Positions 1 through 60,657 of a stretch of DNA of 60,657 nucleotides are shown in pieces (position 1 is the first letter of the stretch; every line of letters starts with the position of its first letter). The notes below the pieces were generated by a model that saw only the letters and a program-made list of their open reading frames with translations, searched no databases and had not been told where the DNA came from. Both the position numbers and the translations under genes were made by a program. Source of the stretch: a virus (Duplodnaviria; Caudoviricetes); IMG/VR virus record IMGVR_UViG_3300012201_000001, positions 1-60,657 of that record. The stretch is one strand, 5' to 3'.

Positions 1-123
1 AGCGACCGCCGACAAACTGAGTCCCTAGCGCACGTGTCATCGGCCGATCCAATCTGGCTGGCGATCAAACTGGCGCGGGGAGTGCAGCACCTCAAAAGCA
101 TCAATGACGAGGTGACGAAGCTC
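1..123. repeat. Terminal direct repeat, copy 1 (circular assembly overlap)
   Basis: 1-123 is identical to 60535-60657. Confidence 0.95.
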
Positions 124-849
124 GTCGAAAGCGAGGAGTGCGGCATTATTCCTGATCTCCAGTCTGAGCCTGGCTATCTCGTCATAAAGGCATATATGCG
201 CAGCGCGCCGTCGCCACTCTGCAGCATCCACGTCGGAGAGGCCCTGTATCAAATGCGATCGACTCTCGACCATCTCGTCTGCCACTTGACGGAAAGCAAC
301 GGCCAAGTCGTTGAAAACAAAACTGAGTTCCCGATTTTCCTGAAACGAGAGGACTTCCGAGACGACTCGGGCAATCTCACTCGCGCCATCCGCGCCCGTA
401 TCGGCGGCATCCTCCCAGAACATCAAGCACTCATTGAGAGGGAGCAAGCGTTTCAGGGAAAGTACGGTGCGGCCGAAGATGACCCTTTGTGGTGGCTCTA
501 CGAATTGTCGAACTTCGACAGGCACCACTTTCCACATCTCGTCGGACATGCGACGCTCGATGCCCATGCCGACATCACCCCGCAATGGTTTGCCGACAGG
601 TACTTCACTTTGCAGAGCACCAATTTCGGCGCGTTCGAAGGAGAGACAGAAGTCGCCCGCTACCGGATCGACCCCGCCGCCAACGACGTTACCCCGATAG
701 TGCGCGTGCAGGTGAATAGCCATGTTTCCTTCGGCATAGCGTTTGGCAACGAAGGGCCAGGTGCCGGCAGGCCAGTCGTGAGCACGCTCAAGGCGATCGG
801 CGATCGAGTAAGCAGACTTGCCGCCGGATTCTTCGTCAAGGGTTCGTAA
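34..849 (+). CDS. Accessory hypothetical protein, possibly HEPN-like
   Basis: 271 aa, opposite strand to neighbours, visibly lower GC; motifs 'YQMRSTLDHLV' and 'LYELSNFDRHH'. Confidence 0.7.
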   Translation: MSSADPIWLAIKLARGVQHLKSINDEVTKLVESEECGIIPDLQSEPGYLVIKAYMRSAPSPLCSIHVGEALYQMRSTLDHLVCHLTESNGQVVENKTEFPIFLKREDFRDDSGNLTRAIRARIGGILPEHQALIEREQAFQGKYGAAEDDPLWWLYELSNFDRHHFPHLVGHATLDAHADITPQWFADRYFTLQSTNFGAFEGETEVARYRIDPAANDVTPIVRVQVNSHVSFGIAFGNEGPGAGRPVVSTLKAIGDRVSRLAAGFFVKGS

Positions 850-970
850 TTGCCACGCCAGCCTTTCAAGGCGCGAGGGCCGAGTCATTCCCAGCCCTCA
901 GCGACCTTGCCAAGTGTGGCAAGTATATCGTTGCCCTATCAGGCGTCGGAGCTGGCCGACGCTCACGCTT

Positions 971-1537
971 TCATCGCCATCCCGCGCCTCTGCTCTTTGC
1001 TCCTGTGTGAATTTGGACGAGTTGACGGGCGAGCGATTCGACCTCTCGCTTGACGTAGGCGACGGGTCGATAGTTGCGCGGGTCTTCGAGGGGCTTTAAC
1101 TCCGGCGGCAGGCTGTTCATCTCGGCTGCGAAGCCGGGCGCGAAGTCGCGGAAGTGATGGCAGTCGAAGCCCAGCCAATACAGGCGCTCATCGACATCGA
1201 CCAAGACTTTCCTGACGAAGACGTCGTCGCTGTTGATGTGGCCCGCGAAGGTGACGCCGCCGTGGACATCGATATCCTCGAAGGCGTGGTGGAAAACGTC
1301 CTTGCCAGTGAGCGGGTGATCCGGCGGCAGGGCGACATAGCCATTGAGGTGACCCCGGCGGGGATGCCGGATGAAGCAGCCGAGAAGGTCCGCGTGAGTT
1401 ATCCAGGCCCCGCCGTCCGGTTCATGCTGCCATGGGCCTTCGCCCCAAGATGACTTATCGATCACCAGTCGCGGCCTCACGCCGTCCCCTCTCGATGCGC
1501 GCCTCGTCCGCCAGGCGCTTGCCGATGGCGCACCCAT
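971..1537 (-). CDS. Conserved phage hypothetical protein
   Basis: 'WGEGPWQHEPD', 'GHLNGYVALPPDHP', 'VHGGVTF', 'WLGFDCHH' motifs; true start probably the GTG near 1480. Confidence 0.75.
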   Translation of the reverse strand: MGAPSASAWRTRRASRGDGVRPRLVIDKSSWGEGPWQHEPDGGAWITHADLLGCFIRHPRRGHLNGYVALPPDHPLTGKDVFHHAFEDIDVHGGVTFAGHINSDDVFVRKVLVDVDERLYWLGFDCHHFRDFAPGFAAEMNSLPPELKPLEDPRNYRPVAYVKREVESLARQLVQIHTGAKSRGAGWR

Positions 1538-2640
1538 CGCCGTGCCCTAGCCAGAGCCAGTCGTGCGGCCAGCATTCCCGGCCAGCGCCGCCAGTGGGCC
1601 CAGAAGTCGCTCCGCGGCGCCTCCTCAGGCGCGAGGTCGCCGTAGAGCAGCCCGTCTCCCATCAGAGTTGCTCGCAGCTCGTGACCAGCCCGGGCGGGAT
1701 CGTCGCCACGCCGTCCTCGGTCCAGACCCTGATCGCGCCGTCCGCGCCCTCGCGCAGGACCCCGGCGCGCTCCCTGCCGTCGCCCAGCGTCACCCGCACG
1801 GTCCGGTCTCGGAACAGGCGCAGCGTGCGGCGCCAGTAAGCCGCCTGCGGGCCGTCGCTCACGTGGCCGCGTCCCGCACCAGCTTGCGCAGCGCCATGAC
1901 CTCGTCCTCGCTGATCCAGCCCTCGGCGGCCCACCTGCCGAACAGGTCCCCACCGTGCTGGGAGAGCGCCTTGCCGAGCGCCTGCCCGGCGACGAACCTC
2001 TCGTCGAGCAGGCGGTCGACCAGGTGGGCCGCTCGCGCTCCCACCTCGCGCAGGATCTCAGCCTGGCTCGGCCTCCGCGCCCGCCCATCCTCATCGATGA
2101 TCACGAGCTCGGCCCCTGCCCCGGTCGCTCGGCCGCGAACGTCGCCGCCCGCAGCGCGGACGCCAGGCTGCGCACCGCCCCGTCCTCCTCCCGCGCCGCG
2201 GCGGTGTACAACGCCGCCACGCGCAGCCGGAGCGAGTTGGGAACGCGGCGCCAGCAGCGCGGGCAGATCAGCCGCGGCACGCCGCGCTCGCTCACGCCCA
2301 GCTCCTGGCCGCAACCGTTGACCGGGCACGCGCGCTCAGTCACCCCTTCCCCTCCACGGCGGCAAGCGCGTACTGCTCCTCCAGTTTGGTGACCTCGGAG
2401 CGCAACCATTGCGCTGCCTCGAAAGCGCCAATCGCATCTAAAGCGCAAGCACTAGTCTCAACCAGCGCCTTGAACGCTTCGGCGCGCTCGACTTCACGGC
2501 GGAGCGTTTCTTGCGAATAGACCGTCACGGGGCCGGGCGACCGTTCACGAATCCGCCCTGCTGATAGAGAACCCAGCCGAGCGATTCGATCCAGCGATAG
2601 ACGACCATGCTCCCGTCTGCGTCGCAAGCGATCTTGAGAA

Positions 2641-3108
2641 TCACTTCTTCTCCTCCACGGCGGCAAGGGCGCTAACAACCTCGACGATGATGGCGTGGGC
2701 ATCAAGTGGCTGCTTGGGCTCGGCAAACCACGGCCCATCGCGATGACTTTCAGAAACCAGTTGCAGCAGTTGAGGGACCGCGTCCCGCACCCGCTCCAGC
2801 TGGACGATACGTTTCCTGGCAAGCTCCAGCTCGGCTTGGATAGGCTGAAACTGAACGTGCCATTTGGCCGCGATCTCACCTGCGGCTGTTTCAAGCATGT
2901 GATCGCGCTCAACCTCTGCTTCCCGTAGGCGCTGGATGACGGCGTCGATGACCTTAGTGTCCATCGAAAAGGCAAGCGACCCGAAGTTCTGGGCTTTCGC
3001 GTCGGCGACCACGCGCTCCAGCGCGTCGAGGTCGAGATCAGTCACGGTAGTGGCCGACCTGCGGGCTCTCGATTGTTCGGTCTGCTGACCACACGTGTCC
3101 GTTAGCAC
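2641..3108 (-). CDS. Hypothetical coiled-coil protein
   Basis: Helical composition; start probably near 3045. Confidence 0.5.
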   Translation of the reverse strand: MLTDTCGQQTEQSRARRSATTVTDLDLDALERVVADAKAQNFGSLAFSMDTKVIDAVIQRLREAEVERDHMLETAAGEIAAKWHVQFQPIQAELELARKRIVQLERVRDAVPQLLQLVSESHRDGPWFAEPKQPLDAHAIIVEVVSALAAVEEKK

Positions 3109-3474
3109 AGACCAGGACGGCGAACAGAACCTGGCTCAGCGTCGGCAGGTTCTCGCCGAGCGGGCGAGAGGCCATCTCTTCTCCTGTTTCACCACACTGC
3201 GGACAGGTCATCTGTCTCACCCCCCTTGACCCAGCCGCAGTTCCTGCTACCGGCTCCCGAAGCAGTTCGTCCCACCAGGGCCAGCTCAGCCCGCCAGGCG
3301 GCAGCTTGGCCCGCTCCCTCTCCACCAGGGCCCGCATCATGCGCGCCGTCAGCGGGTCCGCCTCGGTCGACAGCTCGTCCAGCAGCGCCTGGATCCGCGC
3401 CCGCGCCTTGATCAGCCTCGAGCGCTGACGCGGCGCGAGCCAGTAGCCGAGGTCACGCTCCCTGCGGCTTGGCA

Positions 3475-4035
3475 TCAGGGTCCCTCCGGATGGCGCGCGG
3501 TCGGGTCGGCCATGCGCGCGAGCTGCTCGTTTGATGCCTTTCGCGCGGCCGCACGTATGCCGCCAACACTGACGGCCCACTCCTCAGGCGTCAGATCGTG
3601 CTTACTGAGATTGCAGTGTTGACAGGCTGGGACCAGGTTCGACGGGGCGTCCGAACCTCCGCGAGTCTTCGGGATGACATGATCGGTCGCGGTCGCTGGG
3701 TCTCCGCAGTAGGTGCAGGTCCCGATGACTCTGGGATTGAGCCTCCGTCGGCGCTGCGCGTCGCGCTCCCGCGCGTCGCCGTATCGGAGCCGAGCAGCCT
3801 CGCTCATCTTGGCCCGTGTCTCTGGGGACCGTTTCTGACCGAGCGGGCCACGGTTGCCGATTTTGGAAGCTGCGATGCGGGCCCTCGTCTGGGCCGAGAG
3901 AACCCGTCCTGCCATCCGAGCTCGACTAGCCGTCCCAATCTTCGCCCGGGTCTCTGCCGAGACAAGGCGGGTTCGATTGCGCAGCGCGATAGCGATCTTT
4001 TGCTCCGGCGTGCAATGGCCTCCCTTAGCTGGCAT
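3475..4035 (-). CDS. HNH homing endonuclease with NUMOD3-like repeats
   Basis: Repeated 'S(A/P)ETRAK(I/M)' units, then 'CTYCG...DHVIPKTRGGSDAPSNLVPACQHCNLSK'. Confidence 0.88.
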   Translation of the reverse strand: MPAKGGHCTPEQKIAIALRNRTRLVSAETRAKIGTASRARMAGRVLSAQTRARIAASKIGNRGPLGQKRSPETRAKMSEAARLRYGDARERDAQRRRRLNPRVIGTCTYCGDPATATDHVIPKTRGGSDAPSNLVPACQHCNLSKHDLTPEEWAVSVGGIRAAARKASNEQLARMADPTARHPEGP

Positions 4036-4219
4036 TGGCCGGTCCCTGCCTGTACTCGGCGAGTCTCCGGGCATTGCCTTTCTTCGTGCGGCAAATAGTG
4101 CAGTCGGCGTCCGTCGCGTGCGACCTCGGGTCGTAGCAGTAGCACCAGCCGTGCGAGCATCCCGCCCGATGACCCGTTCGCCCTGGAGCTGAGGTAGTAT
4201 GCGTGCGCTTGGCGCTCAT
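4025..4219 (-). CDS. Small Cys/His-rich hypothetical protein
   Basis: 64 aa, several Cys/His pairs, GGAGG upstream. Confidence 0.5.
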   Translation of the reverse strand: MSAKRTHTTSAPGRTGHRAGCSHGWCYCYDPRSHATDADCTICRTKKGNARRLAEYRQGPANAS

Positions 4220-4278
4220 TTACCTCGCCTCCACGCGGGCGCGGATGTGCGCGCGGCAAGGCGGAATCGTCGGCTGGT

Positions 4279-4701
4279 TCACTCGTCCGCCTTCGGGCAG
4301 GCCGGATCGCCCGGCTCGCCGTTGACGAAGCAGGACTCGACCGGGCTCGTCGCGTGACACCACCCGCACATGACGCCGGGCTCCTGCGCATCCCGTAGGA
4401 TCTCCCGGAGCAAGGCGCGGTGACCAGCCAGCGCTCCCTCGCGCGTGCAGAACCTCTCGACCCGCTCTACGCGCCCCTCCCGACCCCGCTTGCAGAAGAC
4501 TACCGTCTCCCAGAGCAGCGGGACGCCGCCGTCATGGGGGTTGAAGTCGAGGCCGAGGAACACGGTCGAGACGGTCAGGTCACCGAAGCGGTCGAGAGCG
4601 AGCTGTCGATGCGCGGTTTCGTACCAGCGTGCCCACGTCAAGAGATCCTCCTCCAGGCGCGGGTTGCCCTCCTCGTCGAGAACGTACTTGCCCGTGCCCA
4701 T
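4279..4701 (-). CDS. Conserved phage hypothetical protein
   Basis: 'VSTVFLGLD...WETVVF' motif. Confidence 0.7.
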   Translation of the reverse strand: MGTGKYVLDEEGNPRLEEDLLTWARWYETAHRQLALDRFGDLTVSTVFLGLDFNPHDGGVPLLWETVVFCKRGREGRVERVERFCTREGALAGHRALLREILRDAQEPGVMCGWCHATSPVESCFVNGEPGDPACPKADE

Positions 4702-4929
4702 CAGCTCACTTCGGCCCGAAGGGCGTCCACGTCGCTCACCTGTTCCGCCACGCTGCCGCCTGCGGGCAGGTCGCGAAGTGAGGCTGGTATCGAGGCACGA
4801 CCACCGGCGCCGTGCCCGGCGCGAAGCCGGGGAAGTCACCGTCGGTCCTGATGCTCACCAGCGCGGCCCGCTCGAACTTGCTGAGAACGTGATACGTGCC
4901 GGCCTGCTCGTCGATGGTGATCGTCCCCC

Positions 4930-5127
4930 TCATGGCGTCACCCTCGCCGCCTCGTCGAAGAGCTTCTCCGCGTCCGGGTCCGGCTCGGCCAGGTAGTGAC
5001 ATCGGACGGCGTTCTCGCTCAGCGCGTGGGCCAGCGCCAGCTTCCCCGCCAGCCGCGCCGTCTCCGCAGCTCGCTCCCACGCCTCCGCCGCGGCGACCAT
5101 CTCCAGCCTGAACTCCGCGTACGTCAT
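4930..5127 (-). CDS. Hypothetical protein
   Basis: 65 aa, overlap-coupled to neighbours. Confidence 0.5.
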   Translation of the reverse strand: MTYAEFRLEMVAAAEAWERAAETARLAGKLALAHALSENAVRCHYLAEPDPDAEKLFDEAARVTP

Positions 5128-5669
5128 GGCGTCGCCCTCCCCAGCCCGCGCAGCGCCAGCGCGTGGATCAGCTCGCCGTCGACCGGCCCGTCATGGTTCG
5201 GCTCCGTCAGCCTGGCGATGTTCTCCAGGGCCGCGCGCTGCTCCTCATGCCTGGTCGTCTTCGACCGCAGACCTCCGGGGGCTGGATCAGCGAACGTCGG
5301 CTCCGGCTCGTGCTCGTCCGCGCGCAGGACGCAGATCCGCTCGATGCCGTCCTCGTCCTCGGAGACGTGGCCGCACAGGCGCAGCTCGGCGAACTCCGGC
5401 AGGAACACCATCTCGTGGCGCGGAGGCGCGGCGTACGCATGGTCGGCCCCGGTCGTCTTCGACGCGACGCGCCTAGCGCTCATCGCGCTGATCCTCCACC
5501 GGAAGCGCGATCTCGTGGCCCCAAACGTGGTCGCACTCGGGGTAGCGGAAGCCGACGCTGACGCGGGCAAGGCCGTCGAGCGCTCCGCCCACCGCCACGC
5601 CCTGACGGACGTGGGCTCGGTTCGGGACTTCCCTCTTGCAGCTCGGACAGGTCACGCGGTCGCGCGGCA

Positions 5670-5942
5670 TCACCATTCCTGGTACCAGTCCCACTTCGAG
5701 CGCGGGTTGTACGTGCTCAGCGCGTAGAGGCCGTGCTCGTCGACCCCGCCCTCGTGCCCATGCCAGTCCCCCATCTTGGCCGCCAGCTGGTGCAGGTCGC
5801 TCGTCCCGTAATGCTTCGCCATCTCCTCCAGGTCCTCGCCCTCCTCGTACTCTGGGTGGGGCTCGACCTCCGTGTTCTCGTCGTAGGGCTCTAGCTGCTT
5901 CTCCGGGTCCGGCCCCAGGACCCACACCAGGAAGTGACTCAT
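5670..5942 (-). CDS. Conserved phage hypothetical protein (short form)
   Basis: 'MSHFLVWVLG...LEPYDEN...TYNPRSKWDWY'. Confidence 0.7.
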   Translation of the reverse strand: MSHFLVWVLGPDPEKQLEPYDENTEVEPHPEYEEGEDLEEMAKHYGTSDLHQLAAKMGDWHGHEGGVDEHGLYALSTYNPRSKWDWYQEW

Positions 5943-6205
5943 CGCAGCACCGCCAGCTCGCGCAGCGGCTCCAGGTATTGCTCCGCCGCCCCGACCAGCG
6001 AGTAGGTCACGGCCACGGGCGGGCCCGCGTCGACGTCGCGCCGCAGCAGCCCCGCCCGCTCCAGGTCGCGCAGCCGCTCGGAGAGGACGCGGTCGCTAAC
6101 GCCCTCGACGTGGGCCAGCAGCCAGTTGAACCGCCTGCCCTCACCGTCGAGCGCGAGCAGGATCTCCGGGGCCCAGCGCCTGCTGAGCAGCTCCAGGCCG
6201 GTCAT
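5939..6205 (-). CDS. HxlR-family winged-helix transcription regulator
   Basis: 'LLSRRWAPEILLAL...RRFNWL...GVSDRVLSERLRDLERAGLLRR...PPVAVTYSL'. Confidence 0.85.
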   Translation of the reverse strand: MTGLELLSRRWAPEILLALDGEGRRFNWLLAHVEGVSDRVLSERLRDLERAGLLRRDVDAGPPVAVTYSLVGAAEQYLEPLRELAVLR

Positions 6206-6402
6206 CCCCGCTGCACGGCCTCGTCGACCGTGACGGCGGCGTACGAGCTCGGGTTCTGTCGACGGATCGTTTCGAGGACCCGCATCGCGTCCTCCGGGCT
6301 GTCGAACTCGAACCGGCCGATCTCCTGATCCTCCTTCTCCCCCTTCCGAGCGACGATGACCTGGTTGCCTACGACCGTGTAGAGGAAGGTGAACTTGGGC
6401 AT
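6202..6402 (-). CDS. Hypothetical protein
   Basis: 66 aa, strong RBS AGGAGGAG. Confidence 0.65.
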   Translation of the reverse strand: MPKFTFLYTVVGNQVIVARKGEKEDQEIGRFEFDSPEDAMRVLETIRRQNPSSYAAVTVDEAVQRG

Positions 6403-6441
6403 TCTCAGCTCCTCCTGCCGTGGTTAGTAGCGGGCCGAAGG

Positions 6442-6471
6442 ATAGTAACCCCACGGGCCCGCGGTGGTCCA
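6442..6471 (-). promoter_or_regulatory. Candidate sigma70-like promoter
   Basis: Minus strand TGGACC-N18-TACTAT upstream of the gene starting at 6402. Confidence 0.35.
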
Positions 6472-6483
6472 CACCCCTTCCCT

Positions 6484-7242
6484 TTACTTCAGCGCGACCC
6501 ATGCTGAGAAATTCATCCATCGCCAGAACACGTCGACCTCGCGAAAGCCCGCGTCGCGCAGCATGCGCTCGTTCATCGACGGCGGGACCGGGACCTGCAC
6601 GCCCTCCAGCGCCAGCCGCTTGCGGTCGATCTCCTCGCGCGTGTAGCCGTTGGCCGCCTTCATCGCGTGGTAGGTCTCGACCTGGAGCGCCTCCAGCGTC
6701 GCCCCCTCGCCGAGCACCTTCTCCACCAGGACCAGCGCCCCGTCCGGGAGCAAGGCGTCGTAGCACTTGCGGAGGATCCGCTGCCGGTAGTTGATCGGCG
6801 TGAACATCAGCGTCAGCACCGCCTGGACCAGTGACGCCTTGGCGTACGGGAAGTCGGTCCGCAGGTCCGCCTCGTGGAGCTGGATCACGCCCTGGCGGAT
6901 CCAGTCCGCGTAGCGCTCTTGGAATGCCAGCACCATCGGCTCCGAGGTCTCCACGCAGACGTAGCGCACGGTCGCCCCGAAGCGCTTGAGCAGCGGCACG
7001 ATGGCCTCCCCGCGCGAGGTCCCGAGGTCGACCACGTCCGTCCCCGGCTTGACGAACCAGGCCCCGACGTCGAACACCGCCCGGCGCATGACCTCGTACT
7101 GGGGGACGCTCCTCTCCAACATTTCGTCGAAGACATCGGTGACCGCGGCGTTGAATTCCCAGCTCGAGCCCATCGTCTCGTGGATGCCGACGTCGCGCCG
7201 CTCGTCCGGGTCCCTCGCGCGTTCTCCCTGCATGGGGTTCAT
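6484..7242 (-). CDS. cmoA: CmoA-like carboxy-S-adenosylmethionine synthase
   Basis: 'WEF...VFDEMLERSVPQY', 'DLGTSRG', 'LTLMF', 'RKRLALEGV', 'WRWMNF' parallel the CmoA signature motifs. Confidence 0.85.
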   Translation of the reverse strand: MNPMQGERARDPDERRDVGIHETMGSSWEFNAAVTDVFDEMLERSVPQYEVMRRAVFDVGAWFVKPGTDVVDLGTSRGEAIVPLLKRFGATVRYVCVETSEPMVLAFQERYADWIRQGVIQLHEADLRTDFPYAKASLVQAVLTLMFTPINYRQRILRKCYDALLPDGALVLVEKVLGEGATLEALQVETYHAMKAANGYTREEIDRKRLALEGVQVPVPPSMNERMLRDAGFREVDVFWRWMNFSAWVALK

Positions 7243-7384
7243 CCTCGCCCTGATCGTGCTTCTGATCGCGCTCGGGACGGCCCTCGGCCTGATCTCGGGC
7301 GCTCACCTGCTGTGGTGGATGATCGCGCTGCTGGCGCTCGCGGTCCTGGTCGGCGGCTGGGCCGCGTTTCCCTGGCGTCGCTGA
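7232..7384 (+). CDS. Small membrane protein (about 2 TM helices), antisense to the cluster
   Basis: MGFILALIVLLIALGTALGLISGAHLLWWMIALLALAVLVGGWAAFPWRR; nearly all third codon positions are G/C. Confidence 0.55.
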   Translation: MGFILALIVLLIALGTALGLISGAHLLWWMIALLALAVLVGGWAAFPWRR

Positions 7385-7820
7385 GCGCCTCGCGCAGGAA
7401 CCTCTTCGCTCGCCGCACGTTCGCGGCGTCGTTCCACCAGCGGTTGACTCCGGAGGGATGCGGCAGGACCGCGTAGAGCTTGCGCGGCCGATGGCTGAAG
7501 TACCAACAGCACGGCTCCAGCTCGCGCGCGACCGACGCGCCCAGCATCCGCTCGGCGACGCCGCGGCCGACGAAGACGATCATCGCGGAGGCGGCGATCA
7601 GGGACAGGACGCCGTCGTCGATCAGGCGCGGGAACCGGTCGCCCTTCCCGTTCTTGCCAGGCCAGCGGTCGCTCAGGTTAATCCGCAGGGCGCGGGCCCC
7701 GAACGCCTCCTCCGACAAGCCTGAGAGCTCCAGGAGCCTCCGCCCGGACCGGCCGGCCGGGGACAGGGCCGAGGCTGGGTCCGACGTCCTGGAGGGCGCC
7801 TGGCCGACCAGCAGGATCAC
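7239..7820 (-). CDS. Uracil-DNA glycosylase superfamily protein
   Basis: 'LLVGQAP', 'SGRRL', 'LPHPSGVNRWW' UDG-fold motifs. Confidence 0.75.
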   Translation of the reverse strand: MILLVGQAPSRTSDPASALSPAGRSGRRLLELSGLSEEAFGARALRINLSDRWPGKNGKGDRFPRLIDDGVLSLIAASAMIVFVGRGVAERMLGASVARELEPCCWYFSHRPRKLYAVLPHPSGVNRWWNDAANVRRAKRFLREALSDARETRPSRRPGPRAPAARSSTTAGERPRSGRGPSRARSEARSGRG

Positions 7821-9259
7821 CGCCCCACTTTCCCCTTGGCCTGGTCCAGGACCTGGCGCACGGAGTCCGCGATCGCCCGCGCCATTGGCGGCGGGACCGC
7901 GCGCCCCAGCCGCTCCCAGCGCTGCGAGTACGTGCCCGTGAGCACGAAGTCGTCCGGGAACCCGCACAGCCGCCGCAGCTCCTCCAGCGTGAACTTGCGC
8001 GCCTGCGTCGGGTGCGCCACGCCCGCGACGCCGCGCCGGTTGTTCTCGGCCACGATGGTCGGCACCGGCTCGCGCTCGTCCGGCCGCACCAGGTTGAAGT
8101 AGCGGTCTGACGACTCCCCGGGCTGGAGGCGGCGGTAGAAGGGCGCCAGCGCGTGGCCCTCCATCGTGATCCGGTAGCCGGTCTCCGGGTCCGTCTCCAG
8201 CACGGCGAAGCGCTGGGCTTGCTTGCCGTCGCCTCCCCCCGCCGCCGCCAGGACCGTCGGCAAGGGTTCGTCGAGGTCCACCCGCATGCGCGGTGACCCC
8301 GACCAGGGCCTGGTTACGATCTGCGCGTCAGTGATCTCGTACTCCTGCATCTGCGCGCCCTGGGCGGCTATAGCCGGGCTTGGCTTGTCGAGGGCGACCG
8401 GAGCGCGTTTCAAACGCGCTCCGCCCCGATAGTTGATGGCAGCAGGGCGGACGCGGTAACGGCTGGCTGAACCGCCGCTGACCCGAATGGTGCCGATTGG
8501 CTCCGTCTCTAGACCGAACGCGGTTCTTCCCTCGTACGCCATGGTGTCTTTGATGACGCCGCCCAGGTGGGGCAGCGCGTCGCGGATCGAGTAGCGGTAA
8601 GGTAGCGGCGTCGGGAACGCCGGCTCGAGGCCGAGGTCCTCCCGTACGCCGATCAGGATCACCCGCCGCCGCGCCTGCGGGACGCCGAGCCACTGCGCGT
8701 CCAGCAGCTTGGCCCGGACCACGTAGCCCTGCGCCGCCAGCTGGGCGTGGATCTCCTTGAAGTAGCCCCTCGCCACCCCGCGCAGGAGCCCGCTCACGTT
8801 CTCCGCCACGAACACCTTGGGCCGGAGCTCCCCGACCAGGCGCGCGAACTCCGTGAACAGGTCGTCCGTCCTCTGGCGGACGTCCGAGTACTTCCGGACC
8901 TCTCCCCAATGCTTCGCCCGGCTCCCGCTCATGCTGAACGAGGCGCACGGCGGTGACCCCTCCAGGACGTCGATCTCCTGGCCCTTGCCCAGCCCGCGCA
9001 CCTCGGCGAGGGCGCGCACGCTCGCGCTCGTCACCTCGCGCACGTCGCGCGGGTCCGGCTCCCAGCCCTGGTTGGCGGCGAACGTCTCCCGCGCCGCGGG
9101 CACGAACTCGGACGCGTACACGGTCCGGAACCCGGCCCAGCGGAAGCCGAGGCAGGAGCCGCCCGCGCCCGTGAAGGTGGAGACCACGTTGTAGCCGTTC
9201 CACGGCACCGCGCGCAGCTCCTCCATCGAGGGGATCCGGTACGGGGGCTTCTCGCTCAT
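7817..9259 (-). CDS. C5-cytosine DNA methyltransferase-like enzyme, predicted carboxymethyltransferase
   Basis: Motif I FTGAGG, IV GSPPC, VI ENV, VIII QARRR, IX RLCGFP; motif X is GRAV instead of GNAV. Confidence 0.9.
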   Translation of the reverse strand: MSEKPPYRIPSMEELRAVPWNGYNVVSTFTGAGGSCLGFRWAGFRTVYASEFVPAARETFAANQGWEPDPRDVREVTSASVRALAEVRGLGKGQEIDVLEGSPPCASFSMSGSRAKHWGEVRKYSDVRQRTDDLFTEFARLVGELRPKVFVAENVSGLLRGVARGYFKEIHAQLAAQGYVVRAKLLDAQWLGVPQARRRVILIGVREDLGLEPAFPTPLPYRYSIRDALPHLGGVIKDTMAYEGRTAFGLETEPIGTIRVSGGSASRYRVRPAAINYRGGARLKRAPVALDKPSPAIAAQGAQMQEYEITDAQIVTRPWSGSPRMRVDLDEPLPTVLAAAGGGDGKQAQRFAVLETDPETGYRITMEGHALAPFYRRLQPGESSDRYFNLVRPDEREPVPTIVAENNRRGVAGVAHPTQARKFTLEELRRLCGFPDDFVLTGTYSQRWERLGRAVPPPMARAIADSVRQVLDQAKGKVGR

Positions 9260-9498
9260 TGTCGCGTCGCACGCGTGCGACGACCCGCCCTGCCGCCCCT
9301 GCTCACCGTGACGGTCACGCACTCCGTCGGCTCCGGCAGCGATCTCGGGTCCACGTCGGCCACGTCGCGCATCGCGTCCGCGATCGTCAGCGCGGGCATC
9401 ATCGAGCAAGGGCACAGAACGCGTCGACGGTCCCCAACCTTGTAGAGCCTGCGGCAGCGCGGGCAGCGCGCGCAGCGCCTAGCCTGCTCCGTCATCAA
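9256..9498 (-). CDS. Small Zn-finger hypothetical protein
   Basis: Cys-rich, overlap-coupled to the MTase start. Confidence 0.45.
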   Translation of the reverse strand: MMTEQARRCARCPRCRRLYKVGDRRRVLCPCSMMPALTIADAMRDVADVDPRSLPEPTECVTVTVSRGGRAGRRTRATRQ

Positions 9499-10009
9499 AC
9501 TGGAACCCGCAGCGGGGGCAGGTGTGCGCCAGCGCCCCGTTCGGGCTCGCCTCCGGGAACTCCACCGGAGCCTCCGCCGCCAGCTTCTTGATCAGCCGCT
9601 CCACGTCCCCGCGCTCCCACGCGGCCGCGGCCACGCCCTCCTCGTCCAGCGAGCCGAGGATCCGCGCCAGCATCGCGTCGTCGTAGCGGCTGAAGTCCGA
9701 CGTCCGGTTGTCCGCGAGCATGATCTCCAGCGCCTGCTGGGAGTCGCCCTTGATCGGCAGCCGGTGGACCTGCATGCTCGCCCGCCCCAGCGATAACGCC
9801 GCCTGGTAGGTGTGGTTGCCGGCCAGGATGTAGCCGTCCTCGGAGATCACGATGGCGCGGAACTGGCCGTGGGCCGCCAGCGACTGCGCGATCAGCTCCG
9901 GGTCCGCGGCGCGCGGGTTGGCGGGGTGCTGCCTGAGCTCCTCGACGTCGACCGTCTCCAGGTTCAGCTCGGGCAGGATCCGGCGCGCCTGCTTGACCTT
10001 GGCCGCCAC
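9479..10009 (-). CDS. ParB/Srx N-terminal-domain protein with C-terminal Zn ribbon
   Basis: 'LRQHPANPR', 'SLAAHGQFRAIVI', 'ILAGNHT', 'LADNR', 'CPRCG'. Confidence 0.8.
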   Translation of the reverse strand: MAAKVKQARRILPELNLETVDVEELRQHPANPRAADPELIAQSLAAHGQFRAIVISEDGYILAGNHTYQAALSLGRASMQVHRLPIKGDSQQALEIMLADNRTSDFSRYDDAMLARILGSLDEEGVAAAAWERGDVERLIKKLAAEAPVEFPEASPNGALAHTCPRCGFQFDDGAG

Positions 10010-10018
10010 GCGCGAAGT

Positions 10019-10372
10019 CTACCGTCGCCGTGCCTGCCGCGCGCGCTGCCATCGCTCGCGGTCCTCCGTCGACGGCAGGAGGCCGCCCGGCCGCTCCTGC
10101 GTGCTGGCGTAGAGACGCTCCCCGAACCCCACTCCTGCCCGCGCGCTCAGCGATGCCACGTCCAGCGCGCACCAGCCCGCAGCGCACCGATGGTCGTCCG
10201 CCGCGCGCTGCGCCTTCGGCCGCGTCTCCTCGTCGACCAGGACTCCGCACGCCGGGCAACCCCAGCGGAAGCGGTAGACCGGGTTGGAGTAGCCGCCGCC
10301 CTGGAGGAGCACGTACACGACGCGCTGGCGCTCGCTGGTCGACGGCAGGGAAACGACGGCGCTTTGGTTCAC
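10019..10372 (-). CDS. Hypothetical protein
   Basis: 117 aa with CPAC motif. Confidence 0.45.
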   Translation of the reverse strand: MNQSAVVSLPSTSERQRVVYVLLQGGGYSNPVYRFRWGCPACGVLVDEETRPKAQRAADDHRCAAGWCALDVASLSARAGVGFGERLYASTQERPGGLLPSTEDRERWQRARQARRR

Positions 10373-10884
10373 GGCAACGCCTCCTGGCGCGTGCGCAGCG
10401 CCAGCTCGGTCACCTTCACGGACAGGCAGGGCTCCCCGAACTGCTTGCGCTCGTGCGACTCCACGATCGCGTTGTCGTCGAGCACCACGTACGCCTGCGT
10501 GAGCGAGTCGTAGACCGCGCGCACCAGCTTGTCCAGGTCCGGCTTGGTCACCTTCTCGGCCGGCGCGCTGCGCAGGAGCTGGCCCGCGTTCTTGCCGCTC
10601 CCGTAGTGACCGGCGGGGCGGGCGAAGTTGAACTCCAGCTCCACCATCGCCGCCTCCATCGGCCTGTCCATCCCGGCCGCGACGCGCGCGCTGCGGGCGG
10701 CGTCTATCACCCGACCCGCCCAGCGCAGCAACTCCGTCTGGTTGTCGGGGATCAGTATCGTCTTCCCCGTCAAACGACCCCGCCCTGGAACCGGGCGCAG
10801 GCTACCCTTCGGCGTCGGTTCCCCGAACACGGTGAACTCCAGGACCCTGCCGGCGACCTCGACGCTCACGTCCGTTCCCTCCAT
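10369..10884 (-). CDS. rusA: RusA-family Holliday junction resolvase
   Basis: 'GEPTPKGS', 'KPDLDKLVRAVYDSLT...DDNAIV'. Confidence 0.85.
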   Translation of the reverse strand: MEGTDVSVEVAGRVLEFTVFGEPTPKGSLRPVPGRGRLTGKTILIPDNQTELLRWAGRVIDAARSARVAAGMDRPMEAAMVELEFNFARPAGHYGSGKNAGQLLRSAPAEKVTKPDLDKLVRAVYDSLTQAYVVLDDNAIVESHERKQFGEPCLSVKVTELALRTRQEALP

Positions 10885-11157
10885 GCATGCCAGGCCAAGT
10901 GCAAGAGAAAGGCAGTGACCAGAATCGCAATCGTCAGTGCCATCAGCGCTTGGTCGGTCATCGCTTGCGCGCCTCTTCTGCCGCCGTGTTGTGGAGGTCC
11001 ATGAGCGCGCGCCCTGCGAGTTCCTCATCCTGCCGGAGCAGCTCGGGTGACATCGGGATCACGACCTCCAGCCCGTCCGGGTGGAGGAAGCCGACGATGA
11101 CCTGTCCGGGGTAGTTGACGCGGAACCGCTCGAGCCGCTCCGCCAGCCCTCGCGCCG

Positions 11158-11490
11158 TCATCGCCCCGCCCTCCGCCTGCGGTAGTAGCCGCCCGGCCGT
11201 GCCTCCCACACCTCGACCTTGGTCGCCGGTCCGCCCACGCCCTGGTCCTCCCAGCGCTGCTTGACCTCCGTCGCCTCGACCCCGTCCAGGACCTGCTCGA
11301 TGGCGACCAGCACGCCGTCCGAGACGCCGACCACCAGGTCACCGACGACCGCCTGCTCCAGCAGCGAGCGCCGCCTCGGCTTCTTCGGCTCCGTGCCGGG
11401 GATGGTCGTCTGCCCGATCGCGAGCGACCCGTCGACCATGCCTGCGATCCCTCTCCGCTTCGTCTGCGTCGCCGTGGCTTCGTCCGTCAT
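11158..11490 (-). CDS. Hypothetical protein
   Basis: Starts MTDEATATQ, overlap-coupled. Confidence 0.45.
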   Translation of the reverse strand: MTDEATATQTKRRGIAGMVDGSLAIGQTTIPGTEPKKPRRRSLLEQAVVGDLVVGVSDGVLVAIEQVLDGVEATEVKQRWEDQGVGGPATKVEVWEARPGGYYRRRRAGR

Positions 11491-12020
11491 CTCTCGAACC
11501 TCGCTTGTTCCTTCCACGAGCCGAACGACGGCGGCTCGACACCGTTGAGGTCGGCGACCTCGCACACGTACCCGAATCGCCGGTTGGCCGGCCACTCCGT
11601 CCCGTCCTGGTCGAAGAACAGCAGCGCCAGCGATCCCTTGGCCGCCAGCGCCGCCGTCACGTACCGCCGCAGCTCCTCCACCGCCGCGCTCTGGAGCGCC
11701 GACCGCAGCTCGCGGTCCAGCCCGTGACCGACGCGCCCCGTGACCGCGCGGTGATGCGCGCGGCAGAGGCAAGCGCAGACGAGGTGCGACGAGCTCCAGG
11801 GCTCCCGCTCCCGCCCGAAGTTGTGGTGGCGCTCCAGCAAGACGGTGGTCCCGCATCCGAGGACCTCGCAGCGACCCGCCCGCATCACGACGCTCCGCTC
11901 GTGCTCGATCCACGCCCGCCACTCCGCCGCCTTCGTCGAGACCGGCCGCAGGCGCTGCCCGCGCTCGAACCTGCTCCTGGTTCGCAGCGGCGTCCTCCGC
12001 CTCAGCTCCGAGCGCCTCAA
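11487..12020 (-). CDS. HNH-like/Zn-binding hypothetical protein
   Basis: 'MRRSELRRRTPL', 'CEVLGC...ERHH...CLCRAHH'. Confidence 0.6.
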   Translation of the reverse strand: MRRSELRRRTPLRTRSRFERGQRLRPVSTKAAEWRAWIEHERSVVMRAGRCEVLGCGTTVLLERHHNFGREREPWSSSHLVCACLCRAHHRAVTGRVGHGLDRELRSALQSAAVEELRRYVTAALAAKGSLALLFFDQDGTEWPANRRFGYVCEVADLNGVEPPSFGSWKEQARFER

Positions 12021-12023
12021 CCG

Positions 12024-12176
12024 ACTATCACCTCTCCACTATCTCCTCCGTCGCCCCCGGTCCCTTCCTCGACCCGGGGTTAACTATCACCCCCCTCCTA
12101 TAGGAGGGGTGATAGTAACCGGGGAGAGCAGGACCTCCGGGCGGACTATCAGGGACGACTATCAAGGAACTATCAC
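12024..12176. repeat. ACTATCA iteron-like repeats with central palindrome (candidate origin)
   Basis: ACTATC(A) at 12024, 12038, 12083, 12145, 12158, 12169 and inverted at 12110-12116. Confidence 0.7.
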
Positions 12177-12179
12177 ACC

Positions 12180-13589
12180 TCACCCGATCTCCTCCTGGTC
12201 CTCCGGCGCGGGCCGGTCGAGGTCCTCCTGGACGTTGCCCGGGTCCAGCTCGTAGCGCCCGTCGGCGAGCCTGATGACCAGGCCCCGCTTGACCATCCGT
12301 CCGAGCGCGGTCAGCATCCGCGCCACGTCGTCCTTGGTCGCCTTCATGCCCAGCGCCGAGCGCAGGGCTCCGGGGTCCTGCGCCCCCTCCCGCAGCTCGG
12401 CCAGGACCCGCTGCGGCAGCGGGAGCTGCTTGGCGAGCGACTCGTCCGTGATCTTCTCCGTGAAGTCAAACCGGATGTCCTCCCCCTGGCGCTCGATCAC
12501 GATCCCCAGCGGCGCCATCTTCCAGGAGTAGTTGGCCTTGGTGTGCTTTAGCACCAGCTCCTGCCGCGTCGCCGTCGCCTCCCGCTCCCCGGCCAGGTAG
12601 AACATCTGCCGCGCCAGCCACTGCTTGGAGACCGAACCGTAGCTCTTGAGCGGCGTCTCCCCGCTCCCGTTTTGGCGCATCGCCTCCCCGGTCACGTGGT
12701 CGATCAGCAGCCAGGTGACGTCGGTCCCGCTGACCTCGCGGATGGTGGTGAACGCCTTGATCGCCGCCTCCGCCGGGTCCGCCTCCGCGTGGGCGACCCC
12801 GAACGCCTGGTTGACCGCGTCGACGATGACCAGGCCGAAGCCGTTCTCCGTCACCAGGTCGGCGATCGCCTCCGCGTCGTCCGCCAGCCTGCGCCTGCAC
12901 GCGCGGTAGGCCACCGCCCGCGGCGAGAGCCTGGCGCCCCGAGCTACCGCGTTCAGCCGGTCCTGCCAGATCTCGCGCGTCGCCTCCCAGTCCAGGATGA
13001 GCACCGGCGCCGTCTCGGCCACGGTCCAGCCCGTGAACACGCTGCTGCCGGATTCCACGGAGAGCGCGACCGCCGCCGCCAGCGTCGACTTGCCGGTCCC
13101 GCCCTCCCCATAGAGCAAGGTCGGCATCCCCCGCGGCAGCATCGGCCCCAGCAGGTAGCGCAGCGGGGTCGAGCGCGCCTCCGGGTCCGTGCGCTGGAGC
13201 GGCTCCCCCTGGCGCTCCAGGCGCACCACCTCGCGACAGAAGAGGTCCAGGTACTGGCCCCAGTCACCCGTCACCCGCTCCCCCAGACGTTTGGCGATCC
13301 CCTCCCGCGTCCGCGGCGCGAGCAGGTTCATGACCCCCCACTCGATCACCCCGTCGACCGTGCCCGCGCTCGGGCAGCTGATGGTGAGCTCCCCGTCGAA
13401 GGAGTTGCTGCTCAGGTGCTCCTTGAGGTGGGTGACCTTGATCGTGACCGCGCCCATCCGCGCCACCCAGCCCAGCGCGATCCGCTCCAGCTCCGGCGCC
13501 CGCTCCGCCCGCGCCAGGACCGGCTTGGCGCCCTCCTGGACCGCCTGGCGCGCCGCCTCCCGTCCGACGGTCGTCTTAGCGGTCCCCAA
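12180..13589 (-). CDS. RecA-fold/AAA replicative helicase-like protein
   Basis: Walker A 'GEGGTGKST', 'LILDWE', Walker B 'LVIVD', C-terminal wHTH-like tail. Confidence 0.8.
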   Translation of the reverse strand: MGTAKTTVGREAARQAVQEGAKPVLARAERAPELERIALGWVARMGAVTIKVTHLKEHLSSNSFDGELTISCPSAGTVDGVIEWGVMNLLAPRTREGIAKRLGERVTGDWGQYLDLFCREVVRLERQGEPLQRTDPEARSTPLRYLLGPMLPRGMPTLLYGEGGTGKSTLAAAVALSVESGSSVFTGWTVAETAPVLILDWEATREIWQDRLNAVARGARLSPRAVAYRACRRRLADDAEAIADLVTENGFGLVIVDAVNQAFGVAHAEADPAEAAIKAFTTIREVSGTDVTWLLIDHVTGEAMRQNGSGETPLKSYGSVSKQWLARQMFYLAGEREATATRQELVLKHTKANYSWKMAPLGIVIERQGEDIRFDFTEKITDESLAKQLPLPQRVLAELREGAQDPGALRSALGMKATKDDVARMLTALGRMVKRGLVIRLADGRYELDPGNVQEDLDRPAPEDQEEIG

Positions 13590-14058
13590 GCCGCAGCCTC
13601 CTCTCGCCCAGCTCGTAGGCCACCTGGAGCCCCCGGCGCTCGGTCCACTCCGTCGGCCGCGGCCAGGTCGCGATCAGCCGCGCCTCGTCCTGGAGCTGCG
13701 CGGTCGAGAGGTTGACGACGTCGTCCCCGTGGCCGCGGTTACCGACCAGGCGCAGGTCGAAGCAGAACGCCTCCTCGGCGGTCGCCCCGTCCCAGAGCTC
13801 CGCCAGCGCCTCCCGCCAGCCCTTCATCGACTCCGTCTCCGGCAGGCCCAGCAGCTCGCGGACGTGAATCCGCAGCGCCACGTCCCGCTCCGTGGCCGCG
13901 GTCGTCGGCACGCCCGAGCCCCCAGGATCGACCAGGAGCCGCTCAAAACCCTCCCCCGCCTGCTCCTCCGCGTCGGCCGCTTCGAGCACGCCTTGGACCT
14001 CCTGCCAGGTCAGGCGGCGTTCCAGCGCGAGCTCGGTCAGCCGCGTCGCCAGGCTCAC
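13576..14058 (-). CDS. Hypothetical protein
   Basis: 160 aa, coding-like composition. Confidence 0.55.
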   Translation of the reverse strand: MSLATRLTELALERRLTWQEVQGVLEAADAEEQAGEGFERLLVDPGGSGVPTTAATERDVALRIHVRELLGLPETESMKGWREALAELWDGATAEEAFCFDLRLVGNRGHGDDVVNLSTAQLQDEARLIATWPRPTEWTERRGLQVAYELGERRLRLGDR

Positions 14059-14632
14059 GTGGCCCCTCTCCGGCGGGCTCTCCGCCGCGCTTCCTTAAGG
14101 CGGTCGTTCGCCCGCTGTCTCTCCAGCGCCGGTGTGGTCGGCCGCCACCCGCAGTTCCTGCACGTCGCGCGCATCCTCGTCCCGCAGTAGCGGCAGGGGA
14201 ACGATGTCGGCCTCGTCATCGCGGCCTCCCCGGCTCGTCCGGCCGCTCCTCGTCGCCCAGCCAGCGCTCCTGCTCGAAGCGCTCCATGACCTGCTGGATC
14301 GGCTTGTCGGTCAGGTAGTGGACGACGTGCGCGATCACCTGCTCCGCCTCCCGCTGCGCCTCCGAGCCGGTGCCCTTGACCAGGTGCTCGATCTCGATCG
14401 TCAGCTCGAGGATCGAGGTCGCCCCGTCGGGGATCAGCCTCCACTTCAGGACCATCGCGGATCCCGCTTCACCAGGCAGGCGCGGTCGAGGTCGACCGAG
14501 ACGCGGTTCACGCCCTCCTCGCCGACCAGGTAGCGACCGCACAGCTCCCTCGTCCTCCACACGCGACCGCGGAACTCGAACTGGTCCCCCGGCCGCGCCG
14601 GAGCCTGCGGGCGCTCCCCGTCGGTCGACGCG

Positions 14633-15091
14633 TCATTCATGGATCGCTCCTCTTTGCGTCGGCTCCACGCCGGTCGACGCCCAGCGGTAGCCGCGGCCGC
14701 TCGGGTCAGGCGCCCGCGCCAGGCGCCCCCGCGCCATCGCGTCGGCGACGTTCCGCTGCTGCGTCTGCCACTCCAGGTCGCCGGGGTGGACGCAGAGCGA
14801 GTCGTCGCAGCGGTGAGCTGCGACGTAGACCTTGCCGTCCTCCGGCGGAGGGCCCACCGTCAGCAGCAGGGCGGCGCGGTGGGCGTTGACCAGCCCGACC
14901 TCGACGCTCAGGTGGAAGCGCCCGTAGACGCGGAACGCCTTGACGAGCTTGAGCTTGGGCGGCCGGCTCTTGACCACCGCGCCCATCCAGTGCCAGCAGT
15001 CGTCGTACGGGTCCAGGCGCTCGTCGCACCAAGGACCGTTGACCAGGTTCCAGAACCGCGCCTCGACCGCGCGCGTCATCCTGCTCGCCAT
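14633..15091 (-). CDS. HNH endonuclease
   Basis: 'RFW...CWHWMG...YGRF...AHRAA...HRCDDSLCVHPGDL...QRNVAD'. Confidence 0.8.
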   Translation of the reverse strand: MASRMTRAVEARFWNLVNGPWCDERLDPYDDCWHWMGAVVKSRPPKLKLVKAFRVYGRFHLSVEVGLVNAHRAALLLTVGPPPEDGKVYVAAHRCDDSLCVHPGDLEWQTQQRNVADAMARGRLARAPDPSGRGYRWASTGVEPTQRGAIHE

Positions 15092-16503
15092 CAACCCTCC
15101 CGTTCTCCGACGCGACGCGACTTGAAAGCGGGTGGGCCCAGCGTCCAGCGCGCGAGCCCAGCGTCGACCAGCGGCGCCTTCATCTTCGAGGGCACCTTCT
15201 CCTCCGCGATCCCCGGCGGGTACATGACCGCCTCCCCCGCCCAGCCCGCCAGCTTGAGGTGCTGCACGATCTCCAGCGCCCGCGCCTGGTTCGCCCGCCA
15301 CTGCTGCTTGTGCGGGCGCAGGAACCCGACCTCCAGCCCGTTCACGATCAGCGCGTCGCGCTCCTTGAGGAACGCCTGCAGCGCCTCCCGCTGGCCGGCC
15401 GCCATCGCCCTGGTCCGGATCCACCGCTGCGCCAGCTCCAGCGCGCCCTCGGGGTCGAACGGGACCAGGCGCGCCTCCGGCAGCGAGGCGGCGCAGGTCG
15501 TCCGCAGCGCGCAGGTCTCGCAGGCGGCGCACCCGGTCGGCGGCGCGTCCCGCTGCTGCCAGCGCTGCGCCAGCCCGTAGAGCACGCCCCGCCACCATTC
15601 GTCCAGGTCGCCGCGCATGTACGTGATCACCATCGGCTCGCCCCGGTAGCGGATGTGGTCGATCTCCGTCTCCACCTCCTCCAGGGAGCCGCCGAGCTGC
15701 GCGTCGAGGAACGCGAGCTGGGCGTAGAACCGGCGCTGGAACTCGTGCGGGATCACGCGGTGGTCGGACCCGTTCGCGGTCGGCGCCTCATCGTCCAGGG
15801 CGCGCCCCCCGCTCGCCTGCCAGCCGGTCTTGTAGTCGCGGATGCGGACGATCCGCGGCGGGTCATCGAGGTCCTCGCCGTCCATGCGGTCGATGCGGTC
15901 CACGCGGCCGACTAGCCAGCACCAGCCCGCGTCGGCGCGCAGCGTGTGCTCGATGGCGGGCCTGCGCCCGAGGACCAGCAGGCGGTGGGCCTCCAGGAGA
16001 CGCGAGGAGCAGAAGCCCTGCACCAGGTCGACTGCCTCCCCGTAGCGGTTGGGGTCCGCGCCCGGCGCCCGGAAGAACGCCTCGCGCACCAGGCGCTCGA
16101 CCTCCGACAGCATCGACTCCTCGCCCCGCGCCAGGCAGAGCTGCCAGTAGGCGTGGATGGCGTCGTGGATCACGGAGCCGAACTCCGCGTCCGGCGAGTG
16201 CGCGTCCTGGTGCTGCGCGCACTGCAGGAAGTCCTCGACCCACGACCGGCGCAGCTCTGGCCTGCCGTCCTCCGCCAGCGGGACCTCGACGTGGTCGGGC
16301 GTCCAGCGCTCGCGCAGCCTGCGCAGCGCCGCCGGCCCCGTCCGCGGCAGGCGCTTGACGTGGCGCTTCGCGCAGAGGTACGCGGTGTGGCGGTCGGGGT
16401 GCGTGTGCGCGCACATCCAGACCGGGCGCTTGTCGGCCGTGACGAGCGCGTAGTAGCCCCTCCCCGGGGCGGGGACCTTTCGATAGGTCGGTCGCATGGT
16501 CAT
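15091..16503 (-). CDS. PD-(D/E)xK RecB/AddB-like exonuclease
   Basis: 'FGSVIHDAIH', 'GRVDRID', 'RDYKTG', 'QRRFYA', C-terminal 'CAACETCALRTTC'. Confidence 0.82.
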   Translation of the reverse strand: MTMRPTYRKVPAPGRGYYALVTADKRPVWMCAHTHPDRHTAYLCAKRHVKRLPRTGPAALRRLRERWTPDHVEVPLAEDGRPELRRSWVEDFLQCAQHQDAHSPDAEFGSVIHDAIHAYWQLCLARGEESMLSEVERLVREAFFRAPGADPNRYGEAVDLVQGFCSSRLLEAHRLLVLGRRPAIEHTLRADAGWCWLVGRVDRIDRMDGEDLDDPPRIVRIRDYKTGWQASGGRALDDEAPTANGSDHRVIPHEFQRRFYAQLAFLDAQLGGSLEEVETEIDHIRYRGEPMVITYMRGDLDEWWRGVLYGLAQRWQQRDAPPTGCAACETCALRTTCAASLPEARLVPFDPEGALELAQRWIRTRAMAAGQREALQAFLKERDALIVNGLEVGFLRPHKQQWRANQARALEIVQHLKLAGWAGEAVMYPPGIAEEKVPSKMKAPLVDAGLARWTLGPPAFKSRRVGEREG

Positions 16504-16760
16504 CTCCTGAGGCGGGCGATGATTCGGGCGATCAGCGTAGGGCGAGGCTGCTCCGCGGTCACGGCCTCCACCACGCCGACGGCGAGCTCGAGCCCTGAGC
16601 GGCAGAGCGGGGTCGCCCCGCCGGTCAGGAAGGCGGCGTTGCACTTCTCGCAGCCGCGGCGGTGCTCGGCGAGCTCACGCAGCGGGTCGCAGATGGCAGC
16701 CGCGAGCTGCTTCAGGTAGAGCATGCCGAGGATCAGGTCCCTGTAGGCGCGGTCACTCAC
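16500..16760 (-). CDS. Hypothetical protein
   Basis: 86 aa, overlap-coupled. Confidence 0.5.
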   Translation of the reverse strand: MSDRAYRDLILGMLYLKQLAAAICDPLRELAEHRRGCEKCNAAFLTGGATPLCRSGLELAVGVVEAVTAEQPRPTLIARIIARLRR

Positions 16761-17065
16761 CCGACGACCCGCGCCTCGATCCCGCAGAGCATGATCTCGG
16801 GCGTCGTCAGCCTCCGCTTGGCGATCTCCCTCTCGAAGGGCCAGGCGATTTTACGCAGCTCGTAGGCCCGGTCCACCAGCGCCTGGTATCCCTCCGGCGC
16901 CTTGTAACCAGGGAGCGCCTCAGGAGGAACTCCGGCGAGGATCGCGATGGTGTCTGCCTTGATCTCCTCGCTGCTCTTGAGCGGGGGCCATTTGAGAATC
17001 TGGCTCTCCGCCTCGGTGACCTCGATGTAGCAGACGTCCCACTCGGGGTCGAGCACGAGCCTCAT
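16757..17065 (-). CDS. Hypothetical protein
   Basis: 102 aa, overlap-coupled. Confidence 0.6.
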   Translation of the reverse strand: MRLVLDPEWDVCYIEVTEAESQILKWPPLKSSEEIKADTIAILAGVPPEALPGYKAPEGYQALVDRAYELRKIAWPFEREIAKRRLTTPEIMLCGIEARVVG

Positions 17066-17301
17066 CAGAGGGTCAGCCTCAGCGGGATCGCTGCGATGGC
17101 CGCTGGCGACGGGGAGCGGGTCTCCCGAAGATCATGCTCGAACTCGGCCTGGTCGTCCTCGAGGTGGGCGGCGATCCGCGTGATCACGGCGATCACCGGA
17201 ACCCCGCGCTCCGTCCTGCCCTCCCAGACCCGGCCCGGGACCGAGACGCCGTTGCTGATCAGCTCGACCACGCGGTCCGTGCTCTCGATGGTGATCCTCA
17301 T
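17065..17301 (-). CDS. Hypothetical protein
   Basis: 78 aa, 'RVWEGRTERG'. Confidence 0.65.
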   Translation of the reverse strand: MRITIESTDRVVELISNGVSVPGRVWEGRTERGVPVIAVITRIAAHLEDDQAEFEHDLRETRSPSPAAIAAIPLRLTL

Positions 17302-18650
17302 GTCGACCCCTCCAACGGCGGCAGGCCGCGCAGCCGCTCGCGCAGCCAGTCGGCGTGCTCCACGCGCAGCTCGGCGAACTTGGAGACCTCGCTCCCCGTC
17401 TCCGCGTTCATCGCCCGGATCGCCGCCCGCAGGCGCTCCAGCGCCTCCCCTCGCCAGGGGTTGGCGACGGAGGAGAACGGACGCCCCGGATCCTCCAGCC
17501 CGCCCGCCAGCTCCTTCAGCTCGTCGAGCTGGGCGCGGACCAGGAAGGGGCCCGGCTCCGAAGGCTCGCCAGGCAGGCCGGGTTCGGCGGAGCGGCCCTC
17601 GGCGGGCTCGCGGGACTCCTGGTCCCCGACCGCCGCCTTGGCCGTCCTAGGGCCTCGCAGGTCCTCCGGCACCAGGTGCTCCGGAAGCAGCCCCGCCACC
17701 GAGTCCACGGTCAGCCCCAGCGGGCTCGCGTTCAGGCGCTTGAGCGTCTCCCGCTGCGGCTCCGAGAGGAAGACCTCGCTGAGCGGGATCGCCGCCCAGC
17801 GCTGGACCTCGCGGACGTCGAAGCGCAGGGCGCAGGTCCAGTGCACCGACTTGACGCCGCGGTAGGTGGTCGTCGCCTTGCGGACCAGGGTCAGCGGCAC
17901 CCCCGCCGTCCGCCCCGCCAGCGAGGCCACCTTGAGGTCGAAGTCTGACTGCAGGTCCTTGATGCTGTTCACCGACCCCGTCGCCAGCTCCATGATCCCC
18001 AGCCACTTGCAGTAGTCCGGGTGCGAGGGGTCGGTCGCCGGGTGGAGCAGGACCGCGCGCAGGATCGCCACCGCCTTGCACGACGCGTCGGGGTCGTGAT
18101 CGGCCGCCAGCATCTGCTTGGTCTTGCTCGGGTCCTGCGGGTCCGGCTGCTCGGTCAGGTGCAGGTACTTCGGGCAGTCGCGGCCCCAGCAGCGCACGCG
18201 GTAGCGCGCCTGGCCGGAGGTCGAGGGCAGCGGCTCCGCGGCCTGGCCGGTCGCCCTCTCGATCCGCACCGCCCATGCCTCCTCGGTCGTGACCGCGTAG
18301 TCCGGCGACTCCGCGCTGTAGCCGTGGCCCTTGCACTTGAGGCCGCGCTGGCTGCCGTAGGCGCGGTTGTTGAGGTTGAACACCAGCTCGTCGCCGTCGC
18401 GGGTCTTGGCGTCCCATTCCTGGTAGAGCATCATCCGCAGCGCCTTGGGCTCGTGGCCGTAGATCTCCTGCACGTCCTCGGGCGCCTCGTCGAGGACGAA
18501 GTAGTCCGTCTCCGTCGGGTAGGTGCCGCGCATCGGCTCGGAGCGCGCGGCGCGCGTCCTGCCCGCGGCGGTGTTCCTGACGCGGACGCCGAGCCGGACC
18601 CGAAAATCACGACCAATCCTTCTGGCCTCGGACAACTCTGCGATCGGCAT
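17298..18650 (-). CDS. Gp3-like (recombination directionality factor-like) protein
   Basis: 'MPIAELSEARR...YPTETDYFV...IYGHEPKAL...YG...LKCKGHG' pattern; near the exonuclease. Confidence 0.7.
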   Translation of the reverse strand: MPIAELSEARRIGRDFRVRLGVRVRNTAAGRTRAARSEPMRGTYPTETDYFVLDEAPEDVQEIYGHEPKALRMMLYQEWDAKTRDGDELVFNLNNRAYGSQRGLKCKGHGYSAESPDYAVTTEEAWAVRIERATGQAAEPLPSTSGQARYRVRCWGRDCPKYLHLTEQPDPQDPSKTKQMLAADHDPDASCKAVAILRAVLLHPATDPSHPDYCKWLGIMELATGSVNSIKDLQSDFDLKVASLAGRTAGVPLTLVRKATTTYRGVKSVHWTCALRFDVREVQRWAAIPLSEVFLSEPQRETLKRLNASPLGLTVDSVAGLLPEHLVPEDLRGPRTAKAAVGDQESREPAEGRSAEPGLPGEPSEPGPFLVRAQLDELKELAGGLEDPGRPFSSVANPWRGEALERLRAAIRAMNAETGSEVSKFAELRVEHADWLRERLRGLPPLEGST

Positions 18651-19111
18651 CAGGCCGCCCTCCTGCGAACTCGGTAGCTTAGGCGACAGGTCCGGCACGA
18701 GCGATAACCGCGCCTGTCGACGTAGGTGTTCGTCTCGTCATAGGGATGCCCGCGGGGGCAATGCGTCCTGCTGAGATAGCGGGCTACGAGGACGTCCGGC
18801 CCCGGGCCACGCAGCACGTTCTCCCGGCGAGTGACGGGCTCTATGTGAAGCGGATTCACGCACCATCGATGTCGGCAGAGATGGTCAGCTTCTCGCCCTG
18901 CAGGGAACGCCCCGATCATCTCCTGATAGAGAACTCGATGAACTAGCTGCAGACTGCAGCCGAAACTGACCGTTGCATAGCCAGCGCTCTGATGGCCGCC
19001 GCTCCATTCCCAGCAGCCGAAGCTTGTCGGGCGGACTCTGGAGAGAATCGAGTCGACCGTGTTTCGAAAACGGCCTACGCGGCGCGCCTCGCTCAGCTCT
19101 GCGATGGGCAT
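18650..19111 (-). CDS. HNH homing endonuclease
   Basis: 'GCWEWSG...GYA...VHRV...DHLCRHRWCVNPLHIEPVTRREN...THCPRGH'. Confidence 0.9.
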   Translation of the reverse strand: MPIAELSEARRVGRFRNTVDSILSRVRPTSFGCWEWSGGHQSAGYATVSFGCSLQLVHRVLYQEMIGAFPAGREADHLCRHRWCVNPLHIEPVTRRENVLRGPGPDVLVARYLSRTHCPRGHPYDETNTYVDRRGYRSCRTCRLSYRVRRRAA

Positions 19112-19179
19112 CGGTCATTCTCCTTTAGTTGTCGTGGTTGTCGTGGACTTTCGCGTTTTCGGCGACGCCCATGGCCGTT

Positions 19180-20325
19180 CTAGCTCTCGACTGATGGTTG
19201 GTATTCCTCCTTCGACATGCCGAATGTCCACGCGACTGCGCTTGCGCAATCCCGCAGGCCTGGATCGACTCTTATCAAATAGTTTTTCCAGGTCCCATCC
19301 GGCTCCTCGGTGCTATTCGTGACCTCGACAGCTACCAACGCCTCATCGTTAGGTTGCTCAACACGTAGCAGGCGGCGTCGCTTGCCGAGTTGGTCCTTGT
19401 CCTCGTGCACGATCTTGGCGTCGACTTCGGCCATGAAGCGATCCACGCCCATACGCTCAAGCATCACTCGGCGGACTTCGACGTTCGGCTCCTCAGTCAC
19501 GTGCTTGGCCGTAATCCAGTCCGGCCGGACGACCACGAAAGCCGGGACCATCACGCCATGCCAGAAATAGAGGTTCTCGATGTCCGACTCAAGGGCCGCG
19601 TACTTCTGGTGATGTAGACGGCGCATCCCGAGACGGTCGTCGCGCTCCACACTCACCTTCGGCTTCGCCACCCAGTAGAGCGTGTCGTCGGTCCAGTAGA
19701 GGAGCCATGCGCCAGCGACAAAGGCCTCAAACAGGGGTTTCGCCCAGCGATCGACCACCGGCTTACCGAGTTGGTCCGCACCGAAATGAGTCGTGACGAT
19801 CCACGACAGGTCCCAGCCGTACCACCACCACACTTGCAAACACCAGGCGGCGAACCTCTGCATCGACTCGCGGGCGTCGCGGGCGTCGAGGGCGTCGCGG
19901 GCGACGAGGGCGGCGCGGGCGACGCGGGCGGCGCGGGCGTCGAGGGCGTCGCGGGCGTCGCGGGCGTCGCGGGCGGCGAGGGCGTCGCGGGCGGCGAGGG
20001 CGGCGCGGGCGACGCGGGCGGCGCGGGCGGCGCGGGCGTCGAGGGCGTCGCGGGCGTCGCGGGCGTCGCGGGCGTCGAGGGCGGCGCGGGCGTCGCGGGC
20101 GGCGCGGGCGGCAGGCGACCGCTTGAACCATTCATCGAGAATGCTGTTCACGCTTCGCAATAGCGCAGGCTCCTCGTGGACCGACCAGCCCGGTCCTAGG
20201 CGTCGAACCTGCCGCTTGATACCCAAGGCGCTCAGGTAGCGAGCCAGGTGCCGCTCTACCCCAGCCTCATTGAGAGAGCTGGGGTAGTCACATGCGGCCT
20301 CGTAACGCTGTCGGTCAGTCGCCAC
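19180..20325 (-). CDS. DUF6745-like protein with internal tripeptide repeat
   Basis: 'LYFWHGV', 'NVEVRRVMLERMG', 'YLIRVDP...AVAWTFG'. Confidence 0.8.
   Translation of the reverse strand: MATDRQRYEAACDYPSSLNEAGVERHLARYLSALGIKRQVRRLGPGWSVHEEPALLRSVNSILDEWFKRSPAARAARDARAALDARDARDARDALDARAARAARVARAALAARDALAARDARDARDALDARAARVARAALVARDALDARDARESMQRFAAWCLQVWWWYGWDLSWIVTTHFGADQLGKPVVDRWAKPLFEAFVAGAWLLYWTDDTLYWVAKPKVSVERDDRLGMRRLHHQKYAALESDIENLYFWHGVMVPAFVVVRPDWITAKHVTEEPNVEVRRVMLERMGVDRFMAEVDAKIVHEDKDQLGKRRRLLRVEQPNDEALVAVEVTNSTEEPDGTWKNYLIRVDPGLRDCASAVAWTFGMSKEEYQPSVES
19867..20109 (-). repeat. In-frame 9-bp tandem repeat, about 27 units
   Basis: GCC C(G/T)C G(A/C/T)C encoding A(R/L)(D/A/V). Confidence 0.92.
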
Positions 20326-20627
20326 TAATCAGCAAGCCGCCTGATCTCTGACGGCGTGTACTCTCGCTGCCGAACGATCCGGTACAAACCCGGCTCGATC
20401 GTCTGCGTCGCATGCTCGGCGTGGCGCAGTTCGGGCGCAGCCATGATTCGGGCGAACACGGATTCTGCCTTCTCGAACAGTTCGACCTTGCCGCCGACCA
20501 GTTCGTGCATATGGCCCGTGACCTCGCCCTCGGCGATGATCACGCGCTTGGGTCGCACGCGCTTTGCGCCTTCGGGAATATCCTCCACCGGGACCAGCAG
20601 GACGTCGCCTTGCCTGTAAATGCTCAT
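20325..20627 (-). CDS. Conserved small partner of DUF6745-type proteins
   Basis: 'YRQGDV...AEGEVTGHMH...HAEH...RQREY'. Confidence 0.8.
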   Translation of the reverse strand: MSIYRQGDVLLVPVEDIPEGAKRVRPKRVIIAEGEVTGHMHELVGGKVELFEKAESVFARIMAAPELRHAEHATQTIEPGLYRIVRQREYTPSEIRRLAD

Positions 20628-20638
20628 CGCTATCTCCT

Positions 20639-20953
20639 TCACGCTTGAATCCGGGTCGTCATTTCGAGTCTCGTTAGCGTCTCGCCGCCGCGATGCTTGA
20701 GTACCTTCGACCTCTTCGCCGTCGACTTGCGCGGCCGTCCGACCGGGCGCTCGAGCAGGCGGAACGACTCCACGTGGTCGCGCCTGAACAGCCACATGCG
20801 GCCGACCTTGCGGCCGGGCAGCCGCTTGGCGCGGAGCGCGCGCCGGGCGGCTGCCCGGTCGGCCCGGTCCACCTCCAGCGCCAGCTTGGCGACCTGCGAC
20901 TGCTGCAGCCGGAGCAGCGCCGCGACCTCGGCCGTGGTCATCTCTGAGCTCAC
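20639..20953 (-). CDS. Excisionase-like HTH DNA-binding protein
   Basis: 'MTTAEVAALL...LPGRKVGRMWLFRR...GRPRK'; GGAGG RBS; TATAAT upstream at 21015-21020. Confidence 0.7.
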   Translation of the reverse strand: MSSEMTTAEVAALLRLQQSQVAKLALEVDRADRAAARRALRAKRLPGRKVGRMWLFRRDHVESFRLLERPVGRPRKSTAKRSKVLKHRGGETLTRLEMTTRIQA

Positions 20954-21015
20954 CGGTTCACCTCCTCGGTCCTCGTGGTTAAACGCCCCGGAAACCCTCG
21001 CGCCGGACCGACGGA

Positions 21016-22412
21016 TTATAGGTGAACGCGGGGCCCGTGGGCGAGCTCTTTCTCCTCCACCGCGCGGTAGAACCGGGCGGGGTTGGGGAGAACCTGTTCC
21101 ACGCTCTGTTTCAAACCCAGCCCGTCCTGGAACGCGACCTTGGCGCGGTCCACGACGCGGTCGGGGAGGCGGCCGCGGAACGCCTCTCGGAGGACCGCCT
21201 TCGACCGCCCTCCGCGCTCCACGACGTCGCGCGGCAGCGAGAGCGCCAGCTCCACCAGCGGCCGGTGCAGGAAGGGGAGGCGGCACTCCACCCCGCTCGC
21301 CATGAAGACCTTGGTTGCAGCGGGCGAAGTTCTTGCGCGCCTGGTCCAGCACCAGGTCGCGGCGGTAGGGGTGCCAGCCCTTCTGCCGGACCCCGTGGTA
21401 GGCGAACCCGTACGAGGCCCACAGCTCGTCCGAGCCCTCGCCGCTGAACACGACCTTGAACCCGTCCTCGCACATCCGGCGCGCCAGCAGAAGGCACGGC
21501 CAGCCGATCTCGACCTGAGCCTTGTGCGACATCTCGATCACGCGCACCACCTCGGCCAGATCCTCTGGCGTCGGCGTCGGGACCTCGACCTCGCGCAGCT
21601 CGAGCCCCAGCTCGGCCGCCACCAGGCGCGCGCTCCGGAGGTCCTGCGAGCGCGGATCGTGGACCGCCGCGTAGCAGACCAGGCCCGGCATCTGCCTCGA
21701 CGCCAGGAGCGCGATGGCGGAGGAGTCCAGCCCCCCGGAGAGGAGCGAGCAGACGGGCACGTCGCTGATCAGGCGCTCCACCACCCCGGCCTCCAGCAGC
21801 TCGCCCACGCGCGCGGCCGCGGCCTCGAAGCTGATGCGCGGGTCGGGGGCGATGGGCGGCTCGTACCAGCGATGGCGCGTCGCCGGCCCCGTCCGGCGTC
21901 ATCGTCCAGCGTTCCCCCGGCCCCACGTCGACGACCTGGTCGACGCCGAGCGCGGCCAGGCCCTTGCGCTCCGACGCGAAGCAGCCTCGGCCGGCGCAGA
22001 GCGGGACCTCCCCGAAGCGGTCCCGCGCCAGGTAGAGCACGCTCCCGTCGCGCGACCAGGCGACCGCGAACATCCCCTCCAGCCGCGGCAGCGCGTCCGC
22101 TCCCCACTCGTCCAGCGCGGTCGCCAGGACCTCGGTGTCCCCAGTGGTCGTGAACTTCCGCCCCCGGCGCTCAAGGTCTCGCCGGACGCGGGCGTGGTTC
22201 CAGATCTCCCCGTTGAACACGATCCCCGTCCGCCCGCGGCGCATCGGCTGGTTGGAGCGCGCGTCCGGGTCCAGGATCGCCAGCCGGGTGTGCCCCAGCG
22301 TCAGGTCGCCGAGGACGGTCAGCCCGCGCGCGTCCGGACCCCGGTGGGCGAGCGCGTCCACCGCCTCGCCGAAGCGATCCGGGAGGCCGTAGGAGCCCAC
22401 GATCCCGCACAC
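21016..22412 (-). pseudogene. asnB: Asparagine synthetase B-like amidotransferase, interrupted by two +1 frameshifts
   Basis: 'MCGI...HRGPD...GHTRLAI...NGEIWN', 'LLSGGLDSS', 'SGEGSDE', 'VECRLPFL' lie in three frames; extra bases near 21888 and 21313. Confidence 0.8.
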
Positions 22413-22468
22413 GCGGCTGAATCCTACCCGTGGCGCGTCCGTGGCGCAGAAAGGGCCTCCGAGGGCAC

Positions 22469-22507
22469 AAAAAAAGGACCCCGCGGGCAGCGTGCCCGCG
22501 GGGATCC
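22469..22507 (-). terminator. Rho-independent terminator
   Basis: CCCCGCGGGCA/TGCCCGCGGGG stem followed by a T7 tract on the minus strand. Confidence 0.8.
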
Positions 22508-22838
22508 ACCGCCGAACCGTTCCGAAGTCTAGCCGCGCTGCACGGCCTCGTCGACGCCGACCTCTCCGTTGCTGAGCGCGTCGACCGCCTCGATGATGGC
22601 GGCCACGCTCAGCTGCAGCGCGTTGGCGATCGTGGCGACCTTGTCGGCGTCCGAGCAGTTCGGCTCCGGCAGGTCGTTCAAAAGGTCCTGAGCCTCCTCC
22701 GCCCAGCGCTTCGCGCGCTGGAGCTCGGGCCTCATCGGAACAGCCCCAGCAGGACGCCGAAGCTGATCGCCAGCCCGACCATCGCCAGCGCCAGCCCGGC
22801 GCAGCCGAGCATCAGCGGAAAGAGGAGCGCGTGGCGGT

Positions 22839-23450
22839 TCATCGGGCGTCACCGGCCAGGGCGAACGTCATCACCTGAGCGATGGGTCCGTTCTCGTCGC
22901 TCCAGGAGTTCCCCAGCCAGAGGTGCGGGAACGCGTCGCCGTTGTGGGGGTAGCAGAGCTTGTCGACGTGAACCGTGCCGTCGCCAGGCTGGACGCTGAT
23001 CGACGGCTGGCCGCGACCCGCCGCCGAGGAGATGACGATCCCCGAGGCCCGGGCCGTGCTCGGCTGCTTCGTGCTGGCCTTCACGGTGTCGATGCAGAAG
23101 CTCGAGAAAGGGAGCCGCGGCGGTGTGAGCTGGAAGGCGGCGCCGCCCCCCGGGACTCCAACGCACACGGGAGCGGTCTGGTCCGCGCCGTTCGGGCAGC
23201 CTGCTCCGGCGAGCAGGACGAAGCGACCTGTCTGCGGGTCGAGGAACAGGTCCCATTTGACGTAGACCTGCACCTCGTGCTGGCTCATCACGCCGCCCCA
23301 TGACAGCGTCTCCTGCGGGAAGCTCACGGCGGGGATCTCCCGTCCGGGGAGGACAGGATCTGGAACCGCGGCCTGGGATGACGGTGCCAGGAGCAATGTC
23401 ATAGCGGCGAGGGTGAACGAGGTGATCCGGCTCATCGGGTTTTCCTCCAA
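22839..23450 (-). CDS. Putative secreted protein
   Basis: Signal-peptide-like 'MSRITSFTLAAMTLLLAPSSQAA'. Confidence 0.6.
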   Translation of the reverse strand: MEENPMSRITSFTLAAMTLLLAPSSQAAVPDPVLPGREIPAVSFPQETLSWGGVMSQHEVQVYVKWDLFLDPQTGRFVLLAGAGCPNGADQTAPVCVGVPGGGAAFQLTPPRLPFSSFCIDTVKASTKQPSTARASGIVISSAAGRGQPSISVQPGDGTVHVDKLCYPHNGDAFPHLWLGNSWSDENGPIAQVMTFALAGDAR

Positions 23451-23502
23451 ATGGATGAACGGCGGGCGCGTGGTTGCGCCCGCCCCGTGTCGTCGTGGTT
23501 TC

Positions 23503-24582
23503 TTAGAACTTGACCTTCTCCAGGATCCGCCCCGCTGCCCGGTCGAGCTTGGTCCGCTCGTCCGCGAAGGGGATCGTCTGCGAGTGCCGCGTGAGGCCCT
23601 GGACCATGCCCCACACGCTCCGCGGGTCGCCGTCCTGCGCGGCGTTGACCGCGTCGAAGCCGAGCCCCAGCGTCTTCCGCGGGATGTTCAGCGCCCGGAT
23701 CCCGAACAGCTTGTCGAGCACGCCCTCCTTGGTGTCCGCGATCAGCGTCACCTGCGCCCGCTTGATGATCGCCTCCACCTCGGACGCGGACTCGTTCTCG
23801 TACGCCTTGAGCGCGACCTCCCAGCGGTCGACCCGCTCCTGGAGGTTGCCGACGTGGATCACCTTCAGCTCCAGCACGTCGCTGGCGCCCCAGATGATGT
23901 GGTTGCCGCACATCTGGTTGTAGAGGAACCGGGTCAGCTTGAGCGCCCCCGCGCCGACCTCGCTGTTCTCCGCGATCACCCCGCGCCAGGTCGGGGCCTC
24001 CCCGTCGGGGTTGACGTCGAGCGAGGCGTTCTGCGAGCGGAGCATCGCGAACATGTCGTGATCGGACGCGTACAGCGCCGGCCAGTCGCCCATGCTCGCC
24101 CGGACGTCCGGACGCGCGGGCTCCCAGCCGAGCTGCGCCAGGTTGAGCAGCCGCTCCGCGACCTCGTGGTTCCAGATCCGGCTGTAGCGGTCGCTCGTGA
24201 CCGCGCGGACCAGGTAGGTCCCGTTGCGGTGCAGGAGCAGCGACGCCTGCGTGCTCGGGTTCTGGTCCCTGGAGTCGAGCCCGTGGTTGAGGTTCTGCGC
24301 CGCCAGCTCGACCGGCAGCTTCGCCAGGTAGTCGGACGGCGCGCCCACGCGCGCGCAGAGCTGCTTCATCGCCCAGTTGGTGAGGGTCGCCTGGTCGCCC
24401 TCGTCGCCGCGGAGCATCAACTCCTCGCCGGAGGGGATGACGCGGAGGTCCGCCCAGTCGACGTCGGCCTCGACCGCCGTCCCCGCGTAGCCGCGTGTCG
24501 CCGCGTAGAGGTCCTCCAGGCTGGCGAAGCGCTCGTCAGCCGGTCGGGTGGCCCACTGTTTGTGCGCCTTGAAAAGTTCCAT
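23503..24582 (-). CDS. DUF932-like protein
   Basis: 'QWATRPADERF', 'RAVTSDRYSRIWN', 'LYASDHDMF', 'NSEVG', 'CGNHIIWG'. Confidence 0.8.
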   Translation of the reverse strand: MELFKAHKQWATRPADERFASLEDLYAATRGYAGTAVEADVDWADLRVIPSGEELMLRGDEGDQATLTNWAMKQLCARVGAPSDYLAKLPVELAAQNLNHGLDSRDQNPSTQASLLLHRNGTYLVRAVTSDRYSRIWNHEVAERLLNLAQLGWEPARPDVRASMGDWPALYASDHDMFAMLRSQNASLDVNPDGEAPTWRGVIAENSEVGAGALKLTRFLYNQMCGNHIIWGASDVLELKVIHVGNLQERVDRWEVALKAYENESASEVEAIIKRAQVTLIADTKEGVLDKLFGIRALNIPRKTLGLGFDAVNAAQDGDPRSVWGMVQGLTRHSQTIPFADERTKLDRAAGRILEKVKF

Positions 24583-24794
24583 CGTCGTGGGTCTCCTGGA
24601 AATGGCCGGAGCGGGTTACTCCGACCTCGGGTTATCTTCGTCTGGGAGCGCCGCCAAACGGAGCGGCGCCGCGGGGTCTTCTTCGTCGACCGTGTGGCTG
24701 TGCCGCTCACAGACCGGGAGCCAGCCGTGACCGTAGCGGTCGAAGCGCAGGGCGACCGCGACCTCATCGCAGCCGCCCCAGTCGCAGGTCCCGC

Positions 24795-25463
24795 TCACTT
24801 CGCGGGCGTCGCCTTGACGGTGAGGCCCTCCGCCTTGGCCGCGCGCTCCGCCTGTGCCGCGGTCTCGAACACGCCCTTGAGCACGCGGTTCAGCTTGCCC
24901 ATGACGATCACGTGGAAGCCGCCGCGGGAGGCGGTCGCGACCTTCACGCCCTCCTTCTTGCCCTCCGCGTAGTGGTCCGTGCGCGGGTGCTCGCCGTTCG
25001 GCTTGCCCGGCTGCTGCTTGATCGCCTTCGCGATCAGATCCCCGGCGCCGGGGATGATCGCGTTGGCGCGGGCGCGGCTCCGCGCCTTGCCCGGCAGCTT
25101 GACCTTCGCCGCCGCCTGGCCGCGCATCGCCGTCTTGACGCGCTCCTGCTTCTCGGCGCGCTTCGACTTCTTCTCCCGGTGGAGCTGCGCCGCCTTGGTG
25201 AACGGCTGAACGTCCTGCTGCTGCTGGCTCGTCGTGGGTGTGTCGCTCATCTCTGCGCTGCCCTCCTCGGACGTGTCGGCCTCTCGGGCTTCGGCCTCTG
25301 CCTGGCGCTCGCGCGCCTCCTCCTGTTGTCGCCTGCGCTCGCGGTGCACGTCGACCAGGGCCGCGCGCTCCGCCGCGTCCTGCGCCTGGCGCGCCTCGAT
25401 CTCCGCCCACGCAGCGTCGATCTCCGGCTGTACCTTGGCGCGGATCCGCTCTCGCTCCGTCAT
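24795..25463 (-). CDS. Hypothetical basic/charged protein
   Basis: 222 aa with AGGAGG RBS; may have an internal start near 25250. Confidence 0.55.
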   Translation of the reverse strand: MTERERIRAKVQPEIDAAWAEIEARQAQDAAERAALVDVHRERRRQQEEARERQAEAEAREADTSEEGSAEMSDTPTTSQQQQDVQPFTKAAQLHREKKSKRAEKQERVKTAMRGQAAAKVKLPGKARSRARANAIIPGAGDLIAKAIKQQPGKPNGEHPRTDHYAEGKKEGVKVATASRGGFHVIVMGKLNRVLKGVFETAAQAERAAKAEGLTVKATPAK

Positions 25464-26024
25464 CGAACATTTCCTCCTGCGTTTCCGTCTGTCGTGGTTT
25501 ACGTCGTTCTGCGCCGACCGCGCCGACCTGCATGGTCATGCCCCGTGGTGTCCGATGTGACTCGGTTCTCGTAGAGGTCCTGCCCGCTCGCCGTCAGCCG
25601 TGCCCCCGCTCCGTCGCGCGTCAGCTCTCCGCTGCTCGGGGGTCGTCTCTCCTGGCGGGTCATCGCGTTGTGGACCTGCGCCGTGGGGTGGTCGGTCTGC
25701 CTCGATCTTCGCGTCCTCCCGGTTTCTGAGCGCGCCGCCTGACCGGGAGGGCCGATGCCCGTTCCCCGCCGTGCGCCCTGTGCAGTTGCCCCCCCCCGCT
25801 GCGGGGCTCTCGCCTCTCGGACCGCCGATCTTGGGTTTGTGAACCGGTGCGTTGCCGCGCTGACCATTGTAGGGTGAAACCAGCGTGTCAACGCGCCCAT
25901 ATAAGGGGAAGGACGGGACGGAAGGAAAAGCGGAGGCCAGGCGACCCGACGACGCCCGGCCTCTGCAACCACGACGACCGGAGGAAGCCGGTCGGCGAAC
26001 CTGAATTCTAGCCCTTCCGCCTCC

Positions 26025-26537
26025 TCAGCTCGCCCCGGCGGCGTAGGCGGGCCAGGGGCCCAGCCAGCTGGCGATGAACTCGGCCTGGACCTGGCGCAGG
26101 GGCCGACCGTCGGTGCACACGGCCCGCTTGGCCGCGTTCTCCGCGGTGTCCTTGGCGGCGTGCGCCTTCTCCGGGGTCAGGTTCAGCATGTCGTCCGGGT
26201 GGCCGCCCAGCTCCAGCGGGAGGCGGTGGTCCTCCTCGTAGTCGGCCGGGTTGGTGTCCGGCAGGGCGAGCGCGATGATCTGCGACTCCTTCACCGAGCT
26301 CGTGTACGAGCTGGGCGGGCGGATCGTCGCCGTCCAGCCCACCACGCAAATCGTCTGCCGGATGGTGTCCGGGCGAACATCGGGGTTGAGGACGCAGTAG
26401 GTAATTTCACCTACATGGCAAGGGTCGGTTGCAACTGCGGCTGTAGGTGAAGGAGAGGGAGAAGGCGGTGCTGGCGCAGCTAACCCGCCGCAAGCGGCGA
26501 GCACCAGCACCGCGAGAGGAAAGAAGTTAGCCTTCAA
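26025..26537 (-). CDS. Lipoprotein with HNH-like nuclease motif
   Basis: Lipobox-like 'VLAAC', Pro linker, 'TICVVGWTATIRP', 'YEEDHRLPLELGG'. Confidence 0.7.
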   Translation of the reverse strand: MKANFFPLAVLVLAACGGLAAPAPPSPSPSPTAAVATDPCHVGEITYCVLNPDVRPDTIRQTICVVGWTATIRPPSSYTSSVKESQIIALALPDTNPADYEEDHRLPLELGGHPDDMLNLTPEKAHAAKDTAENAAKRAVCTDGRPLRQVQAEFIASWLGPWPAYAAGAS

Positions 26538-26842
26538 GGCTCCAGCACTCCATCGCGCAGCCAACCGTGCCACTGCTCGTTGTTGACGTTGAGGCTGGGA
26601 CTAACAGTGATCAGTGGAGGCTTGCCTGTGCGATCCCATTTGCCGTGCGGTGGTTCCGTCTCCGGGCAATCGAGGCAGATCAAGCCAGCCGGTGTCATCA
26701 CCCCAAGATGCGGGAAGGGCCGAGGCGATGTGTCGTAATCCTCCACCTCGTGCATGCGCCACACCATCGCCCCCACCTTAGCCCCGCCTTCAGGGAACCA
26801 GCAATCGCCTACCGACTCGACCATGAAACAGGCATGGCCCAA
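26534..26842 (-). CDS. DUF6527-like hypothetical protein
   Basis: 'W.RTG...ITVSPSL...WHGWLRDG'. Confidence 0.6.
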   Translation of the reverse strand: MGHACFMVESVGDCWFPEGGAKVGAMVWRMHEVEDYDTSPRPFPHLGVMTPAGLICLDCPETEPPHGKWDRTGKPPLITVSPSLNVNNEQWHGWLRDGVLEP

Positions 26843-26851
26843 GGAACAGAC

Positions 26852-27343
26852 TTAACCCGCGTGACTATATCCGGCCTGACCGCCGAACTGGCCACCGAAA
26901 GGACCGGTGACGTAGGTGTAGGAACCGTTCCAGTTGTCGCTCCACATGTCGGCAGCGTTGCCGGCACCGATCCTCGTGTCGCAGACGTAGACGTTGTTGC
27001 TGGCAGGCAAGCAGGTGACTCCCCACGAAGCTTGTCCATACCAGGCAGCGCGACCTTGCAGCGTGGCACTGCCCATGTAGAAGCCGTCGGTGGTCCAGAC
27101 GATGGTTCGGCCGAAAGCCTGGCCGGTGCAGTCGTTGCCGACGACCACGTTCTGAAAGCTGACGTAGGCATATCGCCCGGTGGCGTAGTTCCAGTAGCTC
27201 TGGTCGACCCGGTTGCCATACTTGGCGTAGTACCAACCGCTGCAGGCGGCTTGAACCGGTGAGGGAGCAGCCGCGGACCTAACTGTCACGGCCCCCACAG
27301 CGAGCAGGACCGCGATTGCAAAGACGGCCAGCCAACGCTTCAT
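26852..27343 (-). CDS. Putative secreted protein
   Basis: Signal peptide 'MKRWLAVFAIAVLLAVG', aromatic/Cys-rich, lower GC. Confidence 0.65.
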   Translation of the reverse strand: MKRWLAVFAIAVLLAVGAVTVRSAAAPSPVQAACSGWYYAKYGNRVDQSYWNYATGRYAYVSFQNVVVGNDCTGQAFGRTIVWTTDGFYMGSATLQGRAAWYGQASWGVTCLPASNNVYVCDTRIGAGNAADMWSDNWNGSYTYVTGPFGGQFGGQAGYSHAG

Positions 27344-28179
27344 GACCCGAGCGCCTTCCGCAGCCACGCGACCAAGCTCCGCAGCCAGGGCCACACGTCC
27401 TCGGGAGGAGCTGGCGGGCTGGGCTCCGGAGTGGGCGTGACCGTTGGCGGGGGCAGCGCTGGCTCCACGGTCGTCATCGGCGGAGGCGGCGGCGTCGCGG
27501 GGACCGGAGCGGGCAGGGTGACCGCCTCGGGCACCGCCGGCGGGTGGGCCAGGGCGTAGGTCCGCGCGTAGAGCACGACCCCGAGCGCGGCCTTGATCTC
27601 GTCCCAGCTGTAGATCGCCGCCAGGTGGAGCAGCTCGGTGTCCGTCCAGGTCCGGCCGCTCAGCTTGGCCCCCGCCCGGTTGATGATCCAGTCGACGTCG
27701 AGCGCGTCCGGACATGCCGTCGACGCCCCCTGGCACTCCCGATGCCCGAGCACGCCCCCGCCGTCGGCGCGGTGGGCGAGCGGGATCTTGCGCCTGCGGC
27801 TGACGTCGGCCACCAGCTCCGCCGACGCCTCGTAGAGCGCGATCGTGCGCGGACCGTCGAAGTCGCCGTCGTCCTCGTGCTCGATCGTGATCGAGTCCAG
27901 GTTCGAGCCCGGGTTGACGTCATAGGTGCCGTTGGTCCAGGCCGCGTCCTTCTCGGCCACGTACTGGATCACGCGCCCGTCCAGGCAGACCCCGTAGTGC
28001 GAGCTCGCCTGCTGCGCCGGGTTCATGAACCGAGCCCGCGCCGCGCTCTCCGCCCCCACCATGGTGTGGAGCACGATCCAGGTGTTCGGGTCGTCGGCGG
28101 TCCAGGTCGGGTTGTGGCCGTCTCGGTTCGCCGAGTAGTTCGGGCTCGGCACCCACGTCGCCTTGGCGTAGTCGGTCAT
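27340..28179 (-). CDS. Endolysin, N-acetylmuramoyl-L-alanine amidase (Amidase_2)
   Basis: 'SPNYS', 'IVLHT', 'ASSHYGV', 'AWTNG', 'SITIEHE', 'GHRE', 'TACP'. Confidence 0.9.
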   Translation of the reverse strand: MTDYAKATWVPSPNYSANRDGHNPTWTADDPNTWIVLHTMVGAESAARARFMNPAQQASSHYGVCLDGRVIQYVAEKDAAWTNGTYDVNPGSNLDSITIEHEDDGDFDGPRTIALYEASAELVADVSRRRKIPLAHRADGGGVLGHRECQGASTACPDALDVDWIINRAGAKLSGRTWTDTELLHLAAIYSWDEIKAALGVVLYARTYALAHPPAVPEAVTLPAPVPATPPPPPMTTVEPALPPPTVTPTPEPSPPAPPEDVWPWLRSLVAWLRKALGS

Positions 28180-28318
28180 GACCCGTCCTCGTGCTCGCCC
28201 TGGCCCTGCTCCCTTTCCTTCTCGGCGCGCAAGCGCGCCTCCTCGAGCCGGGGGTGGTCGTCGGGCAGGCCGGAGGGGTTCTCGTGCCGGTCGTCCGGCA
28301 CCTGCTCGGGAGCCACCC

Positions 28319-28693
28319 TCAGTTGACCAGGGCGGTCGTGCGCGGGTGGTCCTTGAGCAGGTTCCACACGAACTGCGTCTCCCCGTAGACCGTGAGGAAG
28401 GCGACCAGCAGCGTCGCCGAGGACGTGCCGTCCAGCTTCAGCCCCCCGGTCAGGTAGAGCGCGATCGCCGCGATCAGGACCGCCGCCCCGATCGTGATCA
28501 GCTTCATCTGCGGCCCGTCGGCCGGAATCCACTTGTAGACCGTCAGCGGGGCCAGCAGGCCCCAGCCGACCACGAGCGCCCCCGCGACGGTGGCCGCGGT
28601 GGGCGAGCTGGTCGGGGCGTCCGCCGCGACCAGGAGCAGGAGCACGACCGCGCCGAGAAGAACGAGCATGAGTGCAGCCAGCAGTTGCTTCAT
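28319..28693 (-). CDS. Putative holin
   Basis: Multiple hydrophobic segments; adjacent to the endolysin. Confidence 0.6.
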   Translation of the reverse strand: MKQLLAALMLVLLGAVVLLLLVAADAPTSSPTAATVAGALVVGWGLLAPLTVYKWIPADGPQMKLITIGAAVLIAAIALYLTGGLKLDGTSSATLLVAFLTVYGETQFVWNLLKDHPRTTALVN

Positions 28694-28728
28694 GGCGCGA
28701 AGTATGCACCGCCGAGGAGAGCTTCGGC

Positions 28729-28974
28729 TCAGGGTGCGACCTTGCGCCAGGTCTGCCCGTCCACCGCCTCGACGGTCCGGTCTCCCCGCGTCAGGCCGGT
28801 GGTCAGCCTGTTCGCGGCGACGAGCACGATGCTGCCCGCCGCGACCCCCGCCGGGAGCCCCGGGCTCTGCGACAGCAGCGGCGCGAGGGATCCCGCCAGG
28901 AGCGCCGCCGCCGCGTCGGTGTCGCTCAGGCCGGGTACCGTGACGTCGAACGTCAACCTCATCGTGAGAGCCAT
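28729..28974 (-). CDS. Hypothetical protein
   Basis: 81 aa with GAGGAG RBS. Confidence 0.55.
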   Translation of the reverse strand: MALTMRLTFDVTVPGLSDTDAAAALLAGSLAPLLSQSPGLPAGVAAGSIVLVAANRLTTGLTRGDRTVEAVDGQTWRKVAP

Positions 28975-28989
28975 GTCGTCAACTCCTCC

Positions 28990-30579
28990 TCATTGAGTCA
29001 CGGTGACGCGCAAAAAGCCGCCGAAGATTTTGAACGAGTTCTGCCCCTCCTGCTCGATCAGCGCCCGCGCAGTGTAGGTCCCGGCCGCTATCACCGTGTC
29101 AGCCGACCTCCAGCTCTGGGTCTGCCGGATGAGGCCGAACGGCCACTCGATGCGGGGGTTGGCGAGCTGGCCCTGGACGTCGTCCCAGGCGTCGCGGCGG
29201 GGCGCGGCGAGCGTGTTGTCCCACTCCTCCATCTGCGCGTCCATGGCCCCCTCGAGGACGAAGGTCGCCCCCGCCCCGACGACCGTGAACTGGCCGCTGG
29301 CGAGGGTGATGATGCCGTTCTGGGCCGGCCCCGGGTAATCGGAGTCGCGGGCCGGGATCGCCAGGTCGACCACGATCGTCTGCGTCTTCGAGGCCGGCTG
29401 CCCGGCGCCGCCGCCCGTCGGGTTGTACGGGATGCCGAGCGAGTGGGTCTCCAAGATCCGGATCCGGCGGTAGGCGTCGTCGAAGTGGGAGGCGAGGTCG
29501 ATCAGCTTCTCCGCGTCGCGCTCGACCAGCAGGTCCACGACCTCGCCCTTGCCGCGTCGCGGCGGGTTCAGGTTCCAGCCTCGGATCCTCCACAGCGTGG
29601 CGACGTTGCCGCCCCACGGATCGTTGAGCTGGAGGACGGCGTCGTCGCCGAGCCCGTAGGTCCCGAAGGCCGGAGGCTTGGCGCCGGCCACCGAGATCGT
29701 CGCCGCGTCGACCGGCGAGACCGTCCGCGCGGCGCGCTTCTGCGTCCAGGCGAGGAGGGCAGCCGCCTGGCTGACGGCGCGAAAGGACGACGTCCCTTGG
29801 AGCAGCGGGCGGCCGACGTCCAGGGCCTTGACCCGGGAGAGGAGCACGTGCCCCGACCCGTCGTCGCCGATCCCGAACTGCTCGTTGGCGATGTCCGACC
29901 CGTCCTCCCTCCAGTCGTACCTCGCGATCGCCCCGCCGGGCAGGTCCCACGACACGATGCCGCCCCCGCGCGTCCCCATCTGCGGGAAGCCGAAGGCGAG
30001 CCGGTGCCGGAAGGTAGAGCCCGACCAGTAGCCGTCGAGCGAGAACTCGAAGCCCCCCTGCTGGTTGGCGAGCTCCTGCGCCGCCTCCGAGACCGGCTTG
30101 AGGTCCGTGGTCAGGTAGGAGATGGTGCGCGCCGTCCCGGTCGTGAGCGAGGCGTCGGAGGGGAGGTCGACGCGGAGGTCGCCGCCCACCTTCGCCGCCG
30201 CCTGCACCAGGAGGTCCTTGAGGATGAGCCCCTGGTCGACGCCGGCGTAGGTCACGTCCGGGTCCACGTACCGCTTGTCGAAGTAGCACCAGGTCTCCCG
30301 GCCGGAGAGCGTGAGAACCTTCCGGGTCGAGTCGTACTCGCGCCCGGTGATGATGCCCGCGTAGACGACCGCCCCGTCCCGCTCGACCACGACCTCGTAC
30401 GCCCACGTGGTCGTCACGGTCTTCGCATCGAGCGCTGAGGTCGTGAGCTTGCTCAGGGGCAGCTCCGCCTGCCAGGATCCGGCCCCGTTGCGCTCCCTCC
30501 CGAAGTTCGCCTTGACGAGGGGCAGCTCCGCCGCCAGCTTGCCCGTCAGCAGCGAGACGGACTTGTACCGATACGCCAT
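28990..30579 (-). CDS. Minor tail/baseplate hub protein
   Basis: Position after Dit; 'VVERDGAVVYAGIITGR' pattern of Gp37-like tail proteins. Confidence 0.75.
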   Translation of the reverse strand: MAYRYKSVSLLTGKLAAELPLVKANFGRERNGAGSWQAELPLSKLTTSALDAKTVTTTWAYEVVVERDGAVVYAGIITGREYDSTRKVLTLSGRETWCYFDKRYVDPDVTYAGVDQGLILKDLLVQAAAKVGGDLRVDLPSDASLTTGTARTISYLTTDLKPVSEAAQELANQQGGFEFSLDGYWSGSTFRHRLAFGFPQMGTRGGGIVSWDLPGGAIARYDWREDGSDIANEQFGIGDDGSGHVLLSRVKALDVGRPLLQGTSSFRAVSQAAALLAWTQKRAARTVSPVDAATISVAGAKPPAFGTYGLGDDAVLQLNDPWGGNVATLWRIRGWNLNPPRRGKGEVVDLLVERDAEKLIDLASHFDDAYRRIRILETHSLGIPYNPTGGGAGQPASKTQTIVVDLAIPARDSDYPGPAQNGIITLASGQFTVVGAGATFVLEGAMDAQMEEWDNTLAAPRRDAWDDVQGQLANPRIEWPFGLIRQTQSWRSADTVIAAGTYTARALIEQEGQNSFKIFGGFLRVTVTQ

Positions 30580-31692
30580 CTACGGCTGGTAGGGGACGAG
30601 CCCCCAGAGCGCAGCGTGGGAGCCGTTGATGATGTTCCCGGGCGCAAGGAAGAGGTCGAGCCTGGTCACCGGGGTGCCAACCACTCGCGTCTTGCCTCCC
30701 CAGATGCCTTCCTGCTGGGTTCCGGTCGTGTCCGCGCTCATGTAGCCGTAGCGGCTGGTGAGGAGCTTGTTTCCGACCGCTCCCGCGTACATCGCCAGCT
30801 TCGCATCTCCCTGCCCAAAGTAGCCTGCGATAGCGGTGGCAGCAGGAATGACTCCCAGCGAGATACCAGTCGCAGCCAAGGCTTCAGCTGCTGCCACCGC
30901 AGACGCTGCGCCGTTCAGGTTCTGGCTGTCATAGGTTGCGGTGGAAACATTATTCAACCGAGCTCGCAGCTCGGCCGTGACAGCTGAGGAGTCACCGCGC
31001 ATGTACCACTCAATGCCGAGGTTACGGAAGCCAGGTGGGATCAAGTTCGTAGTGCCACCAGTCGAGTTGAGGAAGGTAATCAAGGCTGTCGCTGCCGGAT
31101 AGCGGGAGTCGGTGCCGACCAGGATCTCATCTAGCAACACTGGCTGCGCTCCAGCAGGAGCGCGCCGGTCGGTGATGACTGTTTGCGGAATAGTCGAGGT
31201 CGCGTGGACGATCGAGAGCTGGGCCAGGATCAGCGAGTTGGCCGGCGCGGCGGGCACCGCCGGCGACCCCGACGGCGTGCCGGTCACCATCTCTATCGTC
31301 GGCAGGTCCAGGGAGCCGGAGTAGAACTGGTCCTGGTAGCGTGCGACCGCCAGGTCGATGCGGTCCAGGGTCGCGTGCGCGGGGTTGGGGCCGAGGACGT
31401 TGATGTCCAGCGTCGCGTCGTTGTAGAGGTGATACATGCCCTGCGTCGCCGCCTGCGTTCCGCGCACGAAGCAGGCGCCCGCCACGACGTGCACGAAGCC
31501 GTCCGGGGTCCCGGTCGCGTTGACCTTCAGGTCCTGGCAGGTGCCGCGCGTGTAGACCACGCCCTGCCGGAAGCTGAGCGAGGCGTCGAGCGTCCGGCGG
31601 AACGCCGCCGCGGAGGTGCGCAGCTTGTTCGCCTCCACGTCGGTCGCCGGGCCCTGCGCCATCCACATCTCAGGCGCGACGAGAACGGTCAT
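30580..31692 (-). CDS. Minor tail protein
   Basis: 'RIDLAVARYQD...GTPSGSPAVPAAP...LAQL...ITDRR'; lower-GC C-terminal module. Confidence 0.75.
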   Translation of the reverse strand: MTVLVAPEMWMAQGPATDVEANKLRTSAAAFRRTLDASLSFRQGVVYTRGTCQDLKVNATGTPDGFVHVVAGACFVRGTQAATQGMYHLYNDATLDINVLGPNPAHATLDRIDLAVARYQDQFYSGSLDLPTIEMVTGTPSGSPAVPAAPANSLILAQLSIVHATSTIPQTVITDRRAPAGAQPVLLDEILVGTDSRYPAATALITFLNSTGGTTNLIPPGFRNLGIEWYMRGDSSAVTAELRARLNNVSTATYDSQNLNGAASAVAAAEALAATGISLGVIPAATAIAGYFGQGDAKLAMYAGAVGNKLLTSRYGYMSADTTGTQQEGIWGGKTRVVGTPVTRLDLFLAPGNIINGSHAALWGLVPYQP

Positions 31693-31705
31693 CTAGGCAT
31701 CCTCC

Positions 31706-33148
31706 TCACCACCACGCATCGCGGTAAAGGACCTCAGCTTGCGAGCCCGCGCCAGGTCCGCCGGTTCGGTAGTGGATCGTGTTCGTCCCCGGGGCGAGGC
31801 TCCACCAGGAGGTGGCCGCGTCCAGCGTGTCCGCCCGGTTGGTCGCCCCGTTCAGGAGCACGGAGTGGAGGTCGTGGTCGAGCTCCAGCACGTCCCCGTT
31901 CGCCATGTTGTAGTTGAGGATGATGGACTCGTTGGACTCCACGCGGTCCAGGTAGAGGGGCCCGGTCACCGGCCCGGCGAGCGCCTTGATCCTGCTGACG
32001 GGCTTGCTGACCGCGGTCCCGCCGCTGGCGATCTGCGAGAACCCCGCCGCCCCGCCCCCGCCGCCCACGGCTCCGGCCGTCACCCCCATCAGCGGCGAGG
32101 CCCACGCCTGGACCGCCGACGACAGGTCGCCGCGGACCTCGGTGGTGTAGAAGGTTCGCGCCACCGCCGTCCCCTCGTCGCGCACCGTGACCATGACCTG
32201 GACCGGGCCCGTCGCCCCGGTCACCAGCGTCACGCTGAGCTGCTGCCAGCTTCCCGTCGTGTTCACCACCGCGGCGCTCGAGGCCACGACCGCGTTCGTC
32301 ACGTCGCGCGCGAGGAGCCTGATCGAGCCGCCCGCCGTCGTCAGGTTGACCCAGCAGGTGAACGTGTACGAGGTGCCCGGCAGCAGGTTGGTAAGCGTCG
32401 GCTGGCGGACGCCCTGGTTGGTCGACGCCCCGGAGGTCACGAGCTTGCCCGACGCGCCGGAGACGTGGACCGTGCCCGTGTCCCTGGTCAGCGTCGCCCC
32501 CGCCGCCAGGTCGGTCGCCACCGTCGTCACCCAGCCGCCATCGCTCGCGGCCGCGGAGACAAAGCCGCCGTTCTGAACGATGCGGACCATCGTCGACGGG
32601 ACCCCCGGCAGCGCGGCGGCGTTGGCGACCACGCCCGCGTTGGTGCCCGCCGTCCCGAACGGGATGGTCACGTCCTGCAGCGTGCCCGAGTACATCAGCG
32701 GGTCGAGCGCGGAGAACAGCGCCAGCACCCCCTCCTGCGCCTTGAAGGGGAAGGTGCGGTCGACCTGGAAGCTCAGCCGACGCGGCCGGCCGACGAACAG
32801 CAGCGGCCCGAGGTCGGGGTGGTTCAGCGTCAGCCCGAGGTCGTCCGACGACTCCGCGAAGGCGACCTTGAGCGCCTGCATCAGCACCGCCTTCGCGAGG
32901 CCGCCGAAGGTGTCCGGGTGGACGAGCATGGCGAAGACCAGGTCGCGCTTGGCGGTCGTCTCCACGCCCCCGAACAGCCCGTCTGTCGCCGCCCGCTCCA
33001 CGTCGCCGTCGACGACCGGCGGCAGGTCGAGCCCGTCCACGGTCTGCATCGAGTAGGCCGTGCCCTGGCCGAACACCAGCGAGCGGAGCTGGGCCTGCCA
33101 CGCGCCCGCGGGGACCGGCCAGGACTGCACCCGCGCCGGCAGCGTCAT
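31706..33148 (-). CDS. Distal tail (Dit)-like protein with inserted carbohydrate-binding module
   Basis: Follows TMP; 'GRPRR', 'ALDPLMYS', 'WWSLAPGTNTI'; internal 'NGGF...PGTSYTFTCWV...WQQLSVT'. Confidence 0.75.
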   Translation of the reverse strand: MTLPARVQSWPVPAGAWQAQLRSLVFGQGTAYSMQTVDGLDLPPVVDGDVERAATDGLFGGVETTAKRDLVFAMLVHPDTFGGLAKAVLMQALKVAFAESSDDLGLTLNHPDLGPLLFVGRPRRLSFQVDRTFPFKAQEGVLALFSALDPLMYSGTLQDVTIPFGTAGTNAGVVANAAALPGVPSTMVRIVQNGGFVSAAASDGGWVTTVATDLAAGATLTRDTGTVHVSGASGKLVTSGASTNQGVRQPTLTNLLPGTSYTFTCWVNLTTAGGSIRLLARDVTNAVVASSAAVVNTTGSWQQLSVTLVTGATGPVQVMVTVRDEGTAVARTFYTTEVRGDLSSAVQAWASPLMGVTAGAVGGGGGAAGFSQIASGGTAVSKPVSRIKALAGPVTGPLYLDRVESNESIILNYNMANGDVLELDHDLHSVLLNGATNRADTLDAATSWWSLAPGTNTIHYRTGGPGAGSQAEVLYRDAWW

Positions 33149-35031
33149 CCGAACCTCCGCAGCTTCCGAAGTTCCCAGCCCACGTCGCGGGCGATGTCCT
33201 GCGCGTCGGCGTCGACCTCATTGAAGTGGTTGGTCACGCTCACCTGCGCCGGGGTCGCGGAGTCCGGGCGCGCGCTCAGCGCCGCCATCAGGCGCTCGGA
33301 CACGTCGTTGTTGAGCACCGTCCCCGGCCGGTCGGGGACGTACAGCTCGCGCCCCCGCTCGCCGAACCATGAGGGGACCCCCACGGGCGGTCGCCCGCCG
33401 CCCTGGAACTCCTCCTGAGCGCCGTGCCCGCCCGCGTGCACCCCGGGGGCGCGAGCGCCGGTGATGGTGAGCGTGGTCGTGACGTCGAGCGGGATGTTCT
33501 TCAGGGTGTCGATGTAGCCCTGGAGGTACTTGCGGAGGGCCGAGTCCGGCGCCAGCGCGTTGGTCAGGCGCTGCAGCTCGTCGCGGAAGATCTTCGCCTC
33601 CTGCTGACCGTTCAGCGTCTCGTGGTTCGCGGCCGCCTGGTCGCGGGCCAGCTTGACGGTGGCGATCGCCTCGTCCACGTAAGCCTGCTTGAGGGAGAGC
33701 GCGTCGTCCGTCGCCCGCTGCTGCGCGTCGGAGAGCTGCTGCTGCGCGTCGCGCAGGTCCTTGGCCGCCCTCTGCGCCTGCGCGGAGCCGCCTCCGTACG
33801 CCCGCACCGCGTCGTTGTAGTCCTTCTGCGCAGCCGCCGCCGCGTCCGCCGCGTCCGCGATGTCCTGCTGGTCCTTCGCCCCCTGGTGTTGGGCGTCGGT
33901 GAGGCGATGCTGCGCCTGCTCCATCGCGATCTGCGAGCTGATGAAGGCGAGGTCGGCGTTGTACAGGTCCTCCATCGCCTTGGCTTCGTCCAGCGCCGAC
34001 TGCGCCGCGTCCTTCATCGCCTGCGCCTGGTCCTTGGCCGCGTAGGTCGCCTTCTGCGCGGCCTCGTACTCCTCGCGCAGCGCGTACGCCGCGCGCAGGG
34101 TGCTGACCCGGCTTCCGGCGTGCGCGTCGAGCGTCTTCTGGATGGACTCGTTCAGGTGCTGGTTGACGTAGATGTTCTGTAGCGAGGCCTCGACGTTCGC
34201 CTTCTTCGCCTGCACCACCGGGCCGCCGATGATCGCCGCCAGCTCGTCCTCGCGCTCCTTGAGCTGCGCCTCCTCGCGCTGGTACTGCTTGACGCGCTCG
34301 ATCTCCTCTTGCGTGATCGAGAGGTTGACCGCCTTCCCCAGCGCGGCCAATCCCGCCGCCCCCTGCTCGAGGACGGGGATCAACGCGGTGCCCGAGCGGC
34401 CGAAGGCGGCGAACAGGAGCGCGTTGCGCTGCGCCTGGTCCCCGGTCGACGTGTAGGCCCGGGCGACGTTCTCCAGCGTCGCCATCAGGTCGAGGTTGCC
34501 CTTGGAGTCGCGCTGGGCCTCGACCCCGAACTTCGCCAGCTTCTCCGGCGCGAGCTCCAGGTTCTTCGTCAGCCGGAAAACGGCCAGGCTCGCGTCATCC
34601 GTGTTGACGCCCACGATGTGGAGGACGCCCACCAGCTTCGACGCCTCGGCGGCCGACGCTCCGGACACGCGCTGGAACTTCGTGATCTCGGTGACCAGCC
34701 CCTCGTAGCGCTCCCCGGCGGCGTTGGCGGCCACCGCGATCGCCGTGATCGCGCCCACGGCCGAGAGGCCGACGCCGAACTTCCCCAGCGTGCCGGCGAT
34801 GTTCTGGAGCGCGCCCGCCGCCCGCCCCGCCGGAGGGCTGATCTGCTCGATGTCGTGGATCAGGTTGCCCACCGACTTGCCGAACGCCTGGTTGCCCTCC
34901 GCGGCGTCCTTCATCTGCTTCTTGTGCGCGGCGGAGAACCCCTTCGACTTCGCCTGCGTCTTGTCCAGCGCCGTGTCGTCGATGCGGACCCGGCTGACCA
35001 GGTCGGGCAGCGCGCGCTCGTTGCCTGCCAC
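33145..35031 (-). CDS. Tape measure protein
   Basis: Ala/Gln-rich helical 628 aa; 'FGRSG', C-terminal 'GERGRELYVP'. Confidence 0.85.
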   Translation of the reverse strand: MAGNERALPDLVSRVRIDDTALDKTQAKSKGFSAAHKKQMKDAAEGNQAFGKSVGNLIHDIEQISPPAGRAAGALQNIAGTLGKFGVGLSAVGAITAIAVAANAAGERYEGLVTEITKFQRVSGASAAEASKLVGVLHIVGVNTDDASLAVFRLTKNLELAPEKLAKFGVEAQRDSKGNLDLMATLENVARAYTSTGDQAQRNALLFAAFGRSGTALIPVLEQGAAGLAALGKAVNLSITQEEIERVKQYQREEAQLKEREDELAAIIGGPVVQAKKANVEASLQNIYVNQHLNESIQKTLDAHAGSRVSTLRAAYALREEYEAAQKATYAAKDQAQAMKDAAQSALDEAKAMEDLYNADLAFISSQIAMEQAQHRLTDAQHQGAKDQQDIADAADAAAAAQKDYNDAVRAYGGGSAQAQRAAKDLRDAQQQLSDAQQRATDDALSLKQAYVDEAIATVKLARDQAAANHETLNGQQEAKIFRDELQRLTNALAPDSALRKYLQGYIDTLKNIPLDVTTTLTITGARAPGVHAGGHGAQEEFQGGGRPPVGVPSWFGERGRELYVPDRPGTVLNNDVSERLMAALSARPDSATPAQVSVTNHFNEVDADAQDIARDVGWELRKLRRFG

Positions 35032-35247
35032 CTACGGCATCCTCGCCTGCATCAGGAAGGTCGCCAGGTCGCCCGCGTCCCCGCCGCGGGTGCGCTCGGG
35101 TCGCGGCGGGGCCGGGCGCACGAGCGCGGCGACCTGCGCCAAGGTCAGGCTCCAGAAGTCGCCGGGACGGACTCCGAGCTGGCCGACGACGCTACGGAAG
35201 ATATCTGCCCAGGCGAGCCGTTCGCCGCGCTGGAGGAACCTTTTGGG
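35032..35247 (-). CDS. Tail assembly chaperone, -1 frameshift extension (gpT-like)
   Basis: Slippery C-CCA-AAA at 35247-35241 leads into 'LGVRPGDFWSLTLAQ'. Confidence 0.75.
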   Translation of the reverse strand, partial: PKRFLQRGERLAWADIFRSVVGQLGVRPGDFWSLTLAQVAALVRPAPPRPERTRGGDAGDLATFLMQARMP

Positions 35248-35615
35248 TCGCCCGCGTCTCTCGCCTCGGCGCGCGGCACCGCCTGCTCCCACGCCTCGTC
35301 CAGCGCCGTCACGTATCCCTGCAGGACCCCCCACTGACCGCGCTGGCCCATGACCTGCATGACCAGCGCCTTAACCAGGTCCTTGGTCACCGTGCGGTCG
35401 TGGCGCAGCCCCGCCGCCAGCCCGGCCACGAGGGCCGTCAGCGTCTTGCCCCTGCGGAAGCCGCCGCCGATCCCGTCCAGGTAGTCCAGCAGCGAGCCGC
35501 ACTCCTCCTCGATCTCCAGCAGCGAGTCGAGCGTGAACCGCAGCCGGCGCTCGGTCCCGTCCGCGAGCGTGACCGGCACCCCCGCGGCGCGGAGCTGCAC
35601 TCCCTCTGACGCCAT
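35145..35615 (-). CDS. Tail assembly chaperone (gpG-like)
   Basis: Lies between tail tube and TMP; 'LRFTLDSLLEIEE'. Confidence 0.8.
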   Translation of the reverse strand: MASEGVQLRAAGVPVTLADGTERRLRFTLDSLLEIEEECGSLLDYLDGIGGGFRRGKTLTALVAGLAAGLRHDRTVTKDLVKALVMQVMGQRGQWGVLQGYVTALDEAWEQAVPRAEARDAGDPKGSSSAANGSPGQISSVASSASSESVPATSGA

Positions 35616-35688
35616 TCTCTTCGTCTCTCTCCTTCCTCGGGCTTCGAGGCCGAGCCTTGCCGCCCTGCGCGGGCTTGCTGCTACGGGA

Positions 35689-36249
35689 TCACGGGATCGC
35701 GACCGCCGTCTCGTTAAGGACGATGCTGACCCACGAGCCGTCGGAGATCCGCGGGATGACCGCGGCCTCGAAGGCCGGGATCGTGTAGTCCTCCTCGGTC
35801 AGGCCGAGGGCGGGGAACGAGGCCAGGATCGCCTTCCAGATGACGAAGTGAACGTCGCCCGCCACCGCGTCCGCGCCCACCGCCTGGCCCTCGATCTTGA
35901 AGTAGTTGAGGAGGTCGGTATTCTTCGCCGCCCAGGTCGCGACCTGGTTCGGCGTCGTGCCCGTGTCCGCGACCGCGGTCGTGAAGAAGACGCTCAGCGC
36001 GTCCAGGTTGACCTTGCCGTGCGTGATCGCCACGTGCATCGAGCGCCATACCGCCTGCGCGTCGAGCAGCGTGTTATCCCCGCGCAGCTCCTTGGCGTCG
36101 ATGGTCCCCGTGATCGGCATCGACTTCGCGCCCACGATGTCGACCGAGGTCGCGTTGTAGGTCGCCGTGCCCCCGGCCGGGTCCGTGAGCAGCTTCGTGA
36201 CCTTGATGTCCTTGACCGCGAAGATCTTCGAGACGTGCGAGAGCGCCAT
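35689..36249 (-). CDS. Major tail tube protein
   Basis: Position, size, 'ELRGDN' motif. Confidence 0.8.
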   Translation of the reverse strand: MALSHVSKIFAVKDIKVTKLLTDPAGGTATYNATSVDIVGAKSMPITGTIDAKELRGDNTLLDAQAVWRSMHVAITHGKVNLDALSVFFTTAVADTGTTPNQVATWAAKNTDLLNYFKIEGQAVGADAVAGDVHFVIWKAILASFPALGLTEEDYTIPAFEAAVIPRISDGSWVSIVLNETAVAIP

Positions 36250-36338
36250 CAGCTAGTTCTCCTTCTGCCGGGCTCCGACAGGGTCCGCTCGGTCGACCTG
36301 CGCGGCCATCCGCGCAGATGCTATCAGGCGGGGCCCCG

Positions 36339-36770
36339 CTAGAGGACCCTGTAGATCTCCGCCGTGATCGGGACCCGGACCACGTTGTCCTCGTCCGTGA
36401 CCAGGCGCGGTCCTATCAGCGTCACCAGCGTCCCGTAGACGACCTTGGGCGCGGTCGCCAGCCGCGACCCGATCAGCCGCGCCGCGACCGCCTGTGCCAG
36501 CGTCGTCGACTCCAGGCGGGCCCCGCTCTGCAGGTTGCGGATCGGCATCCAGACCTCGACCTGGATCTGCTCCACCGCCGTCGAGGCCGCCCCGTCCTCC
36601 AGCTTGTCGGGCACCACCGCGATCCCCTCGTGGACGACCACGTACGGGCTCGCGGTCCCGTCCGCCTTGACCAGCCTGGTGTTGACCGGGGCCTTGTCCG
36701 CGTAGACGGTCACCCCCAGGCCCTGCGCCTCCAGGAACGCCTTGATCGCCCCGCTCGTGGTCGCGCTCAA
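36339..36770 (-). CDS. Tail terminator-like protein
   Basis: Synteny; 'VYADKAP...PYVVV...QVEVW'. Confidence 0.7.
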   Translation of the reverse strand: MSATTSGAIKAFLEAQGLGVTVYADKAPVNTRLVKADGTASPYVVVHEGIAVVPDKLEDGAASTAVEQIQVEVWMPIRNLQSGARLESTTLAQAVAARLIGSRLATAPKVVYGTLVTLIGPRLVTDEDNVVRVPITAEIYRVL

Positions 36771-36774
36771 GCCC

Positions 36775-37122
36775 TCAGCGCAGCCTCCGCAGGTAGAGCA
36801 GCGCCGGGCGCATGAACGCGCGCGGCTTCTCCTTCACGGTCCCGAACTCGGTCCAGATCGCGTAGAAGAGGCGGGTGCCGAAGTCGAAGTAGCGCTGCGC
36901 CTTGCCTCCGCCCTCGGCCGGCGGCAGCTCGCCCTCGTTGAGCGTGATCGACTCCCGCAGCGTGCCCGTCCGGAACGGAGCGCGAGCCCGCGCGTACGTG
37001 AGCGCGCGGAGGAGCGCGTCGAGCGTCGACGCGTGGTGGGTCTCGCGGAAGTCAGCCAGCGCCTGCGCGAGGCCCTTGTTGAACGCCGTCGCGTCGACGA
37101 ACATGTCTGGTTCGTTCGCCAT
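36775..37122 (-). CDS. HK97 gp10-like tail completion protein
   Basis: 'APFRTGTLRESI', 'YAIWTEFGT...AFMRPA'. Confidence 0.85.
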   Translation of the reverse strand: MANEPDMFVDATAFNKGLAQALADFRETHHASTLDALLRALTYARARAPFRTGTLRESITLNEGELPPAEGGGKAQRYFDFGTRLFYAIWTEFGTVKEKPRAFMRPALLYLRRLR

Positions 37123-37457
37123 CAGCTCACGGCCTCACCGAGGACGACCTCCTCGCACATGACCTGGAGCGCCTGCCGCGCCTCGTCTGGCGAGAGGATG
37201 CTCTGGACCTGGAAGATCCGGCCCTGGAAGGTCAGCCGCATCCGGTTGTTCAGGTCGCCGCGGTAGCGCATGGTGACGCGGTGCGTGATTTTCTCCTCGA
37301 GCTGGGACGCCTGGAGCGCCTCGCGGCCGAGCAGGGGCGCCACGTGCGCCCACACCGTCGCCACGTCCTGCCAGCTCTCGACCGTGAACCCCTCGGCGTC
37401 GGTCGTGGGCACGATTGCCTGCAGCTTGACCCGGTAGTTGAGCCGGCCGATCCTCAC
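37122..37457 (-). CDS. Head closure protein (SPP1 gp16-like)
   Basis: 'GRLNYRVKLQ...WQDVATVWAHVAPLLGRE...MRYR'. Confidence 0.88.
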   Translation of the reverse strand: MRIGRLNYRVKLQAIVPTTDAEGFTVESWQDVATVWAHVAPLLGREALQASQLEEKITHRVTMRYRGDLNNRMRLTFQGRIFQVQSILSPDEARQALQVMCEEVVLGEAVS

Positions 37458-37467
37458 GGACCGGGCC

Positions 37468-37677
37468 TCAGAAGGGGGTCCCCTGCGGGAGGTCGAGGTC
37501 TACCTGGACCCCCTCGTCGCAGGCGTACGGCAGGTTGTTGATCGTCGTGCCCCCGCAGTCCACGTGGTGGGCGGTCGCGGAGTGGCAAGCGGCGATGAAC
37601 GTGTCCAGCGCGGTCTTGATCGCGGCGTCCTCGGTCGGGGCGGAGTTCGGGATCTTTACGTGGATGAAGGCGGCCAT
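37468..37677 (-). CDS. Small hypothetical protein, paralogue of 40011-40220
   Basis: Aligns with the 40011-40220 product. Confidence 0.65.
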   Translation of the reverse strand: MAAFIHVKIPNSAPTEDAAIKTALDTFIAACHSATAHHVDCGGTTINNLPYACDEGVQVDLDLPQGTPF

Positions 37678-37687
37678 TGGCCGCAGT

Positions 37688-38284
37688 CTAAGCGACCGCG
37701 AACGGCTTGAGCTGCGCGATGATCTCCTCCACGCCCTCGGGCACGATCAGCGCCTGGACGCGCTCCAGGTCCACCGCCTCCCGGTTCTCGTACCAGTGAC
37801 CGCAGAGGAGCTTGATGCCCTGGATCGCGTGCCAGCTCTGGCCGGCCGGGGACCCGGCCACGAACCTGATCACCAGGTTCGCCAGCGGCATCATGGGCAG
37901 GAACGGCCACCAGGTCCCGAACGCGGGCGCGATCCGCGGCGGCTTGGTCGCGCCGTTGAACACGTAGTTGGTCGAGGGCCACGTGACCTGCGCCCCGTCG
38001 CCGCCCGTGTACTTGACGCTGGTGATCGACTGGACCGGCCCCCGGAGGAGCTCGATCGGCTCGTTCACGTAGGGGAACCCGTCCATCGTCTGGTCCCACG
38101 TCTGCGTCATGAAGGCGTAGGCGGCGCGGTCCTCGATCAGCTGCCGCGCCGAGCTGATCATGTCCGCGATCAGGTCGTCGTCGGCGTCGATGTCGACGCG
38201 CAGCCACGCCTTGGCGACCTCGACCGAGATCGGCTCCGCCACCGGGGCCGTGACCAGGGTCAGCCCTGCGCCCATCGCCGCCAA
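37688..38284 (-). CDS. Head-tail connector (gp6-like)
   Basis: 'EPISVEVAKAWLRVD', 'QTW', 'GHWYENRE'. Confidence 0.88.
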   Translation of the reverse strand: MAAMGAGLTLVTAPVAEPISVEVAKAWLRVDIDADDDLIADMISSARQLIEDRAAYAFMTQTWDQTMDGFPYVNEPIELLRGPVQSITSVKYTGGDGAQVTWPSTNYVFNGATKPPRIAPAFGTWWPFLPMMPLANLVIRFVAGSPAGQSWHAIQGIKLLCGHWYENREAVDLERVQALIVPEGVEEIIAQLKPFAVA

Positions 38285-38303
38285 TGGTAGCCCCGCCGCC
38301 TCG

Positions 38304-38876
38304 TCACCGCGCGAAGTAGTAGTCGAGCACGACCTCGTCCACGAACCTCCAGCGAACCCCTGCGCTCAGCCAGCGCTCGATCAGCAGCCAGTCCAGCGCG
38401 TAGGTCCCGCCCTCCCACTGCGCGACGTCGAACAGTTCCCGCCGCGCCAGCAGCGTCGACCCGTCGACGTGGCTGACCTGCGGCGGGTCCAGGACCTCCA
38501 GCTCGCGGCCGTCCTGCGGGTAGTTGAGCCGACCGTAGGCGAACCCCGCCTCCGGGCTCGCGTCGAGCGCGGCTACCAGGACCTCCAGCGCCCGCGGTCG
38601 GTAGGCGTTGTCGTCGTCCAGGAAAGCGAGCAGTTCCCCGCCCGCCACGGCCACCCCGTGGTTGCGCGGCGCAGCCCCCAGCTTGCCCTCGTGCTCCGGC
38701 AGCGCCGTCACGAACAGGCGCTCACCGCTCAGCCGAGGGTCCCCCGCGAGCTCCGGGTCCGGACCGTCGCTGATGATCAGGTGCTCCCAGTCCTCGTAGG
38801 TCTGCGCGCGCACGCTCGGGACGCAGCGCTCGATCAGCAGCTCGCGGCGCTGCCAGGTCGCCGTGATCACGCTCAC
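38304..38876 (-). CDS. Glycosyltransferase family 2
   Basis: 'SVITATWQR', 'SVRAQT', 'IISDG', 'RNHG', 'FLDDD'. Confidence 0.88.
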   Translation of the reverse strand: MSVITATWQRRELLIERCVPSVRAQTYEDWEHLIISDGPDPELAGDPRLSGERLFVTALPEHEGKLGAAPRNHGVAVAGGELLAFLDDDNAYRPRALEVLVAALDASPEAGFAYGRLNYPQDGRELEVLDPPQVSHVDGSTLLARRELFDVAQWEGGTYALDWLLIERWLSAGVRWRFVDEVVLDYYFAR

Positions 38877-39889
38877 CCGCGGCAGAGCTCGACCACCCTT
38901 CGCGCCGCGCTGACGCAGCTCGCGATCTTCCCCGGCAGGACGTGGAGGTCCTTGCCCCGCAGCGCGACCAGGGCCGGGCGGGCGTCCGTCGCCTCGGCGT
39001 CCGGCAGGACCGCGCGCACGGTGAGCATCGACTCCACGTCGTGGACCTGGCGCAGCTCGGGGACGTAGCGGGAGGCAGCGTTCAGGATCTCCTGCCAGCG
39101 CCAGCCGATGCGAAACGGCCCGGCGTCGATGATCTCACCCGCGCCGGGCGGGATCAGGGGCTCGAGGCCGACGTTGCGCGAGAGGACGCTGCGCTCCACG
39201 TCGTAGATCATGTGCCGCCCGTCCGGCAGCGGGTCCACCGAGCAGAAGGGGCCGTCGAGGACGACCAGGCTGAACGCCCGCAGGTGCGTCGGCAGGCGGG
39301 CGAGGAGGACCTCGACCACCTCCCACTGCAGCGGCTCGGGCCAGCCCCGCCCGTAGGTCGCGTGGACCACCCGGTCGTAGCGCGCCAGCTCGCGCTCGGA
39401 GACGGTCACCTCCTGCACCACCTCGACGCCGCAGATCGCCAGCTCCCTCCACAGCAGGCCGCGCAGCCGGTCGACGTCGACGAAGGTCTCGTCGGTCGTC
39501 AGCAGCAGCAGGTCGAGCGGGTGCGCGCTCTCCATCAGCGTGTTCACGGGCCGCCAGCCGGTCAGCCCGGCCTCGGCGAGGAAGGATCGGTAGCGTTCCG
39601 GGGTCGTTCGCGAGCCGGTTACGGCGACGCCGTAGTGGTGGTGCGCGTCGCGCACGATGGCGTCCGCGAAGCGGGCCTCGAACATCGCCGCGTTGTCCTT
39701 GCACTCGGCCGCGGTCTCCGGGCTTCGAGGGTAGTGATAGCCGCGGTGGATCCGGCCCTGGTTGGCGCGCGTCGCCCCCAGCAGGAGCTCCCGCCGTCGC
39801 TCGTACAGAGTGACCTGGTGACCGTCCCGCGCCAGGTCCGCCGCCGAGACGCAGCCGTAGACCCCGCCGCCGACGACCGCCACCCTCAC
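38873..39889 (-). CDS. FAD-dependent oxidoreductase (DAO-like)
   Basis: 'VAVVGGGVYG', 'NQGRIHRGYHYPRS', 'DGPF'. Confidence 0.85.
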   Translation of the reverse strand: MRVAVVGGGVYGCVSAADLARDGHQVTLYERRRELLLGATRANQGRIHRGYHYPRSPETAAECKDNAAMFEARFADAIVRDAHHHYGVAVTGSRTTPERYRSFLAEAGLTGWRPVNTLMESAHPLDLLLLTTDETFVDVDRLRGLLWRELAICGVEVVQEVTVSERELARYDRVVHATYGRGWPEPLQWEVVEVLLARLPTHLRAFSLVVLDGPFCSVDPLPDGRHMIYDVERSVLSRNVGLEPLIPPGAGEIIDAGPFRIGWRWQEILNAASRYVPELRQVHDVESMLTVRAVLPDAEATDARPALVALRGKDLHVLPGKIASCVSAARRVVELCRG

Positions 39890-40010
39890 GAGCGACCCGC
39901 CAGGAGCGCCAGGAACGACCGTACGGCCCGCCACCAGCCCTCCCGGGCTGCCGCTCCCCTGAGCTCCCTCCACGCCACCCTGATCGTCCTGGAGCGCAGG
40001 AGGAGCGCGC

Positions 40011-40220
40011 TCAGAGGATGTCGCCGAACCCGCGCTTGATCTTGGTCAGGTCGGACTCGTCGGCGAGGGGGCGCACGCCGCCGATCACGGTCCCGCCGAC
40101 GTCGATCAGGTGACCCGTGCGGCTGCGGAGGGTCGTGATGAACGACGTGAAGTCGGCCGCGACCAAGGCGTCCTCCGCCGCGGTCGAGTTCTTGATCTTG
40201 ATGTGGATCTCCAGCGGCAT
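40011..40220 (-). CDS. Small hypothetical protein, paralogue of 37468-37677
   Basis: Aligns with the 37468-37677 product. Confidence 0.65.
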   Translation of the reverse strand: MPLEIHIKIKNSTAAEDALVAADFTSFITTLRSRTGHLIDVGGTVIGGVRPLADESDLTKIKRGFGDIL

Positions 40221-40229
40221 GGCGGAAGT

Positions 40230-40802
40230 CTATCCCTGGAGCATCAGCCTCGGGTCGCTGTAGACCGCGAGCGTGTCTACCAGGTGGCTCATCTTCAGCG
40301 GCCACTCGTCGAGCGCGGGCTTGATCCCCGGGCAGGTCTCCTCGTCGTAGTCGTGGAACGCGATCACGCCCCCGAACGGGACCACCAGCTCCATCGCCCA
40401 GTCGCGGTCGTGGCGGACGTCCGCGAGCTCGTGCCCGCCGTCCACGAAGACCAGCCCGAAGTAGCGGTGCGGGACCGCGGGCCCGCCGCCGTTCTCGCGC
40501 AGCTCCGCCGCCCCCTGCGACGTCCCGACGCAGACCTTGACCCGGCCCTTGAGGCCGAAGCGCTCGACGTTCGCGCAGAAGGCCGCCAGCGAGTCGTGTC
40601 CCGTGTGGGGGTCGACCGACCAAACGTCCTCCGCGCCCGCCAGGCCCATGATCACCGTGCTGTAGCCGAACGCGCTCCCGATCTCCAGCACCCGGCGGCC
40701 CTTCGCCAGCAGCGCCAGCTCCGCCGCCTCGGCCGCGGTTAGCGAGGTGAAGATCGGCGGCAAGCCGGGCTCCACCTCAACGTCGCGCCAGGTGAGCCTC
40801 AC
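40230..40802 (-). CDS. Class I SAM methyltransferase (Methyltransf_24-like)
   Basis: 'VLEIGSAFGYST', 'FVDGGH', 'GGVIAFHDY'. Confidence 0.85.
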   Translation of the reverse strand: MRLTWRDVEVEPGLPPIFTSLTAAEAAELALLAKGRRVLEIGSAFGYSTVIMGLAGAEDVWSVDPHTGHDSLAAFCANVERFGLKGRVKVCVGTSQGAAELRENGGGPAVPHRYFGLVFVDGGHELADVRHDRDWAMELVVPFGGVIAFHDYDEETCPGIKPALDEWPLKMSHLVDTLAVYSDPRLMLQG

Positions 40803-42379
40803 TCAGGCGCGACCGGGTCCGGCAGCACGCGCAGCCCCGCCTCCGCCGCCCGCTCCCGCGCCGCCTGGCCCTGCGCCCTGCGCAGCCTCTCCTCGAAGCG
40901 CAGCTTGTCCGTCTCCGCGTGCCTCTGCCCGAGCTGGTAGACCTCGTCGTCCTCGCCCTTCTTGAAGATCGGGTGCATGTGCTCGACCAGGGAGCCGAGC
41001 GCCATCGCGAAGGCTCCCCGCATCCGCGCCGCGGTCACGATCTCGTCGTCCACGAACCAGTGCCGGTAGGTCTCGTGGCAGACCACGCCCGGACCGTCCC
41101 ACGACGCCCCCACCGCGTCCACGTACTCGCGCCGGATCAGCAGGTGGGTCGCGTGCTCGCCCCGCATCACGCGCGGGTTGGAAAGGTCGTTGGTCCCGAT
41201 CACCAGGTGGCGCTCGGTCGCCGTCCCCACCGCGTGGTCGAGCCAGCCCGCGTGGAAGCGGACGTCGTCGCCGACGATGAAGATCCACGGCTCCCTGGTC
41301 TGCCGGAACCCGTCGTTGACCTTCTCGCTGAAGCGGCCGGGCCGGAAGCGACCGTCGGGGTCCTCGCGCGGGACGGGGTGGAGGACCGTCGCCCCCGCCT
41401 CCCGCCAGGCCTTGATCGTCTCCTCGTCGTCGCGGTCCGCGATCGCGTAGCAGGTCGCCAGCCCGGTCGAGGCGCGCAGCGAGTCCATGAAGGGCGCCGC
41501 GTTCCCCGGCCGGCGCATCACCGGGACCAGGACCGCCACCCGCTCCGTCGCCGGGGGCGGCACCGCCTGCCGCCAGAAGTCCGGCTCCGCCAGCCAGAGC
41601 GACTTGTGGTGCGTCGAGCGCGCGCCCGTGAACACGTGGACGGGGATCCCCAGCGACCCCGCGCGGAGGCAGAACGAGAGGTCCTCGCTGATGAGCTGGC
41701 CCTTCTGGGTCGGGTTGGGCGCGCGGTCGTACCAGGCGGCCCCGAACTTCTCGTTGATGCGCTCGAACACGCCCCGGTGGACCACGATCAGCGCGCTCCC
41801 CGTCCCCGCGCAGCGCGTCAGCCCGTTGACCGGGTAGCTCGCGCGGGCGTGGAACCCGGTCGGGCCCGCCTGCTCCTCGCCGTTCTTGGCCCCGTCGACC
41901 CAGTCGAAGATGGTCACGCTCGGCCGCGTGCGGAACCCTCCCTGGCCGTCCGGCTGGACCTCGCGCTGGGCGAAGCAGAGGCCGCCCACGATCGGTCGCT
42001 CCTCGGCGTCCGCGAACGAGAGTAGCTTCTCCAGCGTGTCCGGCTCGAAGCCCATGTCCGTGTCCGTCCAGAACAGCCAGGGCGCGCCCTCGGGCTCCTC
42101 CAGGAACCACTCCACGACCTTGTTGCGGGCGGCGATCAGCCCGTCCGTCCCGGCGCGCATCGCGATGTAGCCGCCGTTCAGGATCCGCTGGTGCCGCGAG
42201 AGGTCGAGCGCGAACAGCTGCATGACCGACTCGTGCCAGGAGTAGCTGACCGAGACGTCGTGGACGAAGGCGAGCTTGACCGCGTCCGGTCCGGAGCTGG
42301 CGGGCTTGCTCCGGCCGCTACTCCTGCGGCGCGCGGCGCGCGACACGCTTCTCGCCTGGGTCCGCGCTCGCGGTCTCAA
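40799..42379 (-). CDS. Tandem two-domain GT-A glycosyltransferase
   Basis: Domain 1 'ARNKVV...WTDTD...SEDLSFC'; domain 2 'VLVPVMRR...VGDD...WFVDDE...EHMHP'; start uncertain. Confidence 0.8.
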   Translation of the reverse strand: MRPRARTQARSVSRAARRRSSGRSKPASSGPDAVKLAFVHDVSVSYSWHESVMQLFALDLSRHQRILNGGYIAMRAGTDGLIAARNKVVEWFLEEPEGAPWLFWTDTDMGFEPDTLEKLLSFADAEERPIVGGLCFAQREVQPDGQGGFRTRPSVTIFDWVDGAKNGEEQAGPTGFHARASYPVNGLTRCAGTGSALIVVHRGVFERINEKFGAAWYDRAPNPTQKGQLISEDLSFCLRAGSLGIPVHVFTGARSTHHKSLWLAEPDFWRQAVPPPATERVAVLVPVMRRPGNAAPFMDSLRASTGLATCYAIADRDDEETIKAWREAGATVLHPVPREDPDGRFRPGRFSEKVNDGFRQTREPWIFIVGDDVRFHAGWLDHAVGTATERHLVIGTNDLSNPRVMRGEHATHLLIRREYVDAVGASWDGPGVVCHETYRHWFVDDEIVTAARMRGAFAMALGSLVEHMHPIFKKGEDDEVYQLGQRHAETDKLRFEERLRRAQGQAARERAAEAGLRVLPDPVAPE

Positions 42380-42563
42380 GGGCGCGGTTGGAGACCGGCC
42401 CGTTGTTGCGCTGGAACGGCGTCGGGTCGTCCGTGAACATGCTCGGGTAGAGCCTCACGACCGGGTCCTCGGCGTCGACCGTCTCCCCGAAGCTGATCGC
42501 CCGCGGCTGACCGTCGATCGCCACGTACGCGTTCTGCTTGCTGTAGACGACCTTCCCGCTCAC
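42318..42563 (-). CDS. Small head-associated hypothetical protein
   Basis: 'DPVVRLYPSMF...ETASADPGEKR', typical of genes following capsid genes. Confidence 0.65.
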   Translation of the reverse strand: MSGKVVYSKQNAYVAIDGQPRAISFGETVDAEDPVVRLYPSMFTDDPTPFQRNNGPVSNRALETASADPGEKRVARRAPQE

Positions 42564-42745
42564 GACGCGTACCCCAGCTCGACCAGCGCCGCGTCGATCT
42601 CCGCCAGCTTCTCCTTGTCCTCGTTGGAGGTCGCCGCCTGACGGTCCGCGAGCAGCGCGTGGACCGCAGCGTCCGAGCTCGCGGCAGCGGCCACCAAGTC
42701 CGCCGACCTCGCTTTCTTGCTCGCGGTCTTCTTCTCTTCAGGCAT
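42560..42745 (-). CDS. Small hypothetical protein
   Basis: MPEEKK... with AGGAGG RBS. Confidence 0.6.
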   Translation of the reverse strand: MPEEKKTASKKARSADLVAAAASSDAAVHALLADRQAATSNEDKEKLAEIDAALVELGYAS

Positions 42746-42860
42746 CTCTCTGCGCCTCCTGTTAGTCGGGTTCTCCGAGGGTGAAGTGTAAGGGGCTGGC
42801 GCTCCATCCGCCAGCCGGGGCTGGACCACCCTCCGACCTAGGGTTTAGAATCCGGCCCCC

Positions 42861-42877
42861 GAGGAGAGCAGACCTCC
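42861..42877. repeat. Left 17-bp inverted repeat of the RAMP cassette
   Basis: GAGGAGAGCAGACCTCC; 16/17 match to the reverse complement of 44343-44359. Confidence 0.7.
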
Positions 42878-42937
42878 CCGAGCGCCGGACTTCTAGTCTA
42901 TGCGCAACCTGCTCCCCCGTTCACGAGGAGGGCAGAG

Positions 42938-43651
42938 ATGCCAAGCAAGACCGTCGACAAGACCTCGGCCAACGGAGCCTCCAGGACGGCGCAGCTCGCT
43001 GAGGTCGAGACCATCGTCCTTCCCCGGCTCGCGCGGGTCACGCTGAGCATCACCGTCATGGGCACCCGCCCGCTCATCGTCCACCGCTTCAGCGAGAAGG
43101 CTCGCAAGAGCATCGTCGACCCCCCCGCGCGGGGGGCGGTCCGGGAGAAGCGCGATCAGGCGTTCCAGCGGCGCGAGTTCGAGGCTTCGATGTACCGCTT
43201 CAAGGACGGAGGCCACGGATTCCCCGCCGTCGCCTTCAAGGCCGCGATCGTCAACGCCGCCGAGGCGTTCCCCAAGCTTCACATGACCACGCTCAAGAAG
43301 TGGATCTACGTCAGCGGCGAGACGATCGACGGCAGCGCGGACCTGGTCCGCCTGCGCGGGCCGGAGCCGAAGCAACGCGAGGACTACGTCCGCCTCAAGA
43401 GCGGGATGAAGACGACCACCGATGTTCACTGGCGCGCCGAGTACTGGCCCTGGAAGACCGACCTCGTCGTGACCTATCCCGGCATGATGTTCCCCAAGGA
43501 GAGCATCCTCGCCCTGGTCGACGCGGCCGGGTTCGGCGGGGTCGGCGAGTGGAGGCCGAGCTCACCCGAATCGAAGACCGGCAGCTACGGCACCTTCGAG
43601 GTCTCCGAGGATTTTGAGGGCGCCCTGAACAAGCGGGGTCGCGGGCGGTGA
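42938..43651 (+). CDS. Stand-alone RAMP/Cas7-like protein (Vipr-like)
   Basis: First strand 'ITVMGTRPLIVH', 'GFPAVAFKAAI' helix, 'RAEY..W' strand, C-terminal Gly-rich loop 'GFGGVGEWRP...GSYGTFEV'. Confidence 0.75.
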   Translation: MPSKTVDKTSANGASRTAQLAEVETIVLPRLARVTLSITVMGTRPLIVHRFSEKARKSIVDPPARGAVREKRDQAFQRREFEASMYRFKDGGHGFPAVAFKAAIVNAAEAFPKLHMTTLKKWIYVSGETIDGSADLVRLRGPEPKQREDYVRLKSGMKTTTDVHWRAEYWPWKTDLVVTYPGMMFPKESILALVDAAGFGGVGEWRPSSPESKTGSYGTFEVSEDFEGALNKRGRGR

Positions 43652-44091
43652 GCACCAAGCTCTCCAAGCGCGCTCAGACCGAGATCCTCACCATCGTCGA
43701 GAGCAAGGGCGACGTTAGCCCCGAGGACGTGCTGGAGCGGGCGCGCAGCCCGCGTTCAGCCCTCCACGGCCTGATCGAGTGGGACGTTCGCAAGGCAGGC
43801 CTCGCCTATCAGCTGGAGCAGGCCCGCGACCTCATCCGCCAGGTCCGCGTCATCTTCTACCGCGACGACCTGCCGCCGCTCGACGTGAGGGCGCTGCTCA
43901 GCGTCGAGGCCGACGGCCGACGAGTGTTCAAGAGCGTGCAGGCGATCTCCGAGGACGGCGACCTCCGCCGCCAGGTCATGCAGCAGATGAAGCTCGACGT
44001 GGAGCGCCTGGTCGCCAAATACAACACCTTCAAGGAGTTCTGGCCCCTGCTCCGGGCCACGCTCCGGCGGAAGAGGAAGCGGAGTGCCTGA
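43648..44091 (+). CDS. Partner protein of the RAMP-like gene
   Basis: GTGA overlap; 'SPEDVLERAR...SALHGLIEWD...YQLEQARDLIR'. Confidence 0.8.
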   Translation: MSTKLSKRAQTEILTIVESKGDVSPEDVLERARSPRSALHGLIEWDVRKAGLAYQLEQARDLIRQVRVIFYRDDLPPLDVRALLSVEADGRRVFKSVQAISEDGDLRRQVMQQMKLDVERLVAKYNTFKEFWPLLRATLRRKRKRSA

Positions 44092-44121
44092 AATGGGTGC
44101 CCGAAATGGGCGGGGCACTTT

Positions 44122-44338
44122 GTCATGGAGGGGCCGGGCTGGGTCGGCATTGGCCTGGCGCGGCGGAGCGAGGCGAGGCGTGGTGCGGCTTAGCTAGGCA
44201 GGCGAGGCCGGTTAGGGCCAGGAGTGACGTGGACAGATCGGGCATGGAGAGGCAGGCGCGGAATGTCCGGGCAGGCAAGGCTCGGTCAGGCGGGTCTTGG
44301 CCTGGCAAGCTCAGGCACGGTTGGTCATGGATCGGGGA
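44122..44338 (+). ncRNA. GGY-NN pentamer array, candidate guide RNA(s)
   Basis: About 41 pentamers with a G-initiated triplet (23 exact GGY) plus a variable dinucleotide; register broken only by three GGCA tetramers. Confidence 0.75.
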
Positions 44339-44372
44339 GGGAGGAGGTCTGCTCTTCTCCCTCCATTTTTTT
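44336..44372 (+). terminator. Rho-independent terminator closing the RAMP cassette
   Basis: GGAGGGAGGAG / CTTCTCCCTCC stem followed by a T7 tract. Confidence 0.8.
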
Positions 44373-44380
44373 GCTCGACG

Positions 44381-45844
44381 CTAAGTCTGATTTAGCAATC
44401 GAAATCCTTGATTGTTGATCGAGCCGCCTCCGACGCGCGCCCAGGCGAACCACCCCCTCTGTCCGGTCGGCCGGTTGTTGGTGATGTCGAACAGCGCGGG
44501 GATGAGCTCCACGTTCATGCCGCCCCTCCTCGCAACCAGATAATTTTTGAAGTCGCCGACGACGAGCTGGTTGAACGAGCCCGTGGTGTTGACCACGTCG
44601 GCCATGTACGGGTTCTCGTAGGTCGACTTGCCCATCAGGAAGTCTGCCCACGGGGCGGGCAGGTTCACGGTCGTCGCGTGGAAGACGTTGGCCGTGCCGA
44701 AGCGCCGGACGGCGTTGTTGGCGCCCACCGACATCATCCAGCTCGCCCCCCGGCGGAAGCGCTGCGGCAGCGCCTTCCAGACGTTGTAGACGTCGACCTC
44801 GCCGAACGCCCCGGCCGTGGTCAGCCGGACCTCGTCGTTGGTGTCCGCGTCCAGCGCGGTGACCAGGCCCATCGGCTCGTTCGTGCCGGAGCCGACAGCG
44901 AACTTCTGGACCAGCAGCTCGCTGTAGCCCTCGGCCAGCAGCCGCTGCATCTGGTCGGCGAAGGTCGGGTAGTCCATCCCCACCTCGATCGAGTAGGGGA
45001 TGAAGCCGCGGGCCATGAACACGGTCACCGTCGGCTGCGCGAGCGTGGGGCTCGCGTCACCGGCCGTTGCACCCTCAGCCTGGAACGTCCAGGACACCCC
45101 GGCCGAGGAGACGCCCTTCCAGGCGTTCGTGTTCACCTCCGCGACGGTGACCAGGTTCTCGTCCAGGAACGGGTTGCCCGAGCCCTGCGCGGTCAGGATG
45201 ATGCTCGGGTCGATGAAGACCGGGATCCCGTAGCCTCCGGCCGCGCTCGTGCCCTCGGACATGGCGCGGTACTCCTCGAAGGCGAGCATCGCGTCGCGCT
45301 CGTCGTCCGTCCACAGCGGCGTGGGCTGGGTGACGCCCTTCATCCAGGCGTTCCGGTAGTCCTCGTTCTCGGTCACGACCACCCGCCGCGCGATGTCCGT
45401 CGACTTGCGGATGGTCGAGGAGACCTGGACCAGCTGGTCCTCCCGCAGGTGGCCGGCGGCGACCTTGCTGTCGAGCAGGCGGAGCGCCGCGTCGCGCACC
45501 TCGCCCCTCGGCATCCGGCCCACGTCGCGGACGTCGACGCCGAGGCTCTTCTTGAGGTTCATGTACGGGCTCTCGATGGCCGCGGGCTTGTCGCGCAGCG
45601 TCTTCATGATCGAGTTGTGGCGCTCGATCCTCTTGATCGCGGCGGCGCGGATCTTGAGCATGAGGTCGACCCCGGCCTGCTCCTCGTCGGACAGGTCCCG
45701 GAGCTCCCCCTCGTCGGTCTGGATGGTCCTGCGGACCCTCGCCTCCAGAGCCTCGGCGATCTCCCTCAGCTCCTCCGGCTGGTGGCCGCGCAGCGCCTCC
45801 TCCGAGTCGGGGAGGGCGACGTCGTCCTTCTTTTCAACTGCCAC
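44381..45844 (-). CDS. Major capsid protein (HK97 fold)
   Basis: Delta-like N-terminus, 'AGGYGIP', 'AEG', 'GSGTNEPMG', 'VGDF..Y', 'RVGG'. Confidence 0.92.
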   Translation of the reverse strand: MAVEKKDDVALPDSEEALRGHQPEELREIAEALEARVRRTIQTDEGELRDLSDEEQAGVDLMLKIRAAAIKRIERHNSIMKTLRDKPAAIESPYMNLKKSLGVDVRDVGRMPRGEVRDAALRLLDSKVAAGHLREDQLVQVSSTIRKSTDIARRVVVTENEDYRNAWMKGVTQPTPLWTDDERDAMLAFEEYRAMSEGTSAAGGYGIPVFIDPSIILTAQGSGNPFLDENLVTVAEVNTNAWKGVSSAGVSWTFQAEGATAGDASPTLAQPTVTVFMARGFIPYSIEVGMDYPTFADQMQRLLAEGYSELLVQKFAVGSGTNEPMGLVTALDADTNDEVRLTTAGAFGEVDVYNVWKALPQRFRRGASWMMSVGANNAVRRFGTANVFHATTVNLPAPWADFLMGKSTYENPYMADVVNTTGSFNQLVVGDFKNYLVARRGGMNVELIPALFDITNNRPTGQRGWFAWARVGGGSINNQGFRLLNQT

Positions 45845-45878
45845 TGGCGTGCTCCTGTTTGGTTTTGGTTTTGTGCTG

Positions 45879-47450
45879 CTACCTCTCGACCGGCGGAGCC
45901 TTGACCAGCTCCAGCGCGGTCAGCGCCTGCCGAGCCTTCGCCGCGCTCGCCCCTGCTCGTTCGCTCGTTCCGTTTCCGCCACCGGCACTCCCCGTGCTCG
46001 GCCGCGCGGTGACTCCGACGAACTCCGAGGTCAGCGAGCGCGACCGCAGCGCGGCGGTCGCGGACGTGTACGCGGGGAAGGTGACCGGGCCGAACTCGGC
46101 GACCCGGACCTCGAGGAGCGTGCGCTCGGGCAGCGCGCGCGGGTTGTGATCGGAAGGTTTGGGGTGGTCGACCCACTGGTCCGACTCCACGCTGAAGCGC
46201 CAGGAGGCGCCGTACTGGCCGTTGTCGAGCCCTTCCATGATCAGCTCCGGGATCCCCCGGAACAGCGGGGCCTCGTAGGCGGCGCCGGTCTTGCTCTCCT
46301 CCAGGGTCTCGATCACGCCCATCGGTTTGGAGCCCATCATCGCGTCGCGCCCGTGCTGGAACAGCAGCCGGATGTTGGCGCGGTCCTCCTCGAAGGTCCG
46401 CTTGAAGGCTCCCGGCGCGACCTGCTCCATGAAGTTGCCCTCGAACAGGTCGTTGATCTCGGCCCACTCGTTGAACTTCGCGAACTCCCCGTAGATGACC
46501 GGCTTGGCGGGCAGGCCCTCGCCCGCGTCCCGCTGCCTCAGCTCGACGTTCATCGAGCGGTAGCCGAACGTCGGGTGCTCGAGGGCGTGCTCGTGCCCCT
46601 GCGGGTCCGCGCTCTTGGATCCGCTCGCCGCCTGGACCGCCTTCATGTGGGCGTCGAGGTGCGCCTGCGCCGCGGCGCGGTTGGTCAGGCCCTGCGTCTG
46701 CGGCAGCCTGCTCAGCGCGTTGCGGACCCCGTCCGCGTTGGGCGGACCGCCCGGCGTGCGGTGGTGCGGGAGCGCGTACGACGCCCGGTTGCCAGCGTCT
46801 CCGGCCTTGCGTCCGGCGCAGATCGCGGAGTAGCACGGACCGGGGCTGGCCTTGGCCGAGCAGCTCGCCATCGCCTTGTCGCCGTCCCACGGCGCGGTGT
46901 CCACGGCGCGCTCCTCCAGATGCTCCTCCTCGCTGCGCGGGTCGCCGCAGTCGACGCAATCGTCCTCGCGCAGGACCTCGTCGATCAGCATCGTCGCCGA
47001 CGTCACCGTCCTCACCCCCGCCGCGCGGTCTCCGCGCGAGAACGCCGCCCCGGCCGCGGCCAGGACCTCGTCCAGCACCTGGCCCCGCTCGGACCCGCCG
47101 AGGCCGGCGGCGAAGCGGTCCGCCTCGCTCGCCAGCTCGTGGAGCTGGCCGACGAGCTTCGAGCGCCGCTGCTGGTGTCGGGAGCGCTCCGCGCCCTCGC
47201 CGTCGACCTGCGAGTTGGAGAGGTGGCGGGCAGCCTGGAGGAGCTGCTTGTAGCGGGCTCGCGATCTCTCGCGCTGCGCGTCGGTCACCATCGGCTCCGC
47301 TCCCTTCTCGTTGGCGTAGAGGGCCGCGAGCTGCTTGTTCGCGTCAGCCTTGGTGGCGTGACAACCCTCGACCTTGCCGTCCGATTGCTTGACGACGGCG
47401 TAAGGCTTGGAGGCGGGGCAGCCGTGGCCGAGCTCAACTTTCCACGGCAT
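45879..47450 (-). CDS. HK97-type prohead protease with long N-terminal extension
   Basis: 'EQVAPGAF', 'LLFQH', 'SWRF', 'EFGPVTFPAY'. Confidence 0.88.
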   Translation of the reverse strand: MPWKVELGHGCPASKPYAVVKQSDGKVEGCHATKADANKQLAALYANEKGAEPMVTDAQRERSRARYKQLLQAARHLSNSQVDGEGAERSRHQQRRSKLVGQLHELASEADRFAAGLGGSERGQVLDEVLAAAGAAFSRGDRAAGVRTVTSATMLIDEVLREDDCVDCGDPRSEEEHLEERAVDTAPWDGDKAMASCSAKASPGPCYSAICAGRKAGDAGNRASYALPHHRTPGGPPNADGVRNALSRLPQTQGLTNRAAAQAHLDAHMKAVQAASGSKSADPQGHEHALEHPTFGYRSMNVELRQRDAGEGLPAKPVIYGEFAKFNEWAEINDLFEGNFMEQVAPGAFKRTFEEDRANIRLLFQHGRDAMMGSKPMGVIETLEESKTGAAYEAPLFRGIPELIMEGLDNGQYGASWRFSVESDQWVDHPKPSDHNPRALPERTLLEVRVAEFGPVTFPAYTSATAALRSRSLTSEFVGVTARPSTGSAGGGNGTSERAGASAAKARQALTALELVKAPPVER

Positions 47451-47457
47451 GGTACAC

Positions 47458-47766
47458 CTAGAAGACCTCCAGGATGCCGACCTTGCGCACCGGCACCTCC
47501 GGCGAGTCGGTGATCTTGACCCACACGTCGTACGTGCCCGCGACCAGCGAGACCGCGCCGCCCGGACCGACCAGGCAGCGCGCCATCCAGGTCCCGAACT
47601 GGTCCTGCTCCCAGGACCCGACCTTGAAGTCGGGGCCCGCCGGGGCCACGCCGTGGGCCGGGAAGGCGAGCTGGACCGCGTCCAGGTGCGGGTCGTAGGG
47701 AGCTCCGTTGATGGTCACCGTGGTCGGCACCTTCACGTACTCCAGGGTCAGCGCCGACGCCCGCAT
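47458..47766 (-). CDS. Small beta-rich structural protein (BppU-like)
   Basis: 'AGTYDVWVKITDSPEVP'. Confidence 0.6.
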   Translation of the reverse strand: MRASALTLEYVKVPTTVTINGAPYDPHLDAVQLAFPAHGVAPAGPDFKVGSWEQDQFGTWMARCLVGPGGAVSLVAGTYDVWVKITDSPEVPVRKVGILEVF

Positions 47767-48992
47767 CAGACCGGCTCCTCCACGCGGGCGCGCTCCTCGA
47801 CCCAGCCGCTCCTCAAGTCGCCGAAGATGATGAACCATCGGCCGCTCGGCGTGTCCAGCAACCAGCCCGAGCGGGGATCTCCGCTGACCACGCTGATGTC
47901 CTTGACGGTCAGGATCGAGGCCGCCAGCAGCGGCCCGCGGTAGCGCCAGATCGGCCGCTGCCGGTTGGCCGGCCCCGGTCGGACCAGTGAGGCGAAGAAG
48001 CCGGGCTGCGCCACGACCGGGGTCACGTCCAGCATCGACCCGCTGTCCACGCCCACCCCCGCCTCGCCGATGCCGGTGAGCAGGATGTTCAGTGCCGCGT
48101 CCAGGCCGCCGCCTGCGTCGCCCGCCCCGGCCAGGGTCACGGACGTCACGCCCTCGCTGCCCGCGCCCGCGTCGGCGGCCGTGCTCAGCGCGACGCCCGA
48201 GATCGCGTCGGCCGCGCCTGACGCCTCCCCCACCTCGCCGGCCGATCCGAGCAGGACGTTGGCGGCCGCCTCCGTGGCCGTCGCGCCGTCCGACGCGGAC
48301 ACCGCCACGGGAACCCCCGGAGGGGCTGCCGCCAGGAGGGGGCCGTCGTACCTCCAGTACGGGCGCTGGCGATGAGCCGGACCAGGGATCTCGTCGCCGT
48401 AGTCGCCCTGCTTCCAGCCTTCGGAGCCGAAGAAGCCCGGCTGCGGGAGCGAGAAGACCGTCGCGCCGTCCGTCGCCACTGCCGCCTCGTCGGCCCCGCC
48501 GACGCTGATGTTCGGGCTCGCGTCCGCGCCAGCCCCCGCGTCGCTCGGCGTCGCGAGCAGGATGTTGGTCGCGCTCTCGGTCCCGGTCCCCGTTTCCGTC
48601 GCGGTGGACGCGAGCAGGACGTTGGTGGCCGCGTCCGCGTCCGCGCCCGTCTCCGTCGCCAGGTTGTCGAGCAGGATCGCGCTCGCGTCTTCCGCCGCCG
48701 CCGCCAGGTCGGCGGCGGAGATCAGCCCCGAACCGAGACTGCCCGCGCCGGGGCTGAGGAGCGCCCCCCGATGCCAGAGGTAGGGCCGGTAGTAGTAGCG
48801 CGGACCCGGCAGGTCCTCGAACTGCGAAGCGAAGTACCCCGGCTGGGCCAGCACCACCACGCTCGCGGCGTCGGTCGCGGTCGCGGCGTCGGCCCCGCTG
48901 ATCGCGTTCAGCGTCGGCGGGGCATCAGAGACGAGCGGTTGCCGGTAACGCCAGATCGGCAGCCGGGTGATCGGCCCGGTCGTGTTAGCCAT
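47766..48992 (-). CDS. Repeat-rich putative virion protein
   Basis: Ala/Asp/Thr low-complexity repeats separated by QPG(F/Y)F...PGP...RP..W motifs. Confidence 0.65.
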   Translation of the reverse strand: MANTTGPITRLPIWRYRQPLVSDAPPTLNAISGADAATATDAASVVVLAQPGYFASQFEDLPGPRYYYRPYLWHRGALLSPGAGSLGSGLISAADLAAAAEDASAILLDNLATETGADADAATNVLLASTATETGTGTESATNILLATPSDAGAGADASPNISVGGADEAAVATDGATVFSLPQPGFFGSEGWKQGDYGDEIPGPAHRQRPYWRYDGPLLAAAPPGVPVAVSASDGATATEAAANVLLGSAGEVGEASGAADAISGVALSTAADAGAGSEGVTSVTLAGAGDAGGGLDAALNILLTGIGEAGVGVDSGSMLDVTPVVAQPGFFASLVRPGPANRQRPIWRYRGPLLAASILTVKDISVVSGDPRSGWLLDTPSGRWFIIFGDLRSGWVEERARVEEPV

Positions 48993-50295
48993 TCAGCCCG
49001 CCGAGCCCGATCCCGGCCGACGGGAACTTGCCCGAGATGTCGGTGGCTGCCGGGGCGGTGTCGGGCGCGAACGCCAGCAGCCCGTTGTTCAGCTCGCCAG
49101 CCCCGGCCCCGCTCGTCACCAGCCCCTTCAGCAGCTTGATGTAAGCCACCTGCGCCGACACGTCGACCGCGGACACGAAGTCCACGTCCCTGGTCAGCGG
49201 AACGGATGCCAGCGTCACCGCCGGCGGCTGGGCCGACGTGTAGCTGGTCAGCTTGTAGGCGCAGAGCCAGCGCTTGGTCACGTTGCCGCTGATCGTGTGC
49301 GTGAGCTGGGCTTGGTTGGACACGTTCACCGCCATCACGTAGCAAGCCTCGTCGGGGTCCATGAACGGGCTCGCTGCCGTGCCCACGCTGACGATGGTGC
49401 CCGCGTCAGCCGTCAGGTAGTCGGCGGCCAGGCTGGTCGCCTCGGCGTTGGTCAGCGCGCGCCGGAAGGCCATGAACTGGTACCAGGTCCGGGTCGCGGG
49501 AGCCGTGGCCCCCGCGTTGTCGCCCGTGTAGTAGATCTTCAGCCGGTTGGCGTTCGAGGCCGTCAGGACCTGGACGTTGGACGAGCCCGAGAAGGCGTTC
49601 ACGCTTTGCCGCTTCACGCTCACCACGCCCGTGCTCACGCCCGAGCCCGCGTGCGGCTTGATGAACATGTAGTCCGGTTCGATCACGGTCGGGCCGCCCG
49701 GGATCGGCGTCGTCTGCGCGCCACCGACGAATCCGTAGCCGCTGTCCGCGAGCTGCCAGGCGATGACCCCGTTCTGGAGCACCTGCGTCAGCCCGGACAG
49801 GGTTGTGAACTCGTAGGAGTCGGTGGCCGCGGTCGTGACCGAACCGGAGTTCACCATGTCGAAGCGAACCACCGTGATCATCGGCTCACCGGGCAGGATC
49901 ACCGTCCGCGCCCGCCAGGTGAACCCGTTGGCGTCCTGCGCGCTGGTCCCGCTGTCGTAGTAGGCCCGCACCGCCCGCACCGCCGCGCTCGAGAGCTCGC
50001 TCAGCGTGTAGGTCGGGTCCTCGGACGCCAGCCAGACCGAGCCCACGTGCGAGTAGATGTGCATGATGCTGTCGGCCTTGCTGGTGGCGAGGCTGATTTG
50101 CGAGATCGACTGCGCGCTGGCGTCCATCTCGTACCAGGGCACCCCGCCCATGCCCCCGTAGGCGGGCACGAAGCCCCGCCGCACCCCGTCCCCGTTGCTG
50201 TTGGTGTAGGTGGTGTCGGTCTCGGTCGTGTTGTTGCCCGGAGGCCCGCCCGAGATCCCGGTCTGCGTCTGCGTGCTCTTGACAAGCCCGCTCAT
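48985..50295 (-). CDS. Putative virion structural protein
   Basis: 436 aa, Thr/Ser/Gly/aromatic beta-rich. Confidence 0.65.
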   Translation of the reverse strand: MSGLVKSTQTQTGISGGPPGNNTTETDTTYTNSNGDGVRRGFVPAYGGMGGVPWYEMDASAQSISQISLATSKADSIMHIYSHVGSVWLASEDPTYTLSELSSAAVRAVRAYYDSGTSAQDANGFTWRARTVILPGEPMITVVRFDMVNSGSVTTAATDSYEFTTLSGLTQVLQNGVIAWQLADSGYGFVGGAQTTPIPGGPTVIEPDYMFIKPHAGSGVSTGVVSVKRQSVNAFSGSSNVQVLTASNANRLKIYYTGDNAGATAPATRTWYQFMAFRRALTNAEATSLAADYLTADAGTIVSVGTAASPFMDPDEACYVMAVNVSNQAQLTHTISGNVTKRWLCAYKLTSYTSAQPPAVTLASVPLTRDVDFVSAVDVSAQVAYIKLLKGLVTSGAGAGELNNGLLAFAPDTAPAATDISGKFPSAGIGLGGLNG

Positions 50296-50296
50296 C

Positions 50297-51037
50297 TCAG
50301 CGCGGCCCTGGCTTGCCGACCGACGCGAAGAAGCCAGGGGCCGGCGGCGCCTGCTGGAACGTCAGCAGCCACGACTCGCTGCTCTCGCTGATCGTGCTCG
50401 TCAGCACCCCGCGCGGGCTGGCCTGCGTCCCGGCCAGGATCTGGTGCTGGCCGCTGGCGTGCGCGTTGACCGTGCTGTTGATGCCGTCGTACTGCGTGCC
50501 CACCGTCCAGCCCGTGGTCGGGACCGAGTTGGTGGTGTCCGTCGAGAGCGTGCCCGCCGCGCTCCGCTGCACGCCCACCAGCTCGAGGAGCAGGTCGCCC
50601 GCCTGCGTGGTCCCCGAGGCGGCGGTGCTGTCCAGGCTCGTGCTCGCCGAGGCGCCGGTGGCGTTGTTGACCACCGTCAGGTCGAGCGGTCCCGCGCCCG
50701 CGACGCCGCTGAACTCGTAGATCGTGTAGGCCCAGCCCAGCGCCGCCCCGCCGCCGCCGATGGTGATGTTCCAGGTCCAGGACTGGGAGCCGCCCGGGTT
50801 GCTCGCCATGTAGTACGCCCGCGAGCCGCCGTTGGGCGCGCCGTTGTTCTTGGTCGCCAGCGGCGCCGTCCAGCCGGTCGGGACGTCGATGGTGGTCGAG
50901 GCCCCGGCCCCGCTGTAGGAGGAACTCGCCAGCGCGACCAGCAGGCTCCCCGCCGTGAAGCTGACCGCGGTCGATGTGAACGATGTCTGCCCGTCGACCG
51001 TCGAAGCACCGCCGACCTGCTGTACGAAGAGGATCAT
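50297..51037 (-). CDS. Putative virion decoration protein
   Basis: 'TAGSLLVA...PTGWT...EFSGV...AGDLLL'; the ORF is open upstream to 51397, so the start is uncertain. Confidence 0.65.
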   Translation of the reverse strand: MILFVQQVGGASTVDGQTSFTSTAVSFTAGSLLVALASSSYSGAGASTTIDVPTGWTAPLATKNNGAPNGGSRAYYMASNPGGSQSWTWNITIGGGGAALGWAYTIYEFSGVAGAGPLDLTVVNNATGASASTSLDSTAASGTTQAGDLLLELVGVQRSAAGTLSTDTTNSVPTTGWTVGTQYDGINSTVNAHASGQHQILAGTQASPRGVLTSTISESSESWLLTFQQAPPAPGFFASVGKPGPR

Positions 51038-51397
51038 CGCCGCGCCTGTGATGGCCAGGGCCAGGCTCCAGCCGTGTCGTCGATAGGCGGCGCGGCGGCG
51101 CGGGTTGGTCGCCCACTCGTACCAGCGCCCACCGATGCGAGTCACCATCTCTAATCGGCGCTTGCGTTTCTTCTGGCTCTTGCGCGGGCGCAGCTCTCGG
51201 TGCTTGAGCGCGTTCTCGGCCAGGTGCTCGAGCTCGCCGACGCGAAGTTGCGCGTCAGCCCAGCGCACCAGCTCGGCCCAACTAAGGCGGCTCAGCTCCT
51301 CGACGAGCCGGTTCAGCCTCGGGTCTGCGTTGCGGCCAATCTCCTTGCCTTTGACGCCGCCGCGACCGGCGAGCCACGCCAGCAGGCCCCCAAGCAT

Positions 51398-51754
51398 CTA
51401 GTCATCGACCTCGATCCACTGCTGCAGCGTCAGCGAGGCTCCAGCTCCCACGTTGGACGTGACTCGATACATCCCGCCGGGATCGACCGGGAAGACGAAG
51501 ACCTGACGCGCCGTCAGCAGGACGCCAGCGGCCAAGCCAGCAACCGACTCCGAGAGAAACGTGGCGCCGCCGAGTACAGTGCGATAACCCGCCATCGCCT
51601 GCCCGCCCGCGGCCGCAGCGCAGACGACGGAGACGATGACTAGGCGTCGAAAAGGGCCGTTGATGTAGTCGGTATCGAGCGCGCGGTTGATCGTCTGATC
51701 GGTCGCCGAGTAGCTGCTCCGGCGGTCGCTGATGTTGCCAAGAGGTACAGCCAC
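51398..51754 (-). CDS. Putative structural protein
   Basis: 'RALDTDYIN...VDPGGMYRV...WIE', fibre-tip-like. Confidence 0.6.
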   Translation of the reverse strand: MAVPLGNISDRRSSYSATDQTINRALDTDYINGPFRRLVIVSVVCAAAAGGQAMAGYRTVLGGATFLSESVAGLAAGVLLTARQVFVFPVDPGGMYRVTSNVGAGASLTLQQWIEVDD

Positions 51755-51755
51755 A

Positions 51756-52487
51756 CTAATTCATTGCCACAACCCAAACGTCACGCAGGGTGATCGAGCC
51801 TGTCGCTACCGTGGGAGTGACCGTGAGCGTCAGCGTCTTGGCCACGGTGCCGTCGAGTGAGGCCACGTTGGCCACCGCCGTGCCCCCACCTGGCATCCAC
51901 TTGGCCTTATCTGAGGCCAGCGATGCGTCGCTGTTCGCCAGGCCCACAACGCCATGCGCGAGCAACGTCAGAGACGTCGCTAATGGACCGGTGGCCAGTG
52001 CCTTGAGCCAGAGGTCGATCGTGAACAGGTTGTCAGTCACTGCCACCGGATCGGGGATGATCGCACCGCTGGCGACGATCAGGGTGTCGCCGACGACGCC
52101 AGTGCCGTATCGGAGCCGGAAGGTGAGGGTGCCTGGCGTGGTGACGACGTTGGACTCCTTGCCCATGCCGTGCAACCAGAGACACTTGCCGGGGAAGCTG
52201 AAGAAGTTGGCGGGCAGGGTGAGGATTGTCGCCTGCGACAGGATTGTCTCTGCTGCCGCTGTGACCGCCACCGCGTCGTTGACCGCCCACGGCTGCATCA
52301 TCTCGAACATCGCATAGGCGCCGCCCTCGATCGCAGGCAGGATGCCGTTGCGTTTCATCCAGCGCGCACGTTTCTCAGCTGGCCAGGCCCGAATGTGTTC
52401 AGGCAGCAGGATGCGGTTGGCGTCGAGATCGTAGCCCGCGATGAGGCGCGGCCCACTGCCGCCGATCGGGAACATCTTAGGGTCCAT
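51756..52487 (-). CDS. Putative structural protein
   Basis: Beta-rich, 'SNVVTTPGTLTF'. Confidence 0.6.
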   Translation of the reverse strand: MDPKMFPIGGSGPRLIAGYDLDANRILLPEHIRAWPAEKRARWMKRNGILPAIEGGAYAMFEMMQPWAVNDAVAVTAAAETILSQATILTLPANFFSFPGKCLWLHGMGKESNVVTTPGTLTFRLRYGTGVVGDTLIVASGAIIPDPVAVTDNLFTIDLWLKALATGPLATSLTLLAHGVVGLANSDASLASDKAKWMPGGGTAVANVASLDGTVAKTLTLTVTPTVATGSITLRDVWVVAMN

Positions 52488-52914
52488 CGCTGCCTCCTAA
52501 AACGCGGGGGATTATGTCGTGAGATCCGCAATTCGCGCAGACAAGCTCAATACCTTTGCCATGGCTACCCAGGCGTACCTGTAGATTCTCAGGGCGGTTG
52601 TCCATCTTGTTTCCGTTGAGATGATGGACCGTTTCTTCCGCAAGCAGCCGCCGGCCCAGGACTTGCTCCACAACCCAGCGATGCTCTAAAACACGACCCA
52701 TCCGATCTGCACCGGGAGTGCCCTTGGCAACCATGATTCGGATATAGCCGCCAGAGGTTTTAGTCCGATTCCCGATTGCATGCAATGTACGAGCAAGGGC
52801 CCGCTTTTGGATTGCCTCGGCTGTATGTGGACCGTGCCAGCCTCTGCCTGTGCCTCGATAGAGCCCTCGCTTCATACGAGATTGACGCATTCTTTCCGCA
52901 CCTGTCATTCCCAT
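52477..52914 (-). CDS. HNH endonuclease
   Basis: 'GYI...VLEHRWVVEQVLGRRL...VHHLNGNKMDNRPENL'; lower GC. Confidence 0.88.
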   Translation of the reverse strand: MGMTGAERMRQSRMKRGLYRGTGRGWHGPHTAEAIQKRALARTLHAIGNRTKTSGGYIRIMVAKGTPGADRMGRVLEHRWVVEQVLGRRLLAEETVHHLNGNKMDNRPENLQVRLGSHGKGIELVCANCGSHDIIPRVLGGSDGP

Positions 52915-53507
52915 CAACTCTGGGTCAGGGTTGAGGTAAGTTGCCAACTCGCCGCCGATGTTTTTGTTCCTAAGTTCACGACTGAACGGTTCAGCATGGT
53001 GCCTGAACCGTCGGCGACTGCGTTGAAGATCGCCCATTCGTTCCACTGAAAGTTCGCGTCGCCCGTCGCGAACGTGGACCGGAAGGTGACCACGTTGGCC
53101 GCCCGCGAGGGGAAGGTGGCGTCCATCGCCTTGCGGATGCGGTCGGTCACGTTGACCGCGCCCTGGAGGTTGGTTTGCCCGAGGGCGAACGCGGCCGACG
53201 AATCGCCCACCCCCAGCGCGGCGTTGGCGTTGTTGTAAGCGGTGATGCCTGCCCCGATCAGCCCGTCGAGCATGATCGCCGTGCCGCCGTTGACCAGGGT
53301 GTTGAAGCCCAGCTTTTCGAGGAGCGGTTGGATGCCGAAGCGGGCAAGGATCAGCCGCCCGCGTCGCTCGAGCTCCAGGCCCTTGATCCCCTTCGCGATC
53401 AGGTCCTCCTCGACCGCGAACTTTCGCTCCAGGTCCTCCGGCCGCCAGGCGGTGGCGACCGCGCGCCCGAACAGCCGACCCGGCGCCATCGTAGCGGCGG
53501 CGCTCAC
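52914..53507 (-). CDS. Putative structural protein
   Basis: 'NTLVNGG...LGVGDSS...RKAMDATFP...ANFQWNEW...LGTKTS'. Confidence 0.7.
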   Translation of the reverse strand: MSAAATMAPGRLFGRAVATAWRPEDLERKFAVEEDLIAKGIKGLELERRGRLILARFGIQPLLEKLGFNTLVNGGTAIMLDGLIGAGITAYNNANAALGVGDSSAAFALGQTNLQGAVNVTDRIRKAMDATFPSRAANVVTFRSTFATGDANFQWNEWAIFNAVADGSGTMLNRSVVNLGTKTSAASWQLTSTLTQS

Positions 53508-53836
53508 GGCTGCTCTCCGATCATCCTGTCCACGATGGCCGACTCGGAGATGCTCCCAGCGTCCTTGGCCCCGAACAGGGTGCCCTCCAGCGGCCGGAAG
53601 GCGACCAGGCCCTCGCCCTCCAGCTCCTGCGCCGTGAAGATCGCCTCGTCGCCGTCATCGAAGCGGACCTCGTAGGCGTGCTCGAAATGCTCGCCGGGGA
53701 GGGCGGTCCCGGTCACCGCCGCCAGGCGACCGAGGGGGGCTCGCTCGATCGTTCCCTCCCGGCCTGCGAAGCGCGCGCGCCCATCGGTGAGCTCCCCCAC
53801 CTCCGGCCGCACTTTGACCTTCACCGCGCGCAGCAT
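53504..53836 (-). CDS. Hypothetical protein
   Basis: 110 aa, SH3-like pattern. Confidence 0.55.
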   Translation of the reverse strand: MLRAVKVKVRPEVGELTDGRARFAGREGTIERAPLGRLAAVTGTALPGEHFEHAYEVRFDDGDEAIFTAQELEGEGLVAFRPLEGTLFGAKDAGSISESAIVDRMIGEQP

Positions 53837-53861
53837 ATCGCACGCTCCCTCCGCGCGACGC

Positions 53862-55397
53862 TCATTGCTCGCCGATCCGCGGGCGCGGCGGGACCTTGCT
53901 CTTGGCCGCGGGCTTGCCGCCCGCGGGCGCCGGCGAGGGCGGCTTCTGGCCGTTCCCCGGCGACGGGGCGGGCAGCACGGGCTGGCCTCCGCCTCCGCTC
54001 GTCGGGAACAGCGTCCCCGGCGGCTGGAGCTGGACCGAGACCAGGCCCGTGTGCTGGCCCTTGAGCAGCGCCATGTTGCGGCCCACCACCGCGATCACCG
54101 CCGCGTCCGGCTTGTAGCCGTCCTTGATCAGGTTGCCGATCGTCACCGCGTCGACCGAGGCGATCTCCGCCAGGTCCTTCTCGTCCTCGCGCAGGATCGG
54201 CATGTCCGTGCCGTCGAACCACAGCTCGCTGTCGCCCGGGACCGCGGCCGCCTTGGCGAGCGCGCTGCACAGGTCCTGCATGGTCGGGTAGACCCAGGTG
54301 TCGCTGAAGTTGCGCCGCGCCGGCCCCCAGTTGCCCGCGTTCAGCGCCGAGCCCTGCATCCCCTCCGAGATCTGGAGCACGCTCGCCGGGACCCGGCTCA
54401 GCATCGCGATCCGGGTCTCGCCCTTGCCTTGGACCTCCGTGAACTCCATCTGCCGCAGGTTCGAGCCCACCACCGTCGCGTCCGCGCCCTCCGAGAGGTA
54501 GATGGTCCGGTAGGCGTTGGCCAGGCCCTCGTGCTTGGCCTTGATCCGCTCCACCGCCTGGTTGAAGAGCTCGACGTTGACGGGCAGGCCCTTGACCACC
54601 ATGTTCGGCGTGCCGCCGTTCTCGAAGAACTTCAGCTTGTGCTCGGTCGCCAGTCGGTCGCCCACCATGTCGCGCAGGCCGGGCGTCATCCAGCTCATCC
54701 CGATCCCCGGCGACTCCGGGTCCGGGAGCGGGCTCCAGTGGATGATCTCGTCGGGCATGAAGGTGACCGGCGCGTGCTGCGACTGGAAGCCGCCGACCTG
54801 GTAGGCGTAGCCGAGCAGCTCGCCGTCGATGGCGTGCCGCGGGTCCTCCGGCTCCAGGTCACTCCCGTAGAGGATCCCCGTCCAGTCCGGGCGCAGCGGC
54901 CACAGCCGTCCGCGGATCCCGTCGGGGCGCGGGAAGTCGGGCTGGATGGCGACGTAGGCGTTGCCCGCCAGCCCCGCGTGCCACTCCATCTTGGAGACCA
55001 GCTCCCCGGTCGTCCCGTTCGGCCACGGGTGCTCCAGGAGCTGGAGGCTCTGGTCGGTCCAGATCCTGCGCGGCGAGATCTTGTGCCAGGGCACGTTGCG
55101 GTAGGCGAAACGCATCCCGCTCAGCGTCAGCGCCCGCACCATCTGGGCAGCGAAGGCGGGCGGGCAGGACCTCAGCGCGCTCAGGTAGCCGGGGAGCGTG
55201 GTCGCCACCTCCCGCGCCCGGGCGCCGAGCAGCGTCTGCTGCGGACCCAGGCCCGAGACCTGGTAGGTCCGGTTGTTGAAGATGAACTGCGTCGCCAGCG
55301 GGATGATGTAGTTCTGGATGTACCAGTCGACCGAGTTGCCCTGGCGGGCGAGCGCGGTCTCCCGCCTCTCGGCGACCCGCGAGATCAGGTCAGCCAC
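53862..55397 (-). CDS. Portal protein (HK97 family)
   Basis: 'GNAYV', 'LWPLRPD', 'EIIH', 'FFENGGTP'; synteny with terL. Confidence 0.9.
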   Translation of the reverse strand: MADLISRVAERRETALARQGNSVDWYIQNYIIPLATQFIFNNRTYQVSGLGPQQTLLGARAREVATTLPGYLSALRSCPPAFAAQMVRALTLSGMRFAYRNVPWHKISPRRIWTDQSLQLLEHPWPNGTTGELVSKMEWHAGLAGNAYVAIQPDFPRPDGIRGRLWPLRPDWTGILYGSDLEPEDPRHAIDGELLGYAYQVGGFQSQHAPVTFMPDEIIHWSPLPDPESPGIGMSWMTPGLRDMVGDRLATEHKLKFFENGGTPNMVVKGLPVNVELFNQAVERIKAKHEGLANAYRTIYLSEGADATVVGSNLRQMEFTEVQGKGETRIAMLSRVPASVLQISEGMQGSALNAGNWGPARRNFSDTWVYPTMQDLCSALAKAAAVPGDSELWFDGTDMPILREDEKDLAEIASVDAVTIGNLIKDGYKPDAAVIAVVGRNMALLKGQHTGLVSVQLQPPGTLFPTSGGGGQPVLPAPSPGNGQKPPSPAPAGGKPAAKSKVPPRPRIGEQ

Positions 55398-55541
55398 GGC
55401 GCGGTCCCTTGCTCACCCGCGAGCCCTGCGCCGTCAGCTTGATCTTGCTCGAGCTCTTCGGCGCTCGCCGTCCCTTGACCACCTGCGGCTGCGGCGTGTC
55501 CGGCTTGAACATGTCCCCGAACGAGCTCAGCGTCAGCGGCA

Positions 55542-55841
55542 TCAGCGGAACTCCCCCTCGGTGACGAACGAGAAGCCCGCGCCCTCGGCCTCGGCCTGGT
55601 CGCCGTTGTTGCTGACGTAGAGGCAGAGGTCGGCCGGGAACAGCGCCTTGGCCGCGCGCAGGCAGTCGCCGCGCGTCGCACCGTCGAGCACGACCGGGAA
55701 CCCCTGCGGTTTGGCGCTGGAGGGCGACACGATGACCACGTCAGCACCCGCGTCGCGCAGCCGCTCTAGCAGGCTCACGGCGACCGGCCCCGCCGAGGTC
55801 TCGATCGTCCCGTCCACGTCGAGGCAGATCAGCACCCTCAC
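55542..55841 (-). CDS. Small HAD-like protein
   Basis: 'ICLDVDGT' DxD motif. Confidence 0.6.
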   Translation of the reverse strand: MRVLICLDVDGTIETSAGPVAVSLLERLRDAGADVVIVSPSSAKPQGFPVVLDGATRGDCLRAAKALFPADLCLYVSNNGDQAEAEGAGFSFVTEGEFR

Positions 55842-56143
55842 CGGCCGACCCCCTGCGCGTCCGCCAGGTCGTCGACGTCGCGGACCGGGGTCACGTCGCG
55901 CACGCGGCGCGGCGGGATCGGCCGGCCCAGCAGCTCCTCCGCGGGCGTCATGTTCGACAGGTCCGGCGGCGCCTGCTCCGGAAACGCTCCGCGGCCGTCC
56001 GACCAGCCAAGCGAGAGCGCGGCACGGCTCCAGGAGGCGGCGATCACGACGGCGCGAAGCGTAAGCCCTGCGCCGTAGCTCGCGGCGTACAAGACCGCGA
56101 AGGCCGCCGTCGCCAGCGCCCGCCCGACCCGCCTCGCCCTCAT
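55838..56143 (-). CDS. Hypothetical protein
   Basis: 101 aa with an N-terminal hydrophobic stretch. Confidence 0.5.
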   Translation of the reverse strand: MRARRVGRALATAAFAVLYAASYGAGLTLRAVVIAASWSRAALSLGWSDGRGAFPEQAPPDLSNMTPAEELLGRPIPPRRVRDVTPVRDVDDLADAQGVGR

Positions 56144-57582
56144 CCGACGTCGTAGTTGAACGCGGGCTGCGGCGCCAGGTTCTGGTCCACCGCGCTGAAG
56201 TATGCGAACTGCCCCGCCATCGCGGCGTCGATGAAGCTCCGCCCGGTAGGCAGCTCTTTAGTCGCCCGCTGCCCGAAACGGTCCGACTTGATGACCAGGT
56301 TGTCGACGTGGCGCGCCAGGCGCGGGTCCCCGTCATGGGTCAGCTTGTGCTCCATCACCCCGTCCCGGAACCGCTGCCAGAGGGCGACGTAGCGGGGCGC
56401 GTTGGTCGGCACCGCCAGGACCTCCATCTTCACGTCCTGACCGAGCTCGATCAGGACCCACGTCCACAGCGTCTCGTCCGCGGCCAGGGCGCGGACGTCG
56501 TAGCGCTGCCGCGTCTGCTTGATCGCCTCGGCCACATCGCGCGGGTCCACGCGCCCCTGCTCCGGCTCCCAGACGTCGATCACGAACAGGTGGCCGTCGA
56601 GCGTGCAGCCGACCAGGGCCGTGCAGTCCCTGGCCCGGGAGCCGTCGAAGCCGACCACGATCGGCTCGCCCTCGCGCACGCGCCGCTCCCGGTAGCAGCT
56701 CGACCAGGCGCCGGACGGCAGCGCGGCGTTGCGCGTCGCCGTCCACTGGCCGAGGCGGAAGCGGCGGAACTCCGACTCCGGCGTCGTCGAGAGGCTGGCC
56801 ACGAAGTCCTCCTCGTTCAGGAACCCGCCGTCGTCGTCCAGGGCCGGGTTGCACTCCCGCCAGACCTTGGGGTCCGTGTGGTCGCAGTCCGGGTCCCCCG
56901 GCTCGAACGCGGTGAAGTAGAAGCCGGGGTCCTCCAGCTCCCCGCTCTGCACCTTCTTGCCGTGCGTGTAGAGCGAGTAGGCCAGCGACTCCTTCTCCCA
57001 GCCCGGGGTGCTGATCCCGACCATCATCGGCTGCGCCCGCGCCGCCGACCCCAGGCTCATCGTCGTCCACAGCTTGTCGGTCGGCTGCATCGCCACCTCG
57101 TCGAACAGCGTGAACGAGGGCGAGAGTCCCATCTGGAGCGAGACCTCCGAGGAGAGGACGCGGAGGATGGTCCCCGTCGACGGCACCTCCATGTGGAAGC
57201 GGTAGGGCACCACCATCGAGGCGATCTCGTCGTCCTGCTCCACGATCCGCTTGACCTCGTCGAAGGCGCGGCTGGCCTGGAGCCGGTCGCCGGCCACGTA
57301 GTAGACCTCGCCTCCCTCCTCGCCCATCAGCGCCTCGTAGAGGGAGAGCGCGGCGAACAGGTAGGTCTTGCCGTTCTTGCGCGGCATCTGCACGTAGGCG
57401 CGGCGGTGCTTGCGCCTGCGGTCCGGCCGCAGCTCGAGGAGACCGCGCAGGATCCCCCGCTGGAAGGGGAGCAGGCGGACCGGCTCCCCGCGCCGCTCCC
57501 CGCGCGTCAGCCTGCAGTGCCGCTCGATGAACGTCGCCGCCAGGTCGCCCTCGGTGACCGGGCGCGCGCGCCTACTCGGCAC
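56140..57582 (-). CDS. terL: Terminase large subunit
   Basis: 'LLPFQ', 'PRKNGKT', 'LFDE', 'ISTPG', 'GFDGSRARDCTA', 'IDAAMA'. Confidence 0.93.
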   Translation of the reverse strand: MPSRRARPVTEGDLAATFIERHCRLTRGERRGEPVRLLPFQRGILRGLLELRPDRRRKHRRAYVQMPRKNGKTYLFAALSLYEALMGEEGGEVYYVAGDRLQASRAFDEVKRIVEQDDEIASMVVPYRFHMEVPSTGTILRVLSSEVSLQMGLSPSFTLFDEVAMQPTDKLWTTMSLGSAARAQPMMVGISTPGWEKESLAYSLYTHGKKVQSGELEDPGFYFTAFEPGDPDCDHTDPKVWRECNPALDDDGGFLNEEDFVASLSTTPESEFRRFRLGQWTATRNAALPSGAWSSCYRERRVREGEPIVVGFDGSRARDCTALVGCTLDGHLFVIDVWEPEQGRVDPRDVAEAIKQTRQRYDVRALAADETLWTWVLIELGQDVKMEVLAVPTNAPRYVALWQRFRDGVMEHKLTHDGDPRLARHVDNLVIKSDRFGQRATKELPTGRSFIDAAMAGQFAYFSAVDQNLAPQPAFNYDVG

Positions 57583-58036
57583 GCCTGAGCTGAACGACCT
57601 TCGCCTTGAGCGTGTCCAGGGAGGACTGGGGCTTGGAGGGCGCGAGCTGCTTGCGGTCCCGCATCGACATCCCCAGCATCGCCAGCACCTGGAGCAGGCT
57701 CTTCTTCATCTCGAACAGGGCGTGCGCGTTCTGCGGCGTCGGGTTGCGCAGGTAGCGGTTGTACGCCAGCCGCGTCTGGTCCTCGGACTCGCAGCAGAGC
57801 TCGACCAGCGGAGTGTCGCGCTCGGTCAGCGCGGTGAAGTGGAGCCAGAGGTGACGCCAGAGCTTCTTCCCCGCCGGACCCAGCTGCGGCGGCGGCGCGG
57901 GGATCTCGCTCTCCTGGCGGAGCGGGAACGCCACCAGCTCGCCCTGCCCGGCGTGGCGAACGGGCTGGAACGTCCCCCGACGCCTGTGCTCCTCCGCGCT
58001 CTTGCGGTTGCTGCCGCCCGACCCGATCCCGCCCAC
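57572..58036 (-). CDS. terS: Terminase small subunit (P27-like)
   Basis: 'PPPQLGPAGKKLW', 'LGMSMRDR'; directly upstream of terL. Confidence 0.8.
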   Translation of the reverse strand: MGGIGSGGSNRKSAEEHRRRGTFQPVRHAGQGELVAFPLRQESEIPAPPPQLGPAGKKLWRHLWLHFTALTERDTPLVELCCESEDQTRLAYNRYLRNPTPQNAHALFEMKKSLLQVLAMLGMSMRDRKQLAPSKPQSSLDTLKAKVVQLRRAE

Positions 58037-58233
58037 GGCCTCAGCTCCAGGTCACGACCGCTCACCGAACACCAGGAGCCGGAGGTAGAACCGGGCCAGC
58101 CAGCGGACCCTCCACCAGGGCGACCGGGTCGAGTAGGTCCGCCACGTGCGGCGGTCGAAGTCCAGGTTGCGCCGGATCGCCGCCCAGCGGGACTCGATCA
58201 TGCCGACCATCTTGGCACGCGGCGAGCGGCGCG

Positions 58234-58746
58234 TCACGCGACGTTGAACGGCCGGGCCTTTTTTTGCTGCACGCGCGCGAGCGAAACTGGCAGCGGGTGT
58301 CGGCGGCTGGGCTCGAACACGCGCGCACCCCTCCCCCCCCGGTCCCTCGTCCCCGCAGCGCCGACCTCGGCCGCGTTGCAGGCGCGGCAGGCGACCATGA
58401 GGTTGACCCTGGCGCTGGTCCCTCCCGCGGAGAGGGGAACGATGTGGTGGACGGTCAGTTCCTCCGCCACGTGGGCGCTCCGGCCCGCCAGCCCTGGACA
58501 CCAGCCGCCGAAGAGGGCTCGCCACTCGGCCACCATCTGCCGGGCCAGCGCTTGGTACTCGGCGTCGTAGCCTCGCTCGGTTGGGGTTCCTCGCGCCTGC
58601 TCCAGCTCAGCCTGATGCTCGGGGCAGCGGCTCCCCTCGGCCGGCCTCCCGCACACGATGCATTGCTTTCGATGAGTCGGGCGGGGCGATCTCGCTTGAC
58701 CTCCCCGCTCCTCGCTCTCCCTGCTAGGCGCCTTCGGTGCCGCCAC
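58234..58746 (-). CDS. Packaging-associated HNH endonuclease (HK97 gp74-like)
   Basis: 'C..CG...RCPEH...RGYD...VHHIVPLSAGG...NLMVACRACN' upstream of terS. Confidence 0.82.
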   Translation of the reverse strand: MAAPKAPSRESEERGGQARSPRPTHRKQCIVCGRPAEGSRCPEHQAELEQARGTPTERGYDAEYQALARQMVAEWRALFGGWCPGLAGRSAHVAEELTVHHIVPLSAGGTSARVNLMVACRACNAAEVGAAGTRDRGGRGARVFEPSRRHPLPVSLARVQQKKARPFNVA

Positions 58747-58886
58747 CGTCTCCGCCGCCTTCGTCCGGTCCGGGCGCTGGCTCCGGCTGGGGCTCGGGCT
58801 TCGGGTCGTCCGGTCCGCTCTCCATGTTCCTCATCGCTGGCTCTCCTCCTTGCTCGATGTGCGGGGCCTTGATGGTACTCGGTCCC

Positions 58887-59201
58887 TCAGCGGCAGGGGC
58901 GACCCTCGTGCTTGCCCACGTTCGGGGGATGATCGCTCGACCGGCCTGGTCCGCGGCAGACCTGCGGAGGCGGCGCGGGACGCGGCGTCGGAGGTTGCGC
59001 GCTCGGCGCGATGACCGGCGAGGGCGGCGACGCCTCGACCGAGGGCACGATCTCGGGCGGCGACGAGGCATGGATCGGAGGCGTGATCACGGGACTCCGC
59101 GTAGGCGGTCCCGCGGGCCACAGCATCACGACCGCGACCAGGCCCACGAACACCGCCACCGCGAGCAGGTCCCTCAGCATCGTCCGGCTGCGAGCGATCA
59201 C
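58887..59201 (-). CDS. Pro-rich membrane-anchored protein
   Basis: One TM segment plus a Pro-rich tail. Confidence 0.5.
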   Translation of the reverse strand: MIARSRTMLRDLLAVAVFVGLVAVVMLWPAGPPTRSPVITPPIHASSPPEIVPSVEASPPSPVIAPSAQPPTPRPAPPPQVCRGPGRSSDHPPNVGKHEGRPCR

Positions 59202-59626
59202 CTTCGATCATGCTCCTCGATCAGGTCCAGCAGCCGCCGGCGATCTCGCAGCCGCCAGTGACCGACCAGCGTGTAGCCGGCCGCGAACATCAGGAACATG
59301 GCCTCCAGCAGGACCGTGCGCGCGGTCAGGATCGGGGCGTCCGGGAAACTCAGCGCCCAGAGGCCGACCAGCAGCCCGGGCGGCGAGATCACGCAGCGCA
59401 GCGCGGCCTCGCGCACGGCGTTGGTGGCCGTGATCATCGCCTCGCCGTCGTGCCCGGAGCGCTGCAGACGCCGCCGGTCGCGCAGGTAGGTGACGAGGGC
59501 GACCGGGCCGAGGATCGCCGAGTAGGCGAAGCACAGGGTCCAGGCCGCCTCGGTCAGGAACGGGAGCAGCAGGTGCGGGCCACCGGGCCAGCCGCGCAGG
59601 ATCTCCAGGTTGACCCAGTCGAGCAC
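59198..59626 (-). CDS. Membrane protein
   Basis: About 3 hydrophobic segments. Confidence 0.55.
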   Translation of the reverse strand: MLDWVNLEILRGWPGGPHLLLPFLTEAAWTLCFAYSAILGPVALVTYLRDRRRLQRSGHDGEAMITATNAVREAALRCVISPPGLLVGLWALSFPDAPILTARTVLLEAMFLMFAAGYTLVGHWRLRDRRRLLDLIEEHDRR

Positions 59627-59628
59627 GG

Positions 59629-59826
59629 TCAGGATCGGAGCTGGCGCGTTCGGACCTGCAAGGCCCGGACGCGCGCATCGACCCCCTGCTTGCGGCGGTC
59701 CACCTCCGCGAGCTGCATGTCGACCACCTTCTTGTCGTGCGCGTCGAACACCCGCCGACGCTCCAGGTTCTCCGGCGTCATCGATCGTCTCTCCTCGAAC
59801 TTGGGCTTCCTCTTGAACAGCCTCAA
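59629..59826 (-). CDS. Hypothetical protein
   Basis: 65 aa, charged helix. Confidence 0.55.
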   Translation of the reverse strand: MRLFKRKPKFEERRSMTPENLERRRVFDAHDKKVVDMQLAEVDRRKQGVDARVRALQVRTRQLRS

Positions 59827-60137
59827 GGCGCTGGCGTCGATTGTGGGCCATGCGCGCCCGTGATGCTCGCGATCAGCCGCTCGTTGACCTCGGTCAGCCG
59901 CTCGTTCTGCTCGACCAGGCTCGCTCCCGTGGCTACCGACCTCTGCGCCGCCTCTTTCCAGGTGTCGCGTTGCTCGCGCATCTCGTCCAGCCTGGCCGCC
60001 GCGACCTTCTCGCTCGCCTCCACCTCGCGCTTGAAGCGGAGCTGGCCGGTCACGAGCAGGCCGAAGAAGGTCATCCCGATCAGGATCAGCAGCGCCGCCA
60101 GCGGGAGCTGCGCGATCGCCACCGGGTCCAAGCTCAC
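59823..60137 (-). CDS. Membrane protein with coiled-coil tail
   Basis: TM 'LPLAALLILIGMTFFGLLVTGQL', then 'EQRDTWKEAA'. Confidence 0.6.
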   Translation of the reverse strand: MSLDPVAIAQLPLAALLILIGMTFFGLLVTGQLRFKREVEASEKVAAARLDEMREQRDTWKEAAQRSVATGASLVEQNERLTEVNERLIASITGAHGPQSTPAP

Positions 60138-60364
60138 AGCAGGTCCTCGAGCCGGACCCCCGGGTCCGCCAGCGCCTCGTGCGCGGCGATCACCTCGTCG
60201 CTGTCGATCGGATCGCTGGCGTCGGTCACGATCTCGTCGACCGTCCACTCGCGCAGGCACTCCTCGCAGCGGTGGTGGGTCAGGCGCTCTCGCCCTGACC
60301 GCTGGACGACCACCACGACGCGCTCTGCCGGAGCGCCGCACCCGCAGCTCGTCATCCCCGGCAT
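60134..60364 (-). CDS. Small Zn-binding protein
   Basis: CGCG...HRCEEC...AHEAL. Confidence 0.55.
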   Translation of the reverse strand: MPGMTSCGCGAPAERVVVVVQRSGRERLTHHRCEECLREWTVDEIVTDASDPIDSDEVIAAHEALADPGVRLEDLL

Positions 60365-60534
60365 CGTCGCTCGCTACTCTGAGTGAACCGCCTCCGGATT
60401 ACAAGCCGCTTAACAGTCTCGCGACGCCTCGAAGCAGGCTCGGCAGACGCAGCTCAAGCGATGCCCGTTCCGCTTGGTCGGAGCCCGTCGCCGCATCTCG
60501 CTCAGGTCCTTGCCCCTGATAGCGGAGGAACAGC

Positions 60535-60657
60535 AGCGACCGCCGACAAACTGAGTCCCTAGCGCACGTGTCATCGGCCGATCCAATCTGGCTGGCGATC
60601 AAACTGGCGCGGGGAGTGCAGCACCTCAAAAGCATCAATGACGAGGTGACGAAGCTC
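60535..60657. repeat. Terminal direct repeat, copy 2
   Basis: Identical to 1-123. Confidence 0.95.

Follow-up and report, generated by a model that had tools for sequence, protein, structure and literature searches.

The phage CmoA-CmoX system has been characterised in Synechococcus phage S-B43, where CmoA makes carboxy-SAM (Cx-SAM) and CmoX writes 5-carboxymethylcytosine (5cxmC) (Yang et al., Nat Commun, December 2025, PMC12783734; PDB 8YF3). As described there, wild-type SpCmoX accepts Cx-SAM only, the R350N variant being inactive, and both in vitro and in E. coli, 5cxmdC is formed only with cmoA present, a role in which host CmoA can stand in in E. coli (PMC12783734). SpCmoX recognises GC, and DNA modified by it is protected against HhaI (PMC12783734). 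An engineered route to the same base is given by M.MpeI N374K, in which a basic residue at the motif-X Asn leads to Cx-SAM use and 5cxmC (reference 21 in PMC12783734).

We analysed a complete virus record of 60,657 b (hereafter the window), possessing direct terminal repeats, a GC content of ~70%, and the terminase, portal, and major head and tail genes of a tailed phage. The source virus is referred to as the soil phage. An initial annotation had described a four-gene operon of ParB-like, C5-methyltransferase (MTase), UDG-like and CmoA-like genes, which was confirmed on the minus strand at 6484-10009, in the order parB-like, (small ORF), cmoX, mini-UDG and cmoA, with the following features:

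9479-10009, minus strand: ParB-like protein, 176 aa, with a C-terminal CxxC (PHROG phrog_723, ParB-like, E 1.2e-30)
9256-9495, minus strand: small Cys-rich ORF, 79 aa, an uncertain gene between the ParB-like gene and cmoX, its stop overlapping the cmoX ATG as ATGA
7817-9259, minus strand: predicted CmoX-type DNA cytosine C5-carboxymethyltransferase, 480 aa from ATG 9259 (PF00145, E 6.4e-51)
8945-8956, minus strand: MTase motif IV, SPPC, residues 102-105, with catalytic Cys105, followed by Ala, not the usual Gln (8YF3 alignment)
7901-7903, minus strand: CGC codon of MTase Arg453 in motif X, LGRAVPP, corresponding to SpCmoX Arg350 and M.HhaI Asn304
7239-7820, minus strand: mini UDG-superfamily protein, core of ~150 aa (core 7365-7820; listed ORF 7239-7967; PF03167, E 7.8e-7)
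6484-7242, minus strand: predicted CmoA-like carboxy-SAM synthase, 252 aa (TIGR00740, E 2e-44, model positions 14-239 of 239)
6616-6618, minus strand: codon of Arg209 in the CmoA-like protein, corresponding to E. coli CmoA Arg199 (4GEK alignment, chain offset 14, hand count)

From these sequence comparisons, the operon probably belongs to the CmoA-CmoX system of phage DNA hypermodification, with a mini-UDG as proposed accessory and, outside the operon, a ligase gene that is probably broken. The gene set is real and of a kind already known; the initial annotation rightly noted that similar phage clusters had been reported (cf. the CmoA/CmoX system in PMC12783734), and since these were already published the novelty is small.

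Operon layout and related loci

The mini-UDG gene, whose start is likely GTG 7820, overlaps the MTase stop as GTGA, and the cmoA-like ATG overlaps the UDG-like stop as ATGA; the cmoX, mini-UDG and cmoA-like genes are translationally coupled. In full, the MTase open reading frame spans 7817-9415, with ATG 9259 being the likely cmoX start because relatives align from its residue 3-4. The small Cys-rich ORF has a GC3 of 0.85; upstream of 9259, that of the MTase frame is 0.65. Searches of this ORF against Pfam and PHROG returned no match, nor was a relative found among 71 loci, and the ParB-like protein was without a Pfam match at E<=0.01.

Beyond a CmoA homologue and a C5-MTase homologue with SPPC and Arg at the HhaI Asn304 position, S-B43 shares with the soil phage the presence of Asn-synthetase-family ligase and ParB-like genes in the genome. 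Identity is just 40-41% in the MTase conserved blocks, however, and 27% for CmoA (E 2e-23 against SpCmoA). Furthermore, SpCmoY is a glycine-ligating enzyme whereas the window ligase is of the Gln-amidase type and frameshifted, the mini-UDG is absent from the annotated 10.6-kb S-B43 locus, and S-B43 infects a cyanobacterium, while the host of the soil phage is probably a high-GC soil bacterium.

The closest cultured MTase relative (52% identity over residues 3-270) was identified in Streptomyces phage TurkishDelight (gp122-gp125; NC_073473.1). Its gene row comprises a ParB-like protein, an MTase with Arg in motif X, a Gln-amidotransferase-domain protein and a second, CmoA-like MTase (30% identity, E 1e-24). 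Unlike in the window, the TurkishDelight ligase is intact and located between both MTase genes, and the 9.5-kb locus lacks a mini-UDG. The CmoX- and CmoA-like products are annotated merely as 'methyltransferase', and we know of no experiment on the products of gp122-gp125.

The predicted CmoX-type methyltransferase and its CmoA-like partner

Among solved structures, the best relative of the window MTase is SpCmoX (8YF3; E 2.3e-52, 181.8 bits), compared with E 7.5e-24 and 87.7 bits for M.HaeIII. The two proteins share 41% and 40% identity over two conserved blocks, and the residues aligned to Cys98, Arg350 and four cofactor contacts of SpCmoX (Phe25, Glu47, Phe48 and Asp69), whose roles are given in PMC12783734, are all identical (8YF3 alignment, hand count). 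Motif X and its Arg codon were exactly as first annotated. Between the blocks lies a variable region ~100 aa longer than that of SpCmoX, and the GC specificity of the latter therefore cannot be assumed. In relation to M.MpeI N374K, a CpG methylase engineered to carry Lys, the window MTase represents a natural Arg form from another clade, which also lacks the motif-IV Gln.

Across 60 loci of this MTase clade, the motif-X Arg was found to co-vary with the presence of CmoA, which accompanies the MTase in 41/54 Arg-type versus 0/6 Asn-type loci, and with loss of the motif-IV Gln. SPPC is retained in all 51 loci with a motif-IV region, and is followed by A or S in 46 Arg-type loci and by Q in five Asn-type loci. 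Given that CmoA was absent from the fetched flanks of 13 of the 54 Arg-type loci, this linkage, although strong, has exceptions. The ParB-like gene adjoins the clade MTase in both types (34/54 Arg-type, 5/6 Asn-type).

The alignment of the CmoA-like protein with E. coli CmoA (4GEK; E 5.1e-30) covers both from end to end, and the protein also matches phrog_4752 (E 1.8e-66). In E. coli CmoA, Arg199 forms a salt bridge with the Cx-SAM carboxylate, a CmoA-specific contact (PMC3663124), and this residue is kept. Other cofactor contacts are changed (Asn90 to Thr, Asn132 to Val, and a conservative Asp89 to Glu; hand count, 4GEK alignment). A CmoB homologue was not found in the phage (best match 12.7 bits), and a role in tRNA cmo5U formation is therefore unlikely for the CmoA-like protein.

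In terms of domain matches, PF00145 and TIGR00675 are hit as in any Dcm-type enzyme, and the CmoA-like protein, which also matches generic Methyltransf_25/11/12 models, scores 152 bits on TIGR00740, below the NCBIfam equivalog cut-off of 193.3. These features would also fit an ordinary SAM-dependent 5mC enzyme beside an auxiliary gene for an unrelated small-molecule or tRNA methyltransferase. Such an arrangement is nevertheless highly improbable given that the Arg occupies the motif-X Asn position exactly as in the Cx-SAM-only SpCmoX and co-varies with CmoA and with motif-IV Gln loss, that the CmoA-specific Arg is kept in a phage without CmoB, and that the genes are translationally coupled.

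The proposal of a natural 5cxmC writer, combining an Arg-for-Asn motif-X MTase with a CmoA homologue, thus holds by homology to the characterised SpCmoX system. In the predicted pathway, the CmoA-like enzyme would convert SAM and prephenate to carboxy-SAM, the cofactor carboxylate would be bound by MTase Arg453, which replaces the motif-X Asn, and the carboxymethyl group would be transferred via Cys105 to cytosine C5 in phage DNA after replication. The product in phage DNA is, on this homology, very likely 5cxmC, and by analogy its likely role is protection from host restriction.

An interrupted AsnB-like ligase

An AsnB-like gene annotated at 21016-22412 had been suggested to amidate the product to 5-carbamoylmethylcytosine. 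Its Gln-amidase and Asn-synthase domains are present, but they are distributed over three pieces in three frames:

21016-22412, minus strand: AsnB-like Gln-dependent amide ligase, interrupted (GATase_6, E 4e-34; Asn_synthase matches)
22412 to ~21888, ~21877 to 21311, and 21315 to 21016, minus strand: N-terminal, middle and C-terminal pieces of the ligase, in three frames
within 21874-21888, minus strand: frameshift 1 (+1), from comparison with intact relatives
21313-21316, minus strand: frameshift 2 (+1), read as AACC

The GATase_6/7 match retains Cys2, and the Asn_synthase matches (positions 2-152, E 1.7e-30; positions 231-295, E 1.8e-17) retain an SGGLDS loop. At the second site, the protein of relatives (CNKVFMA) implies AAC followed by AAG, corresponding to one extra C here. 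AsnB-like genes occur in 16/54 Arg-type versus 0/6 Asn-type loci of the clade, and the gene occupies a single frame in five relatives as against three in the window; it lies between cmoX and cmoA in relatives and 11 kb off here. With two +1 frameshifts interrupting the gene, amidation is unsupported for this genome. Since the ligase is broken, the final base is probably plain 5cxmC: inactivation of the ligase would leave 5cxmC un-amidated in virion DNA, an outcome that we somewhat favour.

Alternatively, the pathway may be complete, with 5-carbamoylmethylcytosine as the final base, if the frameshifts are errors of sequencing or assembly or if ribosomes bypass them by +1 shifting. Consistent with this are the correct ligase domains, a coding-like GC3 of 0.90-0.97 in all three pieces (from which any decay would have to be recent), and the ammonia ligation predicted for Gln-amidase ligases of this type by Yang et al., whose enzyme was insoluble (PMC12783734). 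Logan contigs of 25,169 b, one each from runs X1 and X2 (depth ~12), showed 0 differences over the AsnB-like stretch, but these runs probably represent the source sample and could be a single data set deposited twice; samples X3 and X4 bridge neither site, and the frameshifts are thus without independent confirmation. A complete pathway is still quite unlikely: a screen of the whole window for frame switches without a stop flagged the minus strand at these two sites only, so that a single gene holds two independent +1 shifts and the rest of the gene-bearing strand, over 60.6 kb, holds none, while the separate assembly by Logan gave the same sequence, relatives hold the gene in one frame, and the gene has been dislodged from its usual interval.

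A proposed mini-UDG accessory

The UDG-like protein, to which the initial annotation had assigned no role, scores 29.7 bits on PF03167 (cut-off 24.3) and belongs to a virus-specific family of ~150 aa proteins with 211 homologues, also matched by phrog_12275 (unknown function; E 1.2e-19); its tail (7242-7364) is unconserved and not coding-like (GC3 0.44). Characterised UDGs resemble it weakly in sequence (1UI0, E 0.85), the best profile match being 3IKB, an uncharacterised protein, while Foldseek searches with an AF2 model (pLDDT 82.9) returned family-4 UDG, UdgX and TDG as top matches. Family motifs comprise VGQAPS, WPGKxGKGDxFP and PHPSGVNRWWND.

Mini-UDG genes were found inside the MTase cluster in 4/41 CmoX-seeded and 13/30 UDG-seeded loci, the clade MTase being absent from the remaining 17/30. 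Their neighbours include CmoX-type and Asn-type MTases, TAGT glycosyltransferases and radical-SAM genes. Two of five TAGT-linked records carry a C5-MTase, and none of the five matched TET/JBP in a search that was also silent in all control genomes. We propose that the mini-UDG is an accessory of CmoX-type and other phage pyrimidine-modification modules; the papers that we searched make no mention of this gene.

As to its activity, the motif-B His (PHPSG) and the Asn of an N-x4-R-W-P segment are invariant in 25 mini-UDG sequences, as expected of a working pyrimidine pocket, and motif A (GQAPS) carries Gln where family-4 UDGs carry Glu, a motif A/B reading that leans partly on what we take to be the family-4 motifs. 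Tentatively, the mini-UDG may be a uracil-type DNA glycosylase, which, translationally coupled to the modifying enzymes, would clear the modified genome of U or 5-substituted U. The Gln substitution and the variety of modifying-enzyme neighbours would also suit an adaptor without catalytic activity, binding DNA or flipping bases and recruiting CmoA, hence Cx-SAM, or other modifying enzymes to DNA, as would a natural in-frame UDG-CmoA fusion (P0122), the CmoA part of which is 50% identical to the window CmoA (E 4e-75). This fusion is, however, one cluster among five longer mini-UDG homologues, and neighbours with overlapping stop and start codons fuse easily; together with the invariant pocket residues, this makes an adaptor unlikely.

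A glycosylase role would resemble the logic of E. coli Dcm-Vsr, in which a repair enzyme overlaps and is co-encoded with a C5-MTase and corrects mutagenic by-products of chemistry at cytosine C5. Vsr itself is a T:G mismatch endonuclease and lacks a UDG fold, and we propose the mini-UDG as a co-encoded repair partner of a C5-modifying enzyme by functional analogy only.

A UDG-superfamily module is likewise kept by phages with hypermodified pyrimidines in the SP15-like PolA-UDG fusions, where the proposed benefit of uracil removal is protection of genome integrity (Missoury et al., NAR 2026, PMC13697223), and one mini-UDG locus (L072) adjoins a TAGT-PolA fusion. Whereas the SP15-like UDG is described as fused to polymerase in T-modifying phages, the window mini-UDG is encoded on its own, as a 150-aa protein in a C-modifying operon, with the motifs GQAPS, WPGKxGKGD and PHPSGVNRWWN.

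Operon layout and genomic setting

Open reading frames (ORFs) and their Pfam, NCBIfam and PHROG matches placed ParB-like, C5-methyltransferase (MTase), UDG-like and CmoA-like genes where the initial annotation had them, and motif X of the MTase was indeed found to read LGRAVPP, with its Arg codon, CGC, at 7901-7903.

Features of the modification operon and its surroundings
12180-13589, minus strand: helicase/primase-like ATPase
10369-11028, minus strand: RusA-like resolvase (PF05866, E 4.3e-7)
9479-10009, minus strand: ParB-like protein (PHROG ParB-like families, E 1.2e-30 to 2.1e-22)
9256-9495, minus strand: Cys-rich 79-aa ORF (CxxCxxC ... CxC) between the ParB-like gene and cmoX, GC3 0.85
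7817-9415, minus strand: C5-MTase (cmoX), longest ORF; ATG at 9259 taken as start (480 aa)
7239-7967, minus strand: UDG-like protein as listed (PF03167, E 7.8e-7)
7232-7384, plus strand: 50-aa ORF with two hydrophobic, TM-like stretches
6484-7242, minus strand: CmoA-like protein (TIGR00740, E 2e-44)

The operon genes are tightly coupled, with a GTGA overlap (7820-7817) between the MTase stop and the UDG-like GTG, and an ATGA overlap (7242-7239) between the UDG-like stop and the cmoA ATG. The start of cmoX was set at 9259 because alignments of its relatives begin at residue 3-4 counted from this ATG and because GC3 in the frame upstream is low (0.65). The stop of the Cys-rich ORF overlaps this ATG in the same fashion as the other junctions; the ORF has no family match and is unconserved, tblastn of 71 loci having given nothing meaningful. 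The ParB-like protein matched no Pfam family at E<=0.01, the ParB N-terminal family PF02195 included. The plus-strand ORF at 7232-7384 lies antisense to the tail of the UDG-like gene and the first 10 bases of cmoA; by codon position its GC (0.70/0.48/0.92) resembles that of a coding frame more than the UDG frame over the same stretch does (0.76/0.95/0.44), and tblastn in the 71 loci found no relative. The resolvase and helicase/primase-like genes lie directly upstream of the operon, which places the modification genes in the replication module. Predictions returned no promoter-like and no terminator-like signal in 5500-12500, and are uninformative for a high-GC phage.

The record is complete (60,657 bases, direct terminal repeats), has a G+C content of about 70% throughout and carries nearly every gene on the minus strand; genes for a large terminase, portal, protease, major head, tape-measure and minor tail proteins identify a tailed phage. 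Given this G+C content, the soil metagenomes whose runs contain the sequence, and the closest cultured relative of its MTase, that of Streptomyces phage TurkishDelight, the host is probably a high-GC soil bacterium, an actinobacterium. Searching a genome collection with the MTase returned five MAG contigs (Verrucomicrobiales, Planctomycetaceae, Bacillota, Tepidisphaeraceae and Gemmataceae), none of the five actinobacterial, and all with CmoA and an MTase bearing Arg in motif X (Arg-type). No near-identical phage turned up when 6000-12000 was compared by megablast with 50,697 phage records, and cmoX, cmoA, the UDG gene and the amide ligase gene each occur only once in the window.

A putative 5-carboxymethylcytosine writer and its cofactor synthase

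The MTase possesses a C5-MTase catalytic domain (PF00145, E 6.4e-51; TIGR00675, 152.6 bits against a cut-off of 100.65). Among solved structures it is closest to 8YF3 (E 2.3e-52, 181.8 bits), the crystal structure of SpCmoX from Synechococcus phage S-B43, followed by M.HaeIII (7.5e-24, 87.7 bits), whose motif X is GNAVP as against the Arg form in the window. Yang et al. (Nat Commun 2025; PMC12783734) describe a pathway in S-B43 in which SpCmoA makes carboxy-SAM (Cx-SAM) and SpCmoX, a C5-MTase homologue using Cx-SAM only, forms 5-carboxymethylcytosine (5cxmC) at GC sites, after which SpCmoY ligates glycine. In their 1.9 A structure Arg350, standing in place of HhaI Asn304, touches the carboxymethyl group, and Phe25, Glu47, Phe48 and Asp69 contact the adenine and ribose of Cx-SAM; an R350N variant was dead. 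The engineered precedent named in the initial annotation, M.MpeI N374K, is confirmed in their Discussion, and its mention of similar phage clusters was correct, the pathway having been published in December 2025.

Arg453 of the window MTase (codon 7901-7903) pairs with residue 350 of 8YF3_A in an alignment counted by hand, and its SPPC motif with the catalytic Cys (residues 102-105) pairs with SpCmoX 95-98. By hand count on the HMMER alignment, SpCmoX Phe25, Glu47, Phe48, Asp69, Cys98 and Arg350 are all identical in the window MTase. The two proteins are thus alike in SPPC, the motif X Arg and four cofactor contacts, and the proposal of a natural 5cxmC writer appears right at its core: judged by these residues, we infer that the window MTase is a CmoX-type enzyme, which would use Cx-SAM to form 5cxmC. 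Identity to the S-B43 gene is 41% and 40% over two conserved blocks. The proteins differ between these blocks, where the window MTase is approximately 100 residues longer and has a variable region (about residues 210-387) lacking a counterpart in SpCmoX; hence the GC specificity of SpCmoX is not transferable to it. Yang et al. themselves state that the specificities of CmoX homologues are unknown.

The CmoA-like protein matches TIGR00740 over positions 14-239 of 239 with 152 bits against a cut-off of 193.3, scores 109 bits against 285 for NF011995, and along its entire length can be aligned with 4GEK, the E. coli CmoA (E 5.1e-30), and with YecO of H. influenzae. According to Byrne et al. (2013; PMC3663124), Arg199 forms a salt bridge with the carboxylate of the cofactor that is peculiar to CmoA and not kept by other SAM enzymes; they list further contacts at Y39, D62, G64, S66, A70, D89, N90, D117, I118, N132, F137 and E164. 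Arg209 of the window protein (codon 6616-6618) corresponds to native Arg199 (4GEK chain residue 213). A hand count on the alignment found Tyr39, Asp62, Gly64, Ser66, Ala70, Asp117, Phe137 and Glu164 to be identical. Glu replaces Asp89 and Leu replaces Ile118, both conservatively, and the residues at Asn90 and Asn132 differ, being Thr and Val here. The score lies below the curated threshold and identity to the experimentally active SpCmoA is only 27%; membership of the CmoA family is likely, though uncertified by that threshold. A tRNA role is argued against by the lack of CmoB in the phage genome, where the best match reached 12.7 bits.

To place the MTase among its relatives we gathered 41 MTase-seeded and 30 UDG-seeded loci from IMG/VR, five MAG loci and the TurkishDelight locus. 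Sixty loci carried a clade MTase with motif X, 54 Arg-type and six with Asn (Asn-type), counts that include near-identical loci (e.g. L049-L052, L056/58/59 and L036/37) and so do not represent independent events. Within the fetched flanks, a CmoA homologue accompanied 41 of the 54 Arg-type and none of the six Asn-type enzymes, leaving 13 Arg-type loci where CmoA was absent; for an AsnB-like gene the corresponding fractions were 16/54 and 0/6. Motif IV was SPPC wherever found (51/51), and the residue following it was Ala or Ser in all 46 Arg-type cases and, in the five Asn-type ones, the canonical Gln. Loss of the motif-IV Gln is a second signature of Arg-type enzymes, a modest addition to the published picture. 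Five close relatives of the MTase (L010 and L049-L052), whose motif X has the canonical Asn and whose catalytic Cys is followed by Gln, lack CmoA, yet keep ParB-like and mini-UDG neighbours.

By analogy with the published system, the CmoA-like enzyme would make Cx-SAM, and the CmoX enzyme, via Cys105 and Arg453, would carboxymethylate cytosine C5 after replication. The modified phage DNA would then resist restriction, as suggested by the HhaI protection reported for modified DNA in PMC12783734. On double-stranded DNA the modifying enzyme may be activated or guided by the ParB-like protein; O'Toole et al. (2026; PMC13229309) describe a phage ParB that does so with a thymine dioxygenase. Yang et al. 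collected 5,615 CmoX candidates from IMG/VR v4, UniProtKB and MGnify by the SPPC motif and R350, with 4,257 CmoA, 2,251 ligase and 1,660 ParBc neighbours; as an IMG/VR record carrying both features, the present sequence may well be among them. The finding recovers a published pathway independently from raw sequence and locates it in a complete high-GC soil phage, to which decay of the ligase, loss of the motif-IV Gln and association with a mini-UDG bring modest additions.

Probable decay of the amide ligase

An AsnB-like, Gln-dependent amide ligase gene at 21016-22412 had been proposed to amidate the product. Its domains were recovered, comprising GATase_6 (E 4e-34), GATase_7 (E 3.2e-29) and Asn_synthase in two pieces (positions 2-152, E 1.7e-30; positions 231-295, E 1.8e-17), but an intact single ORF was not: three-frame translation and tblastn with five intact relatives revealed that the gene spans three frames, with a +1 shift between each successive piece. 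Working amidation is accordingly not borne out.

Pieces of the ligase and two further genes of the window
22412 to ~21888, minus strand: ligase, N-terminal Gln amidase piece
~21877 to 21311, minus strand: ligase, middle piece with SGGLDS loop
21315 to 21016, minus strand: ligase, C-terminal piece
19180-20325, minus strand: DUF6745 protein (E 9.4e-34)
40799-42379, minus strand: 526-aa product, both halves glycosyltransferase-like (PHROG, E 6.4e-14 and 1.5e-7)

At the second shift the DNA reads AACCAAGG as against the AACAAGG implied by the CNKVFMA of relatives, corresponding to one extra C; the first falls within a G/C-rich stretch that precludes base-exact placement. Logan contigs of two sequencing runs (X1 and X2) include a 25,169-base contig covering the entire stretch with 0 differences at a word depth of about 12, so that reads support the frameshifts; these runs are a possible source of the record and maybe one data set filed twice, and their agreement is not independent confirmation. 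Contigs of two further runs (X3 and X4) bridged neither site. A crude whole-window screen for coding-like frame changes lacking a stop in the upstream frame flagged, on the minus strand, exactly the two ligase sites. One plus-strand site was also flagged, opposite minus-strand genes, and was taken as a shadow effect.

In relatives, including TurkishDelight, the ligase lies between cmoX and cmoA, whereas in the window it is 11 kb away. Since GC3 of the pieces is still 0.90-0.97, the decay appears recent, and the gene is most likely a recent pseudogene. With the ligase both broken and displaced, its step would have been lost and the phage modification probably ends at 5cxmC. Members of the second-largest ligase cluster in PMC12783734 carry a Gln amidase domain and are predicted ammonia users; the enzyme proved insoluble, which kept its product from being shown. 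S-B43, in contrast to the window with its frameshifted Gln amidase-type ligase, has the glycine-ligating SpCmoY, and its native DNA is described there as holding the glycine amide only; a naturally ligase-dead member would instead display bare 5cxmC.

Directly downstream of the broken ligase, the DUF6745 gene adjoins an HNH_3 endonuclease gene (18650-19111), and the N-terminal half of its product is a long Asp/Ala/Arg-rich repeat (DARDARDALDARAARAAR...). The 526-aa glycosyltransferase-like protein is encoded within the structural gene block and could add sugars to virion proteins rather than DNA.

A virus-specific mini-UDG

The UDG-like protein has a conserved core of about 150 aa (7365-7820), hereafter the mini-UDG. 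The 41-residue tail beyond it (7242-7364) was rejected as a real domain, given its GC3 of 0.44, absence from relatives and pLDDT <60. The mini-UDG scores 29.7 bits against PF03167, above the 24.3 cut-off, and has 211 homologues at E<=0.001, mostly of 140-160 aa and mostly unnamed; its PHROGs family, phrog_12275, is of unknown function, and viral members make up 93-98% of its nearest ESM Atlas clusters. Aligning 25 sequences of the family revealed (near-)invariant motifs VGQAPS, N-x4-RWPGKxGKGDxFP and PHPSGVNRWWND, with G6, A8, P9, H121 and S123 invariant. UDG families 1 and 4 carry G-E/Q-x-P as motif A and H-P-S as motif B, which VGQAPS and PHPSG of the mini-UDG fit. Foldseek searches with an AlphaFold (AF2) model (pLDDT 82.9) ranked family-4 UDG first, then UdgX and TDG (TM about 0.45-0.56), the top match being Thermus family-4 UDG 1UI1 (E 2.2e-4, TM 0.54-0.56). 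Compared directly by sequence, Thermus UDG is a marginal match (E 0.85), and the sole PDB match of the family profile is 3IKB, an uncharacterised protein (E 6.7e-8). Family-4 UDGs hold an Fe-S cluster through four Cys ligands. The mini-UDG has only two adjacent Cys in its core and no Cys is conserved across the family alignment, from which we infer that the cluster is absent; canonical family-4 membership was rejected accordingly. The model thus suggests a UDG-superfamily fold closest to family 4 and UdgX, with glycosylase activity as a prediction.

A mini-UDG gene lies inside or adjoining the MTase cluster in 4/41 MTase-seeded and 13/30 UDG-seeded loci, at varying positions within the clusters. 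Five of these loci combine it with an Asn-type MTase and lack CmoA, one of which (L051) has an adjoining N6/N4 methylase gene. In the remaining 17 UDG-seeded loci PF20691, a TET-associated glycosyltransferase (TAGT), is the most frequent family among the neighbours, found in 8 of 130 neighbouring ORFs scanned, with related ORFs in 8/17 loci by BLAST clustering; radical-SAM/SPASM genes occur in two. One of these glycosyltransferase domains is joined to a family-A DNA polymerase in a 1,210-aa protein (L072:3906-7538, plus strand), whose gene lies directly upstream of the mini-UDG gene. Across five whole records with mini-UDG and TAGT, two have a C5-MTase elsewhere and none gave a TET/JBP match, the latter uninformative as the model matched no control genome.

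C5-MTases are said, from work by Shen et al. in 1992 and Wyszynski et al. in 1994, to deaminate their target cytosine when short of cofactor. Together with a scarcity of Cx-SAM, and with reports that phages with modified pyrimidines keep UDG activities (PMC13697223), this leads to the speculation that the mini-UDG might remove uracil-type bases. As a safeguard, it would excise uracil or 5-carboxymethyluracil arising when Cx-SAM is lacking and the target base of a C5-MTase-type enzyme is deaminated through the covalent Cys-C6 intermediate. Alternatively, it might tether the cofactor synthase to DNA. Such an adaptor role is hinted at by P0122, a 382-aa, in-frame mini-UDG-CmoA fusion from a 58-kb contig whose CmoA part is 50% identical to that of the window; complex prediction for mini-UDG and CmoA (score 0.01 against a mark of 0.32) is evidence neither way. 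We therefore propose, tentatively and as a rather doubtful lead, that the virus-specific mini-UDG (phrog_12275, ~150 aa; GQAPS / WPGKxGKGDxFP / PHPSGVNRWWND) serves phage pyrimidine-C5 modification modules as a dedicated and hitherto undescribed partner, either a Vsr-like safeguard in CmoX operons or a CmoA tether.

The main texts of PMC12783734 and of bioRxiv preprint 2023.12.21.572611 hold no relevant mention of UDG, glycosylase or uracil, and the only related mentions in those of PMC8256090 and PMC13229309 are a 'DNA base glycosylase-like' aG/PT-PPlase gene and E. coli MUG, respectively; a link of the mini-UDG to these modification pathways is absent from all four. The association adds a recurrent gene within CmoX clusters to the published picture and is the one lead that might be new. 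Were the mini-UDG a repair partner or adaptor of C5-modifying enzymes, it would bear on how phages tolerate mutagenic side reactions of genome-wide cytosine C5 chemistry, and could help those who label DNA with CmoX-type enzymes. Other longer homologues join the mini-UDG to HNH_3 (P0077 and P0082) or to sigma-70 domains (P0121), the last perhaps a gene-calling merge.
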